A stretch of DNA of 44,690 nucleotides from Candidatus Aenigmatarchaeota archaeon. GTDB lineage: Archaea > Aenigmatarchaeota > Aenigmatarchaeia > PWEA01. Within the stretch, counting starts at the first letter, position 1. Every line of letters starts with the position of its first letter. Where the stretch lies: contig JBKHHH010000001.1 of the NCBI GenBank assembly GCA_046539285.1, positions 1 through 44,690 of the forward strand. Reading direction: 5' to 3'. The position numbers were made by a program, and so were the translations under genes. The notes under the pieces are model-generated. The model searched no databases and was not told the DNA's origin. It saw only the letters and a list, made by a program, of their open reading frames with translations. This document shows positions 1-44,690 of this stretch, in pieces.

Positions 1-144
1 AACGTGGCAAAAATTAGAATAAAGTACGATCCTTCCGAGGAAAATGATAGTGAATACCTGGGGTTAATAGAATCAGTTGAGGATTCCATCAATAGATGTC
101 CGTGGGCTCAGGAAGACTCTGATGTTGCTGAATATAGTACTTAA
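1..144 (+). CDS. 3' end of an unidentified protein-coding gene (partial, runs off window start)
   Basis: Frame 1 is open from base 1 to TAA at 142-144 (...NRCPWAQEDSDVAEYST*). 47 residues, no recognisable family. Confidence 0.3.
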   Translation, partial: NVAKIRIKYDPSEENDSEYLGLIESVEDSINRCPWAQEDSDVAEYST

Positions 145-158
145 TTGGGTTTGTTAAT

Positions 159-401
159 TGGCGCCGGCGGCAGGAGTTTCAGAACCTCTCCCGAAAGAGA
201 CGTCCGTGTATTTTCGTGAACGTTTTTGCCGTCTATGGAAGCAGAGCTTCCAAGTGTTGGGAACTTCGTTCCCAAAATAGGCAAAAAGGTTCTTTTGAAC
301 CTGCGTGGGCGGAAGCCCAGTGGATGTCTCGCTGTCATCCTCGCGTCAACACATCCGCGGACTCGAGTCCACCGCCTTAAACCTGACTCGGCCACACCGG
401 C
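159..401 (-). tRNA. tRNA-Ser(CGA) with two introns (36 nt at 37/38, coords 326-361; 118 nt in the T-loop at about 59/60, coords 176-293)
   Basis: Minus strand reads GCCGGTG-TG-GCC-GAGTCAGGTTTAA-GGC-G-GTGGA-CTCGAG[36]A-TCCAC-TGGGCTTCCGCCCAC-GCAGG-TTCAAA[118]T-CCTGC-CGCCGGC-G-CCA. All four stems pair, the long class II variable arm is present, and CCA is encoded. Confidence 0.85.
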
Positions 402-424
402 GCGTGAAACTATTTTATCGGAGA

Positions 425-435
425 AAATTTATAAG
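425..435 (-). promoter_or_regulatory. TATA-box candidate for tRNA-Ser(CGA)
   Basis: Minus strand CTTATAAATTT is centred about 29 nt upstream of the tRNA 5' end at 401. Confidence 0.4.
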
Positions 436-470
436 TTAAGGTCCTTGAAGAATCATAAAGAGACAACTAT

Positions 471-517
471 CCTGACAAAAAAGAAAAATAAAAAGGAAAG
501 GGCTTTGTTAAAAGCCC
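471..517 (-). terminator. Hairpin plus oligo-T tracts downstream of the lipoprotein gene
   Basis: GGGCTTT/AAAGCCC 7-bp stem (500-517) spans the stop codon. On the minus strand it is followed by TTTCCTTTTTATTTTTCTTTTTTG, and oligo-T is the usual archaeal termination signal. Confidence 0.4.
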
Positions 518-1071
518 GCTGATGGTTCTTCGACTTCTGCGTCTTCAGGCGGAAGGAAAAGGTCGTCGTCGAGGGACGGGTTCAGTTCCATTTCAGCCTC
601 CATGGATTCTTCTCCATAGTTGACATCGTGGGTTCCCTCACCATAGTTTTCTGCCCAGCTTTCGGTGGTTCTGATCATGTCTTCCATACTATCTTTGCCG
701 GCCTGCTCTACAAGGCTTCCTGTGATCTTTGTCCACTTCTCTTCTCCGGCCTGAGTAATGTACATTGCTGTTTCGTCGCTGTTGTATATGACCACATAAT
801 CCTCGCCTGTTGATTCTATTCGCCAGTCGTGATCTTCTGTATCCATGTTTCTAGCTCTAATTCTCATTCCTTTGTCAAATTCTCCTCCTTCGTAACCTAC
901 CCAGGTTGCATCTACGCTTGAGATCTCTGGGGATGTGTTTTCTTCACCGCCGTTTTCAGGAGCCCCATTGGTATCGGTAGGTTCACCGCCCGTGCAACCG
1001 GAGACAACCGTTACAGCAAACAATATGAGAACCAGAACTACGAATCTCGATTTATTCGAGTTTAAATTCAT
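508..1071 (-). CDS. Secreted acidic lipoprotein-like protein, unknown function
   Basis: The ATG at 1071 is preceded by GGAGGTGA; the track's GTG start at 1080 lies inside this SD. N-terminus is MNLNSNKSRFVVLVLILFAVTVVSGC, a signal peptide with a lipobox-like Cys. The remainder is D/E-rich. Confidence 0.6.
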   Translation of the reverse strand: MNLNSNKSRFVVLVLILFAVTVVSGCTGGEPTDTNGAPENGGEENTSPEISSVDATWVGYEGGEFDKGMRIRARNMDTEDHDWRIESTGEDYVVIYNSDETAMYITQAGEEKWTKITGSLVEQAGKDSMEDMIRTTESWAENYGEGTHDVNYGEESMEAEMELNPSLDDDLFLPPEDAEVEEPSAGF

Positions 1072-1269
1072 GTTTGTCACCTCCTTACAAAAGGATGATT
1101 TAGTTTTAGTTCCCTAAGATTATAAAAATTAACCTCTCGTCTTTTGAACCACTCTCAAGAACTCATAAATTGTTTGAGGAGTTTAATCGGAATGAGTAAA
1201 GATCTTCTCGAATTTGATGCGGACAGAATATACGAATAGGGTGATAAACGCTGTATTAGAAAATAGTAA

Positions 1270-2382
1270 TCAGATATCCAAGCTCTCGACCGCTTCCTCG
1301 GCCCCTAAGTCCTTTTCTATTTCCTCTATTCTTTCTTCACTTTTCCTGTTCTTTTCTTTTCCTTTACAGTCCATTTTCTTCATCTCCAGGTCTTCGCTTA
1401 TCTCACGACACCTGTCTCTTATCTCTTTGCGGTTGAAACCTATCAAGGGTCTGATCACTGGCATCTCGACGGCCAGATCCTGTATCCTGTAGAGGTCGAA
1501 ATCGTTGTCCGGCTTGTTTCCGGCCTCGCCGCTGATTATCGCCTTGGCGTTTTCGTCTTCGGCCAGCCTTTCCGCCACCCTGTAAAGAAATCTCTTGCAG
1601 AGCAGGCAGTTGATCTTTTCTTCTGTATTCTCTTCAAAGTTGAATATCCGGCTGCCTAGATCGAAGTTTTTCACCTCTAGATCTGCTCCGTAGCTCCAGC
1701 TCTTTAGTATTTCCAGGCTCTGTTCCATCCTTCCTCCGTCTTCTCTGTATGGACTTGTATTTCCATAGAGAAGAATGGGCTCGCATCCTCTTTTCATCAT
1801 CAGCCACGTGGCCAGAAACGAATTGCAGTCGCCGTTGAACAGGGAGACAACCTTGCCCTGTGTCCCCAACGGAAGTCCGCCCGGCCCGTCTATTTTCTCG
1901 CCGAAGATATAGCATCTGTTCTGTCGAACTTCCAGGAAGATGGTCTTGTCCGGATTGTCCAGATCGACCTCTCTGTTCATTCTTTCCAATATTTCGGCTC
2001 CGACCTGTTCTTCCACGTCCTTGGAGCTGAAGGCGTGCTGCCCGGTTCTTCGAGCCCGGACGGCGAAAGTCTCGTTTTCTTTGATCTTTTCCTCGGCCAG
2101 ATCACCGGCAACTTCCTTCATTTTCTCCAGATCGGTCTCGATCTTAATCGCCGGCGAGAGACTTACGATCCCAAAGACGCGTTCTAAGACGTCCGATGCA
2201 GCCTCTACTTCTTTCGTATGGACGAAAACACGGCCGTAGCCTCTTTCCACCTCACCCTCTACACTCCTTTGTTCGAGGCCGGATCGGATGTTTTCCATAA
2301 GTCTATCTTCAAAGCTACGTCGGACCCAGTCGCTCTTCAGGCCTATCTCACCATATCGGATCAAAATTACATCGTAGTTCAT
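1270..2382 (-). CDS. ThiI-like tRNA-modification protein (N-terminal ferredoxin-like + THUMP + PP-loop-type domain) with degenerate PP-loop
   Basis: N-terminus ILIRYGEIGLKS and the THUMP-like region FAVRARR...IFLEV resemble ThiI. The expected SGGxDS motif reads NGDCNS. There is a K/E-rich C-terminal tail. Confidence 0.65.
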   Translation of the reverse strand: MNYDVILIRYGEIGLKSDWVRRSFEDRLMENIRSGLEQRSVEGEVERGYGRVFVHTKEVEAASDVLERVFGIVSLSPAIKIETDLEKMKEVAGDLAEEKIKENETFAVRARRTGQHAFSSKDVEEQVGAEILERMNREVDLDNPDKTIFLEVRQNRCYIFGEKIDGPGGLPLGTQGKVVSLFNGDCNSFLATWLMMKRGCEPILLYGNTSPYREDGGRMEQSLEILKSWSYGADLEVKNFDLGSRIFNFEENTEEKINCLLCKRFLYRVAERLAEDENAKAIISGEAGNKPDNDFDLYRIQDLAVEMPVIRPLIGFNRKEIRDRCREISEDLEMKKMDCKGKEKNRKSEERIEEIEKDLGAEEAVESLDI

Positions 2383-2446
2383 TCTATCAACTGGTTACAG
2401 AGTTTTTGGTTTGAGATATTTAACATTTCGGCATCCTTTCTAAATT

Positions 2447-2815
2447 ATGAAAGATGTTTCAATCCCGGAGGAAGAGGAACTGATAGAGGAAATCATGGAA
2501 CTATCAGGCGAGGATCTTGTTTTACTTTCGAAAATAGAGAGGACCTACCGAGAAGAAGAAATATTGAAAATGGAGTTAAAGGAAATATCTGATGATTATG
2601 TTTTGGAAGAAGGCCCGTCTTATCTTGATCCTCACGAATACTTTCTTCTTGAGACAGAGACTGTACCGCCAGAGATTGAAAGTAAACTGCACGAACTCAG
2701 TGAAATAGAGAAGAAGAGGATTGAATATTTGAAAGAGAGCAAGAAAAGCGAAGACCTCAGCGAGCTTGACTTGATGCAGACAATGTATGAAAAATATTCA
2801 TTGAAAGACGATTAG
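2447..2815 (+). CDS. Small acidic hypothetical protein
   Basis: 122-aa ATG-initiated ORF with no recognisable family. Its stop codon overlaps the pyrG stop on the opposite strand. Confidence 0.45.
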   Translation: MKDVSIPEEEELIEEIMELSGEDLVLLSKIERTYREEEILKMELKEISDDYVLEEGPSYLDPHEYFLLETETVPPEIESKLHELSEIEKKRIEYLKESKKSEDLSELDLMQTMYEKYSLKDD

Positions 2816-4416
2816 CTTAGACAAGACTTGAGAAATTCTTCGAAGACCGGATTCGGTTCTTCGAACTGCGAAGTGAACTCGGGATGGAACTGTGTCCCGA
2901 GGAAGAAAGGATGATCTTCTAACTCTATGACCTGGACTATCTGGTTTTCTCCCTGAGCCCTTCCGGAAAGAACAAGTTCGTTTTCTTCCAGTATATCATG
3001 ATATTCGGGGTTGACCTCGTAGCGGTGACGGAATCTTTCCTTGATCTCTTCCTCTCCGTATATTTCCCTCGCTTTAGTACCCTGTTTCAGTTCTGTATAC
3101 TGTCCGCCGAGACGCATCGTCCCGCCCTTGGCCTTGACGTGCTTCTGCTCCGGTAGCAGGTCGACCACGGGATGCTCCGTCTCTTCGTCGACTTCCGTCG
3201 AATTGGCGCCTTCCAGACCGCATCTATTCCGCGCGAACTCGGTCACCATCAGCTGAAGTCCAAAACATAATCCAAGGAGTGGGATATTGTTCTCCCGGCA
3301 GTGTTCGACTACTTTGATCTTTCCTTCGGCACCACGTGATCCGAAGCCGCCGGGTATGATTATACCGTCCACGCCTTCGACTTCCCCTTCAACCGTGATC
3401 TCCCCTTCTTCGATGTCGGTCGTCTCGATGAACTTTATCTCCGTGTTGCATTTGAGAGCGGCGCTGCAGTGTTTGAGTGCTTCTTTGATCGAGACGTAGG
3501 AGTCCTTTAGTTTTGTGTACTTGCCGCAGAGGGCGACCGTCGCCTCCTCTTCCGGGTTTTCCAGATTGTGGACCAGTTCCCGCCATTCTTCCAGGTCCTT
3601 ACCCCTGTCTTCAAGGCCTAGTTCTTCGCTCACGGAGCCACCGAGTCCCTGATTCTGGAGGATCAACGGTATCTTGTAGACCCACTTGACATCTGGGTTT
3701 GAGACCACGTTTTTCTCCGGCACGTTGCAGAACAGAGATATCTTTCTTTTCGTCTTATCTGTAAGTTCGTTTTCGGCCCGGCCGATAATCACGTCCGCAT
3801 TCAGTCCGATGCTCTGCAGTTCTTTGATCGAGTGTTGCGTCGGCTTGGTTTTCTGTTCACCGACCGTCGGCAGGTAGGGAACGAGAGTTACGTGGATAAA
3901 ACAGGTATCTTCATCGGGTAGTTCCGATCTTAGCTGACGGATTGCCTCCAGATAGAAAAGGTTCTCGATGTCGCCGACCGTTCCCCCTATTTCTATCAAT
4001 ACAACCTCGGCGCCTTCCTCTTCCGCCACCTTTTCGAATCTCTCCTTGATCTCGTCCGTTACGTGGGGAATGATCTGCACAGTCTTGCCCAGATATTCAC
4101 CGGCCCTCTCCTTGTCGATGACTGATTTGAAGATCTTGCCCGAGGTCAGGTTCCAGTCAAATTTTCCTCTCTTGCCGAGAAACCGTTCGTAGTGGCCGAA
4201 GTCCATGTCGACCTCGCCACCGTCGTCGAGAACAAAGACCTCGCCGTGCTCGATCGGGTTCATCGTGCCTGGATCGACGTTCAGATAACCGTCACATTTT
4301 ATGGGCACGACGTCGTAACCTTTAGACTGTAGTATTTTGCCCAGAGAAGCGGAAACCAGACCCTTTCCGAGGCCGGATAACACACCGCCGGAAATGAAGA
4401 CCCACTTTCGCTGCAT
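2812..4416 (-). CDS. pyrG: CTP synthase
   Basis: 534 aa with the N-terminal synthetase motif FISGGVLSGLGKG and a C-terminal glutamine amidotransferase domain (GLCFGLQ, HPEF). Confidence 0.95.
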   Translation of the reverse strand: MQRKWVFISGGVLSGLGKGLVSASLGKILQSKGYDVVPIKCDGYLNVDPGTMNPIEHGEVFVLDDGGEVDMDFGHYERFLGKRGKFDWNLTSGKIFKSVIDKERAGEYLGKTVQIIPHVTDEIKERFEKVAEEEGAEVVLIEIGGTVGDIENLFYLEAIRQLRSELPDEDTCFIHVTLVPYLPTVGEQKTKPTQHSIKELQSIGLNADVIIGRAENELTDKTKRKISLFCNVPEKNVVSNPDVKWVYKIPLILQNQGLGGSVSEELGLEDRGKDLEEWRELVHNLENPEEEATVALCGKYTKLKDSYVSIKEALKHCSAALKCNTEIKFIETTDIEEGEITVEGEVEGVDGIIIPGGFGSRGAEGKIKVVEHCRENNIPLLGLCFGLQLMVTEFARNRCGLEGANSTEVDEETEHPVVDLLPEQKHVKAKGGTMRLGGQYTELKQGTKAREIYGEEEIKERFRHRYEVNPEYHDILEENELVLSGRAQGENQIVQVIELEDHPFFLGTQFHPEFTSQFEEPNPVFEEFLKSCLS

Positions 4417-4472
4417 ATTAATATTTACAGAGACTGACTTTAAAATTTTTCTCTACTCGAGAACAGCTATTT

Positions 4473-5036
4473 CTAGCTGACATATTCTGAATCCCGAAGG
4501 AAGAACCGTAGTTGTCTATCTTGTCCGTGGCTGATGCCTATTCGACTGCTCTTGTCTATCTCCCTTTCCTCAACTTCTCTGCCTCTCTCAATCCGAATTT
4601 CTGCGTCCTCTTTGGTCACGTCGACGCCGTTTTGGTCTAGATCGATATCCATCGCCTGTGTAAGTTTCCCAGGCCCCGAAGTAAGTTGAGATTTGTCTCT
4701 TAGCCCGCGGTTGGATTTCATTTCATCGAGGCCCTCTCGGGGCTCTAAAGCACGGATCAGGACGGCGCCTGGTCTTCCCTTGCTGTGGGTAGTGATGTTG
4801 AGCAGATGGTACACACCATAGCAGAGATAGACATAAACCCGTCCCGGTTCGCCGAACATTACTCTATTTCTTTCCGTTTCACCATTGAAGGCATGTGAAG
4901 CAGGATCGTCCTCTCCGTAGTAGGCCTCCGTCTCTACTATCGTTCCTGACATCCCATCTTTGATCAGAACCTTGCCCAGCAGCCCCCGGGCTACAGTAGC
5001 TGCATCCCTTTCGTAGAAGTCACGTGATAGCGGCAT
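4473..5036 (-). CDS. mpg: DNA-3-methyladenine glycosylase (Mpg/AAG family)
   Basis: FYERDAATVARGLLGKVL, ETEAYYGEDDPASHAF and GRVYVY are characteristic of the MPG family. Confidence 0.85.
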   Translation of the reverse strand: MPLSRDFYERDAATVARGLLGKVLIKDGMSGTIVETEAYYGEDDPASHAFNGETERNRVMFGEPGRVYVYLCYGVYHLLNITTHSKGRPGAVLIRALEPREGLDEMKSNRGLRDKSQLTSGPGKLTQAMDIDLDQNGVDVTKEDAEIRIERGREVEEREIDKSSRIGISHGQDRQLRFFLRDSEYVS

Positions 5037-5040
5037 TTTA

Positions 5041-5184
5041 TCACAACCAGGACATCAGACCCTTGCCGATGAGTATCAGCCCAAGGATCCAGAAAACGAT
5101 GGCGAACTTGCCATAATGGGTTCTAGCTAAGATTAGGAGTAGTCCTGCTAGGATATCGACCGTGCCGAGTAGTTTTGCCGACAT
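5041..5184 (-). CDS. Small two-helix membrane protein (47 aa), not in the ORF track
   Basis: Hand translation gives MSAKLLGTVDILAGLLLILARTHYGKFAIVFWILGLILIGKGLMSWL*. Its ATG overlaps the TAA of the upstream channel gene (TAATG), and its stop lies 4 nt before the mpg ATG. Confidence 0.45.
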   Translation of the reverse strand: MSAKLLGTVDILAGLLLILARTHYGKFAIVFWILGLILIGKGLMSWL

Positions 5185-5957
5185 TATTCTTCTTCCGTGC
5201 TCAGTGTTTCCAGCTCACCGGCCTCTTCCATCTTGAGTAGAGAAGTGGCTAGCTGGCGGCCACCGACAACCTCCGGCCGGACAACTACCTGGGCTCCTAC
5301 CTTGTGCAGCCGCTTAACGGCTTTTTCGTCGCTGGCTTTCCCGGCTAGAATCAGGTCGGGGTTCAGATCCCGGGCCGACATCAGGACATATATATTGTCT
5401 GCGTCCTGGTCTAGAGCTGCAACCAATCCCTCGGCTTCTTTGATGTTCGCTTTTTTCAAGATCTCCTCGTCCATCGGGTTGCCCTGTAGAGCCGGTACCT
5501 TGCTTTCGGTTCCCTTCAGCTTGTCCGTGTCCTCTTCGATGATCACATATTCCTGGTTGTTGTTTTCCAAAGTCTCGGCTACGTACTTACCCAGTTTTGT
5601 GTAACCGCAGATGATGATGTGGTCTTTTTCTTTTCTCATTTTTGCAAATTCACCTCTTATTTTGCCTAGTACATTTCGAATCCTCCCTTCGAGTATTATT
5701 TTAGCCAGTTGGGAGGCAACGTAAAGGAAGACGCCCATTCCGGTCAAGACCAAGATCATCGTCAACCAGAGACCTTCTACGGTGTTCGGTCCGGCCGTGA
5801 AAGCGCCTACCGTGGTGACGGAAAGGACAACGTAATACAACGATTCAACAAATGTGTAGCCTTCGACTCGACTGTAGGCAAGGGCCCCGCCGACAAAGAT
5901 TATTGCGACGAAGGTAAGTCCCCAGAGAAGCTTGCCCATGTCCTTTCTTCCGTCCAT
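5184..5957 (-). CDS. MthK-like 2-TM cation channel with C-terminal RCK/TrkA-N domain
   Basis: Layout is TM1, pore helix, filter (SVTTVGAFT), TM2, then the Rossmann-like HIIICGYTKLGKYVAETL. The filter deviates from TVGYGD. Confidence 0.8.
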   Translation of the reverse strand: MDGRKDMGKLLWGLTFVAIIFVGGALAYSRVEGYTFVESLYYVVLSVTTVGAFTAGPNTVEGLWLTMILVLTGMGVFLYVASQLAKIILEGRIRNVLGKIRGEFAKMRKEKDHIIICGYTKLGKYVAETLENNNQEYVIIEEDTDKLKGTESKVPALQGNPMDEEILKKANIKEAEGLVAALDQDADNIYVLMSARDLNPDLILAGKASDEKAVKRLHKVGAQVVVRPEVVGGRQLATSLLKMEEAGELETLSTEEE

Positions 5958-5974
5958 AACCTAAACTTACTTTG

Positions 5975-5992
5975 TTTTTTATTTAAAATTTT
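5975..5992. promoter_or_regulatory. Near-palindromic TATA element shared by two divergent genes
   Basis: TTTTTTATTTAAAATTTT is centred about 28 nt from the ATG at 5957 (minus) and about 25 nt from the ATG at 6010 (plus). Confidence 0.4.
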
Positions 5993-6009
5993 GTTATTTA
6001 AGATATATT

Positions 6010-6609
6010 ATGAACCGTACGGAGCTGGAGATAAAGCTTGAGAGACTGGACAGCTTCTCCGAGCCTAAGCCTGAACTGGAGCAGTATCAGACCCCGCCGT
6101 CTATAGCGGCCGATCTTCTCTGGAGCCTGTATATGAACGGCGAGCTGGAGGGAAAGAAGGTCGTCGACCTGGGCTGTGGAACCGGACTGCTTGCGATCGG
6201 GGCCAAGCTACTCGGTGCCGGAGAAGTGGTGGCTGTAGATAAGGACAGGGAGGCGATAAGATTGGCCGAGGCGAACGCAAGAAGCCTGGGTCTGAACGTT
6301 GAGTTTGTATGTGAGGAGATAGAGAACGTGGATCTGAGAGCCGATCTTGTTCTCCAGAACCCACCCTTTGGATCGCAGGAAAAGGGCAGTGACCGCCCCT
6401 TTCTTGAAAAGGCTCTGGAAGTTGCTCCGATCGTCTATTCCTTTCATATGAAGGAGACGGACGGTTTTGTCCGCAAGTTCGTCGAGAGTTTGGACGGAAA
6501 GGTGGTCGATTGTGTGACCTTTGATTTTCCACTGAAGAGAACGATGCCTTGGCACGAGAAAGAGAAAAAACTAATCGAAGTAAATCTTTACAGTATTGAA
6601 AGAAAGTAG
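6010..6609 (+). CDS. METTL5-like SAM-dependent N6-adenine RNA methyltransferase (COG2263 type)
   Basis: Has the SAM motif VVDLGCGTGLLAIGA and the catalytic NPPFG. The size (199 aa) fits this family. Confidence 0.75.
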   Translation: MNRTELEIKLERLDSFSEPKPELEQYQTPPSIAADLLWSLYMNGELEGKKVVDLGCGTGLLAIGAKLLGAGEVVAVDKDREAIRLAEANARSLGLNVEFVCEEIENVDLRADLVLQNPPFGSQEKGSDRPFLEKALEVAPIVYSFHMKETDGFVRKFVESLDGKVVDCVTFDFPLKRTMPWHEKEKKLIEVNLYSIERK

Positions 6610-6990
6610 TTACTCGGCTCGAACTGCATTGATCTGTCCGTCCTGTCCCGGTCGCGAAGTTATCTTTGCCTTCCCGTTCTCTGTTTCGACCACAGTTCCC
6701 TTGGTCAGAATGTTTCTCCGCGCGAGATGCGGGTTGGACGGAGTCTCGAGCACGTTTTTGATTTTTTCTTTCTTTGTCTTCCCTGCTTCTGGATCGGTTA
6801 CATTGGCCTCGCTGGCGAACCTCAGCCGCGTCTTCTCATTCTTCTTGCCTCTGGTTTCGACGAACTTTCGTCTCTCTTCGTCGGCCAGCTTGCAGTCCAG
6901 AGTCTCGCGACCGAGCTGATGCTTTCTGTGCTTGCGCTTCTTGGTTTTCTTCCCGCCGGATATCTTTCTTCTGGATTCTTTGTGCCACAT
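6610..6990 (-). CDS. rps8e: 30S ribosomal protein S8e
   Basis: MWHKESRRKISGGKKTKKRKHRKHQLGRE... matches the eS8 N-terminus; 126 aa. Confidence 0.9.
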   Translation of the reverse strand: MWHKESRRKISGGKKTKKRKHRKHQLGRETLDCKLADEERRKFVETRGKKNEKTRLRFASEANVTDPEAGKTKKEKIKNVLETPSNPHLARRNILTKGTVVETENGKAKITSRPGQDGQINAVRAE

Positions 6991-7013
6991 AATTTGACCA
7001 ATTGTCTTTTCTA

Positions 7014-7024
7014 TACTTAAATAT
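7014..7024 (-). promoter_or_regulatory. TATA-box candidate for rps8e (leaderless or near-leaderless)
   Basis: Minus strand ATATTTAAGTA is centred about 29 nt upstream of the ATG at 6990. Confidence 0.35.
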
Positions 7025-7035
7025 CTGTCCCCATA

Positions 7036-7046
7036 ATTTTAAATAT
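7036..7046 (+). promoter_or_regulatory. TATA-box candidate for the LSm-L37e-aEF1beta unit
   Basis: ATTTTAAATAT lies about 33 nt upstream of the ATG at 7074. Confidence 0.35.
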
Positions 7047-7073
7047 CAAGTAAAGAAATTCAAAGTTGATACA

Positions 7074-7319
7074 ATGTCAGAAAACGGAAAAAGACCACTG
7101 GACGCTCTTGAAAGAGCACGAGACAAGAGAGTAATTGTCAAGATAAAACCACATGGAGATCAAGAAAACAGCAGCGAAGTTGTTGGAACCTTAAAGGCTT
7201 TTGACCTGCATCTCAACCTCTGGTTGGAGAACGCAGAGAGAAGGGCCAGCGATGCTACTACCAAGTTGGGTACCGTAGTGATCCGAGGCGACAACGTGTT
7301 GTTGGTTTCTCCTGAATAG
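7074..7319 (+). CDS. Sm-like archaeal protein (LSm/SmAP)
   Basis: Sm1/Sm2 motifs are present (VIVKIK...GTLKAFDLHLNLWLENAE...VVIRGDNVLLVSP). It sits in the conserved LSm-L37e gene pair. The start is taken at the internal ATG 7074 rather than the track start 7002. Confidence 0.85.
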   Translation: MSENGKRPLDALERARDKRVIVKIKPHGDQENSSEVVGTLKAFDLHLNLWLENAERRASDATTKLGTVVIRGDNVLLVSPE

Positions 7320-7362
7320 AAAGATTTTTAAGCCTTCGTTCTGAAGTTTAGGTGGTGATATA

Positions 7363-7548
7363 ATGGCAAAGGGTACGCCATCCTCTGGAAAAAAGAAGAA
7401 AGGAACGCACGGTATCTGCCGACGTTGTGGGAAGAAGGCCTTTAACATCAGCAAGGGTTATTGTGCAGCCTGTGGCTTCGGCAAGACCAAGAAAATGAAG
7501 GACGAGAACTGGAAGAACAAAAAGATAAGCGGAGAAAGAAAGGAGTGA
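7363..7548 (+). CDS. rpl37e: 50S ribosomal protein L37e
   Basis: [40 protein letters not shown] carries the eL37 zinc-ribbon signature. Confidence 0.9.
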
Positions 7549-7553
7549 TATAG

Positions 7554-7808
7554 ATGGGAGAAGTAGCAATTCGAGTTAAAGTTTCACCGGAAAGTCCGGA
7601 GATAGATCTTGAACCTTTGGAAGAAAAGGTCCGTGACCAGTTTCCGGTCAAGGATGTTCAGGAGGAAGCCATTGGCTTTGGACTCAGTGCCCTGAAATTC
7701 TTGATTGTCAGAGATGAAGACGAAGGCGGGACCGACGACATTGAGAACGAGCTGGAGAAAGTAGAGGGAGTAGCTTCCGTCGAGGTCGAAGACGTAACAC
7801 TTCTTTAG
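7554..7808 (+). CDS. Elongation factor 1-beta (aEF-1beta)
   Basis: 84 aa with VKVSPESPEIDLE...IGFGLSALKFLIV...VEGVASVEVEDVTL, typical of aEF-1beta. Confidence 0.9.
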   Translation: MGEVAIRVKVSPESPEIDLEPLEEKVRDQFPVKDVQEEAIGFGLSALKFLIVRDEDEGGTDDIENELEKVEGVASVEVEDVTLL

Positions 7809-7842
7809 CAATTATAAATAGTTTCTGTTGTATCTCTTTTCT

Positions 7843-8205
7843 ATGTTTAGACCAGAATTTTTCGATTCAGAAGAAAGACAAGAAGAGATCGAAGAATATG
7901 TCAAATGCCTTCTGGATACCCTGGACGAATTAGATGTCTATGTAGATGACTTTGAAGAAAAGTTTGATGATATCTACGGCGAGATTCCCGAGGAGGCTAC
8001 TTCCTATATTGATAATTGTCTTGTTGATATGCGAAAAGCGAGCGAAACTATAAGAGATCACGGAGAAGGACTTTTGCAAGGCAACCTGACCGGTGAGGAT
8101 ATAAGTTATCTAGGAAGAGTCTATTACGATCTAAATTTAATTAAGGCTAACCTGGAGTCAGTAGTCATCTTTTACGAGAATCATTTGAAAGACAGGCGGG
8201 AGTAA
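7843..8205 (+). CDS. Acidic hypothetical protein
   Basis: The ATG at 7843 lies about 27 nt downstream of ATTATAAATA (7811-7820), suggesting a leaderless mRNA. The track start 7828 is TTG. No recognisable family. Confidence 0.5.
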   Translation: MFRPEFFDSEERQEEIEEYVKCLLDTLDELDVYVDDFEEKFDDIYGEIPEEATSYIDNCLVDMRKASETIRDHGEGLLQGNLTGEDISYLGRVYYDLNLIKANLESVVIFYENHLKDRRE

Positions 8206-8213
8206 AACTTCGA

Positions 8214-8301
8214 TGGTGGGCTCGACGGGATTTGAACCCGCGACTCCAAGGTTTCTCCGTAGTTAAGAGCCTTGTGCTCTGCCAGACTGAGCTACGAGCC
8301 C
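8214..8301 (-). tRNA. tRNA-Lys(CTT) with an 11-nt anticodon-loop intron (about 8253-8263), CCA encoded
   Basis: Minus strand reads GGGCTCG-TA-GCTCAGTCTGGCAGAGC-A-CAAGG-CTCTTA[11]A-CCTTG-GAGTC-GCGGG-TTCAAAT-CCCGT-CGAGCCC-A-CCA. Confidence 0.9.
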
Positions 8302-8342
8302 ATATTAGCTATCATTTGGCTGAGAGAAATATAAGTTTTTAC

Positions 8343-8750
8343 CTACTTAAGCTTGAGGTTTTTAATCTCACTGTTCCTTTTCAGTAAGGTCCTGATTTTC
8401 TTTATATTACTTCCATTGCTACCGATAACTCTTCCACGATCGCTCTTCTCGACTTCTACGTAGGCAGTATCGCCTTCTATATTAACATTCTTTGACTTCA
8501 TGATCATATTTTTTACTAGTTCTTTTTCATTTTCTTCATGGTATTCAAAGACCTTGATCCTCTTGTTCAGCATTTTTCCAATGTTCTTTATCTTGTCGCC
8601 GTTTTTGCCGATAGCCAAGCCTGCTTTACCTGGTTCTACAAGAAAGTAGGCTGAGTCTTCGTCCTGTACGCAGTCAATTACCTCTACCCCGGTCTTGTCC
8701 TCGAAGAGAGAGATAGCCTGGATCGTCCCTTTGTCGAATTTCTTTTTCAT
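8343..8750 (-). CDS. nusA: Archaeal NusA-like protein (two KH domains)
   Basis: 135 aa with GKAGLAIGKNGDKIKNI and GRVIGSNGSNIKKI GxxG KH motifs, located immediately downstream of rpoA2. Confidence 0.85.
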   Translation of the reverse strand: MKKKFDKGTIQAISLFEDKTGVEVIDCVQDEDSAYFLVEPGKAGLAIGKNGDKIKNIGKMLNKRIKVFEYHEENEKELVKNMIMKSKNVNIEGDTAYVEVEKSDRGRVIGSNGSNIKKIRTLLKRNSEIKNLKLK

Positions 8751-8756
8751 CTCTAT

Positions 8757-9908
8757 CTAATCACTTTTTTTGTTCGGCTTGAAAATCAAGTCGCACATCC
8801 CCGTGCCTACTGGTACAGTCTGATTAATCAGTACGTTCTCTACTGTCGAATTAAGCTCGTCAACTTCACCGGCTATGGCTGCGTCGGTCAGATTTCTTAC
8901 TGTTACCTCGAAGCTGGCTCTGGCCAGCACGGATCCTTTCTCCCCGGCGATACCGTATCTACCGATTGCCTTTATCTCGCCGTCTACGGTCATAGTATCG
9001 GCGACAAGCATCATATGTCTGATATCGACGTCGAGTCCCTGATCTTCTATTGTATTACTTCCTTCCTTGAGGATGCTGTTTCTTCCTGCTTCGATGCCAA
9101 AGACCTTCATCATCTCCCGTGGGTCACGGCTATAAGTTCGTGTAGCGTCGACACCTTCTATCTTTAATACCTTTTTCAGATTCGTTCCCAGTGTCTGGAT
9201 GTGCCATTCATCGTTTTCTTCCAGGATAACCGCCTGGGAAATTCCCTTTATTCCACAAAGATGTTTGTCCATTACCTTGTTCTTTATTTTTTGCAGGTCT
9301 CGGACGGAGGCATCGTCTTTTTTCGGCTTGACCTTGATGATGTCGTCCTTCACTTCTGCTTCGTGTTTTCTTCTTCCCTTGTTGAGTTGGGAAACGACTT
9401 CTTCTCTGTCCATTCCTATTTCTTCTAGAATTTCATTGTCGAGCTTCAACTCGATAACGAGATTTAGTAAATCTAGGCTATCTTCGTCCACGACGTCTTC
9501 GCACTTGGTTTCCTTTATCTTGTTTGCTATCTCCTTCACGCCTTTTTTTGTCTGGTAGTCTTCTTCTAGGTAGACGTTCATCGTCGGAGTTTTAATTGTT
9601 TTTCTGGCGTCGACGATTTCTATCAATCTCGGTAGTCCCTGGGTAATTTGAACACCTTCCGAACCAGCTATATGATACGTACGCATTGTCATCTGCGTGG
9701 CCGGTTCGGCGATAGACTGAGCTGCGACCACACCCACAGCTTCACCGGGCTCATATTTTAATTGCTTGTATGATTCCTTTGTGTTTTCAATTATCTTTTC
9801 TGCTTTCTTGGCTGTCGGTTCTTCCTTTTCCAGTTTTTCCAATAACCTGTCCAGAACTCTCCGGGGCAGATCTTCTTCCAGTTTCTTTATTTCTTTCTCA
9901 TAATCCAT
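8757..9908 (-). CDS. rpoA2: DNA-directed RNA polymerase subunit A''
   Basis: 383 aa; [25 protein letters not shown] and the C-terminal VPVGTGM are hallmark Rpo1C motifs. Confidence 0.95.
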
Positions 9909-9909
9909 T

Positions 9910-12378
9910 TTAATCCTCTTCTATTGGAACTTCGCCTCTTTTGCTTTTTGCAGGATCGATTCCGTCTTCTCCTGGAGTAAACTGAACTATAATCTTTCTG
10001 TTGTCTCTGACGGTTCCGTCCTTTTCCACCTTGAGGTCCTGTAGCGCGTTGACCAGCCTTCTTTCCATGTAACCACTTTTCCTTGTTCTCAGGCTGGTGT
10101 CCATCAGACCCTCACGGCCGTTCATGACCAGGAAGTACAGTTCAGCTGGTGTTAATCCTTTCTTGAAAGAAGACCTTACAAAGCCATGTGCTTCTGGAGA
10201 AAGCTCGTCTCTTTCGAACAAGGACAGAGTTCTGTTCTTGTATCCCCGATGGATCCTGTTGCCCTGTAATGTCTGCTGGCCAACGATACCTGCAATCTGA
10301 GTTAACTGAATCATACCACCACGGGCACCCGACTTTGCCATTGTTACAGCCGAGCTGCTAGCCGGCAGGTCGTCGGTAATGATCTCGTTGGCCTCGTTCT
10401 GAGACTGACCTAGTTCCCTTTTGATCAACGATTCGAGCGACTCTTTGGTGGTTTTACCCGGCATTCTCTCTATTTTATCGTTTTCGAAATCTTCAATTAG
10501 GTCTCTGACATTTTCCTCTGCCTCTTCGACCACCTCACCTACTTCGTTTACGGCCTCATCTGAAACAGAGATATCCGAGATGCCGATTGTAAATCCTCTC
10601 ATGTCCAGGTATTCCAGGGCCAGACGATTTATATTATCCATGAATTTTCTTGCCTCGTCGGTTCCGAACTTTCGCTGTACCTTTTCTACAATATGTCCCT
10701 GGAAGGCACCGATTGCTGCTTCGTCTATGATCCCTTCTTTCAGTTCTCCATTTTCGATCACTACAGGCTCGCCGCTTTCGCTCTCAAATCTTAAGTTTAT
10801 ATCCGGTAGAATCGCAGAGAACAGTTCTTTTCCGGTTATTTCATCCTCTTCGAACTTTTTTTCTATGCCTATCTGCATTAACATTCTCTGGGCCCTCTCG
10901 GCCGGGATTGTAGTACCGTCCTTGGTCAGAGTATAGCTTCCCGAGATTTGGTCCTGAATGCAACCGATTATAGGTCCACCGAACCGTGGACTTCTCAGGT
11001 TTTCCTGGACCAGCATCAGTTCTTCCGCCTCTGCTCTGGCTTCTTCGGTCTGTGGTACATGGAGGTTCATCTCGTCACCGTCGAAGTCAGCATTGTAAGG
11101 TGCGCAGACGCAGAGGTTTAGTCGGAAAGTCTTCCAGGGCATAACACGGACTCTGTGAGCCATGATACTCATTCTATGTAGAGATGGTTGGCGGTTGAAC
11201 AGTACGACGTCGCCGTCCTGGAGATGCCGCTCGACCGTCACACCCGGCTCGACTTCTTCGGCGATTTTATCACAGTTTTCTTCTGTGATCTTTTTCTTCC
11301 CTCCGTCCTGTCTTATTAGATAGTTAGCTCCGCCCAGTGTGTCCGGTCCTTTTCTTACAATGGCCTTCAGTTCGGGTATATTCTTTTCCGTGGCCTTGAT
11401 CGGTATGGTTAGTTCCTTGGCTATTTCTTCGGGAATTCCGACATCGTTGATCGAGATGTTCGGATCCGGCGAGATAACCGTTCGGGCCGAGAAGTCGACA
11501 CGTTTGCCGGCCAGATTGTTCCGGAATCTCCCTTGCTTGCTCTTCAGTCTCTGGGTTACAGTTTTCAGAGCCCGGCCACTTCGGTGCCGGGCCTGAGGAA
11601 CTCCGGATAGGTTGTTGTCGAAGAACGTCGATACGTGGTACTGCAGGAGTTCCCAGAGGTCGTCGATGATAAAGTCTGGGGCTCCAATTTCAATATTATC
11701 TCTTAATCTCTGGTTTATTCGAACCAGATCGACAAGCTTATGTGTTAAATCGTCTTCCGACCTTTCGCCCGATTCCAGTGTGATAGATGGTCGCATGGTT
11801 ACCGGCGGTACAGGCAGTAAAGTCAACACCAACCATTCCGGTCGGCCTCCGCCCATCTCGAACTTTTCAACTGTGGCGTCGGTTATGTCCTCGAACCACT
11901 CCCTTATTTCAAGTGGTGTCATGTCCGTTCCCCCCTGTCGGAAGTTGTGCGGTCTCTGTCTGGTTATTTTCTGCTGCTTGGCATCACAGTGCGGGCACTT
12001 GCTTCTCTTCTTGAGATAAAGCTCGTAGAGCGGATCGTTCATTTCTTCGAGTTCCTCGTCCGTAGCCAGTGGTTCGTGGCATTCCTGGCAGGTGGCTCGA
12101 AGCAGCTTGTATACAGTCTTGGCGTGTCTTACATGTATAACCGGCCGTGAGAGATCAATATAGCCGAAATGGCCTTCACAGGTTCCAATTCTTCCACCGC
12201 AGGTCCGGCAACGCATCCCGGGGTCGATGACACCCATCCGGGGATCCATAACACCGCCTTCGGCCGGGTAACCACTCTTGTCGTATAGGTCCGGCTTCGT
12301 TATTTCGGCTACTCCCATTTCCTTGATCTGTTTTGGTGAAAGTATCTTGAACTGTACTTTGTCTATCTTGTTAGGCAT
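9910..12378 (-). CDS. rpoA1: DNA-directed RNA polymerase subunit A'
   Basis: Has zinc motifs (CRTCGG...CEGHFG) and the catalytic [10 protein letters not shown]. The ATG at 12378 lies 5 nt after the B' stop; the track start 12390 is TTG. Confidence 0.95.
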
Positions 12379-12382
12379 TATA

Positions 12383-14179
12383 TCACTCAATTTCTCCTAC
12401 ATCCAGTTTTGGATAGATTACCATTGATTTTAGCTCGTCCAGCATCAGCTTGAAAGCGTAGCTCATCGATACCTCTTTGATGTCACTTTCCTTGCAGAGC
12501 GGACAGTAGTATTTGTCTTTATTGAGGTCACGGACTGCGATCAGACCGCATTCTTCGCAGACAGGCAGTGTTGACTGGTCCGAGGAGAACCTTTCCTTCA
12601 GTGTCAGGCTGGTTCCGTGGGCTACAAAACAGTCCTTTTCCATCTCCCCCAGCCTTAGGCCACCTTCCTTGGCCCGTCCTTCCGTAGGCTGTTTTGTAAG
12701 CAGAGTCACCGGTCCCCGTGACCGGGCATGTAGCTTGTTGGCGACCATATGCTCTAATTTTTCGTAATAGATGATTCCCTGGAAGATCTCTGCCTCCATC
12801 ATCTCTCCTGTCATTCCATTGTACATTACTTCCTTCCCGTCGGAGCGGAAACCGAGTTCCTTCAGCTGCTCCTTGAGATCCTTTTCTTCGTTTCCTGTGA
12901 AAGGTGTGGCGTCGATTCTTTTGCCTCTCAGTGCACCGACCTTGCCGCTCATGATCTCGAGTAGCTGTCCGACAGTCTGTCGAGAAGGAATACAGTGCGG
13001 GTTCATGATAATATCCGGGGTTATACCGTCCTTGGTAAACGGCAGGTTTTCTTCGGATTCAATTAGACCAATAACGCCCTTCTGTCCGTGCCGGGTTGCG
13101 AACTTGTCACCAAGCTCAGGTATTCTCTGGTCCCGGACGGTTGCCTTGACAAGCTTGTTACCTCCTTCTGTCTCCGAGATGAGAACCTTGTCCACGGTTC
13201 CACCTTCACCATGTCTTACGGTGACTGAGGTTTCCCTTCTGTTCTGCATGCCGGCCGTGAACTCGCCGCTGCCCATAAACCGTAGCGGTGAGGTCTTGCC
13301 GACGACGACTCCACCGGCTTTGATGTCCATTTCCGGAGGAACGATGCCGTCTTCAGATAACTTTGAGTATGTCTTTTCCGACCTGTATCCTCGTACATCC
13401 TTGTCGGGGAGGCCGATCTGATCTTCCTGGCCTCCTGAATACCGCTGTTCCTCGGCGTCGTAGGTTCGGAAGAAGTAGCTCCTTCCCAGTCCTCTTTCGA
13501 TGCTGCTTTTGTTCACCACAACGGCGTCTTCCATGTTAAATCCTTTGTATGAAATTAAAGCGATGACAAGGTTCTGTCCAGCCGGATGGTCTTCTAAGTT
13601 AAGTGTTTTTTCCATCTCTGTAGTGACCAGTGGTGTTTGAGGATAGCTGAGCAAGTTGCTCTTCGTATCGGCTCTTAGCGGGAAGTTTCCGGTATAGAAG
13701 CCCAACGTCTGACCTACCATTTTTGCTCCGTAGTTGACACGGTCACCACGATTGTATTCCGGGAACGGTATCAGGGAAGCGTTCAGTCCCAGTATAGAGG
13801 CCGGGTGAAGTTCGAGGTGGGTATGCTTTTCTGTTATGTCTTCTTCTCTGGTCGCAACAAGTAAACCTTCTTCTTCGGATGCGTCGATCCATTCAATTAT
13901 ACCCCTTTCAACCAAGTCGTCCCAGGTCATCTCATCCTTCTCTATCTTTTCTATATGCTCTTCTGTGAGAAGAGGCTCGCCGTCTTCGATTCTGATCAAA
14001 GGTCTCCTGACACGCCCGGAGTCCGTGTTGATCTTGATACTGTCTTCTTCTTCATTTTGGGTTATGTTAAAGTCTTCGGGGACAATACCGCTTCTTCTCT
14101 TGTCCTTTATTTCAGCGACTAGTTCTTTTGGTTCTTCGGTTTCTCCCATGAATCTTCCGTTTAAAAATATGTCTGTCAT
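12383..14179 (-). CDS. rpoB1: DNA-directed RNA polymerase subunit B' (C-terminal half of Rpo2)
   Basis: 598 aa with GDKFATRHGQKGV, the EMEKDC...HG motifs and a C-terminal zinc ribbon (CEECG...CPLC). It has an ATGA overlap with B''. Confidence 0.95.
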   Translation of the reverse strand: MTDIFLNGRFMGETEEPKELVAEIKDKRRSGIVPEDFNITQNEEEDSIKINTDSGRVRRPLIRIEDGEPLLTEEHIEKIEKDEMTWDDLVERGIIEWIDASEEEGLLVATREEDITEKHTHLELHPASILGLNASLIPFPEYNRGDRVNYGAKMVGQTLGFYTGNFPLRADTKSNLLSYPQTPLVTTEMEKTLNLEDHPAGQNLVIALISYKGFNMEDAVVVNKSSIERGLGRSYFFRTYDAEEQRYSGGQEDQIGLPDKDVRGYRSEKTYSKLSEDGIVPPEMDIKAGGVVVGKTSPLRFMGSGEFTAGMQNRRETSVTVRHGEGGTVDKVLISETEGGNKLVKATVRDQRIPELGDKFATRHGQKGVIGLIESEENLPFTKDGITPDIIMNPHCIPSRQTVGQLLEIMSGKVGALRGKRIDATPFTGNEEKDLKEQLKELGFRSDGKEVMYNGMTGEMMEAEIFQGIIYYEKLEHMVANKLHARSRGPVTLLTKQPTEGRAKEGGLRLGEMEKDCFVAHGTSLTLKERFSSDQSTLPVCEECGLIAVRDLNKDKYYCPLCKESDIKEVSMSYAFKLMLDELKSMVIYPKLDVGEIE

Positions 14180-15672
14180 TCTAATCCCTTTATTTCAGTT
14201 TTCAGATTTTTTAGGACTTCTTCTGCTTTGTCTTGTTTCATTCCCGTAGAAATGCTGGCCAGTAGGGCCAGGTATTTTCTCAGACCGATCGTCGGCCCTT
14301 CTGGTGTCTGTGTTGCTCCCAGTCGTCCCCAGTGTGTAGCATGGAGCTCTCTTGCTTCGAAGTGTTCCTGCTGTGTGGACAGGGGCGAAACAACGTTCCT
14401 TAGATGGGAAAGCGTTTTAATATAATTAGTCCTTTCCAGTCTCTGGGAGACACCGGTTCTTCCACCGACCCATAGGCCAGTGGCGAAAGCGGACTGAATC
14501 TGATTGGTTAGCATGTCTGACTCCACGACAGTGTTTACTGTCGGTACCTTGCCTCTCCGGGCGATCTTGTGGTAGTTATACTTTATGCGTGAGATGAGAC
14601 CGACTCTTCCCAGTAGCTTGCTTCTGAGCAGGATCTCAAGCAGGTCGGAGCTAGTTCTCAATCTCTTGTTTCTGTAGTGATCGATGTCGTCCGGATTCAG
14701 CTTTCCGTGTGATATGTATAGCATCTTTTTTGCGGCCCTTCCCAGATAATGGGCCTTCATCATCCTGTCCTCTTTGTCCTGTCCGATATGCGGTAGAAGA
14801 TACTTGTCGATGACTTCTTCTGCCCTCTCCTTTCTGTATTCTTTCTGGGAGACCTTCATCTTCTTTCCGATGAGTTCGAGTGCCTCCTCTGTATCGGACG
14901 CGTCTGTCTCGTATAGATTAGCATAGATTTCTTCCTGATATTCGTCTTCGGGTGTGATCGACTCCACGATTTCTTTGTCCGTCTCCAGACCCAGTCCCCG
15001 GAGGAGAACAACCAGCGGTAGCTTCCTTGCGTTGGCAAAGGATATCGTAATCAATCCGTCTTTGCGCTTGTTAATGGTATGTCTCTGGCCCCAGCCTCTT
15101 CGCTCGGAGTTGATCCGGGCCGCGTATTCGATCTTTTTCTTGTTCTTTTCTTCGACGATGACACGGTTTGGAGCCACCTCTTCCAGGAGAACCAGTACCC
15201 TTTCCGTACCGTTGATGATAAAGTAGCCTCCGACGTCATCCGGGTCCTCTCCGGCCTCGATCAGTTCTTCATCGCTCATGTCGGATAGCGGGCACTTGTC
15301 GGAACGGACCATGATCGGCATTTCACCGATTTTGACGTCCTTCTCTTCCTTGACCTCGCCGTCTCCTTTCGTGGTCATATTAAGAAATATAGGAGCGGCG
15401 TAGCTGATACCCCTCAGCCTTGCTTCCTGTGGTAGTATTTCTCTCAGACTGCCATCTGCCTCCTTGACAGAAGGCTTGCCGACCCTGACTTCACCCAGTT
15501 CGACCTCGAAGTCTCCGAGCCGATCTGATTCTGGTTCTATCGTGCCGATTTCGTCGATAACTTCCTGAATTCTTTCGTTGATAAAGTGGTTGAAGGACTC
15601 GATTTGGTATCTGGCAAATCCCTTCTCTGAGCGGAAGGCTTTCAATAATGTTTCGAATCTACTTTCTTTCAT
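14176..15672 (-). CDS. rpoB2: DNA-directed RNA polymerase subunit B'' (N-terminal half of Rpo2)
   Basis: 498 aa; SFNHFI, GGYFIINGTERV and the LSHLRNVVSP motifs are typical of the Rpo2 N-terminal part. Confidence 0.95.
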   Translation of the reverse strand: MKESRFETLLKAFRSEKGFARYQIESFNHFINERIQEVIDEIGTIEPESDRLGDFEVELGEVRVGKPSVKEADGSLREILPQEARLRGISYAAPIFLNMTTKGDGEVKEEKDVKIGEMPIMVRSDKCPLSDMSDEELIEAGEDPDDVGGYFIINGTERVLVLLEEVAPNRVIVEEKNKKKIEYAARINSERRGWGQRHTINKRKDGLITISFANARKLPLVVLLRGLGLETDKEIVESITPEDEYQEEIYANLYETDASDTEEALELIGKKMKVSQKEYRKERAEEVIDKYLLPHIGQDKEDRMMKAHYLGRAAKKMLYISHGKLNPDDIDHYRNKRLRTSSDLLEILLRSKLLGRVGLISRIKYNYHKIARRGKVPTVNTVVESDMLTNQIQSAFATGLWVGGRTGVSQRLERTNYIKTLSHLRNVVSPLSTQQEHFEARELHATHWGRLGATQTPEGPTIGLRKYLALLASISTGMKQDKAEEVLKNLKTEIKGLE

Positions 15673-15682
15673 GTTTATCGAT

Positions 15683-15925
15683 CTAATCTTTGATTACGAG
15701 CCTGTAGTAGGTGGATTCTTCAGCAGTAGGACTGTTTCGGGTGATCTTCAGCACGTCCCCGACCTTGGCATCTATCTCCTTGACAACAGGATCGTTCTTC
15801 TTGATTTTGGGGAGTTGCTGCGCTTTGATGTCCATTTCCTCCAGGAGCTCTTCTTTTTCCTCAGAAGAAAGGATCTCGTGCTCAGGGACCATTTTGTGCT
15901 CAGTTACCTTGTACTTCTTGGTCAT
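15683..15925 (-). CDS. rpoH: DNA-directed RNA polymerase subunit H
   Basis: 80 aa; [16 protein letters not shown]...[12 protein letters not shown]...[13 protein letters not shown] is the RpoH/Rpb5 C-terminal domain signature. It is the first gene of the rpoH-B-A cluster. Confidence 0.9.
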
Positions 15926-16013
15926 TTATCCACCGATTGGTTCATAGAGACGTCTTGTTTTCGACTTGTTGATTGAGAAGTTTATCATGAACTGGTATTG
16001 TCCTTTATCGATT

Positions 16014-16029
16014 AACCTTTATAAAGGTT
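16014..16029 (-). promoter_or_regulatory. Palindromic TATA-like element between tRNA-Lys(TTT) and rpoH
   Basis: AACCTTTATAAAGGTT lies about 95 nt upstream of the rpoH ATG. A similar CTTTATAAAG element occurs upstream of tuf (39032-39041). Confidence 0.3.
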
Positions 16030-16056
16030 TTGGTTTTTCGTCCTTTGTTGTAGTAG

Positions 16057-16219
16057 TGGGCTCGACGGGATTTGAACCCGCGACTCCTGGGTTTCTTTCC
16101 TCATCGACATATTGTCTTGGTTCTTTCAACCTTAAATATGAAACAGAGTTTCAATTTTGCGAAACCTGTTTCGCAAATAGTTAAAAGCCCAGTGCTCTGC
16201 CAGACTGAGCTACGAGCCC
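16057..16219 (-). tRNA. tRNA-Lys(TTT) with an 89-nt anticodon-loop intron (about 16093-16181), no encoded CCA
   Basis: Minus strand reads GGGCTCG-TA-GCTCAGTCTGGCAGAGC-A-CTGGG-CTTTTA[89]A-CCCAG-GAGTC-GCGGG-TTCAAAT-CCCGT-CGAGCCC-A. Apart from the anticodon arm, the exons are identical to tRNA-Lys(CTT). Confidence 0.9.
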
Positions 16220-16232
16220 ATCTGTATGATAA

Positions 16233-16308
16233 TGGCGCCGTGACCGGGATTTGAACCCGGGTCAGAGCCTCGACAGGGCTCTATGCTAAGCCACTACACC
16301 ATCACGGC
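16233..16308 (-). tRNA. tRNA-Asp(GTC), intron-less, CCA encoded
   Basis: Minus strand reads GCCGTGA-TG-GTGTAGTGGCTTAGCATA-GAGCC-CTGTCGA-GGCTC-TGAC-CCGGG-TTCAAAT-CCCGG-TCACGGC-G-CCA. Confidence 0.95.
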
Positions 16309-16334
16309 TCCTGGCTTATTATGAAAGGAAATTA

Positions 16335-16455
16335 GGGGCTGGCAACGTCCTGGATTTCACAGCTTTTCGCTGATACTGTCCAATTCGCTGGAGGACTTTT
16401 CTTCCGTGTTCGGAATGGGTACGGGAGTTGCCCCTCCGCTTTGGTCGCCAGCCTT
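16335..16455 (-). rRNA. rrf: 5S ribosomal RNA (ends approximate within a few nt)
   Basis: The minus strand contains CCCGTACCCATTCCGAACACGGAAG (5S loop B/helix III signature). A terminal helix forms between GGCTGGCGAC and GTTGCCAGCC. Length is about 120 nt. Confidence 0.9.
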
Positions 16456-16474
16456 ACCATTATTTAGAACAAAC

Positions 16475-16485
16475 CTTTTTAAATG
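16475..16485 (-). promoter_or_regulatory. TATA-box candidate for the 5S-tRNA-Asp-tRNA-Lys unit
   Basis: Minus strand CATTTAAAAAG is centred about 26 nt upstream of the 5S 5' end. Confidence 0.4.
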
Positions 16486-16487
16486 TT

Positions 16488-17882
16488 TTACTCGGTTTTC
16501 AGTTTCACGCCAGAGGAAAAGCGTCTAAATTCGTCCTTGCCTATTATGCCCCTGATCGAGGCCTGGGGTAGCTTGATGTGGTCTACTGCTTCCAGCAGCG
16601 GCTTAACCTTGTAATGCAAAATTCTTTCTTCACCGGATCCTATCTGGCCCAGCTTCCAGGTCAGTTCAGTGCCTTCCTCAGTTTTCTCGACATCCGGCTT
16701 GATTCCACCCTCAAAGTCCTCCTGGACGCGGGCTACCGCCGGTACGAAGTCCTTAACAACTACATTTTTGGCTCTGCCGATCACTCCGTTCTTTATCTCA
16801 AGTGAGATAGTGAAGATACTTTCGTTCTCTCTTAGTTCCGTTTTCCTGATTTCCTTGACGATGACCGGTTTCTGCAGGTAGAGGAAGGTCCTGTAGGCCA
16901 GGTAGATCAGGATTGCAATCAAAATATAGATCGGCCAGTAGTTGATCTGGTATTCTACGGTCTTACTTTCGCCGGGTTCGATGCCCGTTTCCCATTTGAA
17001 TATCGATCCTCCTTCAGCCGATTCCCTTTCCACATCCTTGCTCGTCAGAAGGTAGTTGTAAGGCCGGTCGATTTTACGGGTTATTTTGTCGTTGTAAACT
17101 ACGTTGCCGGTATTTTTTATTTCGATCATTTCTGACCTGAACAGTGGATTTTCGGAAGTAACTTCGTTGGTTTCGATCCCCTTGACCTCTTCTATCGAAA
17201 TATCCTTCTTGCCCTGGTCGAAGATATTGCCTCTGGCCGTAATCCTGTAACTTAGTTCATAAGTGCCCGGTGCCTGATATCTGTCCAGTTCGAAGGAGGT
17301 CTTCATCTGATTTTGTTCTTCTGTCTCGAGTTCCCCGGAGGCGGTTGCGCTGTTTATATTTTCCCCTTCCCGGGTCAGGTTGACCAGAAAGTTTACCGTT
17401 TCGAAGTCGCGGCTACCTGTGTTTTTAGTGTTGATGCTGGCTGTTATCTCCTGATCTGGTTTAAAGGTGTTCTCGGCTGTAAAGTTACTGGCGTCTATCG
17501 AGTAGTTGCGGAGGACGATGAAACAAATTTCTTCCCTGCTTTCTATGCTTCTGTTTTTGAGAGAGAAGACAGAAACGGTCAGATCATATTTTCCCATGGC
17601 CGCATCATTTGTCGGTATAACGTCGATCGTCGACAGACCGGTCTCTCCCGCTTCAAGTTCCAGCGTGCGGTCGTTTATATAGGCCCATTCGTTATTGGGA
17701 CCGGTAGTTCTGACTGAGAATCTACTCTCTTCGGTCAGGTTGTTTGTAACTCCGATCTTAAATTCTCGAGGAGTAACAAGACAGCCTCTTTCTTGGTTGA
17801 GGATGATGTTAGAAGCAGCCACTCCCGACGGTAGGACGAGAAGGGTTAAAAGGAAAACGACCGGTAAAAATGACCTTTTCAA
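16488..17882 (-). CDS. Signal-peptide membrane-anchored protein with beta-rich ectodomain, unknown function
   Basis: TTG start preceded by AGGTG. Signal peptide is MKRSFLPVVFLLTLLVLPSGVAAS, with one TM helix (YWPIYILIAILIYLAYRTFLYL) at about residue 315. The repetitive beta-strand-like sequence resembles CARDB/DUF11-type domains, a resemblance I cannot verify. Confidence 0.55.
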   Translation of the reverse strand: MKRSFLPVVFLLTLLVLPSGVAASNIILNQERGCLVTPREFKIGVTNNLTEESRFSVRTTGPNNEWAYINDRTLELEAGETGLSTIDVIPTNDAAMGKYDLTVSVFSLKNRSIESREEICFIVLRNYSIDASNFTAENTFKPDQEITASINTKNTGSRDFETVNFLVNLTREGENINSATASGELETEEQNQMKTSFELDRYQAPGTYELSYRITARGNIFDQGKKDISIEEVKGIETNEVTSENPLFRSEMIEIKNTGNVVYNDKITRKIDRPYNYLLTSKDVERESAEGGSIFKWETGIEPGESKTVEYQINYWPIYILIAILIYLAYRTFLYLQKPVIVKEIRKTELRENESIFTISLEIKNGVIGRAKNVVVKDFVPAVARVQEDFEGGIKPDVEKTEEGTELTWKLGQIGSGEERILHYKVKPLLEAVDHIKLPQASIRGIIGKDEFRRFSSGVKLKTE

Positions 17883-17936
17883 TTGTTACACCTATTAGTA
17901 ATTAGTTTCAGACTAATAAATAAATATTTGCCGGGC

Positions 17937-18131
17937 CTATTTCTTGAACTGCGAAGCCTTGGGCAACAGGTCGGAATGTGTCAGGAACAGACTGCGGCAA
18001 CAGTATCTCTCCAGGCCTAGGTCGTCCAGCACTTCTTTGGCGTCCTCGCCGTCTTCTGTTCTTTCCTTAAATTCTTCCCAGAGGTGACCGACCGGCTTTC
18101 CACAGGATATACATCTGACAGGTATGATCAT
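17937..18131 (-). CDS. rpoN: DNA-directed RNA polymerase subunit N
   Basis: MIIPVRCISCGKPVGHLWEEF...LGLERYCCRSLFLTH is the Rpb10/RpoN signature. The start is the ATG at 18131, 4 nt after the S9 stop; the track's longer ORF overlaps rps9. Confidence 0.9.
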   Translation of the reverse strand: MIIPVRCISCGKPVGHLWEEFKERTEDGEDAKEVLDDLGLERYCCRSLFLTHSDLLPKASQFKK

Positions 18132-18135
18132 CTTA

Positions 18136-18534
18136 TCATCTCTTGCTTCTCTGTTTGTGCTTTCTGGCTCCCTTTGAGGAGACAGATGGTTTGTGGGCTT
18201 CGGTGGTTCTCGGATCCCTGACAAGCATGTTTCTGTCGTATTCTTCCATCTTTTCCTTCAGTTCATCGTCCTCGGAAAATTCGACGAGGCCTCTGGCGAC
18301 AGCCTGTCGAATGGCTTCTGCTTGCCCCATCTTTCCGCCGCCCGAGACCTCGACATCTATATCAACCCTATCTCGAAGATCTCCGGCCAGAACCAGAGGT
18401 TCTTTTATCATTAATCTTTTCATTTCGTCCTGGTATGTTTTCAGGGGACGGGAGTTTATCTTTATCTTTCCGTCGCCTTCTTCCACGCGGGCTCGAGCCC
18501 GGGCTTCCTTTCTTTTTCCTCTTGTGTGAACCAT
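18136..18534 (-). CDS. rps9: 30S ribosomal protein S9 (uS9)
   Basis: 132 aa with GGGKMGQAEAIRQAVARGL and a C-terminal ...ARKHKQRSKR. Confidence 0.95.
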   Translation of the reverse strand: MVHTRGKRKEARARARVEEGDGKIKINSRPLKTYQDEMKRLMIKEPLVLAGDLRDRVDIDVEVSGGGKMGQAEAIRQAVARGLVEFSEDDELKEKMEEYDRNMLVRDPRTTEAHKPSVSSKGARKHKQRSKR

Positions 18535-18930
18535 TTAACCACCGATCCTTTTAGCTAAATCCTCCAGAGTTATATAATTGGTGTATACATCCTTTCTGTC
18601 CTTTGATATTTTTTCTCCGTCCTCGTCTTTCGGATTACCGCGGTGAACTTTCAGCCGTTTGAAGGCTTTCTTTCCTCGTGATTTCTTGACAGGGAGCATA
18701 CCCCTCACGGTTCTTCGAAGGATCGCTTCCGGTTTGCCGGGATAGTAGGGACCATGATGGGGATCACCCCTCTCCTTTCTTTTCCTATATTTTTCTACGG
18801 TCTTCTCAGGCTTCCCGGTGATTATCGCTTTCTCGGCGTTAACAACCTCTATCTCTTCGCCGTCTAGTAGTTTCTGGGCCAGTTCTGAGGCCAGCCTTCC
18901 GAGCACCTGATTTTCTGCGTTGACAATCAT
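18535..18930 (-). CDS. rpl13: 50S ribosomal protein L13 (uL13)
   Basis: MIVNAENQVLGRLASELAQKLL...RTVRGMLP is the uL13 signature. Confidence 0.95.
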   Translation of the reverse strand: MIVNAENQVLGRLASELAQKLLDGEEIEVVNAEKAIITGKPEKTVEKYRKRKERGDPHHGPYYPGKPEAILRRTVRGMLPVKKSRGKKAFKRLKVHRGNPKDEDGEKISKDRKDVYTNYITLEDLAKRIGG

Positions 18931-18938
18931 TCTTTCAC

Positions 18939-19289
18939 CTAAGCCATTATCTTTAGATCTTTACCCTGTGGATTTTTCTCCAGTATTTCTTCGATAGTCA
19001 TCGTCTCGCCTATGTTCTCAATCTCCTTTCGGGCCGATTTCGAAAAATCGAAAGCGGAGACCGTGATCTTTTTGTCAATTTTTCCGTAGCCGGTTACCTT
19101 GCCCGGCACAATTACCGTATCTCCGTCTTCAGTATGTCTGTCTAGGTCGGCCAGGTTGACTGGATTCTTTTTCCGGTTGGATTTTTTCAACATCTCGGCT
19201 ACGTCCTTCCAGATCGGTATACTTTCCTTTCTCGATTTCTCTTCCAATTTCTTGACCGTTCTCTTCAAAACCGGGTTTGTCTTTTCCAT
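18939..19289 (-). CDS. rpl18e: 50S ribosomal protein L18e
   Basis: 116 aa with TNPVLKRTVKKL...IWKDVAEML...VNLADLDRH...VIVPGKVTG, in the conserved position upstream of L13-S9-RpoN. Confidence 0.9.
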   Translation of the reverse strand: MEKTNPVLKRTVKKLEEKSRKESIPIWKDVAEMLKKSNRKKNPVNLADLDRHTEDGDTVIVPGKVTGYGKIDKKITVSAFDFSKSARKEIENIGETMTIEEILEKNPQGKDLKIMA

Positions 19290-19303
19290 TTTATCACGTT
19301 TTT

Positions 19304-19463
19304 TGGTGCGGGGGGCCGGATTCGAACCGACGAAGGCACTAAGCCACAGGATTTCTTATCATCATCCGCACCGGTAAGGTTCGGACCTCATCACTTAAGT
19401 ATCTAAACTTAAGTCCTGCACCTTTAGTCGTATGATTAACTTTGACCGCTTGGTTACCCCCGC
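19304..19463 (-). tRNA. tRNA-Leu(TAA) with two introns (about 18 nt in the D-loop, about 19423-19440; 55 nt at 37/38, 19353-19407), CCA encoded
   Basis: Minus strand reads GCGGGGG-TA-ACC-AAGCGGTCAAA[18]GGT-G-CAGGA-CTTAAG[55]A-TCCTG-TGGCTTAGTGCCTTC-GTCGG-TTCGAAT-CCGGC-CCCCCGC-A-CCA. The first nucleotide overlaps the rpoD TAG stop. Confidence 0.85.
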
Positions 19464-20242
19464 TACTCTAACTTCTCAACTACTTCATTGCTTTTCCTTT
19501 CTAAAATATCTGTTGTAATCTCCAGTATCTTCTTTGGCGTCAGACCACTGATCGATTCGAGGGAAAGGATGAACTTTTTGTCGTCGCCTTCCACTCCGAT
19601 CGCACCGTCCTTGCAGTTCTCTACACATTCCTTGCAGAGGGTGCAGTTCTCCAGTTCGTCTATCTTTAGTTTTCCGTTCTTTGCTGTAAATACGTTAGCG
19701 GGGCAGATCTCTACGCAGGTCTCTGCGTCGTCTACATTGTCCTGGTCTATAGTTATCTTTGGATAGTATTGATAAGATGTGACTGCGGCCTGATGCTTGC
19801 TGTGATCCTTGCCGGTGCTGACGATGGCCGTCGCTTCCAGTTCTACTTCCTGTCCTTCGTTGAGTTCGGTGATCGGTATCCCGTCATAGACCGGCTCCAC
19901 TGCGGCGCTCTCGCAGACCAGGTCGCCCGAGTAGACTTTGCCCGGACCTTCCTTTTGAAGTGTGAACTTGACCTGGCATTCGGCGCACCCTTCTTCGCAG
20001 TCACATTCTTCCTTCAGATTGTATTTATCGGGATCGAATTTCAGCGGTACCTGGCCCAGTCTCTGGGCCAGCATCTCGTCAAAGAGGGCTGAACCGTTTT
20101 TGTGAATGGCCACATCCTCTATCGCAAGGATAGGAACATGGTTCATAGAGGTTCTTCTTATCGCATTTGCAAAAGCAGGTGTGGATCCTTCGACTGAAAA
20201 CTTCAGTACCTTGTCTTCGTTTTTGATTATGTCTATTTTCAT
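19463..20242 (-). CDS. rpoD: DNA-directed RNA polymerase subunit D (with 4Fe-4S ferredoxin-like insertion)
   Basis: MKIDIIKNEDKVLKFSVEGSTPAFANAIRR matches RpoD N-termini. Cys clusters are CVEICPANVF and CTLCKECVENC. An alternative ATG at 20293 would overlap rps11 by 47 nt. Confidence 0.9.
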   Translation of the reverse strand: MKIDIIKNEDKVLKFSVEGSTPAFANAIRRTSMNHVPILAIEDVAIHKNGSALFDEMLAQRLGQVPLKFDPDKYNLKEECDCEEGCAECQVKFTLQKEGPGKVYSGDLVCESAAVEPVYDGIPITELNEGQEVELEATAIVSTGKDHSKHQAAVTSYQYYPKITIDQDNVDDAETCVEICPANVFTAKNGKLKIDELENCTLCKECVENCKDGAIGVEGDDKKFILSLESISGLTPKKILEITTDILERKSNEVVEKLE

Positions 20243-20246
20243 TTTA

Positions 20247-20630
20247 TCAAACTCTCTTGCCTCGTTTTCCACCGGGCTTTCTTGTTGAGTCATGTGGGAT
20301 CGGCGTCACGTCTTCGATCTTGCCGATTCTCATCCCGCTTCGGGCGATGGCCCGGATGGCTGGCTGTGCGCCCTGACCAGGGTTCTTGGAATTATGTCCG
20401 CCTGGTGCCCGGACACGGATATTGACCTTGTTGAAGCCTTTGTCCTTGGCCTCCTGGGCCGCCTTCTTTGCCGCCTGCATGGCGGTGAAAGATGTGCCCT
20501 TGTCCCTGTCTTTATCGGTGACCATCCCACCTGTGTGTCGGCTTATGGTTTCAGCACCCGTTATGTCTGTAATATGAATTATAGTGTTGTTCGAGGACGA
20601 ATAGATGTGGGCGATTCCTGTCTTGCTCAT
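20247..20630 (-). CDS. rps11: 30S ribosomal protein S11 (uS11)
   Basis: [21 protein letters not shown]...[27 protein letters not shown] is the uS11 signature. Confidence 0.95.
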
Positions 20631-21046
20631 CAGTTCTCCACCTCTGTTACCTTTTTATTTACCTCTATTTCGTTTTCCATCTCCTTGGGGACAAGAAAGG
20701 ACGGGGTCTCGATTCTTCTCCCGCCAATTCTCACGTGTCCGTGAACTATAAACTGTCGTGCTTGTTTTGCAGTCTGAACACCACTTAGCTTGGAAACGAC
20801 GGTCTGAAGCCTCCTCTCGAGGATATCTCTCAGCTCGATCTTAAGAACGTTGTCGAGGGATTCCTCGTCTATAAGGCCTAGATTCTTGCATTTCTCGAGT
20901 AGTTTTCCTTTTTCTTCTTCGTCTTCCTCCGCTTCGTCCTCTTCCGCTTGGTCGCCTTCCGCTTCCCTCTCGTCGTCGATGCGCTTTTCGTCCCACGGAA
21001 TCAGTGGTTTTTCGTATTTTTTACGCTGTTTTCTCGGATCTCCCAT
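20630..21046 (-). CDS. rps4: 30S ribosomal protein S4 (uS4), short form with acidic N-terminal insert
   Basis: Has [14 protein letters not shown] and the S4 domain (ERRLQTVV...[20 protein letters not shown]). Residues about 26-46 are poly-acidic. Confidence 0.9.
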
Positions 21047-21513
21047 TATTCTTCACCGCCGCTCTCTTTCTTTACTCTTTTTCTTGATACACCAACCGAA
21101 GATGTACCACGGAAACTTGATTTCGTTTTCTGTCCTCGGACAGGGAGCCCCTGTCTGTGTCTCATACCTCGGTAGGAACCGAGCTTCTTCATCCTGTCGA
21201 TATCCTGTCTGTGCTGGATGTCGAGATCGGTAGTTACCAGCAGCTTGTCTTCACCGTCCTCCGGTCCCTTACGTCTGTTAAGTATTTCGGCCGGAAGATC
21301 GTTGTTTTCGACTACGTTCTTTATCTTATCCAGGTCATCTTCGGAGAGGTCATTGGCTACCGTATCCCCGTCGATACCGGTTTTCTTCAGTATAGCTTTG
21401 ACTGTCGTGAAGCCTATACCCTTGACTTCACAGAGCCCGTTCTTTATCTTCTTGTCTCCGGTAATGTCAGTACCGAAGATCCTGATGATGCTGCTCTTTG
21501 TTTTTGCCATCAT
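21046..21513 (-). CDS. rps13: 30S ribosomal protein S13 (uS13)
   Basis: IRIFGTDITGDKKI...GIGFTTVKAIL...YRGMRHRQGLPVRGQKTK is the uS13 signature. Confidence 0.95.
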   Translation of the reverse strand: MMAKTKSSIIRIFGTDITGDKKIKNGLCEVKGIGFTTVKAILKKTGIDGDTVANDLSEDDLDKIKNVVENNDLPAEILNRRKGPEDGEDKLLVTTDLDIQHRQDIDRMKKLGSYRGMRHRQGLPVRGQKTKSSFRGTSSVGVSRKRVKKESGGEE

Positions 21514-21527
21514 AACACCTTTTGTAT

Positions 21528-21769
21528 TGGCGCCGGGAGAGGGACTTCCAGACCTTTAGATTGCCTAAAGACCCTTTGAACCCCCGTGTGCTTCGCCGCT
21601 GGACATGGTCGTGAGACCAAGCCGTCCTATGACGCACACCGGATCTCTTGTCACGTTTTCATCTACCGGCCGCGCTCTCGCGCTTCAGTATCATTAGATC
21701 CGGTTATTGAAAGGCAGAGCCCTTCAAATCTCAAGTCCGGCGCGTTGGACCTGACTTCGCTATCCCGGC
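21528..21769 (-). tRNA. tRNA-Ser(TGA) with three introns (85 nt at 37/38, 21645-21729; about 37 nt in the variable arm, 21596-21632; 30 nt in the T-loop, 21545-21574), CCA encoded
   Basis: Minus strand reads GCCGGGA-TA-GCG-AAGTCAGGTCCAA-CGC-G-CCGGA-CTTGAG[85]A-TCCGG-TGTGCG[37]CGAAGCACAC-GGGGG-TTCAAA[30]T-CCCTC-TCCCGGC-G-CCA. The exons are near-identical to tRNA-Ser(GGA) at 37082-37219. Confidence 0.85.
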
Positions 21770-21774
21770 TTTAA

Positions 21775-21951
21775 TCAGAAGCTTTCCGCTTCCTCCAACA
21801 ACATATTAGGTATGTCGTCTTCAACTGCAAACTTGAGCCGGCAGTTGTGACAAACTATTTTATTTTCATCCTTTTTAAGTTTTACATCGCCTTTACACTT
21901 CGGACAGGCCAGTACTTCCATCAGTCTTTCCGTGTTCTCAGGGCGGGACAT
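21775..21951 (-). CDS. Trm112-like zinc-ribbon protein (methyltransferase activator family)
   Basis: MSRPENTERLMEVLACPKCKGDVKL...IVCHNCRLKFAVEDDIPNMLLEEA matches the Trm112/DUF343 pattern. The track's TTG start at 22011 overlaps cbf5. Confidence 0.7.
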   Translation of the reverse strand: MSRPENTERLMEVLACPKCKGDVKLKKDENKIVCHNCRLKFAVEDDIPNMLLEEAESF

Positions 21952-22001
21952 CACAATGTATTTCAATACTAACCTTTTTAAAGCTTTTTGAATTCGGGAG
22001 G

Positions 22002-22961
22002 CTATTTCCAACCCTTCGGATAGGTACCTCGATCCATAATCACGTTTTTCAGTGAAACGGCCTTAGCGTCTTTTCTATCCCTCATTTCCTGGCCGGTCAT
22101 TTCCGCTACACCAATCGCGATCAGTTCTCCTTTCAGGGAGAGAATAGCTATCCGGTCTTCCTCTTCGATGTTTTTTTCGACATGGCAGAGCCCGCCGACT
22201 CCTAGAGGTGCTCCCTGGCAGAGGGACTCCACGGCCGTGTCCTTGACTGTAACTACCTTACAGGCTTCGGCGGTCATTTCCACGGGAAGAATGTCTTTTC
22301 GGATGTCGTCCTTTTTTCCTTCCTTGTAGAATACATAGTCATCCTTGAGGTCGTAGAGCGAAATAGCATCCTCAACGGAAAACGGTCCGATCCTTGTCCT
22401 TCTCAGTTCCTTCATATGGGCGCCTACACCGAGACTTTCGCCCAGGTCGTGGGCCAGTTTTCGTATATAGGTTCCGGCCTCGCAGCTCACTCTGATCAGC
22501 AACTTCTGCCCTTTCCTTTCCAGCAGTTTCAGTTCCTTGACCATTCTTTTTCTTTCCTGGCGCTTGACCGCGGATTTCTTCGGCGGAACCTGTTTTATTT
22601 CGCCACGGAACTCCTCCAGCCTCTCTTCTAGTTTTTCCTTCTCCACCTCTTCGTGAAGATAGATCACGGTTATGTATTCCTTGTCCAGACCCTTTAGGAC
22701 GGGCATTGCCTTGGTCGACTTGTTAAGTGCGATCAGAAGCAGGCCGCTGGTTTTGGGATCCAGAGTTCCGCTGTGACCGGCCTTGTCTATGTTCAGTATT
22801 CTTTTTACCCAGGCCGTTACCTGGTGAGAAGTAGGTCCCGATGGTTTGTCGAGGAGAACAAGACCGCGTTCGATCATCTCCTCCACGGATCTAGCTCCTG
22901 GATATTTACCGTATTGAGGATGAGAAATGTGCTCTGATTTGATAAAGAACTGTCTCTTCAT
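22002..22961 (-). CDS. cbf5: tRNA/rRNA pseudouridine synthase Cbf5 (TruB family + PUA domain)
   Basis: LLDKPSGPTSHQVTAWVKRIL...AGHSGTLDPKTSGLL is the TruB catalytic motif, with a C-terminal PUA-like region. The ATG at 22961 forms an ATGA overlap with the upstream gene. Confidence 0.9.
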   Translation of the reverse strand: MKRQFFIKSEHISHPQYGKYPGARSVEEMIERGLVLLDKPSGPTSHQVTAWVKRILNIDKAGHSGTLDPKTSGLLLIALNKSTKAMPVLKGLDKEYITVIYLHEEVEKEKLEERLEEFRGEIKQVPPKKSAVKRQERKRMVKELKLLERKGQKLLIRVSCEAGTYIRKLAHDLGESLGVGAHMKELRRTRIGPFSVEDAISLYDLKDDYVFYKEGKKDDIRKDILPVEMTAEACKVVTVKDTAVESLCQGAPLGVGGLCHVEKNIEEEDRIAILSLKGELIAIGVAEMTGQEMRDRKDAKAVSLKNVIMDRGTYPKGWK

Positions 22962-23596
22962 TGAACGACTCCCAGTAGTTTTCTGAAAACCTGTCCTGAA
23001 GCCAGTGCGATCAAGATGTACCAACCGAGCCAACCGAGACTGTTTCCGACCATCGGCAGTGAAAATGGAAGCATAACTGCTATTCTTTCTAGCTTAAGAA
23101 TTTTATCTTCCTCGTTGTAGTCACCTACCTCCAACTTCCAACTTTCCGTCTTGACGATATCACCTCTTTCATACTCCTTGCCGTCTATATTTACTCTAAC
23201 AGGACTTTCGTCCTCTAGTGTGGTCGGCAGTTCAGTTCCTTTATAGGACAGTGTATTGTTCTGATTGAAGTTAACCGTTGCCGGTGGGTACAGATTCGGG
23301 AATACGAACCAGAAAAGAGGTATGATCACGATGAAGGTTATTGCCATCGGTTTCAGCTGCATCTTCATCTGCTTTGACGAGTGCTTCATCATCTCGCTCA
23401 TATGTTCGTTGGCCTTGTCGTGTTTGCCGTCTTCCCTGGCCTTTTCTGCCTTCTCCTTCAGTTCGTCCATGTTTTCTTTGATCTTTTTGGCCCGTTTCTC
23501 GTCGGTAAAGACCTTGTAGATGGCAGAAATAACGAAGCTGATGGCCAGGGCTAATATTGCTACGCCGCAGACCGCGTCGGAAAATATGGCCAACAT
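22958..23596 (-). CDS. DUF106-type membrane protein (archaeal YidC/Oxa1/EMC3-like insertase family) with inserted soluble segment
   Basis: Has a TM helix, a K/E-rich coiled coil (EKRAKKIKENMDELKEKAEKA), MKMQLKPM, and two further TM helices. It sits in the conserved position just downstream of secY. An extra segment of about 75 aa lies between the last two helices. Confidence 0.7.
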   Translation of the reverse strand: MLAIFSDAVCGVAILALAISFVISAIYKVFTDEKRAKKIKENMDELKEKAEKAREDGKHDKANEHMSEMMKHSSKQMKMQLKPMAITFIVIIPLFWFVFPNLYPPATVNFNQNNTLSYKGTELPTTLEDESPVRVNIDGKEYERGDIVKTESWKLEVGDYNEEDKILKLERIAVMLPFSLPMVGNSLGWLGWYILIALASGQVFRKLLGVVQ

Positions 23597-23631
23597 ATAA
23601 ACTCACTTAGTTTTCATTCTTTTAAAAGCTA

Positions 23632-25047
23632 CTAGCTGCCCATGAACTTGCGCAGGGCAGGGTGCATGTCCTCCATGTGTTGCTGGGCCAGGTCTTCGTA
23701 TAGGTTGTAGATGATCATCGCTGCAAGGAGGATGCTGGTTCCGGAAGCGACGGATCCGAAGAAATCTGCAAAGATCGAAAGCAGTCCGATAAAGGCCCCG
23801 GAGAGTACGGCCAAGTAAGGAATGTATCTGTCGAGAATCCTTCTGATTATCCTTATATCTCTGCGGTAACCAGGCACGGAGAGTCCCATGTTGTGAATCC
23901 TTTCCGCTACAGTTTGCGAGTCCTGGCCCGAGGTTTTGGACCAGAAGACAGAAAAGATTACTGCTCCTATCACTATGGTTAGGGTGTACGGTATCCAGGC
24001 CCAGGTAAGTGACGGTGGTGTGGCACCGGTTAGGTGGCTGACAATCGTCTGGGAGAGAACACCTTGTCGTGGTGCCGTTACGGAGGGACTATATATCCAG
24101 TACATCAGGCCTGATGTCGGCTCGCCCTGTTGACTGAACTGTCCGAGGAGCGGCAGTCCTCTACGGGCCAGCATCTGACCCATGATATTCAGGTTAGCCA
24201 GGAAGGCCCGGACAAAAATCAGAGGAATTACACTTGTATAGAGGAAACGTAGCGGATAACGCTGTCCAAATCCTTTCACCTGTCCGAAGGCGAGCGGTAT
24301 CTCTACCTTCATCGAGTTGATATAGACAACAACAGCAAAGATTATGACTGTAAATATGACAGGTATCAGAACTGTGATCATGCCCATCAGGTCACCCTGG
24401 ATCAAAGTTTGGAATATCTGGAGTATGTAGCCTGCCGATGTCTCACCGGCTACGGGTAGACTTCCACCGGCCGTGAAGGGGTTGAATAGCTGCTGGACGA
24501 TCTGCATCGAGACGCCTCCGGCGATAAAGAGTGAAACGCCTGAACCGAAGCCCCACTTTGATATTATCTCGTCCATAAATACGATCAGTATACCACCGAG
24601 CGCGATCTGGATCATCATTGCCGGGGCAGCCAGAGACAGTCCGGCCTGAGCCGGGATCGCACCAAAGGAAACATAGGCTGTGGCCTGGACTATACAGAAG
24701 GTTATGGCCAGGAGCTTTTGGGTACCCATGAATTTCATCTTTCCCTCGTGGGTGTGTGTATCCCACTGCAGAATATCGCTTCCTATCAATAGTTGGAGGA
24801 TAATGGAACCGGTTACAATAGGACCGATACCTAGAGTAACAAGAGAACCGAATCTTGAGGCAAGAATCGTCTGAAGGAACTGGAATCTCTCCAGGCCCTG
24901 TGGCGAAACACCCCAGACCGTGATCTGACCCATTATAAAGTATATGATTAGAATAGTAGCCGTCCACTTCAGTTTGTCCTTGAAATTAAGCCTCTTCTCC
25001 GGCTCTTCGATACCCGGGATAAACTGGAGTAGATCAAGATATTTCAA
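23632..25047 (-). CDS. secY: Preprotein translocase subunit SecY
   Basis: 471 aa, about 10 TM segments, LASRFGSLVTLGIGPIVTGSIILQLL, in the conserved position after L15. The only in-frame start is the TTG at 25047, overlapping rpl15 by 14 nt. Confidence 0.95.
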   Translation of the reverse strand: MKYLDLLQFIPGIEEPEKRLNFKDKLKWTATILIIYFIMGQITVWGVSPQGLERFQFLQTILASRFGSLVTLGIGPIVTGSIILQLLIGSDILQWDTHTHEGKMKFMGTQKLLAITFCIVQATAYVSFGAIPAQAGLSLAAPAMMIQIALGGILIVFMDEIISKWGFGSGVSLFIAGGVSMQIVQQLFNPFTAGGSLPVAGETSAGYILQIFQTLIQGDLMGMITVLIPVIFTVIIFAVVVYINSMKVEIPLAFGQVKGFGQRYPLRFLYTSVIPLIFVRAFLANLNIMGQMLARRGLPLLGQFSQQGEPTSGLMYWIYSPSVTAPRQGVLSQTIVSHLTGATPPSLTWAWIPYTLTIVIGAVIFSVFWSKTSGQDSQTVAERIHNMGLSVPGYRRDIRIIRRILDRYIPYLAVLSGAFIGLLSIFADFFGSVASGTSILLAAMIIYNLYEDLAQQHMEDMHPALRKFMGS

Positions 25048-25462
25048 TTGCCTTTCCCTCAGCCTGTTCTATTTTTTCTTTAGCCTTCTTGGAGAATTCT
25101 TTCGCTTCTACGATCATAGGTTTGGTTGCCATGCCGGAACCTAGCAACTTGTCGTATCCCATCTGAGAAAGGTCGACCTTGATTTTACCGTCTTCTTTTT
25201 CGACCTCTTTTTCTGGTATGTTTTCGATTTTTTCTTCCAGTTCTTTCAAGTTTACCGTCTTCTTTTTCTCTACCGTTTTTTCCGGCCGCTTGAAGCCCTT
25301 GGCTGAGCCAAACCTTTCCGGCTCTTCTTTCATCAGTTTTATCTTTTTGTGCTTGTCTCTTCCGGCCTTGCCGCGGCCACCGCGCGAGCCAGCTCCTCTT
25401 CGTTTCTTTTTGGAGCCACCCCCGTGGGTGCCCGATCCTCGCTGTTTCTTTTTCTTTCCCAT
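25034..25462 (-). CDS. rpl15: 50S ribosomal protein L15 (uL15)
   Basis: MGKKKKQRGSGTHGGGSKKKRRGAGSRGGRGKAG is the uL15 N-terminus. Confidence 0.95.
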   Translation of the reverse strand: MGKKKKQRGSGTHGGGSKKKRRGAGSRGGRGKAGRDKHKKIKLMKEEPERFGSAKGFKRPEKTVEKKKTVNLKELEEKIENIPEKEVEKEDGKIKVDLSQMGYDKLLGSGMATKPMIVEAKEFSKKAKEKIEQAEGKAIEIS

Positions 25463-25470
25463 AATATCAC

Positions 25471-25920
25471 TTATACCATTTTTTTCAAGAGCTTCTTGAT
25501 TTCTTTGCCCCGGTAACCGGATTCTCCTTTGGGATATATTTTTTTGGTTTTGTTTTTAAATCCTCCCGATGGAGGCGAAAGTGGTATGGTTGGGTTAAGA
25601 TTAAATTTCTTCAACGATTTTTCTTCGAGAATCGCTTCGGCAAGATCCTCCGTTGAGTCCATTTCGTTTTCCTCGAGAAGTTCTTCTATATCTTTCCCTT
25701 CTTTATGCCTTGCTCTCTTTTCTATAATTTTAGCAAGCAGTTCCTTGTCTATTTCTCCCCAGGTGACGAAGTTCTGCACTCTGTTCAGCATCCCTTCGTA
25801 GCTGCTTTCCTCGGGAATTAACGTACAGTTGTACTTCTTTTTGAGATTTAGCATTTCTAAGGTATCAAGAATTTTCCTGTCCGTTCCTGGCGTTCCTCTT
25901 ATGCGAACAACAGCATACAT
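25471..25920 (-). CDS. rpl30: 50S ribosomal protein L30 (uL30)
   Basis: MYAVVRIRGTPGTDRKILDTLEMLNLKKKYNCTLIP is the uL30 signature. Confidence 0.9.
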   Translation of the reverse strand: MYAVVRIRGTPGTDRKILDTLEMLNLKKKYNCTLIPEESSYEGMLNRVQNFVTWGEIDKELLAKIIEKRARHKEGKDIEELLEENEMDSTEDLAEAILEEKSLKKFNLNPTIPLSPPSGGFKNKTKKIYPKGESGYRGKEIKKLLKKMV

Positions 25921-26630
25921 CAGGCACCACCCCTGACTACACCGGCCCTTTCCTTGAAATCGTCCTTTATCTTCAGCTCGTTGAGCTTCTTCAGTGCCTC
26001 GAAGACGGCTCCGATCAGGTTCATCCGAGTTCTGGTTTCTCCTGATGTTTTCATCCAGCAGTCTTCGATTCCGGCCAGTTCCAGTATCTTTTTAACTTCG
26101 TCCGGTGCAACTAAGCCGACACCACGCGGCGCAGGCTTGAGGACGGATTCAACACTTCCTTTCTTGCCTTTGACGGCGGAGGGAATCGAATGATGGGAAC
26201 CACATTCACATTCCCAGGAACCACATCCCCTCGTGACCGGTATTATATTCATCTTAGCGCTTTTGATCGCCTTTTGGATAGCTGTGCGGAAGGCTCCTGA
26301 ACCGGTGCCCTTTCCTTTACCGACACCCACGTATCCATTCTTGTTTCCCACGACGGCGTAAGCTGTCATCTTGTATTTACGTCCACTTTTATGCATCTTG
26401 GCCGTCCGCTTGGCTGGTGTTCTTCTCATTCCACCACCCTTACCGGGCGACCCGCCGATGAGAATCAGTTCATGGTCTATTCTTGGCAGTAGTACGTCCA
26501 CGATTTCGGGTTCCATGATCCTTCTACCCTGTTCAAATACCTCGTCGATTGAGCTGATCTTTCCCTGGGCTACATCTTTACCTAGCTCTGTCTTCGGATT
26601 CCATTCTTCCGTTGTCTGTTTATTTGTCAT
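25920..26630 (-). CDS. rps5: 30S ribosomal protein S5 (uS5)
   Basis: EWNPKTELGKDV...VVGNKNGYVGVGKGKG...AIQKAIKSAK. The ATG at 26630 lies directly after the L18 stop; the track start 26675 overlaps rpl18. Confidence 0.95.
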   Translation of the reverse strand: MTNKQTTEEWNPKTELGKDVAQGKISSIDEVFEQGRRIMEPEIVDVLLPRIDHELILIGGSPGKGGGMRRTPAKRTAKMHKSGRKYKMTAYAVVGNKNGYVGVGKGKGTGSGAFRTAIQKAIKSAKMNIIPVTRGCGSWECECGSHHSIPSAVKGKKGSVESVLKPAPRGVGLVAPDEVKKILELAGIEDCWMKTSGETRTRMNLIGAVFEALKKLNELKIKDDFKERAGVVRGGA

Positions 26631-26631
26631 T

Positions 26632-27222
26632 TTATTCACCAAATTTCTTATTAATATTCTCCTTTGTCTTTTCAAAGTTTTGGGTTGTTTCGGCTGGGTC
26701 GAAACCGTTCTCGATCAGCTTGGAAAAATGCTCTTTCTTTTCCCCCTCGCTCATCTGTTCGGCGTAGTTCTCGATGTGCTCTCCGCGAATTCTTCCTTCG
26801 GCTGGTAGCATCCTTTCACCGATGGGAACTTCCACACCCGCGTCGATCATTCCCTTTGCGGCGGAGTAGATCCTGTTTTCGGTCGTGTTTTCCTGCAATC
26901 CTATGTCGAGAATCGCTTCTTCGATGCCTTCATCCTTTGCCTTCTTGCCGAGCAGGTATCCTGTCAGGTAAGCAGCTGGAAGATTGGCTTTGTGACCGTT
27001 CCAGTTGAAATTTTCTAGGTCGCGGGAATTTGCCTGTAAAACGGTTTTATCGCCTTCCTCTTCCCAGTCTACTAGCTGAGCGACCGTGCTATTGTTATGT
27101 CTTCTTACAACGAATCTCAACTTGCCGCTCTTGAGAAGACCCAGCCTCTGCTTGTAATCGGTCTTCTTTTCCCTTCTTCTCCTGTGCATTACTCTTTTAC
27201 TCAAGCTGTTCACCTTCTTCAA
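26632..27222 (-). CDS. rpl18: 50S ribosomal protein L18 (uL18); start uncertain (TTG 27222, GTG 27213 or ATG 27189)
   Basis: HRRRREKKTDYKQRLGLLKSGKLRFVVRRHNNSTVAQLV is the uL18 signature. Confidence 0.9.
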   Translation of the reverse strand: MKKVNSLSKRVMHRRRREKKTDYKQRLGLLKSGKLRFVVRRHNNSTVAQLVDWEEEGDKTVLQANSRDLENFNWNGHKANLPAAYLTGYLLGKKAKDEGIEEAILDIGLQENTTENRIYSAAKGMIDAGVEVPIGERMLPAEGRIRGEHIENYAEQMSEGEKKEHFSKLIENGFDPAETTQNFEKTKENINKKFGE

Positions 27223-27661
27223 GTAGATTTTCTCGTTCTATATAGTTTTTGAGCTGTTTCTTTGAGTTAAAGAAACCTCCTTTGGCCTTGTTGTATAGAT
27301 TACGATATACTGTGCTTGATAGCTTGTTGTTGTCTCTCAGTTCCTTGAGCATTTTTCTCTGGGCCCGAATACGGGAGACCCATTCTTCTTTTTTCTTTTG
27401 TCGGGAACCTTTGCTGCCTTTGCGAGAACCATGGCCTTTCCTTCTACCCTTTGCCTTCTGCTTGAGGTTTTTCCTGGCCCGGGACTTCGACTGTCCATTT
27501 GTCTTCTTCTTTTTGATGGCACCCTGCTGGATGAAGCGCCGGATATCGGTCTTAGTGATAGCGTCGGCTACGTCCTCCTGTCGGTCGGGATCGATCCATA
27601 CTTTCTTCTCTCCGCATTTGAGGACGTCGGCTGCCATTCTTTTCTGTGTAGATAGGTTCAT
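27197..27661 (-). CDS. rpl19e: 50S ribosomal protein L19e
   Basis: MNLSTQKRMAADVLKCGEKKVWIDP is the eL19 N-terminus. The ATG at 27661 is preceded by GGTG. Confidence 0.9.
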   Translation of the reverse strand: MNLSTQKRMAADVLKCGEKKVWIDPDRQEDVADAITKTDIRRFIQQGAIKKKKTNGQSKSRARKNLKQKAKGRRKGHGSRKGSKGSRQKKKEEWVSRIRAQRKMLKELRDNNKLSSTVYRNLYNKAKGGFFNSKKQLKNYIERENLLEEGEQLE

Positions 27662-27671
27662 TTTTCGCACC

Positions 27672-27833
27672 TCAGTTCCAGTGTAAGTCTATTTCGTTTT
27701 TCTTGGCGAGGATGACACCGAATTCGTTGAACTTGGTTCCACATCTAGGACAGCTGTTCACGTCTTCGATCTCGCTTTCTTCGCCAAATGTGCCGCAGAG
27801 AGGGCACTTGTCTTTGTCGAATGTCAGGAACAT
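27672..27833 (-). CDS. Small CPxCG zinc-ribbon protein (53 aa), unknown function, not in the ORF track
   Basis: Hand translation gives MFLTFDKDKCPLCGTFGEESEIEDVNSCPRCGTKFNEFGVILAKKNEIDLHWN*. A GAGGT SD overlaps the L32e stop, and the ORF exactly fills the L32e-L19e gap. Confidence 0.5.
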   Translation of the reverse strand: MFLTFDKDKCPLCGTFGEESEIEDVNSCPRCGTKFNEFGVILAKKNEIDLHWN

Positions 27834-27842
27834 GATATGACC

Positions 27843-28160
27843 TCAGTTGAGTATCTTTATGTCTTCTTTTTCTGCTTTTTCTCGGATCAGCTTTCTCTTC
27901 CTCTTTCCGACCGTTGAAGCAATCCTTGCTGCCTCTTCCTCTTTGTCTATGTCGTCCAGTTCATCCGGATTGTGCACGAGCTTTTCATAGTAGCCCGAGG
28001 GATGCATTCCTTTGTGTTCTGATCCGTAACCCGGCGACGGTTTTTTCCCTCTTCCTTTTCTGTTCAGACGAAGCTTTGAGTGCCTGCCTCTTGGCTTCCT
28101 CCAGGAATCACCGAGTCTATCTAAGCTGTGGTTTTGTCTTTTGAATTTCTTCTTGCTCAT
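27843..28160 (-). CDS. rpl32e: 50S ribosomal protein L32e
   Basis: KKFKRQNHSLDRLGDSWRKPRGRHSKLR...GYGSEHKGMHPSGY is the eL32 signature. Confidence 0.9.
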   Translation of the reverse strand: MSKKKFKRQNHSLDRLGDSWRKPRGRHSKLRLNRKGRGKKPSPGYGSEHKGMHPSGYYEKLVHNPDELDDIDKEEEAARIASTVGKRKRKLIREKAEKEDIKILN

Positions 28161-28169
28161 TGTATCACG

Positions 28170-28694
28170 TTATTTTGCCTTTTCTACAATATATATTCCG
28201 TCGTTGAAGACGCGTCTATCCTTTTTGTTCGAGGCCTGGATTTTCTGTTCTATCCGGGCCGCGGTCTGTCCGACTTTTTCTTTGTCAGGTCCTTCGACGT
28301 ATATTTCTTCGTCGTCCACCTTTACCTGGACCCCGTCCGTGATCTCCACCTCCCTGGGACTTTTTTCTCCCAGGAAGTTCGTTACCTTGAGTACGTTCCC
28401 ATTGACCTTTACGTTCATCGGGAAATGCCGGTATAATATCTTTAGCTTGGCCTGGTAGTTCTCTTCCAGGCCCCTAATCGCGCTCTTTATCTTCGAGGCG
28501 AAAGTACCGATTACACCCTTTACCTTTTTGTCCTGGCGTTTCGCCTTGATCGCTACTTCCTCGTCGTCGATTTCTATGCTGACCAGCGGGTGTGTTAACT
28601 TGTTTCTTACCTCTTTGTCTCCCTGGCTAACCACAACCCCATGGTCTTCTTTTTTCACTTCAATGTCCTCTGGAATTTTGATTTTTGTCTCCAT
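28170..28694 (-). CDS. rpl6: 50S ribosomal protein L6 (uL6)
   Basis: Two-domain uL6 pattern (IKIPEDIEVKKEDHGVVVSQGDKEV..., NFLGEKSPREVEI). The ATG at 28694 is preceded by AGGTGA. Confidence 0.95.
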   Translation of the reverse strand: METKIKIPEDIEVKKEDHGVVVSQGDKEVRNKLTHPLVSIEIDDEEVAIKAKRQDKKVKGVIGTFASKIKSAIRGLEENYQAKLKILYRHFPMNVKVNGNVLKVTNFLGEKSPREVEITDGVQVKVDDEEIYVEGPDKEKVGQTAARIEQKIQASNKKDRRVFNDGIYIVEKAK

Positions 28695-28703
28695 TTTGTT
28701 CAC

Positions 28704-29090
28704 CTAGTATATATAGGCCATAAGCTTTCCGCCGATCTCGTTGTCTCGGGCTTCTTCGTGGGTCATTACTCCCTTTGAAGTACTGACCAGTAGATGTCCG
28801 AATCCTTTGGCCGGTAGGTATCTCTTTTCCCACTTTTCGAAGCCGTCCTTTTTGACGGAAAACCTCGGTCTGATTACCTTACAGTTGTTTATCTGTCCTA
28901 TCAACTCCACTTTGATCTTGTTCCCTTTACCGTCTTCGATTATTTCAAACTCGCCGATGTATCCTTCTTTCTGCATCTTCTTCAGCATTTCCAGGACAAG
29001 CTCCGAGGAAGGTATAATGCAGCTCTTTTTGCCTACATCTTCCCCGTTTTTTATCGTGGAAAAACAGTCAGCTAATATTGAATGTCTCAT
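28704..29090 (-). CDS. rps8: 30S ribosomal protein S8 (uS8)
   Basis: ILADCFSTIKNGE...LLVSTSKGVMTHEEARDNEIGGKLMAYIY is the uS8 signature. The ATG at 29090 is preceded by GGTGA. Confidence 0.95.
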   Translation of the reverse strand: MRHSILADCFSTIKNGEDVGKKSCIIPSSELVLEMLKKMQKEGYIGEFEIIEDGKGNKIKVELIGQINNCKVIRPRFSVKKDGFEKWEKRYLPAKGFGHLLVSTSKGVMTHEEARDNEIGGKLMAYIY

Positions 29091-29099
29091 TTCTTTCAC

Positions 29100-29234
29100 C
29101 TAGTCGTATTTTTCGAATCCAATTTTTTCTGCTATCTCGCGGAAGCACTGTCGGCAGATGTATAGATCGTATTTTCTGATTATGCCGCCCTTTCTTCCGC
29201 ATCGTCTGCATTCTGGTACTTCCTTTTTTGTCAT
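29100..29234 (-). CDS. rps14: 30S ribosomal protein S14 (uS14, zinc-binding type; 44 aa), not in the ORF track
   Basis: Hand translation gives [44 protein letters not shown], with the canonical uS14 Cys4 pattern. It sits in the conserved L5-S14-S8 position. Confidence 0.9.
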
Positions 29235-29236
29235 CT

Positions 29237-29752
29237 TTAATCACCTGTAATTTCAACGTTAAATTTATCCTTGACGAACTCCATTGCCTCTTCCTTTGTT
29301 ATCTTATGTGACTTACCAACCGGCTTTGAGATCTTTTTCTTCTTGATCCTGTAGCCTGGTCTGATAAGCGTAACGGCTATATCAAGACCGTGAATACCAA
29401 TTTCCGGTTCATATTCCGCACCGGGAAGGTCTATGTGTTCCTCGATGCCAAGGGAAAAGTTACCGTTGTCGGTGAAGTTCTCCCTATCGATCTTGCCGTC
29501 TTTGACTTCCAGAGCTTTCTCCAGGAACTCTTCGGCCTCCTCGTTCCTCAGGGTAACCATTACTCCGATATTTCTACCCTGGGAAACGCCGAAAGCACTT
29601 CTCTTCCTGGCCTGTGTCTCTTTGGCCGTTTTCTCGGTCAGTTTCTCCAGTAGGTTCTTGGACTTTTCCAGCTCCTCACCAGGTTCGCCAACGCCGATGT
29701 TCAGGGTCACCTTTTCGATTTTTATTTCGCGCATTGGATTTTTCTCGGTCAT
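29237..29752 (-). CDS. rpl5: 50S ribosomal protein L5 (uL5)
   Basis: [19 protein letters not shown]...[16 protein letters not shown] is the uL5 signature. The ATG is at 29752; the track's GTG start overlaps rps4e. Confidence 0.95.
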
Positions 29753-29757
29753 GGATA

Positions 29758-30456
29758 TCACTCGATTTGTATTATACTTTCTTTCTTTCCGACCGGAAAG
29801 ACTAGTCCTTCCGGCAAGTTAATTTCTTTGTCTTCTCTGGTAACGATAACCCGGTTTGGCTTGCTGCCCTTGACCTCCTTCACTTTCTTGAATTCTGCTA
29901 TCTTGCCTCTATTTTTACCACCGACGATCATCACCTTGTTCCCTTCTTCTCTGTCCACCGTTTCTTCGATCTCCAGGTCCGGTAGGGAGATGATGAGGGA
30001 GGTCCCTGTTTCCAGGTCTTCGCCGTCTTCTGTGATTATGTTTTTACCGTCGTTGAGGTTTAGCTGTGTTTTGCCGCCCTTGAGCAACGTCTTGTCCTCA
30101 AGTCGGCATATCTTTTTCTGACTTTCCTTTTCGTCTATTTCTAACAGTCCAAAGCCTTTTTTGCTTGGCATTATTCGGTAATGTTCATCCTTCAGTTCGA
30201 TGGAGTCAAAGATACCGATCGGGTATTTGTAGTCCTTGCAGATCTTGCCATCCACCTTGCAGTAGCCTTTGTTCAGTATCTTTCTGACTTCCTTGATGCT
30301 TTCGGCGTAGCCTAGCATATCCCTGATTAAAACCCCCAGCGGAATGCAGTCCTTCTGCGAGTGCGGTCCGGCTCTGGGGTTGGTGGTCCATGTATTGCCT
30401 TTCCTTTTGATGGGGAATGTCTTCGGCGATGAAATTGCTTTTTGATGTTTCGTCAT
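29758..30456 (-). CDS. rps4e: 30S ribosomal protein S4e
   Basis: TKHQKAISSPKTFPIKRKGNTWTTNPRAGPHS is the eS4 N-terminus; 232 aa. Confidence 0.95.
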   Translation of the reverse strand: MTKHQKAISSPKTFPIKRKGNTWTTNPRAGPHSQKDCIPLGVLIRDMLGYAESIKEVRKILNKGYCKVDGKICKDYKYPIGIFDSIELKDEHYRIMPSKKGFGLLEIDEKESQKKICRLEDKTLLKGGKTQLNLNDGKNIITEDGEDLETGTSLIISLPDLEIEETVDREEGNKVMIVGGKNRGKIAEFKKVKEVKGSKPNRVIVTREDKEINLPEGLVFPVGKKESIIQIE

Positions 30457-30461
30457 ATATA

Positions 30462-30995
30462 TCACTTTGTATGTTCTGGATGGGATTTTCCTTTATGGAT
30501 GTTGAGTCCTTGTTTTGAATCGTACGTCTTGCCACATATCTCGCATTTGAAGCCACTTTTCTTCTGCTCTTCTTCTTCTTTTTCCTCTTCCTCTGTCTCG
30601 ACTTCCTCTTCCCTCTCTTTTAGTTCTTCTTCGACTTCACCGCCGACTCTCTCCACTATCTTTTCTCTGGCTCGGTCGGAGAGATCGGGTTTGACTATCA
30701 TTAAATTGGAGGGATGAAATTCGGTATGGACTTCCGTTCCGTCTGGCTTTTCCTTCTTTGCGTCTTCAAGGGTGACCCTTCCTTTGCTAAGGTTCACGCC
30801 CTTGACCTTGCTTTCTGTTCCACTCTCATCTCCCCTCATCACTTTGACCTTGTCACCTTCTCGCAGAGACATGCTTCTTCGGCCCAGCTCCCTTCTCAGT
30901 TTATCGTTCAGGGGCGCGGACACCATCTTCTGTTTTCTGTGTAGAGGTGCCTCTGCGGCGGATCTTCTCTGTTTTCTTGCCTTCTTTGATTTCAT
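30462..30995 (-). CDS. rpl24: 50S ribosomal protein L24 (uL24) fused to an acidic linker and a C-terminal C2H2 zinc finger
   Basis: Residues 1-119 form a complete uL24 with its KOW motif (GDKVKVMRGDESGTESKV). Residues 120-177 are E-rich and are followed by FKCEICGKTYDSKQGLNIHKGKSH. Confidence 0.9.
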   Translation of the reverse strand: MKSKKARKQRRSAAEAPLHRKQKMVSAPLNDKLRRELGRRSMSLREGDKVKVMRGDESGTESKVKGVNLSKGRVTLEDAKKEKPDGTEVHTEFHPSNLMIVKPDLSDRAREKIVERVGGEVEEELKEREEEVETEEEEKEEEEQKKSGFKCEICGKTYDSKQGLNIHKGKSHPEHTK

Positions 30996-31003
30996 CCTTT
31001 CAC

Positions 31004-31402
31004 CTATACAATAATTCGGGCTATCTTACCAACAGCTGGGAACCTTTCGACTACTTCCCGGGCTATGGCACCCTTGATTTCGTTGCCTCTCGGCTCGTGT
31101 CTATCGTTTACAAGTATCGCCGCGTTGTCTTCGAAGCTTATCCTTCTTCCGTCCGGCCTCTTCCATTCTTTCCTCTGGCGGACGATAACGGCCAGAGGCA
31201 CTTCGTCCCTGATCTTGGGCGAACCTTTGAGCACGGAGCAGCGAACCAGATCGCCGACACCGGCCTTGGCCTGTCTCCTCCGCCTTCCCTTGTAGGTGAT
31301 CGGTGAGATCACTCTAAGTTTCTTGGCCCCGGAGTTGTCGATGCACTCGATTTCGGATCCCTGTCCGATGCCCTTTGTTATGTTACTGCCCAGACCTCTC
31401 AT
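31004..31402 (-). CDS. rpl14: 50S ribosomal protein L14 (uL14)
   Basis: IECIDNSGAKKLRVI...AVIVRQRKEWKRPDG is the uL14 signature. The ATG is at 31402. Confidence 0.95.
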   Translation of the reverse strand: MRGLGSNITKGIGQGSEIECIDNSGAKKLRVISPITYKGRRRRQAKAGVGDLVRCSVLKGSPKIRDEVPLAVIVRQRKEWKRPDGRRISFEDNAAILVNDRHEPRGNEIKGAIAREVVERFPAVGKIARIIV

Positions 31403-31403
31403 C

Positions 31404-31721
31404 TTATTCACCCTTCTTCTCGATGACTACGAATTTTTTACCTTTGGATATCGGCCTTGTCTCCCCGATCTTGACACTGTCGCCTTCTCCTACTTCCAGA
31501 CACTCGGGGCAGTGGGCCATGACCTTTGTATTTTTTCTCATCTGTCTTTCGTATTTAGGTACGGACTGATAATGTTGCCATTTAACGGTTACGGTCTTTC
31601 CGTTCTTGGAAATAACCTTTCCTGTGAAAGTCTTGCCTCTAATCGGAAGCTGTCCATGGAAAGGACAGTTCCTGTCTTCACATTTCTTTTCTGGCGTTTT
31701 CACGCCCAGTCCTAATGCCAT
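31404..31721 (-). CDS. rps17: 30S ribosomal protein S17 (uS17)
   Basis: CEDRNCPFHGQLPIRGKTFTGKVISKNGKTVTVKW is the archaeal uS17 signature. Confidence 0.95.
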   Translation of the reverse strand: MALGLGVKTPEKKCEDRNCPFHGQLPIRGKTFTGKVISKNGKTVTVKWQHYQSVPKYERQMRKNTKVMAHCPECLEVGEGDSVKIGETRPISKGKKFVVIEKKGE

Positions 31722-31725
31722 CAAA

Positions 31726-32004
31726 TCACCATTTTTTCAATCTTTTTTTGATCCTTTCCTCCGGCTTTCCCTGTATCAGGTCACCGGAGACCTTTACTTT
31801 CTTGCCAGACGGCAGCTCGAAGACGAACTTACGCCCGGATTTCTGTACTGTTTTTACCTCTACATCGGCCTCGATCTTTAAAACGTTTTCCTGTTCGTCC
31901 ACTACCTTTCCGCTCAGTCCCTGTTCGTCAGTATTACTACTCTCGATTACCTCGACTTCGAGACCTATTATTTCATGCCGAGGCAGGTTTTTAACTGTTC
32001 TCAT
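31726..32004 (-). CDS. rnp1: RNase P protein component 1 (Rpp29/Pop4)
   Basis: RHEIIGLEVEVIESSNTDEQGLSGKVVDEQENVLKIE is the Rpp29 Sm-like fold motif. It sits in the conserved position between aIF1 and S17. Confidence 0.85.
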   Translation of the reverse strand: MRTVKNLPRHEIIGLEVEVIESSNTDEQGLSGKVVDEQENVLKIEADVEVKTVQKSGRKFVFELPSGKKVKVSGDLIQGKPEERIKKRLKKW

Positions 32005-32306
32005 CCTTTTATCTTTATTTTGCTTTCGGGGAACCCGAGTTTTACCAGGAGGTCCTCCATCTTGCGAAGATGGTTGCCCTGGAGTTCGATCTTGCCGTCC
32101 TTGTACGTTCCGCCGCAGGCCAGATTTTTCTTCAACTTCTTGGCCATTTCTTCCGGGTCCATGCCCTGGGAAACGTTGTCGACGACCGTGATCACCTTGC
32201 CGTACCTCCTTCGGGAGGTATAGACCTCGATCATCTCTTCTTCCTTGGCTATCGTGTCACAAACACAGAGCTCCTCCGGTAGTCCACAATCGGGACAGGT
32301 TGCGAT
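32001..32306 (-). CDS. Translation initiation factor aIF1 (SUI1 family); start codon non-canonical or unresolved
   Basis: SUI1 core is GKVITVVDNV...LACGGTYKDGKIELQGNH. Upstream of the first ATG (32234), the frame stays open and encodes the conserved zinc knuckle IATCPDCGLPEELCVCDTIAKEEE. There is no ATG/GTG/TTG in that stretch; the candidate start is ATC at 32304-32306. Confidence 0.75.
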   Translation of the reverse strand: MATCPDCGLPEELCVCDTIAKEEEMIEVYTSRRRYGKVITVVDNVSQGMDPEEMAKKLKKNLACGGTYKDGKIELQGNHLRKMEDLLVKLGFPESKIKIKG

Positions 32307-32312
32307 TAAAGA

Positions 32313-32507
32313 TCACCTTTCATTTAAAATTGTATTTATTCTGGCAATTGTTTTTTTCATTGCCTTTATCTTGCCTGGGTTTTCCGGCACGCCACCGATC
32401 TCTATCTGAGCTCTCTCCTTGGCTATCTCCAGTTTCAGTTCTTCCTTCTTCTCTTCCAGCCCGCTTTTATCCATCTCTCTCAGTTCGTCTATTCTGGCGA
32501 TGGCCAT
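32313..32507 (-). CDS. rpl29: 50S ribosomal protein L29 (uL29)
   Basis: 64 aa; IDELREMDKSGLEEKKEELKLEI...KIKAMKKTIARINTIL is the uL29 pattern. Confidence 0.9.
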   Translation of the reverse strand: MAIARIDELREMDKSGLEEKKEELKLEIAKERAQIEIGGVPENPGKIKAMKKTIARINTILNER

Positions 32508-32509
32508 TT

Positions 32510-33328
32510 TTATTCACCGTCTTCGATCTTTTTCTTCAGATATTTTTTCATTCCCTTTCGATCCTTGTCCTTCTTTTCGTATTCCATTATCTTTTCATAG
32601 TCGTCGATATCAACTTCAATACCTTCCATTGCGTTCTTGGCATCGCTTATTGAGTTGCTCAGTATCTCGTCTATCGTTTCCTCGGAGATTTCTTCTTCCT
32701 TTTCCTCCTTCTTTCTCCTTTCTTCTTCCCTCTGTCTTTTCTCTTCCAGTCTTTTCCTTTGGTCTTCGGGCATCCTTTCCATAATTCTCACCTTGATGCC
32801 GATGGTTCCGGGCTGCATCACGGCCTGTGTCGTCGATTCGTCTACCAGCCTTTTGGCCGGTTCGCCGCAACTCTTCAGGTAACCGTCCGTGAACTTTTCC
32901 GTCCGGCCTCGCGAGCCAGACAGTTTTCCGGATACACGGATCTCGGCTCCGACGGCGCCTCTTTCCATAATGCTCCTCAGTATTCCATTACATATTCTTC
33001 TCCGGTTGACGCCTCTCTCCATGGCACTCTTTATCTCGTTGGCCACGATCTTGGCGTTCAGCTCTGGTTTCTCTATCTCGCTTACATCTATCTGTGGGTT
33101 TTCCATACCGAATTCCTCTTCCAGTTTCTTGGTGACCTCGTTTATCTTTTTTCCACCACGGCCGATGATCATCCCTGGTTTATCGGCATGGATGGTCAGA
33201 CGCATCCCCATCGGCGTCCTCCGGATGTCGGTCTCTGAGTAACCGGCTCCGTCAAACTCCTTGGACAGGAATTCTTCTATCTTGTTTTTTCTGATACCGT
33301 CTTTGATAAAATTCTTTTCTTGTGCCAT
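32510..33328 (-). CDS. rps3: 30S ribosomal protein S3 (uS3) with long charged C-terminal tail
   Basis: KH domain (RLTIHADKPGMIIGRGGKKI) and uS3 C-domain (GAEIRVSGKLSG) are present. Residues about 186-272 are K/E/D-rich. Confidence 0.95.
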   Translation of the reverse strand: MAQEKNFIKDGIRKNKIEEFLSKEFDGAGYSETDIRRTPMGMRLTIHADKPGMIIGRGGKKINEVTKKLEEEFGMENPQIDVSEIEKPELNAKIVANEIKSAMERGVNRRRICNGILRSIMERGAVGAEIRVSGKLSGSRGRTEKFTDGYLKSCGEPAKRLVDESTTQAVMQPGTIGIKVRIMERMPEDQRKRLEEKRQREEERRKKEEKEEEISEETIDEILSNSISDAKNAMEGIEVDIDDYEKIMEYEKKDKDRKGMKKYLKKKIEDGE

Positions 33329-33329
33329 A

Positions 33330-33719
33330 TTATCCTCTGTGTAACACGACCTTTACGTGCGAAGTTTTTAGCTTTGTGCCGAAGTCATTGCGTCTCCTTC
33401 TTCTCCGGAAGGTACTACCCGGTTCGGCGGAAATGGTTTTGATTCTTAGTTTCTCAGGTGAAATTTCCTGATCCGTTGCGTTTGATTCTGCATTTTCCAA
33501 GACCTCAAGGACGGCCTCGGATGCGGAAGTATAATGCTTGCCTCCGATGTCTTTCTTCCCGTCTATCAGGTCCTCCAAAAACTGTTTGGCCTCTTCAAGT
33601 TTCATCTTGTTCCGGTTGATCTCCTTGCATACCTTTCTTGCCTTCTTGTTCGATATGCGCAGGTTTACACCGGCTGCTTTTACGTCGTCTTCCTTGATTT
33701 CAACGGGATATCCTACCAT
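33330..33719 (-). CDS. rpl22: 50S ribosomal protein L22 (uL22)
   Basis: AAGVNLRISNKKARKVCKEI...SAEPGSTFRRRRRR is the uL22 pattern, in the conserved S19-L22-S3 order. Confidence 0.9.
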   Translation of the reverse strand: MVGYPVEIKEDDVKAAGVNLRISNKKARKVCKEINRNKMKLEEAKQFLEDLIDGKKDIGGKHYTSASEAVLEVLENAESNATDQEISPEKLRIKTISAEPGSTFRRRRRRNDFGTKLKTSHVKVVLHRG

Positions 33720-33723
33720 ATGA

Positions 33724-34104
33724 TCACTTCAGTGGTATGTGTTTTGAAGTTCTTGTTGCTCCCAGTCCTGGAGCGGAATGGCTTACCTGTTTTCTGGTTT
33801 CAGCGAACTCGCCGAGATAGTGTCCTATCATCTCGGGCTCGATTTCGACGTCCACGAAGTCCTTGCCGTTGTGGATGCCGATCCTCTTGCCGACGAGTTC
33901 GGGTAAAATTATCATATCTCTGGCGTGCGTCTTGATATAGTCTTCGCCTTCTCTCGCCTTTTCAAGTAGCTTTTTCTGTGGTTCGGTCAGACCCCTGTTC
34001 AGACTCCTTCTTTTCCGAGCGTCGAGTAGCTCTCCAAAGTCTTCTAGGCTCATCTTTTTTAGTTCGTCGAGTGTTTTACCTCGGAATTTGAATTCTTTTG
34101 CCAT
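33724..34104 (-). CDS. rps19: 30S ribosomal protein S19 (uS19)
   Basis: [31 protein letters not shown] is the uS19 signature. The ATG at 34104 lies 10 nt after GGAGGG; an alternative ATG is at 34113. Confidence 0.95.
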
Positions 34105-34109
34105 GATTA

Positions 34110-34817
34110 TCATTCCCTCCTTTTACCTTTTTTCTTGCCGGTAGATTTTGCACCGAAAGAACCGACCTTCTGACCGGGTGGTGCCGTCGATTTGACCGTC
34201 TTCGGCTTGCCGGGGTCCCCGGAACCACCGAAGGGATGGTCGACCGGGTTCATTGATGTGGCGGAAGTCGTCGGGTACTGTTTGCCCTTGGCCTTCATTG
34301 CCCTGGCCTTGCTTCCGGCCTTTGTATATGGCTTTTCCTTTCTGCCCCCGCCGCCTACGACGCCGACGGTTGCCTTGCAACCAGGGTTTAGATCCTTGGT
34401 GCCGCCGGAAGGAAGTCGGATTACTGTTTTGTTTGTATCCTTTGTCTTGATCACTCCGTAGGTTCCCGAGCTGCGGACCAGCTTTCCTCCTTCACCCGGC
34501 TTCGTCTCAATATTATGGATAGGAACACCTTCTGGTATGTTCTCGAGTTTTAATTTGTTACCGGGCTTGATTTTTGCATCCTTGCCGTGGACTATCTTGT
34601 CGCCTGTCTGGACTCCTTCTGGTGCAATCATATATTTTTCTTTGCCGTTATCGAGCCTTATCTTGGCCAGCGGTGCCGTTCGAGCCGGATCGTTTACAAT
34701 GTCAACAATTTCACCTGTTGCATTTCTCTTCACCTCATCCTTCTCCTCAAATCTGTGTTTGGGAGAACGGAAGTTCTTGCTCTTTCCTTTTCTCTGTGAT
34801 CTGGTTCTTTTCGGCAT
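34110..34817 (-). CDS. rpl2: 50S ribosomal protein L2 (uL2)
   Basis: [22 protein letters not shown]...[12 protein letters not shown] is the uL2 signature. Confidence 0.95.
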
Positions 34818-34826
34818 CTATCCCAC

Positions 34827-35090
34827 CTATAGCATACCCAGTCTTGTCGCGATGTCGATCGCGTTATCGCCTTCGGATAGTTTGACAAAGGCCCTTTTCC
34901 TGCCTTTGCTGTCTATCAAGCTGTTGATCTTGACTACAGTTACATCAAATTCTTCCTCTACGGCCCACTTGATCTGATCCTTGTCCACATCTTCGTCGAC
35001 TACGAAAACTAGCTTGTTTTCGTCCTCGACCATACCGACCGACTTCTCGGTCAGATGTGGATATTTCAGTATCTCCATGGGCTGTTTCAT
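34827..35090 (-). CDS. rpl23: 50S ribosomal protein L23 (uL23)
   Basis: ILKYPHLTEKSVGMVEDENKLVFVVD...VVKINSL is the uL23 pattern. Confidence 0.9.
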   Translation of the reverse strand: MKQPMEILKYPHLTEKSVGMVEDENKLVFVVDEDVDKDQIKWAVEEEFDVTVVKINSLIDSKGRKRAFVKLSEGDNAIDIATRLGML

Positions 35091-35878
35091 ATCATCTCAC
35101 CTATTTTTTCCAGGGCCGATTCCGAATAAACGGTCAGTCGGGCTCCGTGGGCTCCGGGGGAAAGTAGTTCGGCGTTCAGCTCCTCGACTGTGGCCACATT
35201 CACTCCGGGTAGGTTATTCGCTGCCTTTTTGATGCCCTGATCCTTTTCGATTACAATTAATACCGACTTTCTTGTCTTGTACTTTCGGCCTCGCATAGTG
35301 CCCTTACCGGCTCTGACCTTTCGTGGTCGGGCCCGGTCTAGATCTTCGTCGAGTCCTATCTTTTCCAATACATCTTTCAGTTCGGCCGTCTTTTCCAGCG
35401 ATTGTATTTTATCTTCAACGACGAGCGGAAGCTCTCCTTCGTATTTATGATTTCTCTCCTTGACAGGTTCTTCTTTCGCCGTTGCGGAGATGGCGCTTCT
35501 TACGGCCTTCTGTTTTTCCTTCTTATTGATTTCCTTTTCGAAATCCTTGTCGGCCTTGGGTGGGTGTGCCTTCCTACCTCCTGTAGCCTGTGGAACCTTC
35601 CTGGCTCTCATCTGCCGGGCTGTATCGCCGTGTTCTCTCGGCATCCGGGACATCTCGTGTCGCATCATCTCGACGCCCGGTCTCAGGCCACGCAGTCCTT
35701 CATAATGGGCTGAGCTCTTGAGCCCGGCCCGTTGATCGGTCCCGTATTTCTGCCTTCGCTTGGACTGATGAGCCAAGACGGCCTTCTTGATTAGATCCGG
35801 TCGGTAGTATTCGTTAAACACGTCGGGTAGTTCTGTTTCATCCTTTTCCTTTCCCTTGATATCGAAAACCTTTGTCAT
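35087..35878 (-). CDS. rpl4: 50S ribosomal protein L4 (uL4)
   Basis: LIKKAVLAHQSKRRQKYGTD..., in the conserved L3-L4-L23 order. The ATG is at 35878; the track's GTG start at 35899 overlaps rpl3. Confidence 0.95.
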   Translation of the reverse strand: MTKVFDIKGKEKDETELPDVFNEYYRPDLIKKAVLAHQSKRRQKYGTDQRAGLKSSAHYEGLRGLRPGVEMMRHEMSRMPREHGDTARQMRARKVPQATGGRKAHPPKADKDFEKEINKKEKQKAVRSAISATAKEEPVKERNHKYEGELPLVVEDKIQSLEKTAELKDVLEKIGLDEDLDRARPRKVRAGKGTMRGRKYKTRKSVLIVIEKDQGIKKAANNLPGVNVATVEELNAELLSPGAHGARLTVYSESALEKIGEMI

Positions 35879-35888
35879 ATTTATCGTC

Positions 35889-36839
35889 CTACTGTCCACT
35901 TGTCTTTATTTCTTTAATTTCGATCGGTATTTTCTTACCGTCTTTAACAGATTTTCTGACCATAACCAGTCTCTTCTTCGGTCCCGGGACACTGCCCTTG
36001 ACCATCAAGTAGTTCTCCTTGACGAGACCGTAGTTGCTGAAGCCACCCGAGGGGTTGACTTCTTCTCCTTCACCGAACTTGAGGACCCTCTTCTTTTCGT
36101 CCGTCCTTCGATGGAACCCGTCCTGTCCAGGTTGCGGTACTGAGAAACGTACACGTCCATCGCCTCTTGCGCCGAGGCTGCCGACATGCCTTCTTTCTTC
36201 GTCCTTTCTGGTCTTGATCTTGGTTCCGTATCTCTTTGTGGTCCCCTGATAGCCCTTGCCTTTAGTGATAGCAACGGCGTCGGAGAACTCGCCTTCTTCG
36301 AAGACGTCTTCTACTGTTATATCCTCGCCGAGTTTCTCCTCGATATAATCTTTCTGTTCTTCAAAACTTCCGCCCAGAGGCAGTTCGAATACTTCCGGTT
36401 CTTTCTTGCCCACTCCGCTGCGCTTCGGCTGTGTAGATACAATTAATCTTACAAGGTCAGCCTCTTCTTCCAGATTGTCCTTTCCGGCGAAGCTGACTTT
36501 CTCCCGGATATCCTTCGGGATTTTTTCTTCCGGGGCCCCGACCTCTTCCACAAGCTCTAAACCGTCCTCGGTCTTGCGGTAAGAACGGGCGCCGATGATA
36601 AAGAGAGGAGGAGTGTCAATTATTGTTACAGGAACAGAAATGAACTGGTTTTTTGTCGGAGAATTTTGTCGTGTGTCTTTCATCATTACCTGGGTCATAC
36701 CGGCCTTATAGCCGGCGAAAAGAACAGGTTTGCACTCGCCTGTTTCTGGGTAAGTGGTGACCGAAGGATAGGTGCGACTAACCCGTTTCCGGGGCCATGA
36801 TCCTAGCGATCCGCTTCGTGGTTTGTGGAATTCAGGCAT
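35889..36839 (-). CDS. rpl3: 50S ribosomal protein L3 (uL3)
   Basis: HKPRSGSLGSWPRKR...FAGYKAGMT...ITKGKGYQGTTKRYG is the uL3 signature. Confidence 0.95.
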   Translation of the reverse strand: MPEFHKPRSGSLGSWPRKRVSRTYPSVTTYPETGECKPVLFAGYKAGMTQVMMKDTRQNSPTKNQFISVPVTIIDTPPLFIIGARSYRKTEDGLELVEEVGAPEEKIPKDIREKVSFAGKDNLEEEADLVRLIVSTQPKRSGVGKKEPEVFELPLGGSFEEQKDYIEEKLGEDITVEDVFEEGEFSDAVAITKGKGYQGTTKRYGTKIKTRKDEERRHVGSLGARGDGRVRFSVPQPGQDGFHRRTDEKKRVLKFGEGEEVNPSGGFSNYGLVKENYLMVKGSVPGPKKRLVMVRKSVKDGKKIPIEIKEIKTSGQ

Positions 36840-36860
36840 ACCAATTCACTTTACTCGCAA

Positions 36861-36876
36861 CTTTTAAATATTTTTC
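36861..36876 (-). promoter_or_regulatory. TATA-box candidate for the L3...SecY operon (near-leaderless)
   Basis: Minus strand GAAAAATATTTAAAAG is centred about 29 nt upstream of the rpl3 ATG. Confidence 0.35.
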
Positions 36877-37081
36877 AACTCTCCGCTGACTATCTTACAA
36901 GAGGAACGTTTAAAAACATTTCCTCTTATCCTGGGAATTTTATTTGACGGAGCTTTATAAATCTAATCGGGACAAAGCAGCAGATGTACTCGGGTATTTA
37001 CAACGGACTACCGTCCGAGGAACGCGCGAAACTTTAACTTAATATCATCCTGAAAGGTATTTAAAAGTAACGTTCAAGAGA

Positions 37082-37219
37082 TGGCGCTGGGGGAGGGATT
37101 TGAACCCCCGCGTGCTTCGCCGCTGGACGTGGTCGGAGACCACGTCTTTCTATGACGCACACCAGCTATTTGGTCAAGTCTCCAAGCTGGCGCGTTGGAC
37201 CAGACTTCGCTACCCCAGC
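37082..37219 (-). tRNA. tRNA-Ser(GGA) with two introns (12 nt in the anticodon loop, about 37168-37179; about 36 nt in the variable arm, about 37120-37155), CCA encoded
   Basis: Minus strand reads GCTGGGG-TA-GCG-AAGTCTGGTCCAA-CGC-G-CCAGC-TTGGAG[12]A-GCTGG-TGTGCG[36]CGAAGCACGC-GGGGG-TTCAAAT-CCCTC-CCCCAGC-G-CCA. Confidence 0.85.
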
Positions 37220-37266
37220 ATCTAAAGATGAATAAGCTTCTAAGTTTTTAAGTATTCAGAATGAGT

Positions 37267-37590
37267 TCAGTCTTCTAGCTCAATTTCGATGTTGACTTCT
37301 TCCGGTATGTCGATGCCCATAATTCTGCGCAGGGCCCGTTTGTTGGCTTCCATTTCGATAAGTCTTTTGTGTATCCTCATCTCGTAGTGTTCCCAGGTCG
37401 CGTTGCCGTGACCAGTTCCCTGGCCGGACGGCGTCTTCATGACAGGAACCTTGAGCTTCTTGGTTGGCAGGGGAATCGGTCCGGAGAGGGCTACACCGTA
37501 CTTCTCGGCTATATCTTTGACTCTATCACAGATGCCCTCAAGAGCTTCGTGTTTCTTTCCTGTCAGTTTTATCTTGGCTTTGCCTGCCAT
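37267..37590 (-). CDS. rps10: 30S ribosomal protein S10 (uS10)
   Basis: KIKLTGKKHEALEGICDRV...GPIPLPTKKLKVPVMKTP...YEMRIHKRLIE is the uS10 signature. Confidence 0.95.
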   Translation of the reverse strand: MAGKAKIKLTGKKHEALEGICDRVKDIAEKYGVALSGPIPLPTKKLKVPVMKTPSGQGTGHGNATWEHYEMRIHKRLIEMEANKRALRRIMGIDIPEEVNIEIELED

Positions 37591-37689
37591 ATTCTCACCG
37601 TTCTTTGTAAATGGTTTCCTAAGAATTTAAATAGTTTTTGGTCCTGAGAAATTGAGAATAAATTAAAAAAGAAAATGAGAGAGTTGGGC

Positions 37690-38958
37690 TCAGGCCTCTT
37701 CTGTTACTTCGATGCAGATACCTGCAGCCACAGTTTTGCCCATGTCCCTGATCGCGAACCTACTCAGTTCGGGGAAGTCCTTGTTGCTCTCAACTGCCAT
37801 CGGTTTGGTTGGCTTGATCTTGACGATTGCCGAGTCTCCTGTCTTCAGATAGTCAGGATTCTCTTCAAGCGTCTCACCGGACTTTGAATCGATCTTCTTC
37901 TCAAGTTCTACGAACTTGGAAGCAGTCTGCGCTGTGTTGCAGTGGAAGACCGGTGTGTAGCCTTTGGCGATGACGTTCGGATGCTTCAAGACGATAATCT
38001 GAGCTCTGAACTCCTTGGCAACGGTGACAGGATTGTCCGGGTGACATGCGACGTCTCCCTTTCTGATGTCGTCCTTGCCAATACCTCTGACGTTGAATCC
38101 GATGTTGTCACCGGCTTCGGCTTCGTCGATCTCTTCGTGATGCATCTCGATGGATTTGACTTCACCGTCTGCGTCAGATGGTAGGAATTTGATAGCATCG
38201 CCTTTCTTGATCCGACCTGTTTCCACTCTTCCTACCGGAACTGTACCTACACCCGTAATGGAATAGGCGTCCTGGATAGGAACTCTGAGCGGTTTGTCAA
38301 CAGGTTTTGTCGGAGCTTCTAGATCGTCAAGAGCTTCGTAGATGCTGATACCATCATACCAGTCCGTGTTACCCTGCGGTTCCTTGATGTTGTCACCGTA
38401 GTAAGCGGATGTCGGTATGAATGGAATCTCATCGGGTTTGAAACCGATGCTCTTGAGGACCTTGGTGACTTCTTTCTTCACGTCGTTGAACTTGTCTTCT
38501 GAGTAGTCGATTGTGTCCATCTTGTTGATGGCAACGATTACCTCGTCGACACCAAGTACCTTTGCCAAGTATGTGTGCTCTTTGGTTTGAGCCTGAACAC
38601 CGTCCTTGGCTGAAACTACCAGTAGGGCAGCGTCAGCCTGAGATGCTCCGGTTATCATGTTCTTGACAAAGTCTCGATGGCCTGGTGCGTCGATCACTGT
38701 GAAATAGTAGTTGTCTGTGTCGAAACGTTTGTGAGCAATGTCGATTGTCACACCACGTTCCCTTTCTTCCTTCAGGTTGTCCATAGCGAAAGCAAACTCG
38801 AAAGTCTCCTTTCCAGCTTCCTTTGCTGCGTCCTTCAGTTTCCTGTACTCTGTGTCGGGTAGATTGTCTGTGTCGTAAAGAAGTCTACCGATCAGCGTTG
38901 ACTTCCCATGGTCTACATGTCCTAATGTGACCAGGTTCATGTGTGGTTTGTCTGCCAT
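37690..38958 (-). CDS. tuf: Elongation factor 1-alpha (aEF-1alpha)
   Basis: 422 aa with G motifs [14 protein letters not shown] and NKMD. GGAGGTG lies upstream of the ATG. Confidence 0.97.
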
Positions 38959-39031
38959 TCATCACACCTCCATTTGTGTTAAATTATGGAAAATTTGTAA
39001 AACTATTTTCCAGTGTAGTTAAATTGGTTAT

Positions 39032-39058
39032 CCTTTATAAAGAATAGCTATATTTATA
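39032..39058 (-). promoter_or_regulatory. Tandem TATA-like elements upstream of tuf
   Basis: On the minus strand, TTTATAAATATAG and CTTTATAAAGG lie 75-100 nt upstream of the tuf ATG. Confidence 0.3.
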
Positions 39059-39096
39059 AATCTTTGTCGTAGAGCCGGGAACTACTTGATCTGCCG

Positions 39097-39510
39097 TTAA
39101 TCCAGTTCCTCTAAGATCTTCTGCATCTCTCCTTCGTCGACGTTTCTGAGCCTTATCTTGGCCTCTCCAGCGTCCAGAGGGACATGTTCTCCATTTTCTC
39201 TGTATCTTATTCCCATTGCCTCGGCCATAGCCTTTCCCTTGTCCTTGGTTATGTTTACATTGATCCTGTGTTCCTTTCCGCGCTTCGATATTTTGCTCTT
39301 TCCAATTCGATAACTGTCCGGTATGATTCTTTCTAGACTTTTCTGTATCTCTGTTCCGGGCATTTCGTGTGTCTGGAAGTTTCCTATGTTCTCATCCCCA
39401 TCGTAGTCAATTAGCCCGTTTTCAGCGGGTTCCCCGATATCGTAAAGGACTTCTTTGTCTAATTCTCCCTCGTAAACGTCTTTTTGAAATAGAGCGTCCA
39501 ATAAACTCAT
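39097..39510 (-). CDS. Acidic hypothetical protein inserted between EF-2 and EF-1alpha genes
   Basis: The ATG at 39510 is preceded by AGGTGG at ideal spacing. 137 aa, no recognisable family. Confidence 0.5.
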   Translation of the reverse strand: MSLLDALFQKDVYEGELDKEVLYDIGEPAENGLIDYDGDENIGNFQTHEMPGTEIQKSLERIIPDSYRIGKSKISKRGKEHRINVNITKDKGKAMAEAMGIRYRENGEHVPLDAGEAKIRLRNVDEGEMQKILEELD

Positions 39511-39855
39511 CAAACCACCTATTATTATTTAATTGTCCGCGGTTTATAAAAGTCAACCTCGAAACATGCTTTGTTTGTCCCGGGAAGATACGATGAACCT
39601 TTTTATGGAAAAGAAGTTAATTCTGAGACTTATTATTCAAGGGGAAAGATAGAGAAGATAGTTATCTTGATTTATCAGCCTATAAAATCGGTTAGAGATT
39701 TTCTGTCTTTTTATCAAGCTTAATTCCAACCAATAATCGATAAGGTAATTTTATGAGAGTTTAACTGGATTTAAGGGCTTTATTTTTGTTATCGACGGAT
39801 AAAATTTTAGATAGTCACTGCTAACCTGTTTAGAATGTTTTGAAAGGAAAATATC

Positions 39856-42042
39856 TCAGAACTCTGGGCTCGGAATCTCGTCCTTGAGACCCTTCCTCTG
39901 TCGGATCTGCATCACGGTTTCTTCTCTCAAGTTCTGGGGAAGCTCTTCGAAGATGACGTCCTTCAGATAGTAGAATCCTTTACCGGCCGTGGCTGATTTC
40001 AGTTCTCCTTCAAAGCCAAACATTTCTGCAACTGGTAGTTTTGAGATCAGAATTGTTGCTCCCTGTTCCGACTTGACGTCGATCACTTCACCTCTCCGGT
40101 TCTGGACCTCGCTCATGGCTCCGCCCATGTGTTCCTCGGGCGTCTGAATTCTCAGTAACTGTTTCGGCTCGAGCAAAGTAGCTCCGGAAGACAGGATCGC
40201 GTTCTTGAGTGCGGCGCGAACGGCAGGGTTGACCTGTGCCGGTCCACGGTGAATGGCGTCTTCGTGAAGCTTTGCATCGACCAGTCTAATCAGCACCTTG
40301 GAACATGGTTCGCGGCAGAGCGGTCCTTCGTCGATTATACTCTCGACTGCCTCACGGACCAAGTCTATCGTATCGTTTAGATACTGGATACCACGTGTCG
40401 CATCTGTAAAGACACTCTTCTCTTTGATCAGCTCGACACCTTCCGCGTCATCGTCTTCCATGCCCAGATCCTTTAGTTTGTTGGACAGGTCCGAGTTCTT
40501 GCCCTTGTATTCATCTTCCTTTATCTTGTCGTCCACAATCGCTTGGTATACTTCGTCGGGCAGAGACTCGACCTCAAAGTAGAACTTGTTATGTTTATTC
40601 GGGCTTTTGCCCTCTATTTCACCACTTTTCTGAGTTACGGTTTCCCTGTAAACTACAATGGGTGGCGAGGTTTCAATATCAATATCCTTCTCCTTGAGAC
40701 CCTGTTCGACCTTGGCCTGGATATGCAGTTCTCCCAGGCCCGAGACCAGCTGTTCTCCTGTCTCTTCGTCGATCTCCACCTTCAGTGTCGGGTCCTCCCG
40801 GCTCTTGGCCCGTAGGAACTCGATAACCTTTGGTAGGTCTTTGGTGTTCTTGGCTTCGATGGCCTTGGTTACGACCGGTTCAAATACATGCTTTATTTCC
40901 TCGAAGGGCTGCATCTTGTGGTTTTTGTCGCAGATCGTCTCGCCGGAGAAAGCGTCGGGAACTCCAACAAGGCCGATAATGTTACCGGCTCTGACCTCGT
41001 CCATCGGAACCCTTTCCTGGCCTTTGTAAACGCAGACCTGCTGGATTCTCTCGTCTCTGTGCTGCCCTACCAGGTGAACTTCCTGCCCTTCTTTCAGATT
41101 GCCGGAAAAGATTCTACCGGTAGCGACGGATCCTGCATGGGGATCGTCGTAGACCTTGGTTGTGATCGCGGCCAGCTTGCCGTTGCTGTTACAAGATTTC
41201 ATATCCTCTCCGACTTCCGAATCAGTATCTCCGGGCCAGATCTTTGGAATTCTATAATCCTGGGCTGTGACTGGATCGGGTAGATGTCTAATTATAGCGT
41301 TAAGTACAATCTTATGTAGCGGAGCCTTCTTCCAGAGTTCCTTGTCCTTTCCTTCCTTACATAGACTGTTTATGTCCTTGAAGTTGATGCCGGTTTCCTT
41401 CATGTAAGGTACGGATATCGCCCAGTTCTTGAGGGCTGAACCGAACATCACTTCGCCGTCGTCGACTGATACGGTCCATTTTTTGTAGTCGTCTTCGGCG
41501 TATTTCTTGATCAACTGGTTGACCTCGGCGATGATCTTCATGAACTTTTCCTGCATCTCCTCCGGTCCCAGCTCCAGTTCGTTGATCAGTCTATCGACTT
41601 TGTTGATAAAGAGAACCGGTTTGACCCTTTCCTTGAGAGCCTGTTGCAGAACCGTCTCGGTCTGCGGCATCACACCCTCGACTGCACAGGCCAGAACTAT
41701 AACACCGTCTACAGCCCGCATTGCACGGGTCACGTCGCCACCGAAGTCGACATGGCCTGGCGTATCGATAAGGTTTATCAGGTAGTCGTCTCCGTTGAAT
41801 TCATGAACCATGGAGACGTTAGCCGAGTAGATCGTAATACCTCTCTCCTGTTCCTGGTCGTCGTAATCCATGAAGAGCTGTTCACCGGCCAGTTCGTCGG
41901 AAATCATACCGGCTCCGGCCAGCAGGTTGTCAGAAAGTGTCGTCTTGCCGTGATCGATATGGGCGACTGTGCCGATATTCCGGATCCTATCCTGGGTTTC
42001 CATCAAATTTTTTACTCTTTCGTTCAATCTCTCTTTTGCCAT
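39856..42042 (-). CDS. fusA: Elongation factor 2 (aEF-2)
   Basis: 728 aa with AHIDHGKTT, DTPGH and NKVD G motifs, and the diphthamide-site motif HEDAIHRGPAQ. Confidence 0.97.
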   Translation of the reverse strand: MAKERLNERVKNLMETQDRIRNIGTVAHIDHGKTTLSDNLLAGAGMISDELAGEQLFMDYDDQEQERGITIYSANVSMVHEFNGDDYLINLIDTPGHVDFGGDVTRAMRAVDGVIVLACAVEGVMPQTETVLQQALKERVKPVLFINKVDRLINELELGPEEMQEKFMKIIAEVNQLIKKYAEDDYKKWTVSVDDGEVMFGSALKNWAISVPYMKETGINFKDINSLCKEGKDKELWKKAPLHKIVLNAIIRHLPDPVTAQDYRIPKIWPGDTDSEVGEDMKSCNSNGKLAAITTKVYDDPHAGSVATGRIFSGNLKEGQEVHLVGQHRDERIQQVCVYKGQERVPMDEVRAGNIIGLVGVPDAFSGETICDKNHKMQPFEEIKHVFEPVVTKAIEAKNTKDLPKVIEFLRAKSREDPTLKVEIDEETGEQLVSGLGELHIQAKVEQGLKEKDIDIETSPPIVVYRETVTQKSGEIEGKSPNKHNKFYFEVESLPDEVYQAIVDDKIKEDEYKGKNSDLSNKLKDLGMEDDDAEGVELIKEKSVFTDATRGIQYLNDTIDLVREAVESIIDEGPLCREPCSKVLIRLVDAKLHEDAIHRGPAQVNPAVRAALKNAILSSGATLLEPKQLLRIQTPEEHMGGAMSEVQNRRGEVIDVKSEQGATILISKLPVAEMFGFEGELKSATAGKGFYYLKDVIFEELPQNLREETVMQIRQRKGLKDEIPSPEF

Positions 42043-42104
42043 GTCGTTCTCCTCAGCTGTAAATAACTTGCAGCTATCGTTTAAAAATGTTTTCAGTTAG
42101 AAGC

Positions 42105-42698
42105 CTATCTTGCTCCGGCCGCTTCCCTTTCGAGTCTTTCCTTTTCCCGGATCGCGTAGGAATCTCTTTTCTCGTTGTAAGCGTTTAGAATCTCTGCAGC
42201 CAGACATTCGGCCATGCTCTTTTCCGAACCGACCGACGAGGAGTAGGCGCCCTGAGAAATATGTCTTAGCGTCAGGTCAACTCTCCTCTGTGGTGAAGTG
42301 ATGACCGCCTTACGTCGGATAATCGATCCGACCTGGTAGGAAGAAACTTCTTCCCTGAGAGCGGCGTTTTCTATCGCCCGGACCAGTACTTCGGCCGGGT
42401 TTTCGTCTGTCCTGTTTTCGATTATCTTTAAAGTTTCTTTCATTATCTTCCAGGCGCTCGACGAGTCTCCACCACACATACCGGAAGAGACTTTGTGTTT
42501 CTTGCCGCGGTGACCGGCTCCGAAGAGCTGGTTCATCAGCCTTTCGACTATGTTTACGTTGCTCTTCTCAAAGCGGTCCGAGGCATGCCTTCCGTGTGAT
42601 TTTCTCGGCACGAGAACAGGTTCGGTATTAATATAGTTTTTCAGTCCCCGGTCCCTGACTTCCACATCTTCCATGTCCCATTTGTCAAATAATTTCAT
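42105..42698 (-). CDS. rps7: 30S ribosomal protein S7 (uS7)
   Basis: MKLFDKWDMEDVEVRDRGLKNYI...NPAEVLVRAIENAALREE is the uS7 signature. The ATG is at 42698. Confidence 0.95.
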   Translation of the reverse strand: MKLFDKWDMEDVEVRDRGLKNYINTEPVLVPRKSHGRHASDRFEKSNVNIVERLMNQLFGAGHRGKKHKVSSGMCGGDSSSAWKIMKETLKIIENRTDENPAEVLVRAIENAALREEVSSYQVGSIIRRKAVITSPQRRVDLTLRHISQGAYSSSVGSEKSMAECLAAEILNAYNEKRDSYAIREKERLEREAAGAR

Positions 42699-42703
42699 CT
42701 TTG

Positions 42704-43129
42704 TCACCTTGTTGGTTTCTGTTTCCTGCCGGCGACCAGTTCCTTGAGGGAAACTCCGTTGACCTTGGTTACTTTATATCTTACACCCGGGATATCGCCT
42801 TTAGCTCCACCGCCTGATCCGCCGAGACCTGCGATCAGAACTTCATCGTGCTCGTCAATATGCTGAATTGCACCGTCACCGGGCACGAATGCTGTCACGC
42901 GCTCGCCGTTCTTGAGCAGCTGAACACGCACGCATTTCCGCAGCGCGGAATTGGGCTGCATCGCTTCAACGACACGTTTCTCTAGGACAATTCCTTTGCC
43001 CTGTGGAGCTCCTTCCAGTGGATCTTTCTTCTTCTTGAACTGAGTCATTCTGTTCCGGTAATCCTTCTCCTTCCACCGAGCCTTCTTTCTATCTTTCTTC
43101 AGTTTCCGTGCCGCAAACATTCCGGGCAT
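42704..43129 (-). CDS. rps12: 30S ribosomal protein S12 (uS12)
   Basis: [28 protein letters not shown]...GVRYKV is the uS12 signature. Confidence 0.95.
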
Positions 43130-43172
43130 ATAATTTCACCTTCAATGATTTCAGATTTGAGCTTTTTAAAAC

Positions 43173-43337
43173 TTAAGGACCGACAAATCCGCACTCTTCG
43201 CACTCGTAGCTGTTCTTCTTTCGCTTGCATTTTTTGCAGCGGATGATCGTCGTCTCGCCGCAGTCGGGACAGTCGAACTTGACAAAGTTGTCCTTTCCGA
43301 CGAGGTTCGTGCCGCATGAACTACACTTTATTTCCAT
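43173..43337 (-). CDS. Small four-CxxC zinc-ribbon protein (COG2888/DUF1610-like, 54 aa), not in the ORF track
   Basis: Hand translation gives MEIKCSSCGTNLVGKDNFVKFDCPDCGETTIIRCKKCKRKKNSYECEECGFVGP*. It is the first gene of the S12-S7-EF2 unit. The track ORF 43099..43317 is in a different frame. Confidence 0.7.
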   Translation of the reverse strand: MEIKCSSCGTNLVGKDNFVKFDCPDCGETTIIRCKKCKRKKNSYECEECGFVGP

Positions 43338-43370
43338 TGTATCACGTTTTTCTAAAGTTTGGATTTGAGG

Positions 43371-43385
43371 TATTTAAATTTATAC
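43371..43385 (-). promoter_or_regulatory. TATA-box candidate for the Zn-ribbon-S12-S7-EF2 unit
   Basis: Minus strand GTATAAATTTAAATA lies about 35-45 nt upstream of the ATG at 43337. Confidence 0.35.
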
Positions 43386-43430
43386 TCAGCTTCCCTCTCT
43401 ATTGCTGGTCTAAACTTTTTAAATCTTTCA

Positions 43431-43856
43431 TCAAAGGCCTTTCAGTTTTTCTTCTAATTTTTCGCTGTTCTCGTCGTAAAATTCAAGATTTTCAACCATA
43501 TTTTCTTCGCTGATACTCAGTCTTTCACGATCATGGATTTTGACCTTTGAGCCGGATATGTGGTAGCGCGGCGTCACCACGCCCCTCTTCTTCAGTAGTT
43601 CATAGGTATCGTTTTTCATGTTGAGATATACCTCACCTACTTCGAAGCTCCCGTCTTCCTGATGCCCGTAGTCCTCCAGACGAACTTCTATCTGTATCCC
43701 GGTTCTTGCCTCGGTTTCCAGGAATAGATCACCCTTTAACCAGGGCTTCTGCCAGGAAATAATCGTCCCTTCCAGACTCTCTTCTTCAAGTTTCTCTATT
43801 TCTTTCTCCTCCAAGTAGACTTCTATGTCCCGCTGCCTTCCAATCGATCCGATCAT
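43431..43856 (-). CDS. Hypothetical protein, unknown function (start ATG 43856 or GTG 43868)
   Basis: 141-145 aa ORF, E-rich, no recognisable motifs. Confidence 0.45.
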   Translation of the reverse strand: MIGSIGRQRDIEVYLEEKEIEKLEEESLEGTIISWQKPWLKGDLFLETEARTGIQIEVRLEDYGHQEDGSFEVGEVYLNMKNDTYELLKKRGVVTPRYHISGSKVKIHDRERLSISEENMVENLEFYDENSEKLEEKLKGL

Positions 43857-43955
43857 AAGATGCTCCACTGTGTAGGATTGCCGCTAAAATTTATATGCAT
43901 TTCCCACAGCCGATTTTAATAAATTAGAAACAACTATATAGAGTAGGAGGATAGG

Positions 43956-44690
43956 ATGGATATAAAGATAGTCGGTGGTGGTGCAGCCGGTCTGATCTCG
44001 GCCCTCTACCTCAGGAAACTGGACAAGGCTGAGATAACTGTTTACGAGAAACAGACCCGCGACAGTTACGAGTCAACACCTTGCGGCGAAGGAATCTCCT
44101 TCGACAAGATAAGCGAACTCAGGGAAGAAACCGGTTTCGATTCCTTTCCCCATGTCTCAAAGGAGGTCAGAGGCATCGAGCTGATCTGTCCGAACATGAC
44201 CTCGAGTTACGTCCACAAGGAGGGCGCGGTTCTGAACAGAGACGGGTGGCAGAGGACGATGATCGAGTTCCTTGAAGAGAGAGGAGTCCAGTTCCGGTTC
44301 GATCAAGAGATAGAAAGCAGCGACGATTTAGATTACGACATCCTGGTCGGCGCCGAGGGGCCGGTTTCGAAGATAAGACAGGAGATCGGAGGAAGTATAG
44401 ACGTCTTCTCGTCCGTCCAGTATAAGATGAAGCTGGACAGAAGTCCGGATTATCTGGAGTTCTACGCCGACAAAATGTTTGACGGGGGCTACGGGTGGGT
44501 CTTTCCCAAGGAGAAAATGGCCAACGTTGGCTGCGAGGGAAGTTTCAAGAGATTGGATAGATTTCTCGAAAAGTACGATATTGACGGCGAAATAATTGAA
44601 AAGCAGGCCTATCCCATCGGCGTCAGCGGTACTAAACAACAAGAAGGCAGCATATACATTATAGGCGGGGCCGGTGGCCTGACCAACGCC
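43956..44690 (+). CDS. Geranylgeranyl reductase family FAD-dependent oxidoreductase (partial, runs off window end)
   Basis: GGAGG SD lies 6 nt before the ATG. Has the FAD motif IVGGGAAGL, then GAEGPVSKIR and GGYGWVFPK, typical of the GGR family. The frame is open to the window end. Confidence 0.8.
   Translation, partial: MDIKIVGGGAAGLISALYLRKLDKAEITVYEKQTRDSYESTPCGEGISFDKISELREETGFDSFPHVSKEVRGIELICPNMTSSYVHKEGAVLNRDGWQRTMIEFLEERGVQFRFDQEIESSDDLDYDILVGAEGPVSKIRQEIGGSIDVFSSVQYKMKLDRSPDYLEFYADKMFDGGYGWVFPKEKMANVGCEGSFKRLDRFLEKYDIDGEIIEKQAYPIGVSGTKQQEGSIYIIGGAGGLTNA

Follow-up and report, generated by a model that had tools for sequence, protein, structure and literature searches.

Multi-intron tRNA genes are an established feature of the archaea. 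The tRNA-Pro(UGG) gene of Pyrobaculum islandicum is interrupted at positions 25/26, 37/38 and 56/57, and genes with several introns occur in Thermoproteales and other Crenarchaeota; introns at position 59/60 and multi-intron tRNAs were already known (PMC4090602). DPANN lineages are also known to hide disrupted tRNA genes (PMC5829648). The gene described here lies on the minus strand of the window (the whole 44.7-kb stretch of DNA that was analysed). Like the non-canonical introns of Thermoproteales and other Crenarchaeota, it has a BHB-flanked intron outside the anticodon loop, combines a canonical with a non-canonical intron and is missed by standard finders. Unlike the crenarchaeal cases, the host belongs to the DPANN archaea (Aenigmatarchaeota), the metagenomes are of the soda-lake type, the variable arm of relatives is interrupted by a third intron, and one of their genes has a T-loop intron of 265 nt.

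In Thermoproteales, very similar introns are found at different positions and in tRNA genes of different specificity (Fujishima 2010, summarised in PMC4090602). The T-loop intron of the window shares this property, with similar sequences at different tRNA positions and specificities, but it differs from the transposed introns of Thermoproteales in its sequence family and phylum, in the exchange of intron types at one and the same site between strains and in the putative copy of its core in a virus-like contig. We know of no accepted mechanism for the movement of protein-spliced introns. At the tRNA-Thr(GGU) locus of Caldiarchaeum subterraneum, the population is heterogeneous and intron gain is linked to a 1.8-kb element encoding a recombinase (PMC3293823). 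In our case, too, a single tRNA gene varies in its introns between near-identical genomes; unlike in Caldiarchaeum, the difference is a clean swap of ~60 nt for ~50 nt with no element nearby.

Two further systems concern the fate of the excised RNA. The intron of archaeal pre-tRNA-Trp nests a box C/D guide RNA for Cm34 and Um39 (PMC4090602, PMC7994747); box C/D sRNAs have terminal C (RUGAUGA) and D (CUGA) boxes, internal C′ and D′ boxes and guides of 10–12 nt (PMC7994747). The gene in the window resembles tRNA-Trp in having a long conserved intron, and its 37/38 intron has (U/C)UGA and GAUGA boxes and a short complement to positions 38–41. Unlike the tRNA-Trp intron, its T-loop intron has neither a C box nor a K-turn, and the 36-nt intron has at most one C′/D′-like pair and a complement of 6 nt instead of guides of 10–12 nt. 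Archaeal BHB introns are generically expected to circularise (PMC4536317, citing Salgia 2003 and Danan 2012), and tricRNAs are described in metazoans (PMC4536317). In the same way, BHB cleavage and RtcB ligation would circularise the window intron. This is probably to be expected as for any archaeal BHB intron, with nothing special to it, and a stability or function of the circle would be speculation.

Two introns interrupt the tRNA-Ser(CGA) gene

The minus-strand block 401..159 encodes tRNA-Ser(CGA) in three exons, which are separated by an intron of 36 nt at 37/38 and one of 118 nt in the T-loop, at 59/60 (Table 1). The sequence-only reading had proposed this tRNA, with introns after position 37 and in the T-loop and with the same boundaries, and the BHB motifs, the homologues, the intronless controls and ARAGORN all agree with it. 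Exon 1 provides the acceptor strand GCCGGUG, U8, G9, a D-arm of GCCG / AGUCAGGUUUAA / GGC, the anticodon stem GUGGA and the loop C-U-CGA-G. The variable arm, UGGGC-UUCC-GCCCA, is uninterrupted, unlike that of most relatives. Syntenic genes of the nearer clade have an (A)AATTCTTATA(G/A) or AATTCTTATAG-like box upstream, at a distance equal to that of the TATA-like box in the window.

Table 1. Features of the tRNA-Ser(CGA) gene and its introns in the window
Feature	Position	Strand	Details
Whole tRNA-Ser(CGA) gene	159..401	-	243 nt unspliced, 89 nt spliced including encoded CCA (161..159)
TATA-like box TTATAAAT	427..434	-	~30 nt upstream of tRNA 5′ end
Exon 1	362..401	-	40 nt; acceptor 5′ strand, D-arm, anticodon stem 5′ strand (372..368), loop to G37; ends CUCGAG
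Anticodon CGA	365..363	-	Within exon 1
Intron 1	326..361	-	36 nt at canonical 37/38
Intron 1 conserved motif GGAUGUGUUGA	356..346	-	
Intron 1 conserved motif GGAUGACAG	340..332	-	
Intron 1 BHB central helix	367..364 with 331..328	-	CUCG (positions 32-35)/CGAG
Intron 1 BHB bulges	363..361 / 327..325	-	AG^U / AC^A; outer helix is the anticodon stem
Exon 2	294..325	-	32 nt; A38, anticodon stem 3′ strand UCCAC, variable arm, T stem 5′ strand, T-loop U54-A59; ends UUCAAA
Intron 2	176..293	-	118 nt at 59/60, T-loop
T-loop BHB outer helix	304..300 with 174..170	-	T stem GCAGG/CCUGC, 5 bp
T-loop BHB central helix	299..296 with 181..178	-	UUCA (U54-A57)/UGAA, 4 Watson-Crick pairs
T-loop BHB bulges	295..293 / 177..175	-	AA^A / AC^U
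T-loop BHB inner helix	292..287 with 187..182	-	GAACCU/AGGUUC, 6 bp
Scaffold 5′ block AGAACCUUUUU	293..283	-	With AAAAACGUUCACGAAAA makes the type-A scaffold common to other introns
Conserved core block AAAAACGUUCACGAAAA	211..227	-	From alignment and nhmmer
Lineage-specific insertion	231..279	-	Inside UUUUUGCC/GGCAAAAA stem (287..280 with 230..223); missing in all aligned homologues
Hairpin GGGAAC-GAA-GUUCCC	273..259	-	Perfect, within the insertion
Hairpin GGAAGC-UCU-GCUUCC	251..237	-	Perfect, within the insertion
Hairpin UCUC-UUUCGG-GAGA	187..200	-	14 nt, lineage-specific, 3′ part of intron 2
Exon 3	159..175	-	17 nt; U60, T stem 3′ strand CCUGC, acceptor 3′ strand CGCCGGC, discriminator G73, CCA

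Given the sequence without either intron, ARAGORN reports tRNA-Ser(cga) of 89 nt, with a normal cloverleaf and a long variable arm; if intron 1 is left in place, it reports the same tRNA interrupted by a 36-nt intron, i(41,36). The unspliced native gene gives no ARAGORN call and no Rfam tRNA match, either at the gathering threshold or at E<=10, and positions 1-800 of the window searched against Rfam at E<=10 return only noise (ceN115 and mir-9428, 14 bits each). The spliced product is identical to the intronless tRNA-Ser(CGA) of L020 at 75/91 positions, and the anticodon loop CUCGAGA, the T-loop UUCAAAU and the T-arm GCAGGUUCAAAUCCUGC are the same in both. Its two splice junctions are identical to the corresponding sites of the intronless tRNA-Ser(CGA) genes of L020 and L008.

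The archaeal splicing endonuclease requires a BHB motif, in which two 3-nt bulges have 4 bp between them (PMC5829648). The T-loop intron lies in a canonical hBHBh′ motif that has both bulges, the 4-bp helix and the flanking helices, and its removal restores the tRNA: a cut after the second nucleotide of each bulge would leave exactly ...UUCAAA and U-CCUGC. The unconstrained MFE structure of the 243-nt precursor forms this motif unaided. The BHB motif at 37/38 is of the relaxed form, since its inner helix is imperfect and the outer anticodon stem is present. Following the established archaeal mechanism, transcription would begin at the TATA-box promoter, EndA would cut in the 3-nt bulges of the two BHB motifs and RtcB would join the three exons into an 86-nt tRNA plus encoded CCA; the released introns would most likely be circularised and then degraded. 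We infer that the gene is expressed and spliced along this route. All in all, we think it likely that this is a functional tRNA-Ser(CGA) gene with two protein-spliced introns, and that the T-loop intron belongs, in expanded form, to a family of hairpin introns (type A, see below) and has no independent function.

The host and the homologous genes

The best named relatives of the ThiI protein encoded next to the gene come from Candidatus Aenigmatarchaeota MAGs (53-56% identity, none closer in the database). The order RNA polymerase - NusA - ... - CTP synthase - ThiI - small ORF - tRNA-Ser is conserved, and the syntenic intergenic spacers of L002 and L005 contain a homologous tRNA-Ser gene that ARAGORN misses in both. 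Judged from sequence, the host is a Candidatus Aenigmatarchaeota (DPANN) archaeon. A soda-lake, halo(alkali)philic origin is our reading of the isolate names, and the acidic proteome agrees with it. The contig of the window also turns up in SRR19844286/7. When other strains of the organism were sought, the 190-aa neighbour protein matched no record, and two other contigs were found to carry its ThiI, both of which stop short of the tRNA.

One pattern scan each of the GTDB genomes and the JGI metagenomes enlarged the set to 13 different tRNA-Ser(CGA) genes with introns, plus 2 controls without; both scans used exact patterns of the 5′ exon and therefore missed divergent homologues. The titled records from the genome scan are, by those titles, Aenigmatarchaeota MAGs of the T1Sed10_, B1Sed10_ and D1M06_ series, plus L007. 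L007, L018, L023 and L025 form a second clade with the acceptor sequence GCUGGGG. The 37/38 intron is present in every tabulated gene and the remaining intron content varies (Table 2), with a T-loop intron of 0-265 nt; 12 syntenic or homologous genes bear the 59/60 intron, at 37-265 nt.

Table 2. Intron lengths (nt) in tRNA-Ser(CGA) genes; variable-arm inserts include the native loop of ~4-7 nt
Gene	37/38	Variable arm	59/60
Window	36	none	118
L002 (=L011)	36	44	52
L005	38	45	62
L019	38	45	53
L009 (=L016)	40	42	51
L012	38	42	62
L022	38	43	62
L013 (=L017)	37	40	51
L014	36	44	49
L015	40	41	37
L007	55	44	83
L018	76	none	69
L023	65	79	265
L025	37	44	none

In a trimmed alignment of 12 T-loop introns, 86.5% of the cells of the BHB motif pair in register, against at most 55% when the register is slid. 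A57-U is replaced by the compensatory G57-C in the second clade, 5/7 pairs of the inner helix have changed on both sides, and 6 pairs overall have done so among the 12 sequences. Intron 1 likewise shows a compensatory exchange, C32-G versus U32-A in relatives. These substitutions indicate that the BHB motif is maintained among the homologues by compensatory change.

ARAGORN and Rfam overlook three tRNA genes of the 44.7-kb window, tRNA-Ser(CGA), tRNA-Ser(UGA) and tRNA-Leu(UAA), because of their non-canonical introns. They exemplify why DPANN tRNA sets appear incomplete, and gene callers place false ORFs over such genes. The homologues also extend tRNAs with two and three introns, T-loop introns among them, to the Aenigmatarchaeota.

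Exchange and spread of the T-loop intron

Alignment resolves the window intron into a scaffold of ~60 nt, AGAACCUUUUU...AAAAACGUUCACGAAAA...GGUUC-UGAA-AC, which is common to L005, L012, L022 and L014, and two additions that are found only in the window: ~50 nt with two perfect hairpins, and ~15-17 nt including the 14-nt hairpin. Between AGAACCUUUUU and AAAAACGUUCACGAAAA the scaffold has a hairpin that varies. We refer to introns with this scaffold as type A.

Over 5.5 kb, loci L005 and L019 share 98-100% identity in each bin of 200 nt. Their tRNA genes agree fully in the exons and in the 37/38 and variable-arm introns, and the T-loop intron alone differs: exactly between the splice sites, the type-A intron of L005 (62 nt) is swapped for an unrelated intron, type B, in L019 (53 nt). 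Type B is also present in L009 and L013.

The type-A core also occurs in other tRNA genes. It is found in the D-loop intron of tRNA-Val(GAC) in L002/L011 (nhmmer E = 1e-10), at a position, ~20/21, that was assigned by hand from the D-loop consensus; brute-force deletion combined with ARAGORN gave no placement, since ARAGORN was too permissive. A weaker match (nhmmer E = 0.15; by eye 8 nt plus 19/21 nt) comes from the second clade, where a tRNA-Leu-like gene in four pieces (L018, 5510..5238) carries it in its D-loop intron. Homologous introns therefore occupy different positions in tRNAs of different identity, in tRNA-Val and, more weakly, in the tRNA-Leu-like gene. On these comparisons, the type-A introns are best described as a mobile or exchangeable family of hairpin introns. 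With one core in three tRNAs and a virus-like contig and a clean swap in ~99%-identical strains, these comparisons are relevant to the question of how protein-spliced introns move.

A gapped-pattern scan of IMG/VR gave a single match, L026, in which AGAACCTTTTT-AGG-AAAAACGTTCACGAAAA agrees at 28/28 nt with both window blocks (the 17-mer and the 11-mer). It is situated in a 47-nt convergent spacer, immediately behind a stop codon and ahead of T6, with no tRNA nearby. Since ~1 chance match to the search pattern is expected (a rough estimate from an assumed IMG/VR size), the significance of L026 rests on the 6 extra matching bases, and we treat this putative viral copy of the type-A core as a lead. 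Pfam analysis of 7 ORFs on the viral contig returned nothing informative. A scan of viral contigs for the uninterrupted 3′ half of the tRNA, a possible attP (TTCAAATCCTGCCGCCGGCGC), gave 0 matches, which leaves the idea that the intron blocks an integrase target without direct support. The sequence-only reading had suggested searching related genomes for the intron outside tRNA genes; the window and ~250 kb of related loci contain no other copy of the intron or its hairpins beyond the homologous introns (3-mismatch pattern, blastn-short and nhmmer).

The strongest rival to our preferred reading takes these observations further. The type-A scaffold (GAAC-C-UUUUU / loop / AAAAA-C-GUUC, then ACGAAAA) would be an autonomous, sequence-specifically recognised hairpin module that spreads among tRNA loops in Aenigmatarchaeota, possibly carried by viruses; its core would be the recognition site of a mobility or processing machinery, and the window intron would be a copy with extra hairpins as cargo. 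The occurrence of one core at tRNA-Ser 59/60 and in the D-loops of tRNA-Val and the tRNA-Leu-like gene, in different genomes and clades, argues for such a module, as do the match in a non-tRNA intergenic spacer of L026, the strain-level swap and the precedent of intron transposition in Thermoproteales (Fujishima 2010, cited in PMC4090602). The conservation of AAAAACGUUCACGAAAA across different tRNA hosts, two clades and the virus-like contig counts against our preferred reading; it goes beyond what a BHB motif requires and could reflect a sequence-specific function or recognition site. On the other hand, there is one viral match where about one is expected by chance, the conserved blocks are of low complexity and rich in A/T, neither a transposase nor an integrase is encoded nearby, no mechanism is known, and homologous recombination between lineages could explain the swap equally well. 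We therefore regard an autonomous module as a tentative and rather unlikely explanation. If it were true, the clade would be a live system for the gain, movement and exchange of archaeal BHB introns, with strain-level swaps, three host tRNAs and a viral copy as material.

We also considered a target-site duplication as the origin of the 3′ end of the intron (GGUUC..AAA compared with the T-loop GGUUCAAA). This idea was dropped because the D-loop copies are complementary to their target, not duplicates of it.

Structure of the two introns

The 118-nt intron folds with -43.5 kcal/mol (z = -5.55), and 0/200 shuffled sequences are as stable. The nested hairpins listed in the sequence-only reading, UUUUGCC/GGCAAAA, GGGAAC-GAA-GUUCCC, GGAAGC-UCU-GCUUCC and UCUC-UUUCGG-GAGA, are all present. 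Its closing helix AGAACC/GGUUCU is recovered as GAACC/GGUUC within the inner helix of the BHB motif; the outermost pair, A293-U181, is not part of the splicing-competent fold, in which A293 lies in a bulge and A57 is the partner of U181.

Non-canonical introns of the tRNA-Ser(CGA) genes are generally highly structured (z = -1.5 to -7.6). From the full type-A alignment, RNAalifold retains the T stem and the closing helix and no interior structure. The structural constraint on the T-loop intron thus appears limited to the BHB motif and the closing helix, and the interior tolerates insertions. Tight self-folding probably keeps a long insert from interfering with the presentation of the BHB motif and with folding of the tRNA body. 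Against our preferred reading, the T5 run inside the intron might end archaeal transcription too early. Archaeal tRNA introns were quoted in 2014 as ranging from 11 to 129 nt (PMC4090602); at 118 nt, the window intron is near the top of this range and is not extreme in its clade (265 nt in L023).

The sequence-only reading had gone on to suggest that the excised 118-nt intron persists as a stable, possibly circular RNA with a cellular function of its own. The very stable fold with its perfect hairpins is consistent with this idea, as are the known circularisation of archaeal introns (PMC4536317) and the conservation, in several introns and the viral contig, of the 11-nt block and of the 17-nt internal block, the latter unexpected. 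Against it, the four hairpins that were emphasised are, among the genomes compared, unique to the window genome, with none of them in a homologue and no other copy, and the interior has no conserved structure. The intron is missing altogether in L025 and reduced to 37 nt in L015, and an unrelated intron takes its place in a ~99%-identical strain. It has no Rfam match, and on inspection no box C/D or H/ACA architecture and no K-turn; it lacks a C box, its sole CUGA (182..179) overlaps the BHB motif, and it does not have the make-up of a box C/D sRNA. We consider a function of this kind improbable. The same reading had named an unconserved block in relatives as evidence against its proposal, and here the outcome is divided: the ends and a ~28-nt core are conserved and the structured interior is not. 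Covariation supports only the BHB motif and the closing helix. A new structured functional RNA is not supported, and the window intron is best read as an ordinary, expanded member of the hairpin-intron family.

It is very improbable that the locus is a decaying tRNA pseudogene with junk insertions, or that it is a small ORF coding for a protein (minus strand, 141..395, 84 aa): standard tRNA finders do miss the gene, ORFs overlap it and a gene caller placed one over the homologous region of L004, but the gene keeps its syntenic position, its exons, both BHB motifs and its promoter box are intact and conserved, the helices are maintained by compensatory changes, and length differences of 37-265 nt among homologues are incompatible with a conserved reading frame.

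The 37/38 introns of the tRNA-Ser(CGA) genes are unstructured (z near 0) yet the most conserved in sequence. In the nearer clade, the blocks GGAU(G/A)U(G/A)(U/C)UGA and GAUGA(A/C)AG(C/A)GA(A/G)AC are nearly invariant and enclose a variable stretch of 6-10 nt. The succession of (U/C)UGA and GAUGA has the order and spacing of a box D′/C′ K-loop, and our guess is that this motif is an L7Ae-binding K-loop. We rejected a box C/D sRNA for the 36-nt intron: it has no terminal C/D pair, a single UUGA...GAUGA pair and a 6-nt complement compared with 10-12 nt. A methylation-guide reading was rejected as well, the complement being just 5-6 nt and its register different in the second clade; in the nearer clade, U39 is the partner of the fifth nucleotide upstream of UUGA, and the corresponding partner in the second clade is A42. 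GGAUGU is complementary to AC|AUCC, that is, to the 3′ splice junction and positions 38-41. In the tRNA-Ser(UGA) paralogue of the window, CCGGAU in the intron stands opposite AUCCGG in the exon, which indicates covariation between the paralogues.

The type-A core outside tRNA-Ser(CGA)

The core of the type-A introns, the hairpin family to which the T-loop intron of the window tRNA-Ser(CGA) belongs, is also held in the D-loops of two other tRNA genes on contigs carrying related loci. One is tRNA-Val(GAC) and the other a tRNA-Leu-like gene, which has further introns in the anticodon loop and at 59/60. The core blocks are also found in L026, a virus-like contig (IMGVR_UViG_3300022916_000054) whose proteins are acidic and without Pfam match. 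Here, AGAACCTTTTT-AGG-AAAAACGTTCACGAAAA is identical at 28 of 28 positions to the conserved blocks of the window T-loop intron and forms a hairpin immediately 3' of a stop codon, followed by T6. No tRNA was found near this site.

Two related contigs, L005 and L019, are ~99% identical over 5.5 kb, and the T-loop intron is the sole difference in their tRNA loci. L005 carries a 62-nt type-A intron and L019 a 53-nt intron of the unrelated type B; the replacement is clean, with limits that coincide exactly with the splice sites.

Further introns of tRNA-Ser(CGA)

In most relatives, a third intron of ~36–41 nt (~75 nt in L023) interrupts the variable-arm loop. Its ends, GUUAAGGAC...GUCGGUCGACUAG, are conserved within one subgroup of relatives, and the genes of the window and L018 are without it. 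The L023 gene, with three introns, has a total length of 494 nt. In its T-loop intron of 265 nt, GCTTCCAG(A/G)GAAGCTTTTCCTCAACGCAAAAGCTT occurs twice in tandem, in copies of ~40 nt; the intron exceeds the range of 11–129 nt given in a 2014 review (PMC4090602). Another tRNA with an insert at 59/60 lies on the same contig.

The 37/38 introns of the window gene and its homologues are strongly conserved in sequence, yet without structure. They contain (U/C)UGA ... GAUGA, which is K-loop-like, and a GGAUGU whose complement spans the 3' splice junction plus positions 38–41. The complement to the exon covaries in the intron of the tRNA-Ser(UGA) paralogue (CCGGAU versus AUCCGG).

A T5 run within the window T-loop intron could represent an archaeal oligo-T terminator. 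Three spurious ORFs overlie the window gene. In L004, a gene caller predicts an 85-aa product directly 3' of the small ORF adjoining ThiI; this is the location of the tRNA in L002 and L005, and a tRNA in L004 is presumed at this position.

Features and their locations (L numbers, contigs of related loci)
Feature	Location	Strand	Remark
tRNA-Val(GAC)	L002 14654-14780 (=L011 7178-7304)	+	
tRNA-Leu-like gene	L018 5510-5238	-	
Core match	L026 818-848		
tRNA locus, type A	L005 11544-11773		
tRNA locus, type B	L019 7710-7930		
Variable-arm intron	L002, L005, L009, L012-L015, L019, L022, L007, L023, L025		
tRNA-Ser(CGA)	L023 203-696	+	
tRNA with 59/60 insert	L023 ~1480-1510		
85-aa product	L004 2571-2828		
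37/38 intron	window 326-361	-	
T5 run	window 283-287	-	
Spurious ORFs	window 141-395; 216-380; 226-522	-; +; +	54-98 aa
tRNA-Ser(UGA)	window 21528-21769	-	hidden; absent from ARAGORN and Rfam calls
tRNA-Leu(UAA)-like	window 19304-19463	-	hidden; called by neither ARAGORN nor Rfam
tRNA-Ser(GGA)	window 37085-37219	-	Rfam only, large unaligned inserts
Second tRNA-Lys	window 16057-16219	-	Rfam only, large unaligned inserts

Interrupted tRNA genes elsewhere in the window

The tRNA-Ser(UGA) gene appears to contain three introns, at 37/38, in the variable arm and at 59/60. The first (~83 nt) has the box-like motifs AUGAUAC, CUGA, AGAUGA and GUGA, and the 59/60 intron is a 30-nt hairpin with a central helix UUCA/UGGA and a bulge AG^U. 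The tRNA-Leu(UAA)-like gene, with acceptor GCGGGGG/CCCCCGC and an encoded CCA, has an insert in the D-loop and a long 37/38 intron; the latter contains GUGAUGA and GGAUGAUGA and is possibly a box C/D guide. tRNA-Ser(GGA) combines a short 37/38 intron with a variable-arm insert of ~49 nt, and the second tRNA-Lys has an anticodon-loop intron of 90 nt. The window has seven tRNA genes with the hidden ones counted in, and six of these are interrupted.

Follow-up and report, generated by a model that had tools for sequence, protein, structure and literature searches.

The stretch of DNA that we analysed, 44,690 nucleotides long and hereafter called the window, carries an archaeal cluster of ribosomal-protein, RNA-polymerase and EF genes, as identified by Pfam scans. 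Protein comparisons place its host as an uncultured, Aenigmatarchaeota-related DPANN archaeon: its S13 shares 54-58% identity with the nearest species-representative relatives, in MAGs labelled Candidatus Aenigmatarchaeota or Nanobdellati, and its EF-1alpha shares 76-81% with proteins named Aenigmatarchaeota, with closer relatives in Logan assemblies. From the origin of related MAG names, we take the lineage to be probably mesophilic-halophilic. Within the cluster, a 242-nt tRNA-Ser(UGA) gene (21528..21769, minus strand) lies between a Trm112-like gene (21775-22011), itself downstream of Cbf5, and the gene for S13 (21046-21513), after which come S4, S11 and RpoD. Because the tRNA gene starts 5 nt after the Trm112-like stop codon and ends 14 nt before the S13 start codon, it is probably co-transcribed with the S13 ribosomal-protein operon. 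An intact tRNA-Ser gene stands directly upstream of S13 in Methanobacteriota, Thermococci, Methanofastidiosia, Nitrososphaerota and another Aenigmatarchaeota MAG, which makes this locus the expected home of a tRNA-Ser.

The gene comprises 90 nt of exon, including an encoded CCA, and 152 nt of intron, with all features on the minus strand. Exon 1 (21730..21769; 40 nt, GCCGGGATAGCGAAGTCAGGTCCAACGCGCCGGACTTGAG) runs from the 5' strand of the acceptor stem through the D-arm and the 5' strand of the anticodon stem into the anticodon loop, where it stops at position 37; the anticodon TGA is at 21731-21733. Intron 1 (21645..21729; 85 nt) occupies the canonical position 37/38. Exon 2 (21629..21644; 16 nt, ATCCGGTGTGCGTCAT) begins with A38 and continues through the 3' strand of the anticodon stem into the 5' half and loop of the variable arm. 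Intron 2 (21592..21628; 37 nt) interrupts the variable arm after its last loop nucleotide, just ahead of the 3' strand of the arm stem. Exon 3 (21575..21591; 17 nt, GCACACGGGGGTTCAAA) supplies that 3' strand, the 5' strand of the T-stem and T-loop positions 54-59, and intron 3 (21545..21574; 30 nt) splits the T-loop at 59/60. Exon 4 (21528..21544; 17 nt, TCCCTCTCCCGGCGCCA) completes the molecule with T60, the 3' strands of the T-stem and acceptor stem, the discriminator G and CCA.

Joined together, the four exons form a 90-nt sequence that ARAGORN calls as tRNA-Ser(tga), with a 7-bp acceptor stem, the T-loop TTCAAAT, a discriminator G and an encoded CCA. The product has the UGA anticodon, G73, 5-bp anticodon and T stems and 16-nt variable region with a 4-5 bp stem of a class II tRNA-Ser, and both ARAGORN and alignment with intact tRNA-Ser genes show a canonical cloverleaf restored once the three introns are removed. 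An earlier reading made from the letters of the window (the sequence-only reading) had proposed the serine identity, anticodon, T-loop, discriminator and CCA, all of which hold on the joined exons. Its three introns, at 37/38, in the variable arm and at 59/60, stand in number and size with orthologues from 13 distinct related genomes, as does its figure of 152 intron nucleotides in a 242-nt gene.

In its unspliced form, 21528-21769 gives no match with ARAGORN, nor with the Rfam tRNA model even at E<=10. The sequence-only reading had stated that standard gene finders miss such genes; our scans bear this out for ARAGORN and the Rfam model only, and the archaeal mode of tRNAscan-SE 2.0 was built to strip up to three non-canonical introns iteratively (PMC8450103). 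The 62-aa open reading frame that it had pointed out at this locus does exist (21586-21774, plus strand). At a permissive threshold, Rfam returned chance-level matches only across 21450-21850 (PhotoRC-I, E=1.2; sR33, E=7.3, outside intron 1), so no Rfam family explains the introns.

[quoted passage not shown] Each of the three junction pairs of the tRNA-Ser(UGA) gene allows such a motif to be drawn; the sequence-only reading had named this folding beforehand as the test that might overturn it, and it came through. Intron 1 has a central helix CTTG/CAAG with bulges AG^A and AG^A, an outer helix formed by the anticodon stem (h>=5) and an inner helix of 2 bp only (h'=2). Intron 2 has a relaxed motif with the outer helix TGTG/CACA (h=4-5), the central helix CGTC/GGCG and bulges AT^A and AA^G, its inner helix being broken by an extra AGC opposite the 5' bulge. 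Relaxed motifs of this kind have been described for non-canonical positions (PMC4090602, PMC4033280). Intron 3 is a strict hBHBh', with the 5-bp T-stem as outer helix, the central helix TTCA/TGGA, bulges AA^G and AG^T and an inner hairpin of 9-10 bp. This geometry left the 37-nt length of intron 2 as first proposed and moved its boundaries 4 nt downstream, to ...GTCAT^AGGAC...GGCGAA^GCACAC from the earlier TGTGCG^...^CGAAGC. The intron hairpins reported earlier are present: intron 1 contains TTGAAGGGC/GCCTTTCAA and GCGC/GCGC, and intron 3 contains CTTTAG/CTAAAG.

The window holds six tRNA genes, five of them interrupted, with nine introns in all, and the same BHB cleavage rule reproduced the five introns that the other tRNAs of the window have at 37/38. 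tRNA-Lys(CUU) (8214-8301) has one 11-nt intron, tRNA-Lys(UUU) (16057-16219) has one 89-nt intron, and tRNA-Asp has none. tRNA-Ser(GGA) (37082-37219) combines a 12-nt intron at 37/38 with a 36-nt variable-arm intron. tRNA-Leu(UAA) (19304-19463), which ARAGORN and the Rfam model both missed, contains an 18-nt D-loop intron and a 55-nt intron at 37/38, both of them conserved in relatives L001-3, L005 and L070. We placed its D-loop intron by hand from a GGTC/GACT helix, backed by the orthologues. A brute-force ARAGORN scan of D-loop deletions in this gene was uninformative for placing the intron because ARAGORN accepts almost any D-loop.

To follow the tRNA-Ser(UGA) gene across related genomes, we began from the five nearest genome relatives (L001-L005), all of which carry a three-intron tRNA-Ser(UGA) between Trm112 and S13. 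A pattern scan of metagenomes with exon 1 added three loci (L065, L070, L071), and S13 homologues from a protein database led to four more (L075, L076/77, L078, L079). The window's own locus also appears in two Logan runs (L073, L074), reached through a 154-aa form of S13; an exact-protein look-up of the window's 155-aa S13 gave no match. The orthologues represent 13 distinct related genomes, and their exons are near-identical across all 13. Eleven distinct orthologues have the three introns at identical positions, with lengths of 42-85 nt for intron 1, 16-37 nt for intron 2 and 22-55 nt for intron 3. The intron sequences have largely diverged between orthologues and the exons are almost invariant, with compensatory changes such as those of the window at 7:66, from G-C to A-U, and of L071 at 3:70, from C-G to U-A.

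When the spliced products were aligned with intact tRNA-Ser genes of other archaea, 99.7% of cloverleaf pairs were kept, and 17 of the 24 pairs had changes on both sides. None of 500 shuffles matched this result, and slid controls paired 33-57%. The splice motifs are likewise maintained: over nine orthologues, 96.8% of the BHB helix cells are paired, and all four pairs of the intron 2 central helix have changed on both sides, in the variants CGTC/GGCG, TCGC/GCGG, CCGT/GCGG, CCGC/GTGG and GCGA/TCGT, to which L078 adds CAGT/ACTG. Homologues that lack introns are found in nature, for intron 2 in two of the relatives (L075 and L076) and for all three introns in the intact tRNA-Ser genes of more distant archaea.

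We weighed three other explanations against these data. Three free deletions open a large search space and ARAGORN tolerates odd D-loops, so that a tRNA-like sequence might be carved from many 240-nt stretches by chance. As a control, we removed BHB-flanked pieces from 19 intergenic gaps of the window on both strands and submitted the products to ARAGORN. The procedure recovered the known tRNAs and the target tRNA-Ser(UGA), and yielded no tRNA call in 14 others, which span 3,646 nt and were put through 79,614 trial removals; the assembly of a tRNA-Ser(UGA) from three removals is thus more than chance. With identical exon blocks in thirteen orthologues and covariation far above the shuffled and slid controls, the comparative data effectively refute a chance assembly. 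The locus might instead be a decaying tRNA-Ser pseudogene that has accumulated insertions, with a functional copy elsewhere, as the silence of ARAGORN and the Rfam model on the unspliced segment would allow and as a window covering only 44.7 kb of the genome leaves room for. Decay fits poorly with exons under strong purifying selection, compensatory changes included, among genomes whose S13 proteins are only 54-73% identical. Every insertion, moreover, sits in a BHB motif, the locus fills the conserved tRNA-Ser slot upstream of S13, and ARAGORN, the Rfam model and the BHB-removal scan find no second tRNA-Ser(UGA) in the window. We consider a pseudogene extremely improbable.

A further possibility is that only the introns at 37/38 and 59/60 are removed and the 37-nt insert is retained, giving a variable arm of 53 nt. 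The insert does fold into a hairpin that extends the variable-arm stem, and its BHB motif, with the broken inner helix, is the most relaxed of the three. Against retention, all 11 orthologues that have the insert preserve its 4-bp central helix along with the two 3-nt bulges, through the two-sided changes at every central-helix pair, while the insert itself is poorly conserved in sequence and varies in length between 16 and 37 nt. In the same window, tRNA-Ser(GGA) carries a homologous insert between identical flanks, with 31 of 37 positions (84%) matching intron 2 of tRNA-Ser(UGA). Finally, L075 and L076 have introns 1 and 3 and lack the variable-arm intron; their uninterrupted 16-nt arms, TGTGCATTACGCACAC and TGTGCATTCCGCACAC, agree in length and stem with the arm that splicing of the window gene is predicted to yield. 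A naturally occurring allele without the intron speaks against a long variable arm, which we regard as very improbable. Exon-intron anatomy, BHB geometry, conservation and synteny can all be read directly from the DNA, and on these grounds 21528-21769 is, with high probability, a functional tRNA-Ser(UGA) gene with three protein-spliced (BHB) introns, whose splicing we infer.

Cleavage by the archaeal tRNA-splicing endonuclease (EndA) and joining by an RtcB-type ligase are the established enzymology of BHB introns. In the tRNA-Ser(UGA) precursor, each junction pair would fold into two 3-nt bulges flanking a 4-bp helix, and EndA would cleave every bulge between its second and third nucleotides. 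An RtcB-type ligase would then join the four exons into the 90-nt class II tRNA and would probably circularise the excised introns. Among 30 window ORFs scanned against Pfam (about half of the ORFs), we found neither EndA, ligase or other splicing genes nor L7Ae, Nop5 or fibrillarin.

Intron 1 contains a further conserved element. In the window, an antisense element ACCGGATCT (21696..21704, minus strand) is complementary to AGATCCGGT, which comprises the last two intron nucleotides, A38, positions 39-43 of the 3' strand of the anticodon stem and U44. One nucleotide past it lies ATGA (21691..21694, minus strand), which resembles a D' box (consensus WTGA), and GATGA (21659..21663, minus strand) resembles a C' box (consensus RATGA). 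The two boxes are 27 nt apart, with a hairpin between them whose ends pair as TAC/GTA, and a kink-turn geometry is predicted. All 13 orthologues have this module in intron 1: (A)CCGGATCT is separated from WTGA by a single nucleotide, and WTGA from RATGA by a loop of 6-8 nt or an insertion of 26-38 nt. The spacing between antisense element and WTGA is invariant. We compared the module by an anchored motif table, as MAFFT misaligned the long versus short forms of intron 1. The insertion is an end-paired hairpin (TAC/GTA, ACC/GGT) in three of the four long forms, L076 being the exception, and the module lies 0-26 nt from the 5' splice site. In all 13, the WTGA...RATGA sequence is compatible with a D'/C' K-loop or K-turn.

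Archaeal guides pair through an antisense element, 8 nt or longer, that immediately precedes a D or D' box, and the target lies opposite the fifth upstream nucleotide (PMC6009581). The pairing of (A)CCGGATCT-N-WTGA in intron 1 with AGATCCGG(T) places the fifth nucleotide upstream of WTGA opposite U39. In L005, GGATTT in the antisense element accompanies AAATCC at the junction. This is the only covarying change available for the antisense element, since a search for orthologues with a different anticodon stem found none and every tRNA-Ser(UGA) recovered has CCGGA/TCCGG. No orthologue has terminal C (RUGAUGA) or D (CUGA) boxes around the module, and no second guide was found around it. The module is absent from the canonical introns of nanohaloarchaeal tRNA-Ser (L009, L013, L023, L011, L046), which pair with the anticodon loop in the usual manner, and is not evident in the 89-nt intron of tRNA-Lys(UUU).

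The same architecture recurs in the 37/38 intron of tRNA-Leu(UAA) (19353-19407), where CTTAAG is followed by two nucleotides, WTGA, a hairpin, RAU-GA and TAAG. The closing stem of the hairpin covaries, TAAG forms a strand of the central helix, and the N+5 nucleotide stands opposite U34. The antisense elements look like partial copies of upstream exon sequence, and descent from an exon duplication is therefore conceivable for them.

Left unconstrained, the 242-nt precursor has a minimum-energy fold (-99.8 kcal/mol, z = -3.8) with the acceptor stem in place and, for introns 2 and 3, the BHBs as well. It lacks the anticodon stem and the intron 1 BHB, and ACCGGATCT pairs instead with the 3' splice junction; the helix ACCGGAUCU:AGAUCCGGU is an alternative to the anticodon stem and BHB in the precursor. 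Of the nine orthologues folded, six, the window among them, have the antisense helix of intron 1 in their minimum-energy structure, and in all nine the cloverleaf/BHB conformer is 3-15 kcal/mol worse in silico than the minimum-energy fold. A splice-competent fold of intron 1 would accordingly need refolding or protein help.

A conserved guide-RNA-like element in intron 1 of tRNA-Ser(UGA) is new. What it does can be suggested tentatively: the modules of the Ser(UGA) and Leu(UAA) introns may be half box C/D cis guides for 2'-O-methylation of U39 and U34, or else an L7Ae switch, a proposal drawn from motif and pairing patterns that we find possible and somewhat doubtful. As a guide, the 8-9 nt antisense element, a spacer of 1-2 nt, WUGA, a loop or hairpin and RAUGA would make up a minimal single-K-turn unit, which would pair in cis with its own anticodon arm and direct 2'-O-methylation before splicing. 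As a switch, an L7Ae-dependent conformational change would gate the splicing of intron 1. Were either version true, the modules would offer a testable case of intron-encoded tRNA modification outside tRNA-Trp if they are guides or switches, extending the tRNA-Trp intron-guide paradigm to other tRNAs, to DPANN archaea and to an architecture without C and D boxes.

For genome annotation, finders that do not remove multiple BHB introns would score tRNA-Ser(UGA) and tRNA-Leu(UAA) as missing here and in at least a dozen related MAGs. Tallies of this sort distort estimates of tRNA complement and completeness for DPANN genomes, a gap flagged by Kaneta et al. (2018). The nine introns in six tRNA genes amount to a density comparable to that of the record-holding Thermoproteales. 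The conserved intron modules, if they are guides or switches, would also lead one to expect an EndA of broad specificity in the lineage.

The pre-tRNA-Trp intron was reportedly presented as a box C/D guide by Clouet d'Orval in 2001. In Euryarchaeota this intron (sR50) guides formation of Cm34 and Um39, and a free-standing C/D sRNA of Pyrococcus is predicted to target position 34 of tRNA-Leu(UAA) (PMC7994747). Like sR50, the present introns lie at 37/38 and have an antisense element beside a D'-type box, the fifth upstream nucleotide standing opposite position 39 in tRNA-Ser and 34 in tRNA-Leu, and in both systems the precursor has two alternative folds, one a guide conformer and the other a BHB conformer. 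The module here differs in having one putative K-turn or K-loop (WTGA...RATGA), without recognisable C and D boxes or a second guide. Its hosts are Ser(UGA) and Leu(UAA), not Trp.

Fujishima, in 2011, is said to have treated disrupted DPANN tRNA genes and EndA types. A later survey found tRNA gene disruption increased in several DPANN lineages, and took incomplete tRNA sets to point to unidentified disrupted genes needing manual curation (Kaneta 2018; PMC5829648). The EndA types of DPANN include epsilon2 in ARMAN and alpha4 with an L3 loop (PMC5829648). The gene described here belongs to the same superphylum and is a hidden disrupted gene of the same sort, whereas that survey included no Aenigmatarchaeota genomes and described neither a three-intron tRNA-Ser nor clade-wide conservation (PMC5829648). 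In the literature that we searched, we found no description of tRNA introns of Aenigmatarchaeota. Outside the archaea, the red alga Cyanidioschyzon merolae can be likened to the present case for its three-intron nuclear tRNAs (PMC3728597, PMC9602550). It differs in its eukaryotic host and in its intron positions, with no evolutionary link.

A close parallel is found in Thermoproteales, whose multiple-intron tRNA genes were reportedly described by Sugahara et al. in 2007 and 2008. Archaeal tRNA genes with multiple BHB introns, to a maximum of three, are known chiefly from this order (PMC4033280, PMC8450103). The sequence-only reading had stressed the rarity of triple-intron tRNAs; the class is already established in Thermoproteales (PMC4033280, PMC8450103), and what is new is mainly the lineage, three-intron tRNA genes being known in other archaea and new for an Aenigmatarchaeota-like one. 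As here, genes of Pyrobaculum, Thermofilum and Caldivirga have up to three BHB introns, at 37/38 and at non-canonical positions (PMC4033280, PMC8450103), with relaxed hBH/HBh' motifs at the non-canonical sites. Related introns also occur there in different tRNA genes, as in the 84% match between Ser(UGA) and Ser(GGA), which fits 'intron transposition'. Thermoproteales differ in being Crenarchaeota with an (alpha-beta)2 EndA that has the crenarchaeal loop, the present host being of the DPANN/Aenigmatarchaeota. With gain or loss of the variable-arm intron visible between close relatives and one intron common to two serine isoacceptors, this clade provides a second, independent system for the spread of BHB introns.

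The tRNA-Ser(UGA) gene (21528-21769, minus strand) is packed tightly between its protein-coding neighbors, with 5 nt separating it from the Trm112 stop codon (21770-21774) and 14 nt separating it from the start codon of the ribosomal protein S13 gene (21514-21527), which has a GGTG Shine-Dalgarno-like motif. Since this arrangement leaves no space outside coding sequence for a promoter of its own, the tRNA is probably released by processing from a polycistronic Cbf5-Trm112-tRNA-S13 transcript. Compared by eye, two independent Logan run assemblies, L073 (SRR19844287) and L074 (SRR19844286), seem to match the window exactly across the gene and its flanks.

The variable-arm intron of tRNA-Ser(UGA) has a close counterpart in a second serine tRNA gene in the window, tRNA-Ser(GGA) (37082-37219, minus strand). 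This gene contains a 12-nt intron at position 37/38 (37168-37179); a second intron, 36 nt long, lies in the variable arm (37116-37151), and the gene lacks a T-loop intron. The two variable-arm introns are identical at 31 of 37 positions and their flanks are identical, suggesting from sequence comparison that the intron was shared or transferred between the UGA and GGA isoacceptors. Among related loci, the tRNA-Ser(UGA) genes of L075 (1274-1500) and L076 (80-314) have introns 1 and 3 and lack the variable-arm intron; these are closer relatives, with S13 proteins 73% and 66% identical to that of the window, respectively. This distribution suggests that a bulge-helix-bulge (BHB) intron was recently gained or lost inside the clade. 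In another Aenigmatarchaeota MAG (L082:970-1110), the slot 5' of S13 is occupied by a tRNA-Ser(GGA) gene carrying two introns, one in the D-loop and one of 12 nt in the anticodon loop; both the isoacceptor and the intron positions upstream of S13 thus vary by lineage.

Directly after rpoD lies a tRNA-Leu(UAA) gene (19304-19463, minus strand) that was not detected by ARAGORN or Rfam; once its exons are joined, the sequence is called as tRNA-Leu(taa). Its two introns, an 18-nt D-loop intron (19424-19441; helix GGTC/GACT) and a 55-nt intron at position 37/38 (19353-19407; helix CTTA/TAAG), are both also found in the related loci L001, L002, L003, L005, and L070. Throughout this set and the window, the 37/38 intron has the order CTTAAG, 2 nt, WTGA, a hairpin, and RAU-GA, with the central-helix strand TAAG directly next, and the closing stem of the hairpin between WTGA and RAU-GA covaries. 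Judged by this motif order, the module is kink-turn-like in its predicted geometry. The nucleotide specified by the N+5 rule for box C/D guides pairs with wobble U34.

Ribosomal protein S4 (20630-21046, minus strand) contains an extended acidic stretch (20 letters) near its N-terminus, and neighboring proteins are likewise acidic. The nearest MAGs come from brine or soda-lake-type samples, and both the acidic proteins and this sample type are consistent with a salt-adapted organism.

Four non-coding gaps of 250-460 nt (39514-39855, 43869-44327, 32192-32509, and 17883-18135) gave no Rfam match at the gathering score, and removal of BHB introns from them yielded no tRNA; small RNAs that escaped annotation, or short genes that were called wrongly, could lie within them.

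The remaining RNA genes are all on the minus strand. A 5S rRNA gene (16337-16452) lies immediately upstream of an intronless tRNA-Asp (16236-16308) and a tRNA-Lys(UUU) with an 89-nt intron (16057-16219); the window contains no 16S or 23S gene, and the 5S gene seems not to be linked to the large rRNAs. With the 11-nt intron of tRNA-Lys(CUU) (8214-8301), six tRNA genes in 44.7 kb contain nine introns, a density similar to that of the most intron-rich Thermoproteales.

Follow-up and report, generated by a model that had tools for sequence, protein, structure and literature searches.

A probable AUC start codon of the initiation factor gene aIF1 in an Aenigmatarchaeota ribosomal-protein operon, and its possible autoregulation

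The gene for archaeal translation initiation factor aIF1 (SUI1 family) in an uncultured Candidatus Aenigmatarchaeota archaeon very probably begins at an AUC codon, to judge from its position at the family's methionine, the Shine-Dalgarno motif at ordinary distance before it and its retention in related sequences. The fuller reading, in which Shine-Dalgarno-directed initiation at this AUC keeps aIF1 expression low and probably sensitive to aIF1 itself (autoregulated), is one that we consider rather probable. The window, that is, the whole stretch of DNA that was analysed, comprises 44,690 nt (assembly GCA_046539285.1, contig JBKHHH010000001.1, positions 1 to 44,690), and the proteins closest to those it encodes come from metagenome-assembled genomes of Aenigmatarchaeota, which are DPANN archaea.

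The aIF1 locus and its upstream codons

The window contains the gene order S19-L22-S3-L29-aIF1-Rpp29-S17-L14-L24, a ribosomal-protein operon whose order is common to related loci. Two genes of this operon are non-ribosomal, those for aIF1 and for RNase P protein component 1 (rnp1), and aIF1 is located between rpl29 and rnp1 in the compared loci, as it is in the window (Table 1). The ATG of rnp1, as read from the sequence, overlaps the TGA of aIF1 as ATGA (32004-32001, minus strand). On the other side of aIF1, rpl29 matches its full profile to the last residue (PF00831, TIGR00012), and its 3′ end reads AAT GAA AGG TGA on the minus strand.

Several further features of the window were recorded alongside this locus. 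Past its S3_C domain, which ends at residue 182 of 272, S3 (32510-33328, minus strand) continues in a C-terminal tail of about 90 residues rich in Lys and Glu. L24, a member of the L26e family (30462-30995, minus strand), has an acidic linker and, at residues 149-173 near the C-terminus, a zinc finger of the C2H2 type, KCEICGKTYDSKQGLNIHKGKSHPEH, for which the Pfam zf-C2H2 matches fall slightly under gathering scores. As the L24 products on related contigs are also 170-178 aa long, this extension may be a general trait of the clade. The only tRNA genes in the window are those for tRNA-Lys and tRNA-Asp, and no initiator tRNA gene was found in it. At 88 nt, the tRNA-Lys(CTT) gene reported by ARAGORN (8214-8301, minus strand) is long for a tRNA, and an intron or extension may be present.

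Table 1 Coordinates of features at and around the rpl29-aIF1-rnp1 junction of the window
Feature	Position	Strand	Remarks
rpl29 (ribosomal protein L29)	32507..32313	-	ATG start; TGA stop 32315-32313; PF00831 1e-17, TIGR00012
Shine-Dalgarno-like AGGTGATC of aIF1	32311..32318	-	overlaps rpl29 stop codon; GGTGA + 6 nt + ATC
ATC, proposed near-cognate initiation codon of aIF1	32306-32304	-	family's Met position
aIF1 (SUI1) CDS as proposed	32001..32306	-	101 codons + TGA (32003-32001)
Zinc-knuckle codons CPDCGLPEELCVC	32259..32297	-	motif CX2CGLPX3C(phi)C
First ATG of aIF1 ORF (internal Met)	32232..32234	-	start of 77-aa gene call
rnp1 (RNase P protein component 1, Rpp29)	31726..32004	-	PF01868 1.7e-23, NF046110

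Directly after the TGA of rpl29, the same frame continues as TCT TTA ATC GCA ACC TGT CCC GAT TGT GGA (minus strand) and encodes IATCPDCGLPEELCVCDTIAKEEE. No ATG, GTG or TTG occurs between the L29 stop and the first Cys codon (TGT, 32297-32295), and the first canonical codon is the ATG at 32234-32232. An earlier note, prepared from the sequence, had described this junction, its coordinates, the absence of a canonical start and the conserved Cys motif, and re-reading of the sequence found the description accurate in all these respects.

The frame was identified as aIF1 by PF01253, with 71.2 bits (cut-off 25.5; 1e-19), and by NF002096 (aIF1/YciH), with 124 bits (cut-off 98; 2.6e-36). The NF002096 match covers profile positions 4-101 of 102, beginning with the Thr just before the first Cys, and the solved aIF1 of M. 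jannaschii (4MO0) aligns from its residue 4, ICPRCGLPKELCVC, with E = 4.3e-31. Taken together, the profile and structure alignments place the family N-terminus at the ATC codon. The aIF1 proteins of M. jannaschii, P. abyssi and S. solfataricus belong to the same protein family as the product described here. Its N-terminal zinc knuckle, CX2CGLPX3C(phi)C, is present as CPDCGLPEELCVC and is the same as that of M. jannaschii aIF1, with zinc binding predicted from the motif; among 744 archaeal aIF1 sequences, 64% have such a knuckle, and measurements on the M. jannaschii protein detected zinc (PMC6237735). The basic loop 1, R-Y-G-K, is likewise the same as in characterised archaeal aIF1 and appears in the window protein as RRRYGK, with G36 and K37 invariant in the alignment; loop-1 residues R31, Y32 and K34 have roles in 30S binding and mRNA stabilisation (PMC6237735). 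By this sequence evidence, the codons upstream of 32234 are genuine aIF1 coding sequence and not a chance open frame.

An assembly error at the junction, a possibility raised in the earlier note, was ruled out. Two independent assemblies from different runs (L161, SRR19844287; L162, SRR19844286) have a junction identical to that of the window, and P0005, the 77-aa gene call that begins at the internal ATG, occurs on both contigs. The junction is also kept in L164, which is 92% identical in the called protein and retains AGGTGATCTTTAATC / AAAGGTGATCTTTAATCGCAAC, while the codons just downstream differ synonymously.

Automatic gene callers begin the gene at the ATG at 32234 and give a 77-aa product (P0005, P0013). 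If that ATG were the true start, aIF1 would be a 77-residue protein without the zinc knuckle and the upstream frame a decaying remnant; about a third of archaeal aIF1 proteins are indeed without the knuckle (PMC6237735). Several observations nevertheless make this start highly unlikely. Over the 21 codons that begin with the first Cys (the knuckle and the next 8 codons), pN/pS was 0.097, against 0.222 in the SUI1 domain, with many synonymous changes across the upstream codons and synonymous sites near saturation (pS about 0.85). A ratio this low indicates that the zinc knuckle is translated and constrained. All four knuckle Cys are kept in 13/13 members of the window clade, which comprises 13 distinct sequences that are 64-92% identical to the window. 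The Met at 32234 occurs in the window and L164 only, with Ser or Lys in the other 11/13 clade members; since it is not conserved, this ATG is not the start of the clade. Additionally, no Shine-Dalgarno motif precedes it.

Truncated gene calls are not confined to the 77-aa products. P0006, P0008, P0012, P0014 and P0015 are called at 93 aa, and the calls of both lengths, which begin at internal Met or Leu codons, are regarded as artefacts because the callers accept only ATG, GTG or TTG. They drop the zinc knuckle wholly or partly from database entries. The NCBI CDS of P0004, in the one relative checked (L171), begins at the homologous ATC, and the annotated N-terminus of P0002 and P0003, MANCPDCG, implies an ATC start too.

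Start-codon choice in the window and among relatives

GGTGA lies 4-6 nt before 13 ATG-started genes of the window. Within the operon, this distance is 6 nt for rpl29 (32518/32507), 4 nt for S17, 5 nt for L14 and 4 nt for L24, and the ATC of aIF1 falls within the same range. Its arrangement matches the strong Shine-Dalgarno sequence of the P. abyssi aEF1A mRNA, GGAGGUGAU-UUAA-AUG (PMC6237735). The TTA codon at 32309-32307 was rejected as a start of aIF1; it stands merely 3 nt past GGTGA and is replaced by AAA, TAA or GAG in relatives.

Both strands of the window were scanned for near-cognate codons that stand behind a Shine-Dalgarno motif, have no canonical alternative and are followed by at least 60 codons, and aIF1 was the sole match among real genes. 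The other matches lie inside or antisense to ATG-started genes, and general use of near-cognate starts in the genome was rejected as far as the window extends. Two long ORFs, 6101-6835 and 44167-44544 (-), which have no early canonical starts, were set aside, their translations resembling non-coding frames. The 111 nt around the junction folded at -17.7 kcal/mol and shuffled sequences at -17.9 on average (z = 0.06), which gives no signal of an RNA structure masking the Shine-Dalgarno motif or the start.

Related loci were drawn from species-representative genomes (80), from metagenomes (80) and via exact-protein look-ups (12). At the family Met position, the 150 unique aIF1 junctions carry ATG in 120 cases, ATC in 11, CTG in 7, ATA in 6, and GTG and TTG in 3 each. 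Every non-ATG junction belongs to a subtree of Aenigmatarchaeota except L020 (GTG), which comes from a Hadarchaeota assembly; with that exception, those of the 160 scan loci outside the non-AUG subtree carry ATG, including Methanocaldococcus (L065, L147). The underlying tree, built by neighbour joining from five concatenated proteins and having no support values, is approximate. In this tree, the non-AUG loci fall together into a single large subtree of Aenigmatarchaeota, within which L010, L033, L138, L031 and L034 are ATG tips, and a separate Aenigmatarchaeota clade is all ATG. The weak start is therefore dispensable, because most archaea, one clade of Aenigmatarchaeota and a few tips within the non-AUG subtree itself use ATG.

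Within the window clade, the codon is ATC in 12/13 sequences and ATA in the remaining one (L163). GGTG with a 7-nt spacing precedes 10 of the 11 unique ATC junctions, and L171 has the equivalent GGAGGAGA with 6 nt. The neighbouring sister clade, represented by 15 loci, uses CTG, ATA, TTG or GTG and shows zero ATG, and a third small branch (L028, L032, L141, L160) uses ATA. A stop just upstream leaves no canonical option in several loci, among them L002 and L081-L083 (TAA ATC), L001 and L084 (TAA AAA ATC), L101 (TAA CTG), L091 and L093 (TGA AAG GAA ATA) and L160. Possible canonical alternatives exist elsewhere: in L165 an ATG immediately precedes the first Cys codon, and an in-frame GTG lies inside the Shine-Dalgarno motif of L163, L003, L016, L019, L032 and similar loci. 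The genes for S3, L29, Rpp29, S17 and L14 on the same contigs have ATG starts in almost all cases from the window clade.

The codon usage of the clade bears on whether ATC is kept as a codon or as an isoleucine. Internal Ile codons of the clade's aIF1 genes are distributed as ATA 60 (61%), ATC 24 (24%) and ATT 14 (14%), and even invariant internal Ile positions vary among the three. That the start position stays ATC while these codons drift indicates selection on the specific codon, beyond mere isoleucine. Initiation at the near-cognate AUC, the first of three options listed in the earlier note, has thereby gained strong comparative support from a normal Shine-Dalgarno distance and a codon conserved in the clade.

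Some peculiarities of individual relatives were also noted. Six loci (L004, L079, L086, L087, L088, L143) of the sister clade, the lineage with CTG, TTG or GTG at the aIF1 start, have TTG as the start codon of rpl29, and weak canonical starts may be somewhat commoner in that lineage. At about 1210-1500 of L001, a unit of about 55 nt that includes the Shine-Dalgarno motif, ATC and the first four aIF1 codons occurs three times around an N run, and in L084 the 3′ end of rpl29 is duplicated between rpl29 and aIF1; the repeats in both loci reflect either errors of scaffolding or genuine tandem duplication of the start region. In L019, the approximately 330 nt between rpl29 and the CTG-started aIF1 contain an additional Cys-rich ORF, about 100 codons long.

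Relation of the aIF1 start to rpl29

The earlier note had laid weight on the in-frame position of aIF1 behind the L29 UGA and had offered two options that depend on rpl29, namely reinitiation after L29 and read-through of its stop. In the window, 6 nt separate the rpl29 TGA from ATC. Comparison of this junction among relatives, a check proposed in that note, showed that the non-AUG codon and the Cys motif are conserved in the clade and that the arrangement with rpl29 is variable.

Read-through of the UGA would make an L29-aIF1 fusion (...ILNER-X-SLIATCPDCG) the only source of knuckle-bearing aIF1. An in-frame L29 UGA with no further stop is present in the window and in L161, L162, L164, L166, L167 and L172, as such a fusion would need. 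It is not a constant of the relatives, among which neither one frame nor a single stop is kept: the L29 stop is out of frame with aIF1 in L002, L083, L168-170 and L163, a second in-frame stop stands directly before ATC in L081 and L082 (TGA AAA TAA ATC), and rpl29 of L171 ends with TAA 27 nt upstream of ATC. Furthermore, TGA ends many genes of the window, including those for EF-1alpha and EF-2, and L29 stops exactly at its profile end. Frame, second stops and distance thus refute the fusion in these relatives, and in the window it is so improbable that we give it almost no weight.

Coupling of termination to reinitiation is known in archaea. Ribosomes finishing rpl29 could restart at AUC, and aIF1 would then depend on L29 translation and not on fresh 30S binding. 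The close apposition of the two genes is consistent with this route, since in the window and many relatives the L29 stop either overlaps the aIF1 start or is no more than about 12 nt from it, and the Shine-Dalgarno motif overlaps the rpl29 stop codon. However, relatives retain a near-cognate start even when 134-336 nt separate the L29 stop from the first Cys codon downstream (L084, 138 nt; L001, 288 nt; L101, 134 nt; L019, 336 nt) and when the genes overlap, with the L29 stop downstream of the aIF1 start (L003, L079, L086, L088, L165). A Shine-Dalgarno motif belonging to aIF1 itself precedes its start at the usual distance in nearly all unique ATC junctions, and reinitiation leaves the non-AUG codon unexplained. 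As the account of this gene it is improbable; the distant and overlapping stops of relatives indicate that reinitiation is not required, and in the window it could contribute.

What stands of the earlier interpretation is thus initiation at AUC, on comparative grounds. Read-through fails in the relatives, and the in-frame position behind L29 is incidental, as frame and distance vary among them.

Proposed expression control and comparison with known systems

In the mechanism that we favour, the Shine-Dalgarno sequence AGGUGAUC, overlapping the rpl29 stop, would pair with the 3′ end of 16S rRNA and set AUC in the P site at the 6-nt distance used by AUG genes of the operon. We infer that AUC is decoded by the initiator Met-tRNA, which would pair with it despite a third-position mismatch. 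The resulting protein would be the full-length 101-residue aIF1 with a Met-Ala-Thr-Cys start, zinc knuckle included, and its predicted N-terminal tryptic peptide is (M)ATCPDCGLPEELCVCDTIAK. A near-cognate codon would be expected to initiate poorly, giving low aIF1 levels relative to the ribosomal proteins encoded on either side; no measurement of how efficiently AUC serves as a start codon in archaea was found in the literature. Because the rnp1 start overlaps the aIF1 stop, translation of this RNase P subunit is probably coupled to that of the weakly initiated aIF1 and hence to the same low output.

Sensitivity of this start to aIF1 itself is suggested by what the factor does elsewhere. In S. 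solfataricus, the 30S complex with aIF1 binds an AUG mRNA and not an AUU mRNA, as reported in PMC4705826 and PMC6237735, and P. abyssi aIF1 holds the P-site tRNA unaccommodated, favouring rejection of wrong complexes (PMC6237735). Since aIF1 destabilises initiation complexes on non-AUG codons, its own synthesis should respond inversely to its level: abundant aIF1 would lower, and scarce aIF1 would raise, further production. By analogy with these proteins, negative feedback of aIF1 on its own AUC start may operate in this organism, and we regard the case for it as evenly balanced.

The AUC start could alternatively serve fixed attenuation, setting only a constant low level of aIF1, and of the coupled rnp1, within a very highly translated operon, with no feedback. 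The identity of the two genes suits such a role, as aIF1 and rnp1 form the non-ribosomal pair of the operon and overlap as ATGA. The turnover of the weak codon among relatives (ATC, ATA, CTG, TTG, GTG) is also what would be expected if weakness alone counted, and some tips carry ATG. Two points weigh against a purely fixed effect. The rejection of non-AUG complexes by aIF1 in vitro, as given in PMC6237735 and PMC4705826, makes some sensitivity to aIF1 hard to avoid, and the window clade retains ATC specifically and not any weak codon. We therefore hold fixed attenuation to be possible but rather unlikely.

The autoregulatory reading has counterparts in the two other domains. In E. coli, changing the AUU start of infC to AUG abolishes autocontrol (Butler et al. 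1987, as cited in PMC4705826). Like aIF1 here, the infC product IF3 is a factor that rejects non-canonical starts, and its gene has an AUN near-cognate start of its own behind a normal Shine-Dalgarno sequence, with the codon conserved in the lineage. The two proteins are nonetheless unrelated and have different folds; the infC codon is AUU, whereas AUC is found here and AUA, CUG, UUG or GUG in relatives; and the infC trait is near-universal, whereas the aIF1 trait is confined to part of one archaeal phylum and is known here from sequence. Eukaryotic eIF1 (SUI1), by contrast, is a homologue of aIF1 (PF01253). It discriminates against suboptimal initiation sites and thereby limits its own translation (Ivanov et al. 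2010, as described in PMC4705826). The eIF1 gene keeps AUG in a poor Kozak context and relies on scanning, unlike the aIF1 gene here, which has a non-AUG codon guided by a Shine-Dalgarno motif. The window aIF1 would thus be an eIF1 homologue using an infC-style device. The parallel with infC and eIF1 autoregulation, which rests on the AUU discrimination of S. solfataricus aIF1, is a reasonable inference.

Extended to its relatives, this reading would make aIF1 feedback through a near-cognate start (AUC, AUA or CUG, with UUG or GUG in some) a feature of a large Aenigmatarchaeota subtree and a third independent origin of such control, a proposal that could as readily prove wrong as right. It would entail that the non-AUG state was kept over long evolution while the identity of the codon changed, and on this, too, our judgement is evenly divided. 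No report of a non-AUG start or of start-codon autoregulation of archaeal aIF1 was found in the full text of the journals searched.

If the reading is true, the same regulatory logic arose in all three domains of life, with bacteria and archaea having reached it through unrelated proteins and eukaryotes by a different device, a poor AUG context. The aIF1 mRNAs of these archaea would then offer a natural, conserved means of gauging the stringency of aIF1 on AUC, AUA and CUG. A 2014 review stated that whether GUG or UUG starts bring any selective advantage for archaeal translational control remained to be determined (PMC4705826). The aIF1 gene of Aenigmatarchaeota would, if the reading is true, answer the question whether non-AUG starts serve translational control in archaea.

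What the first reader, a model, noticed from the sequence alone, without database searches (positions are those of the whole stretch)
37082..37219. Homologous variable-arm introns in two different tRNA-Ser isoacceptors, with compensatory changes
tRNA-Ser(GGA) here and tRNA-Ser(UGA) at 21528-21769 both have their variable arm split at the same point (TGTGCG | CGAAGCAC). The inserts are clearly related: TCATAGAAAGACGTGGTCTCCGACCACGTCCAGCGG versus TCATAGGACGGCTTGGTCTCACGACCATGTCCAGCGG. The flanks TCATAG...CCAGCGG are conserved. The central hairpin (GACGTGGTC/GACCACGTC versus GGCTTGGTC/GACCATGTCC) differs while keeping most pairing. tRNA-Ser(CGA) has an uninterrupted variable arm (TGGGCTTCCGCCCAC). 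This points either to intron inheritance through isoacceptor duplication or to intron transposition between paralogous tRNAs, with selection on intron structure.
Basis: seen in the sequence. Interest (0 to 1): 0.65.

Follow-up and report, generated by a model that had tools for sequence, protein, structure and literature searches.

The report
Copied variable-arm intron in serine tRNAs
Two serine tRNA genes of an uncultured salt-loving DPANN archaeon carry related protein-spliced introns in the loop of their long variable arm, and relatives indicate that one gene copied the intron plus five neighbouring exon bases from the other, a clear but not fundamentally new case of archaeal tRNA intron spread.

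Summary
The quoted sequences are all present at the stated coordinates. The two inserts (36 and 37 nt) match at 30 of 37 aligned positions and have identical flanks.

[quoted passage not shown] The organism is an Aenigmatarchaeota-like DPANN archaeon from hypersaline mats.

The BHB register gives ...GTGCGTCAT|A...GGCGAA|GCAC. Splicing two relatives' introns by that rule reproduces, base for base, the intron-less variable arm of the closest relative.

The two window copies show no compensatory change: one A-U to G.U change and one G-C to U.U break. Across orthologues, covariation is strong in the 4-bp BHB helix and in the inner hairpin.

The GGA intron occurs in seven of nine distinct orthologues. 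The two lineages nearest the window lack an intron in UGA and have a different loop; more distant ones carry unrelated 16-29 nt mini-introns at the same site. The best reading is that the window lineage copied loop plus intron from GGA into UGA at the DNA level.

Splicing is inferred, because no RNA data exist. This is a new member of a known kind: non-canonical BHB introns and intron "transposition". It counters a 2015 statement that class II tRNAs have no translocatable introns.

The parts
37082..37219 (-). tRNA-Ser(GGA) gene, 138 nt, with encoded CCA. It has three exons (37219-37180, 37167-37152, 37115-37082) and two introns.
   Evidence: Rfam tRNA model scores 43.1 bits. Reading of the sequence. 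The spliced 90-nt product is called tRNA-Ser(gga) by ARAGORN. ARAGORN misses the unspliced gene.
37116..37151 (-). Variable-arm-loop BHB intron of tRNA-Ser(GGA), 36 nt: AGAAAGACGTGGTCTCCGACCACGTCCAGCGGCGAA. The motif reads: outer helix (U)GUG/CAC(G); 3' bulge AAG; 4-bp helix CGUC (exon) / GGCG (intron); 5' bulge AUA; closing G-C pair.
   Evidence: Sequence. BHB core is 98.9% paired across 13 sequences, with double changes at 3 of 7 pairs. Splicing L029 and L161 by the same rule reproduces the intron-less L027 arm.
37126..37146 (-). Inner 9-bp hairpin of the intron, the h' helix: GACGUGGUC-UCC-GACCACGUC.
   Evidence: Present in the minimum-free-energy fold. Five of 9 pairs show compensatory double changes among 6 homologues.
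37168..37179 (-). Canonical 37/38 intron of tRNA-Ser(GGA), 12 nt: ACTTGACCAAAT. Helix UUGG/CCAA; bulges AG|A and AU|A.
   Evidence: Sequence. Its removal is needed for the ARAGORN call. Conserved in L027 and L001.
21528..21769 (-). tRNA-Ser(UGA) gene, 242 nt, with encoded CCA. It has four exons (21769-21730, 21644-21629, 21591-21575, 21544-21528) and three introns.
   Evidence: Sequence. Missed by ARAGORN and by Rfam at both thresholds. The spliced 90-nt product is called tRNA-Ser(tga). The same gene is found in two other assemblies, L153 and L154.
21592..21628 (-). Variable-arm-loop BHB intron of tRNA-Ser(UGA), 37 nt: AGGACGGCTTGGTCTCACGACCATGTCCAGCGGCGAA. The BHB core and the exon loop GTCAT are identical to the GGA gene. 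The hairpin is degraded, with one G.U pair and one U.U mismatch.
   Evidence: Absent from the orthologues L152 and L155. Retained in a 96.5%-identical strain in a brine metagenome.
21645..21729 (-). Canonical 37/38 intron of tRNA-Ser(UGA), 85 nt. Helix CUUG/CAAG; bulges AG|A and AG|A.
   Evidence: Sequence. Its removal is needed for the ARAGORN call.
21545..21574 (-). T-loop 59/60 intron of tRNA-Ser(UGA), 30 nt: GGGTCTTTAGGCAATCTAAAGGTCTGGAAG. Helix UUCA/UGGA; bulges AA|G and AG|U.
   Evidence: Sequence. 29 of 30 nt identical in L152. Position 59/60 is a documented non-canonical site (PMC4090602).
159..401 (-). tRNA-Ser(CGA), the comparison gene. Its variable arm is uninterrupted (305-319). 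It has a canonical intron and a T-loop intron of about 130 nt.
   Evidence: Parsed by eye; not validated by splicing in silico.

Best explanation
Both inserts are archaeal bulge-helix-bulge (BHB) introns in the loop of the long variable arm of two class II tRNA-Ser genes. The host is a halophilic Aenigmatarchaeota-like DPANN archaeon.

Proposed pre-tRNA structure:
- The last four exon bases before the splice site (CGUC) pair with the intron's GGCG, forming the 4-bp central helix.
- That helix is flanked by two 3-nt bulges, AUA and AAG.
- The outer helix is the variable-arm stem.
- A 9-bp intron hairpin lies behind a closing G-C pair.

Proposed processing (inferred, not shown): the splicing endonuclease cuts after the second base of each bulge, and RtcB-type ligation gives a normal 16-nt variable arm, U GUGC GUCAU GCAC RC (R = G in the GGA gene, A in the UGA gene).

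Proposed history (inferred from comparison):
- The GGA intron is old and mostly vertically inherited.
- The UGA gene of the window lineage had an intron-less arm, GTGC-ATTMC-GCAC.
- It later received a 42-nt patch from the GGA paralogue: the 5 loop bases GTCAT plus the intron.
- The exon bases that pair with the intron travelled with it. This points to a DNA-level copy, meaning short-patch gene conversion between near-identical flanks, rather than reverse splicing of the intron alone.
- Since then the BHB core has stayed identical while the hairpin of the UGA copy has drifted.
For: Intron status:
- Removing the inserts gives 90-nt sequences that ARAGORN calls tRNA-Ser(gga) and tRNA-Ser(tga). 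With the insert retained, nothing is called.
- The cuts predicted by the 3-4-3 rule match the way the canonical and T-loop introns of the same genes parse.
- L161 spliced by this rule gives TGTGCCTTGTGCACAC, identical at 16 of 16 positions to the intron-less variable arm of L027, the closest relative (EF-1a 92%). L029 spliced matches at 14 of 14 positions of the stem and loop.

Structure:
- BHB core: 13 sequences with columns fixed by distance from the anticodon stem and the T stem. 98.9% of cells are paired and 3 of 7 pairs have double changes (C-G/G-C/A-U; G-C/U-A). The covariation score is 0.599, against 0.226 in shuffles (0 of 500 reach it) and at most 0.115 in slid controls.
- Hairpin: 6 homologues, 94.4% paired, 5 of 9 pairs with double changes, 0 of 500 shuffles reach the score.

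History:
- The GGA gene has the intron in the window, L029, L161, L001, L160, L046/L163, L062, L084 and L142. It lacks it in L027 and L157.
- UGA orthologues:
  - L152 has V-arm TGTGCATTACGCACAC and L155 has TGTGCATTCCGCACAC, both without an intron.
  - L029, L001, L086, L091, L115, L126, L138 and L159 have unrelated 16-29 nt introns at the same site.
- S13 tree: (window, L152) 100% bootstrap; adding L155, 96%.
- Outside the V loop, the mature exons of window UGA and L152 UGA are identical, and the T-loop intron matches at 29 of 30.

Precedent and host machinery:
- Similar introns in different tRNAs are taken as intron transposition in Thermoproteales, with the mechanism unknown (PMC4090602; PMC4033280).
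- DPANN archaea are known to have disrupted tRNAs and endonucleases with a specificity loop (PMC5829648).
- A relative encodes RtcB and archease.
Against: - No RNA evidence is available: no RNA run holds the gene, so excision is inferred.
- No splicing endonuclease gene lies among the window ORFs checked: the 10 largest in 400-16,000 by Pfam and the ribosomal-protein and elongation-factor ORFs read.
- In isolation, the nearest-neighbour model puts the 3-4-3 BHB conformer 6-7 kcal/mol above the minimum-free-energy fold of the arm. That fold uses a slipped register.
- The flanking homology available for conversion is short: 7 nt on the 5' side, and 17 nt with one mismatch on the 3' side.
- The two copies differ at 7 of 37 positions, so the transfer is not very recent.
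- The history of the GGA copy is itself unclear. The intron-less L027 and L157 share loop CTYGT with the intron-bearing L029 and L161, whereas the window loop GTCAT and its hairpin resemble the more distant L001.
- L027 and L152 come from one sample, but it is not proven that they come from one genome.
- Only the window is available, not the whole genome, so a third donor gene such as tRNA-Ser(GCU) cannot be excluded.
Confidence: 0.62

Rival explanations
1. Shared ancestry. The same intron was in the common ancestor of the two isoacceptors, or entered both long ago. It was inherited vertically in both and later lost from UGA in the L152 and L155 lineages.
For: An intron sits at exactly the same variable-loop position in both GGA and UGA genes across the wider clade. 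An old presence in both isoacceptors is therefore real.
Against: - UGA introns in all other lineages are 16-29 nt and unrelated in sequence to the GGA type. They use a different helix (CCGU/GCGG against CGUC/GGCG) and a different V stem (GGGC against GUGC).
- L152 and L155 have loops ATTAC and ATTCC, not the GTCAT that precise loss of a window-type intron would leave.
- Two separate losses, each followed by convergent loop change, would be required on the S13 tree.
Confidence: 0.12
2. Third-party donor. Both window cassettes, or at least the UGA one, came from another source. That source could be another tRNA-Ser gene outside the window, or a co-resident related lineage, by lateral transfer and recombination.
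For: - The variable region of the window GGA gene is most like that of L001 (81%), although its tRNA body is closer to L027, L029 and L161.
- An L001-like organism is about 25 times more abundant in the same mat metagenomes.
- The intron-less L027 and L157 share loop CTYGT, so one early loss followed by regain scores the same number of events as two losses.
- The hairpin module also appears in the 5' leaders of tRNA-Ser genes in L155 and L001, which shows that it moves.
Against: - The closest known sequence to the UGA cassette is the window's own GGA cassette: the intron matches at 30 of 37, and the 5 loop bases, both bulges and helix B are identical.
- The canonical intron of L001 is also conserved with the window's, so the similarity to L001 may simply reflect slow change.
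- There are no hits to the hairpin in viral contigs.
Confidence: 0.18
3. Not an intron. The insert stays in the mature tRNA as an exceptionally long variable arm of 52-53 nt.
For: No RNA data exclude it. The insert folds into a stable extension of the arm.
Against: - The closest relative has a precise deletion, equal to the predicted spliced product.
- Insert length varies from 0 to 42 nt across orthologues, while the predicted mature arm stays at 16 nt.
- Exon-intron covariation maintains a 3-4-3 BHB.
- The same genes carry other BHB introns.
- ARAGORN cannot model the retained form as a tRNA.
Confidence: 0.04

Closest known systems
Non-canonical bulge-helix-bulge tRNA introns of Archaea. Multiple-intron tRNAs are reported for Thermoproteales, Thaumarchaeota, Nanoarchaeota and ARMAN, and the documented positions include 45/46 and 59/60 (Marck & Grosjean 2003 and Sugahara 2008, as reviewed in PMC4090602).
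   Same: The hBHBh' architecture is the same: two 3-nt bulges separated by 4 bp. The motif is built partly from exon and partly from intron. Up to three introns occur per gene. The T-loop 59/60 position is shared. Standard tRNA finders miss these genes.
   Different: The host is a halophilic Aenigmatarchaeota-like DPANN lineage. The intron lies in the loop of the long variable arm of class II tRNA-Ser. In the papers I could read, I found no description of that exact site in class II tRNAs.
[quoted passage not shown] 2010, Mol Biol Evol 27:2233; cited in PMC4090602, PMC4033280 and PMC4390854).
   Same: Near-identical introns sit at the same position in different tRNA genes of one genome, while orthologues elsewhere lack them. 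The BHB core is conserved and the interior is free to drift.
   Different: - Only two genes are involved here, and both are serine isoacceptors with almost identical flanks.
- The five exon loop bases moved together with the intron, which argues for short-patch gene conversion.
- PMC4390854 (2015) states that no translocatable intron is known in class II tRNAs. This would be a counter-example.
Intron gain and tRNA gene disruption seen in a natural Caldiarchaeum subterraneum population (PMC3293823).
   Same: Metagenomic comparison of close relatives shows presence or absence of an intron at a fixed tRNA site.
   Different: That model invokes integration of a mobile genetic element. No such element is seen here, and the donor appears to be a paralogous tRNA gene.

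Membership tests
Archaeal BHB (endonuclease-spliced) tRNA intron | Removing the insert restores a canonical tRNA cloverleaf | tested here: met
   ARAGORN calls the spliced 90-nt products tRNA-Ser(gga) and tRNA-Ser(tga). It calls nothing when the insert is retained.
Archaeal BHB (endonuclease-spliced) tRNA intron | Splice sites lie in two 3-nt bulges on opposite strands, separated by a 4-bp helix and flanked by helices (hBHBh') | tested here: met
   Sequence reading: GUG | CGUC | AUA | G ... C | GGCG | AAG | CAC. Across 13 sequences 98.9% of cells are paired, with covariation score 0.599 against 0.226 in shuffles. Caveat: this is not the minimum-free-energy conformer in isolation.
Archaeal BHB (endonuclease-spliced) tRNA intron | The predicted junction agrees with intron-less alleles | tested here: met
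   Spliced L161 equals the variable arm of L027 at 16 of 16 positions. Spliced L029 equals it at 14 of 14 positions of stem and loop.
Archaeal BHB (endonuclease-spliced) tRNA intron | Excision in vivo, or cleavage by EndA and ligation by RtcB | not testable with these tools
   No RNA run holds the gene. No endonuclease gene is among the window ORFs checked. RtcB and archease are present in relative L028.
Transposed or translocatable tRNA introns (sensu Fujishima 2010) | Highly similar intron sequences in different tRNA genes of one genome, at the same position | tested here: met
   The introns match at 30 of 37 positions, with identical BHB core and identical position. Only these two copies are found in the window.
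Transposed or translocatable tRNA introns (sensu Fujishima 2010) | The recipient's orthologues in sister lineages lack the intron, indicating gain rather than shared ancestry | tested here: met
   UGA genes of L152 and L155 lack it. Tree support is 100% and 96%. The sample is only two sister lineages.
Transposed or translocatable tRNA introns (sensu Fujishima 2010) | Spread among tRNAs of different amino-acid identity | tested here: not met
   The intron is seen only in the two serine isoacceptors. The tRNA-Ser(CGA), tRNA-Leu-like, Lys and Asp genes of the window have no related insert.
Class II tRNA with an unusually long, retained variable arm | The long arm is present and conserved in length among orthologues | tested here: not met
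   Insert length ranges from 0 to 42 nt among orthologues, while the predicted mature arm stays at 16 nt.

The most novel reading that the evidence does not exclude
The variable-loop cassette, or at least its GAYGURGUC...GACYACRUC hairpin module, may be a small mobile unit specific to tRNA-Ser genes in this DPANN clade. It would move between isoacceptors, and between the variable-arm intron and the 5' leader. In L155/L156 the leader is 24 of 25 identical to the L160 intron interior. It might also move between co-resident lineages. Transfer would be by DNA-level patches that carry the exon bases needed to rebuild the BHB. This would be the first translocatable intron in class II tRNAs, and it would give a concrete handle on the still-unknown mechanism of archaeal tRNA intron transposition.
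Probability: 0.3. Interest if true: 0.65.

Novelty: new member of a known kind. Interest (0 to 1): 0.45.

Why it matters
- The mechanism of archaeal tRNA intron gain is acknowledged as unknown (PMC4090602). This case is unusually well resolved. The donor, the recipient, the intron-less sister alleles and the exact boundaries of the copied patch are all visible. The patch includes the five exon bases that pair with the intron, which favours DNA-level conversion over reverse splicing.
- It counters the published remark that class II tRNAs lack translocatable introns (PMC4390854).
- Practically, standard tools missed most tRNA genes in this window. ARAGORN found 2 of 7, and Rfam at its gathering threshold found 4 of 7. 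DPANN genome annotations that report 'missing' tRNA-Ser genes may simply be failing on multi-intron genes.

Tried and rejected
- **Genome scan for the cassette.** A scan of species-representative genomes for GGTGTGCGTCATN{22,36}GGCGAAGCAC gave 0 hits. The lineage is not represented there with identical flanks.
- **Metagenome scan.** The D-arm pattern returned mostly unrelated intron-less soil tRNA-Ser(UGA) genes. Only about 15 of 120 loci were useful.
- **L028** (EF-1a 86%) ends at EF-1a, so it holds no tRNA. **L158** ends 31 nt into the tRNA.
- **RNA evidence.** No RNA runs are available.
- **Population polymorphism.** Contigs of four metagenomes were laid on both genes. They showed only other lineages (an L001-like GGA gene, the intron-less L027 allele) and one 96.5%-identical strain that keeps the UGA intron. 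The window population itself showed no intron-less allele.
- **Slipped register.** I considered a register with a GAA bulge and a 3-bp helix, as in the minimum-free-energy fold. I rejected it because it breaks the 4-bp spacing and predicts a junction 1 nt longer than the intron-less alleles.
- **Lateral origin of the GGA cassette from an L001-like lineage.** The identities by region are suggestive but not decisive.
- **Viral or mobile-element origin of the hairpin.** There were 0 hits in viral contigs.
- **Loosened hairpin motif.** It is not enriched over shuffles: 9 observed against a mean of 6.6. Only the strict motif is specific to tRNA-Ser genes.
- **In-silico splicing of the tRNA at 19307-19463.** A brute-force attempt was ambiguous.

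Full report
**Where the window comes from**

The window is an archaeal ribosomal-protein and RNA-polymerase super-operon on the minus strand. Gene positions are listed below.

| Gene | Coordinates |
|---|---|
| EF-2 | 39856-42042 |
| EF-1a | 37690-38958 |
| S10 | 37267-37590 |
| L3 | 35889-36839 |
| SecY | 23632-25047 |
| Cbf5 | 22002-23033 |
| S13 | 21046-21513 |
| RNA polymerase subunits | 8757-15672 |

The best named EF-1a hits are Candidatus Aenigmatarchaeota genomes assembled from metagenomes. Runs that hold the sequence are hypersaline microbial-mat, lake and brine metagenomes. tRNA-Ser(GGA) lies between S10 and L3. tRNA-Ser(UGA) lies just upstream of S13. Both positions are syntenic in relatives.

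**Checking the observation**

- The GGA gene is 37219..37082 (138 nt) and the UGA gene is 21769..21528 (242 nt).
- The pattern that joins the two inserts has exactly 2 matches, against none in 100 shuffles.
- tRNA-Ser(CGA), at 401..159, has the uninterrupted arm at 305-319.
- ARAGORN finds neither interrupted gene. Rfam finds only the GGA gene.

**What the inserts are**

I parsed all introns of the two genes with one rule: a 4-bp helix between two 3-nt bulges, with the cut after the second bulge base. The results are consistent.

| Gene | Intron site | Length | Central helix |
|---|---|---|---|
| GGA | canonical 37/38 | 12 nt | UUGG/CCAA |
| GGA | variable-arm loop | 36 nt | CGUC/GGCG |
| UGA | canonical 37/38 | 85 nt | CUUG/CAAG |
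| UGA | variable-arm loop | 37 nt | CGUC/GGCG |
| UGA | T-loop 59/60 | 30 nt | UUCA/UGGA |

The variable-arm motif reads GUG | CGUC | AUA | G ... hairpin ... C | GGCG | AAG | CAC. Removing the introns gives 90-nt sequences that ARAGORN calls tRNA-Ser(gga) and tRNA-Ser(tga). With the variable-arm insert retained, nothing is called.

**Where the splice point is**

Relatives do decide.
- The closest relative, L027 (EF-1a 92%), has an intron-less GGA gene with arm TGTGCCTTGTGCACAC.
- L029 and L161 carry the intron as GTG CCTT GTA ... GAGG AAG CAC.
- Cutting those by the BHB rule gives TGTGCCTTGT|GCAC. For L161 this equals the whole L027 arm, 16 of 16 positions.
- A slipped register, as seen in the minimum-free-energy fold, would be 1 nt too long.

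**Covariation**

Between the two window copies there is no compensatory change.
- Pair 2 of the hairpin goes from A-U to G.U.
- Pair 4 goes from G-C to U.U.
- The loop gains one base.

Across orthologues the picture is different.
- For the BHB core I took the 11 nt after the anticodon stem and the 12 nt before the T stem from 13 distinct genes, with no gaps placed.
  - 98.9% of cells pair.
  - Three of 7 pairs have double changes.
  - The covariation score is 0.599 against 0.226 in shuffles (0 of 500 reach it), and slid controls reach at most 0.115.
- For the 9-bp hairpin, 6 homologues give 94.4% pairing and double changes at 5 of 9 pairs.

Selection on structure is therefore real.

**History**

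*Trees.*
- A neighbour-joining tree of EF-1a, S10 and EF-2 gives three groups:
  - clade A: (window, L027) at 100% bootstrap, joined by L028;
  - clade B: (L157, L158);
  - clade C: L029, L062, L046, L084 and L001.
- An S13 tree gives (window, L152) at 100%, joined by L155 at 96%.

*GGA genes.* The intron is present in the window, in all clade C members, and in L160 and L161. It is absent from L027 and L157.

*UGA genes.*

| Lineage(s) | Variable arm | Intron at the site |
|---|---|---|
| L152 | GTGC-ATTAC-GCAC | none |
| L155 | GTGC-ATTCC-GCAC | none |
| L029, L001, L086, L091, L115, L126, L138, L159 | GGGC stem; helices such as CCGU/GCGG or CAGU/ACUG | 16-29 nt mini-introns |
| window | GTGC-GTCAT-GCAC | 37 nt, GGA type |

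*The window UGA gene.*
- Its mature exons are identical to those of L152 except for the five loop bases.
- The loop is GTCAT, followed by an intron that matches the window's GGA intron at 30 of 37 positions.
- The bulges and the central helix are identical to the GGA gene.

*Most economical reading.* A 42-nt patch, loop plus intron, was copied from the GGA gene into the UGA gene. This happened after the window lineage split from the L152 lineage, between the shared flanks GGTGTGC and GCAC(N)CGGGGGTTCAAA. Two loop bases (AU) are unpaired bulge bases that vary freely among orthologues. Their identity in the two window copies argues that the exon bases were co-transferred rather than re-evolved. 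That favours a DNA-level event.

*Independent support.* A strain 96.5% identical over 255 nt, found in a brine metagenome, also keeps the UGA intron. Its hairpin pair 2 is A-U, the GGA state.

**Open points**

- Splicing is inferred. No RNA data exist.
- The BHB conformer is not the minimum-free-energy fold of the isolated arm.
- The GGA history is not clean. The intron-less L027 and L157 share loop CTYGT with the intron-bearing L029 and L161. The window's cassette is closest to that of L001 (81%), a lineage that is about 25 times more abundant in the same mats.
  - Two losses, or one loss plus a regain, score the same number of events.
  - A third donor cannot be excluded without the full genome.

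**Something unexpected**

The intron's hairpin module also occurs in the 5' leaders of tRNA-Ser genes.
- In L155/L156 it sits 9 nt upstream of tRNA-Ser(UGA). It is 24 of 25 identical to the interior of the L160 GGA intron (E = 7e-6 in 1.25 Mb).
- In L001 it occurs upstream of both serine genes.
- In 232 kb of clade loci, the strict motif occurs only at tRNA-Ser genes.

I have no explanation for this.

**Comparison with what is known**

- Non-canonical BHB introns, genes with up to three introns, and positions 45/46 and 59/60 are all established (PMC4090602).
- Similar introns in different tRNAs were read as large-scale transposition in Thermoproteales, with an unknown mechanism.
- DPANN archaea are known to carry disrupted tRNAs that prediction tools miss (PMC5829648).
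- A 2015 review states that class II tRNAs have no translocatable intron (PMC4390854). This case contradicts that statement.

The finding is therefore a new member of a known kind. It is useful mainly as a cleanly resolved example that bears on the mechanism, and as a warning for tRNA annotation in DPANN genomes.

Noticed in passing
L155 59-83 (also L156 41-65); L001 1980-2000 and about 19500-19516: The hairpin of the variable-arm intron (GAYGTRGTC-loop-GACYACRTC) also sits in the 5' leader just upstream of tRNA-Ser genes in relatives. The L155 leader is 24 of 25 identical to the L160 GGA intron interior (E = 7e-6). The strict motif occurs only at tRNA-Ser genes in 232 kb of clade loci.
   Followed up: partly
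window 159-401 (-): tRNA-Ser(CGA) has a canonical intron and a T-loop intron of about 130 nt at the same 59/60 position as tRNA-Ser(UGA). Its variable arm is intact. Neither ARAGORN nor Rfam finds this gene.
   Followed up: partly
window 19307-19463 (-): A class II tRNA, most likely tRNA-Leu(UAA). It appears to have an insert of about 18 nt in the D loop and a 54-nt canonical intron containing GTGATGA and TGATGA box-like motifs. Its variable arm is uninterrupted. Rfam scores it 34.8 bits with the permissive (E-value) search only. My in-silico splicing was ambiguous.
   Followed up: partly
window 16057-16219 (-): A tRNA with anticodon loop CUUUUAA, which looks like tRNA-Lys(UUU), has an insert of about 90 nt after the anticodon. 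It lies next to tRNA-Asp (16233-16308) and 5S rRNA (16337-16452).
   Followed up: no
window 21645-21729 (-) and orthologous introns in L152, L001, L086, L115 and L126: The long canonical intron of tRNA-Ser(UGA) keeps a conserved block, CCGGATCT(N)TGA ... GGATGA/AGATGA. ACCGGATCT is complementary to the AGATCCGGT that spans the 3' splice junction. Possible C/D-box-like motifs were not analysed.
   Followed up: no
L028 1429-4763: In a relative (EF-1a 86%), an RtcB RNA ligase gene interrupted by an intein sits next to an archease gene, upstream of the S12/S7/EF-2 operon.
   Followed up: no
window 37151-37226 as covered by runs X1 and X2: A different, L001-like lineage carrying its own tRNA-Ser(GGA) variable-arm intron is present in the same mat metagenomes at about 200x word depth. 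The window organism is at about 8x.
   Followed up: partly
L143 (-836), L094, L106, L151, L085, L127: Other uncultured archaeal tRNA-Ser genes pulled in by the D-arm pattern carry long inserts in the T arm or in other variable-arm registers. L143 has an insert of roughly 35-40 nt in its variable arm that I could not fit to the same BHB register.
   Followed up: no
window 20463-20490 (-): A weak, sub-threshold Rfam CRISPR-DR4 match (24.8 bits, E = 0.35) lies inside the S11 coding region. It is most likely chance.
   Followed up: no
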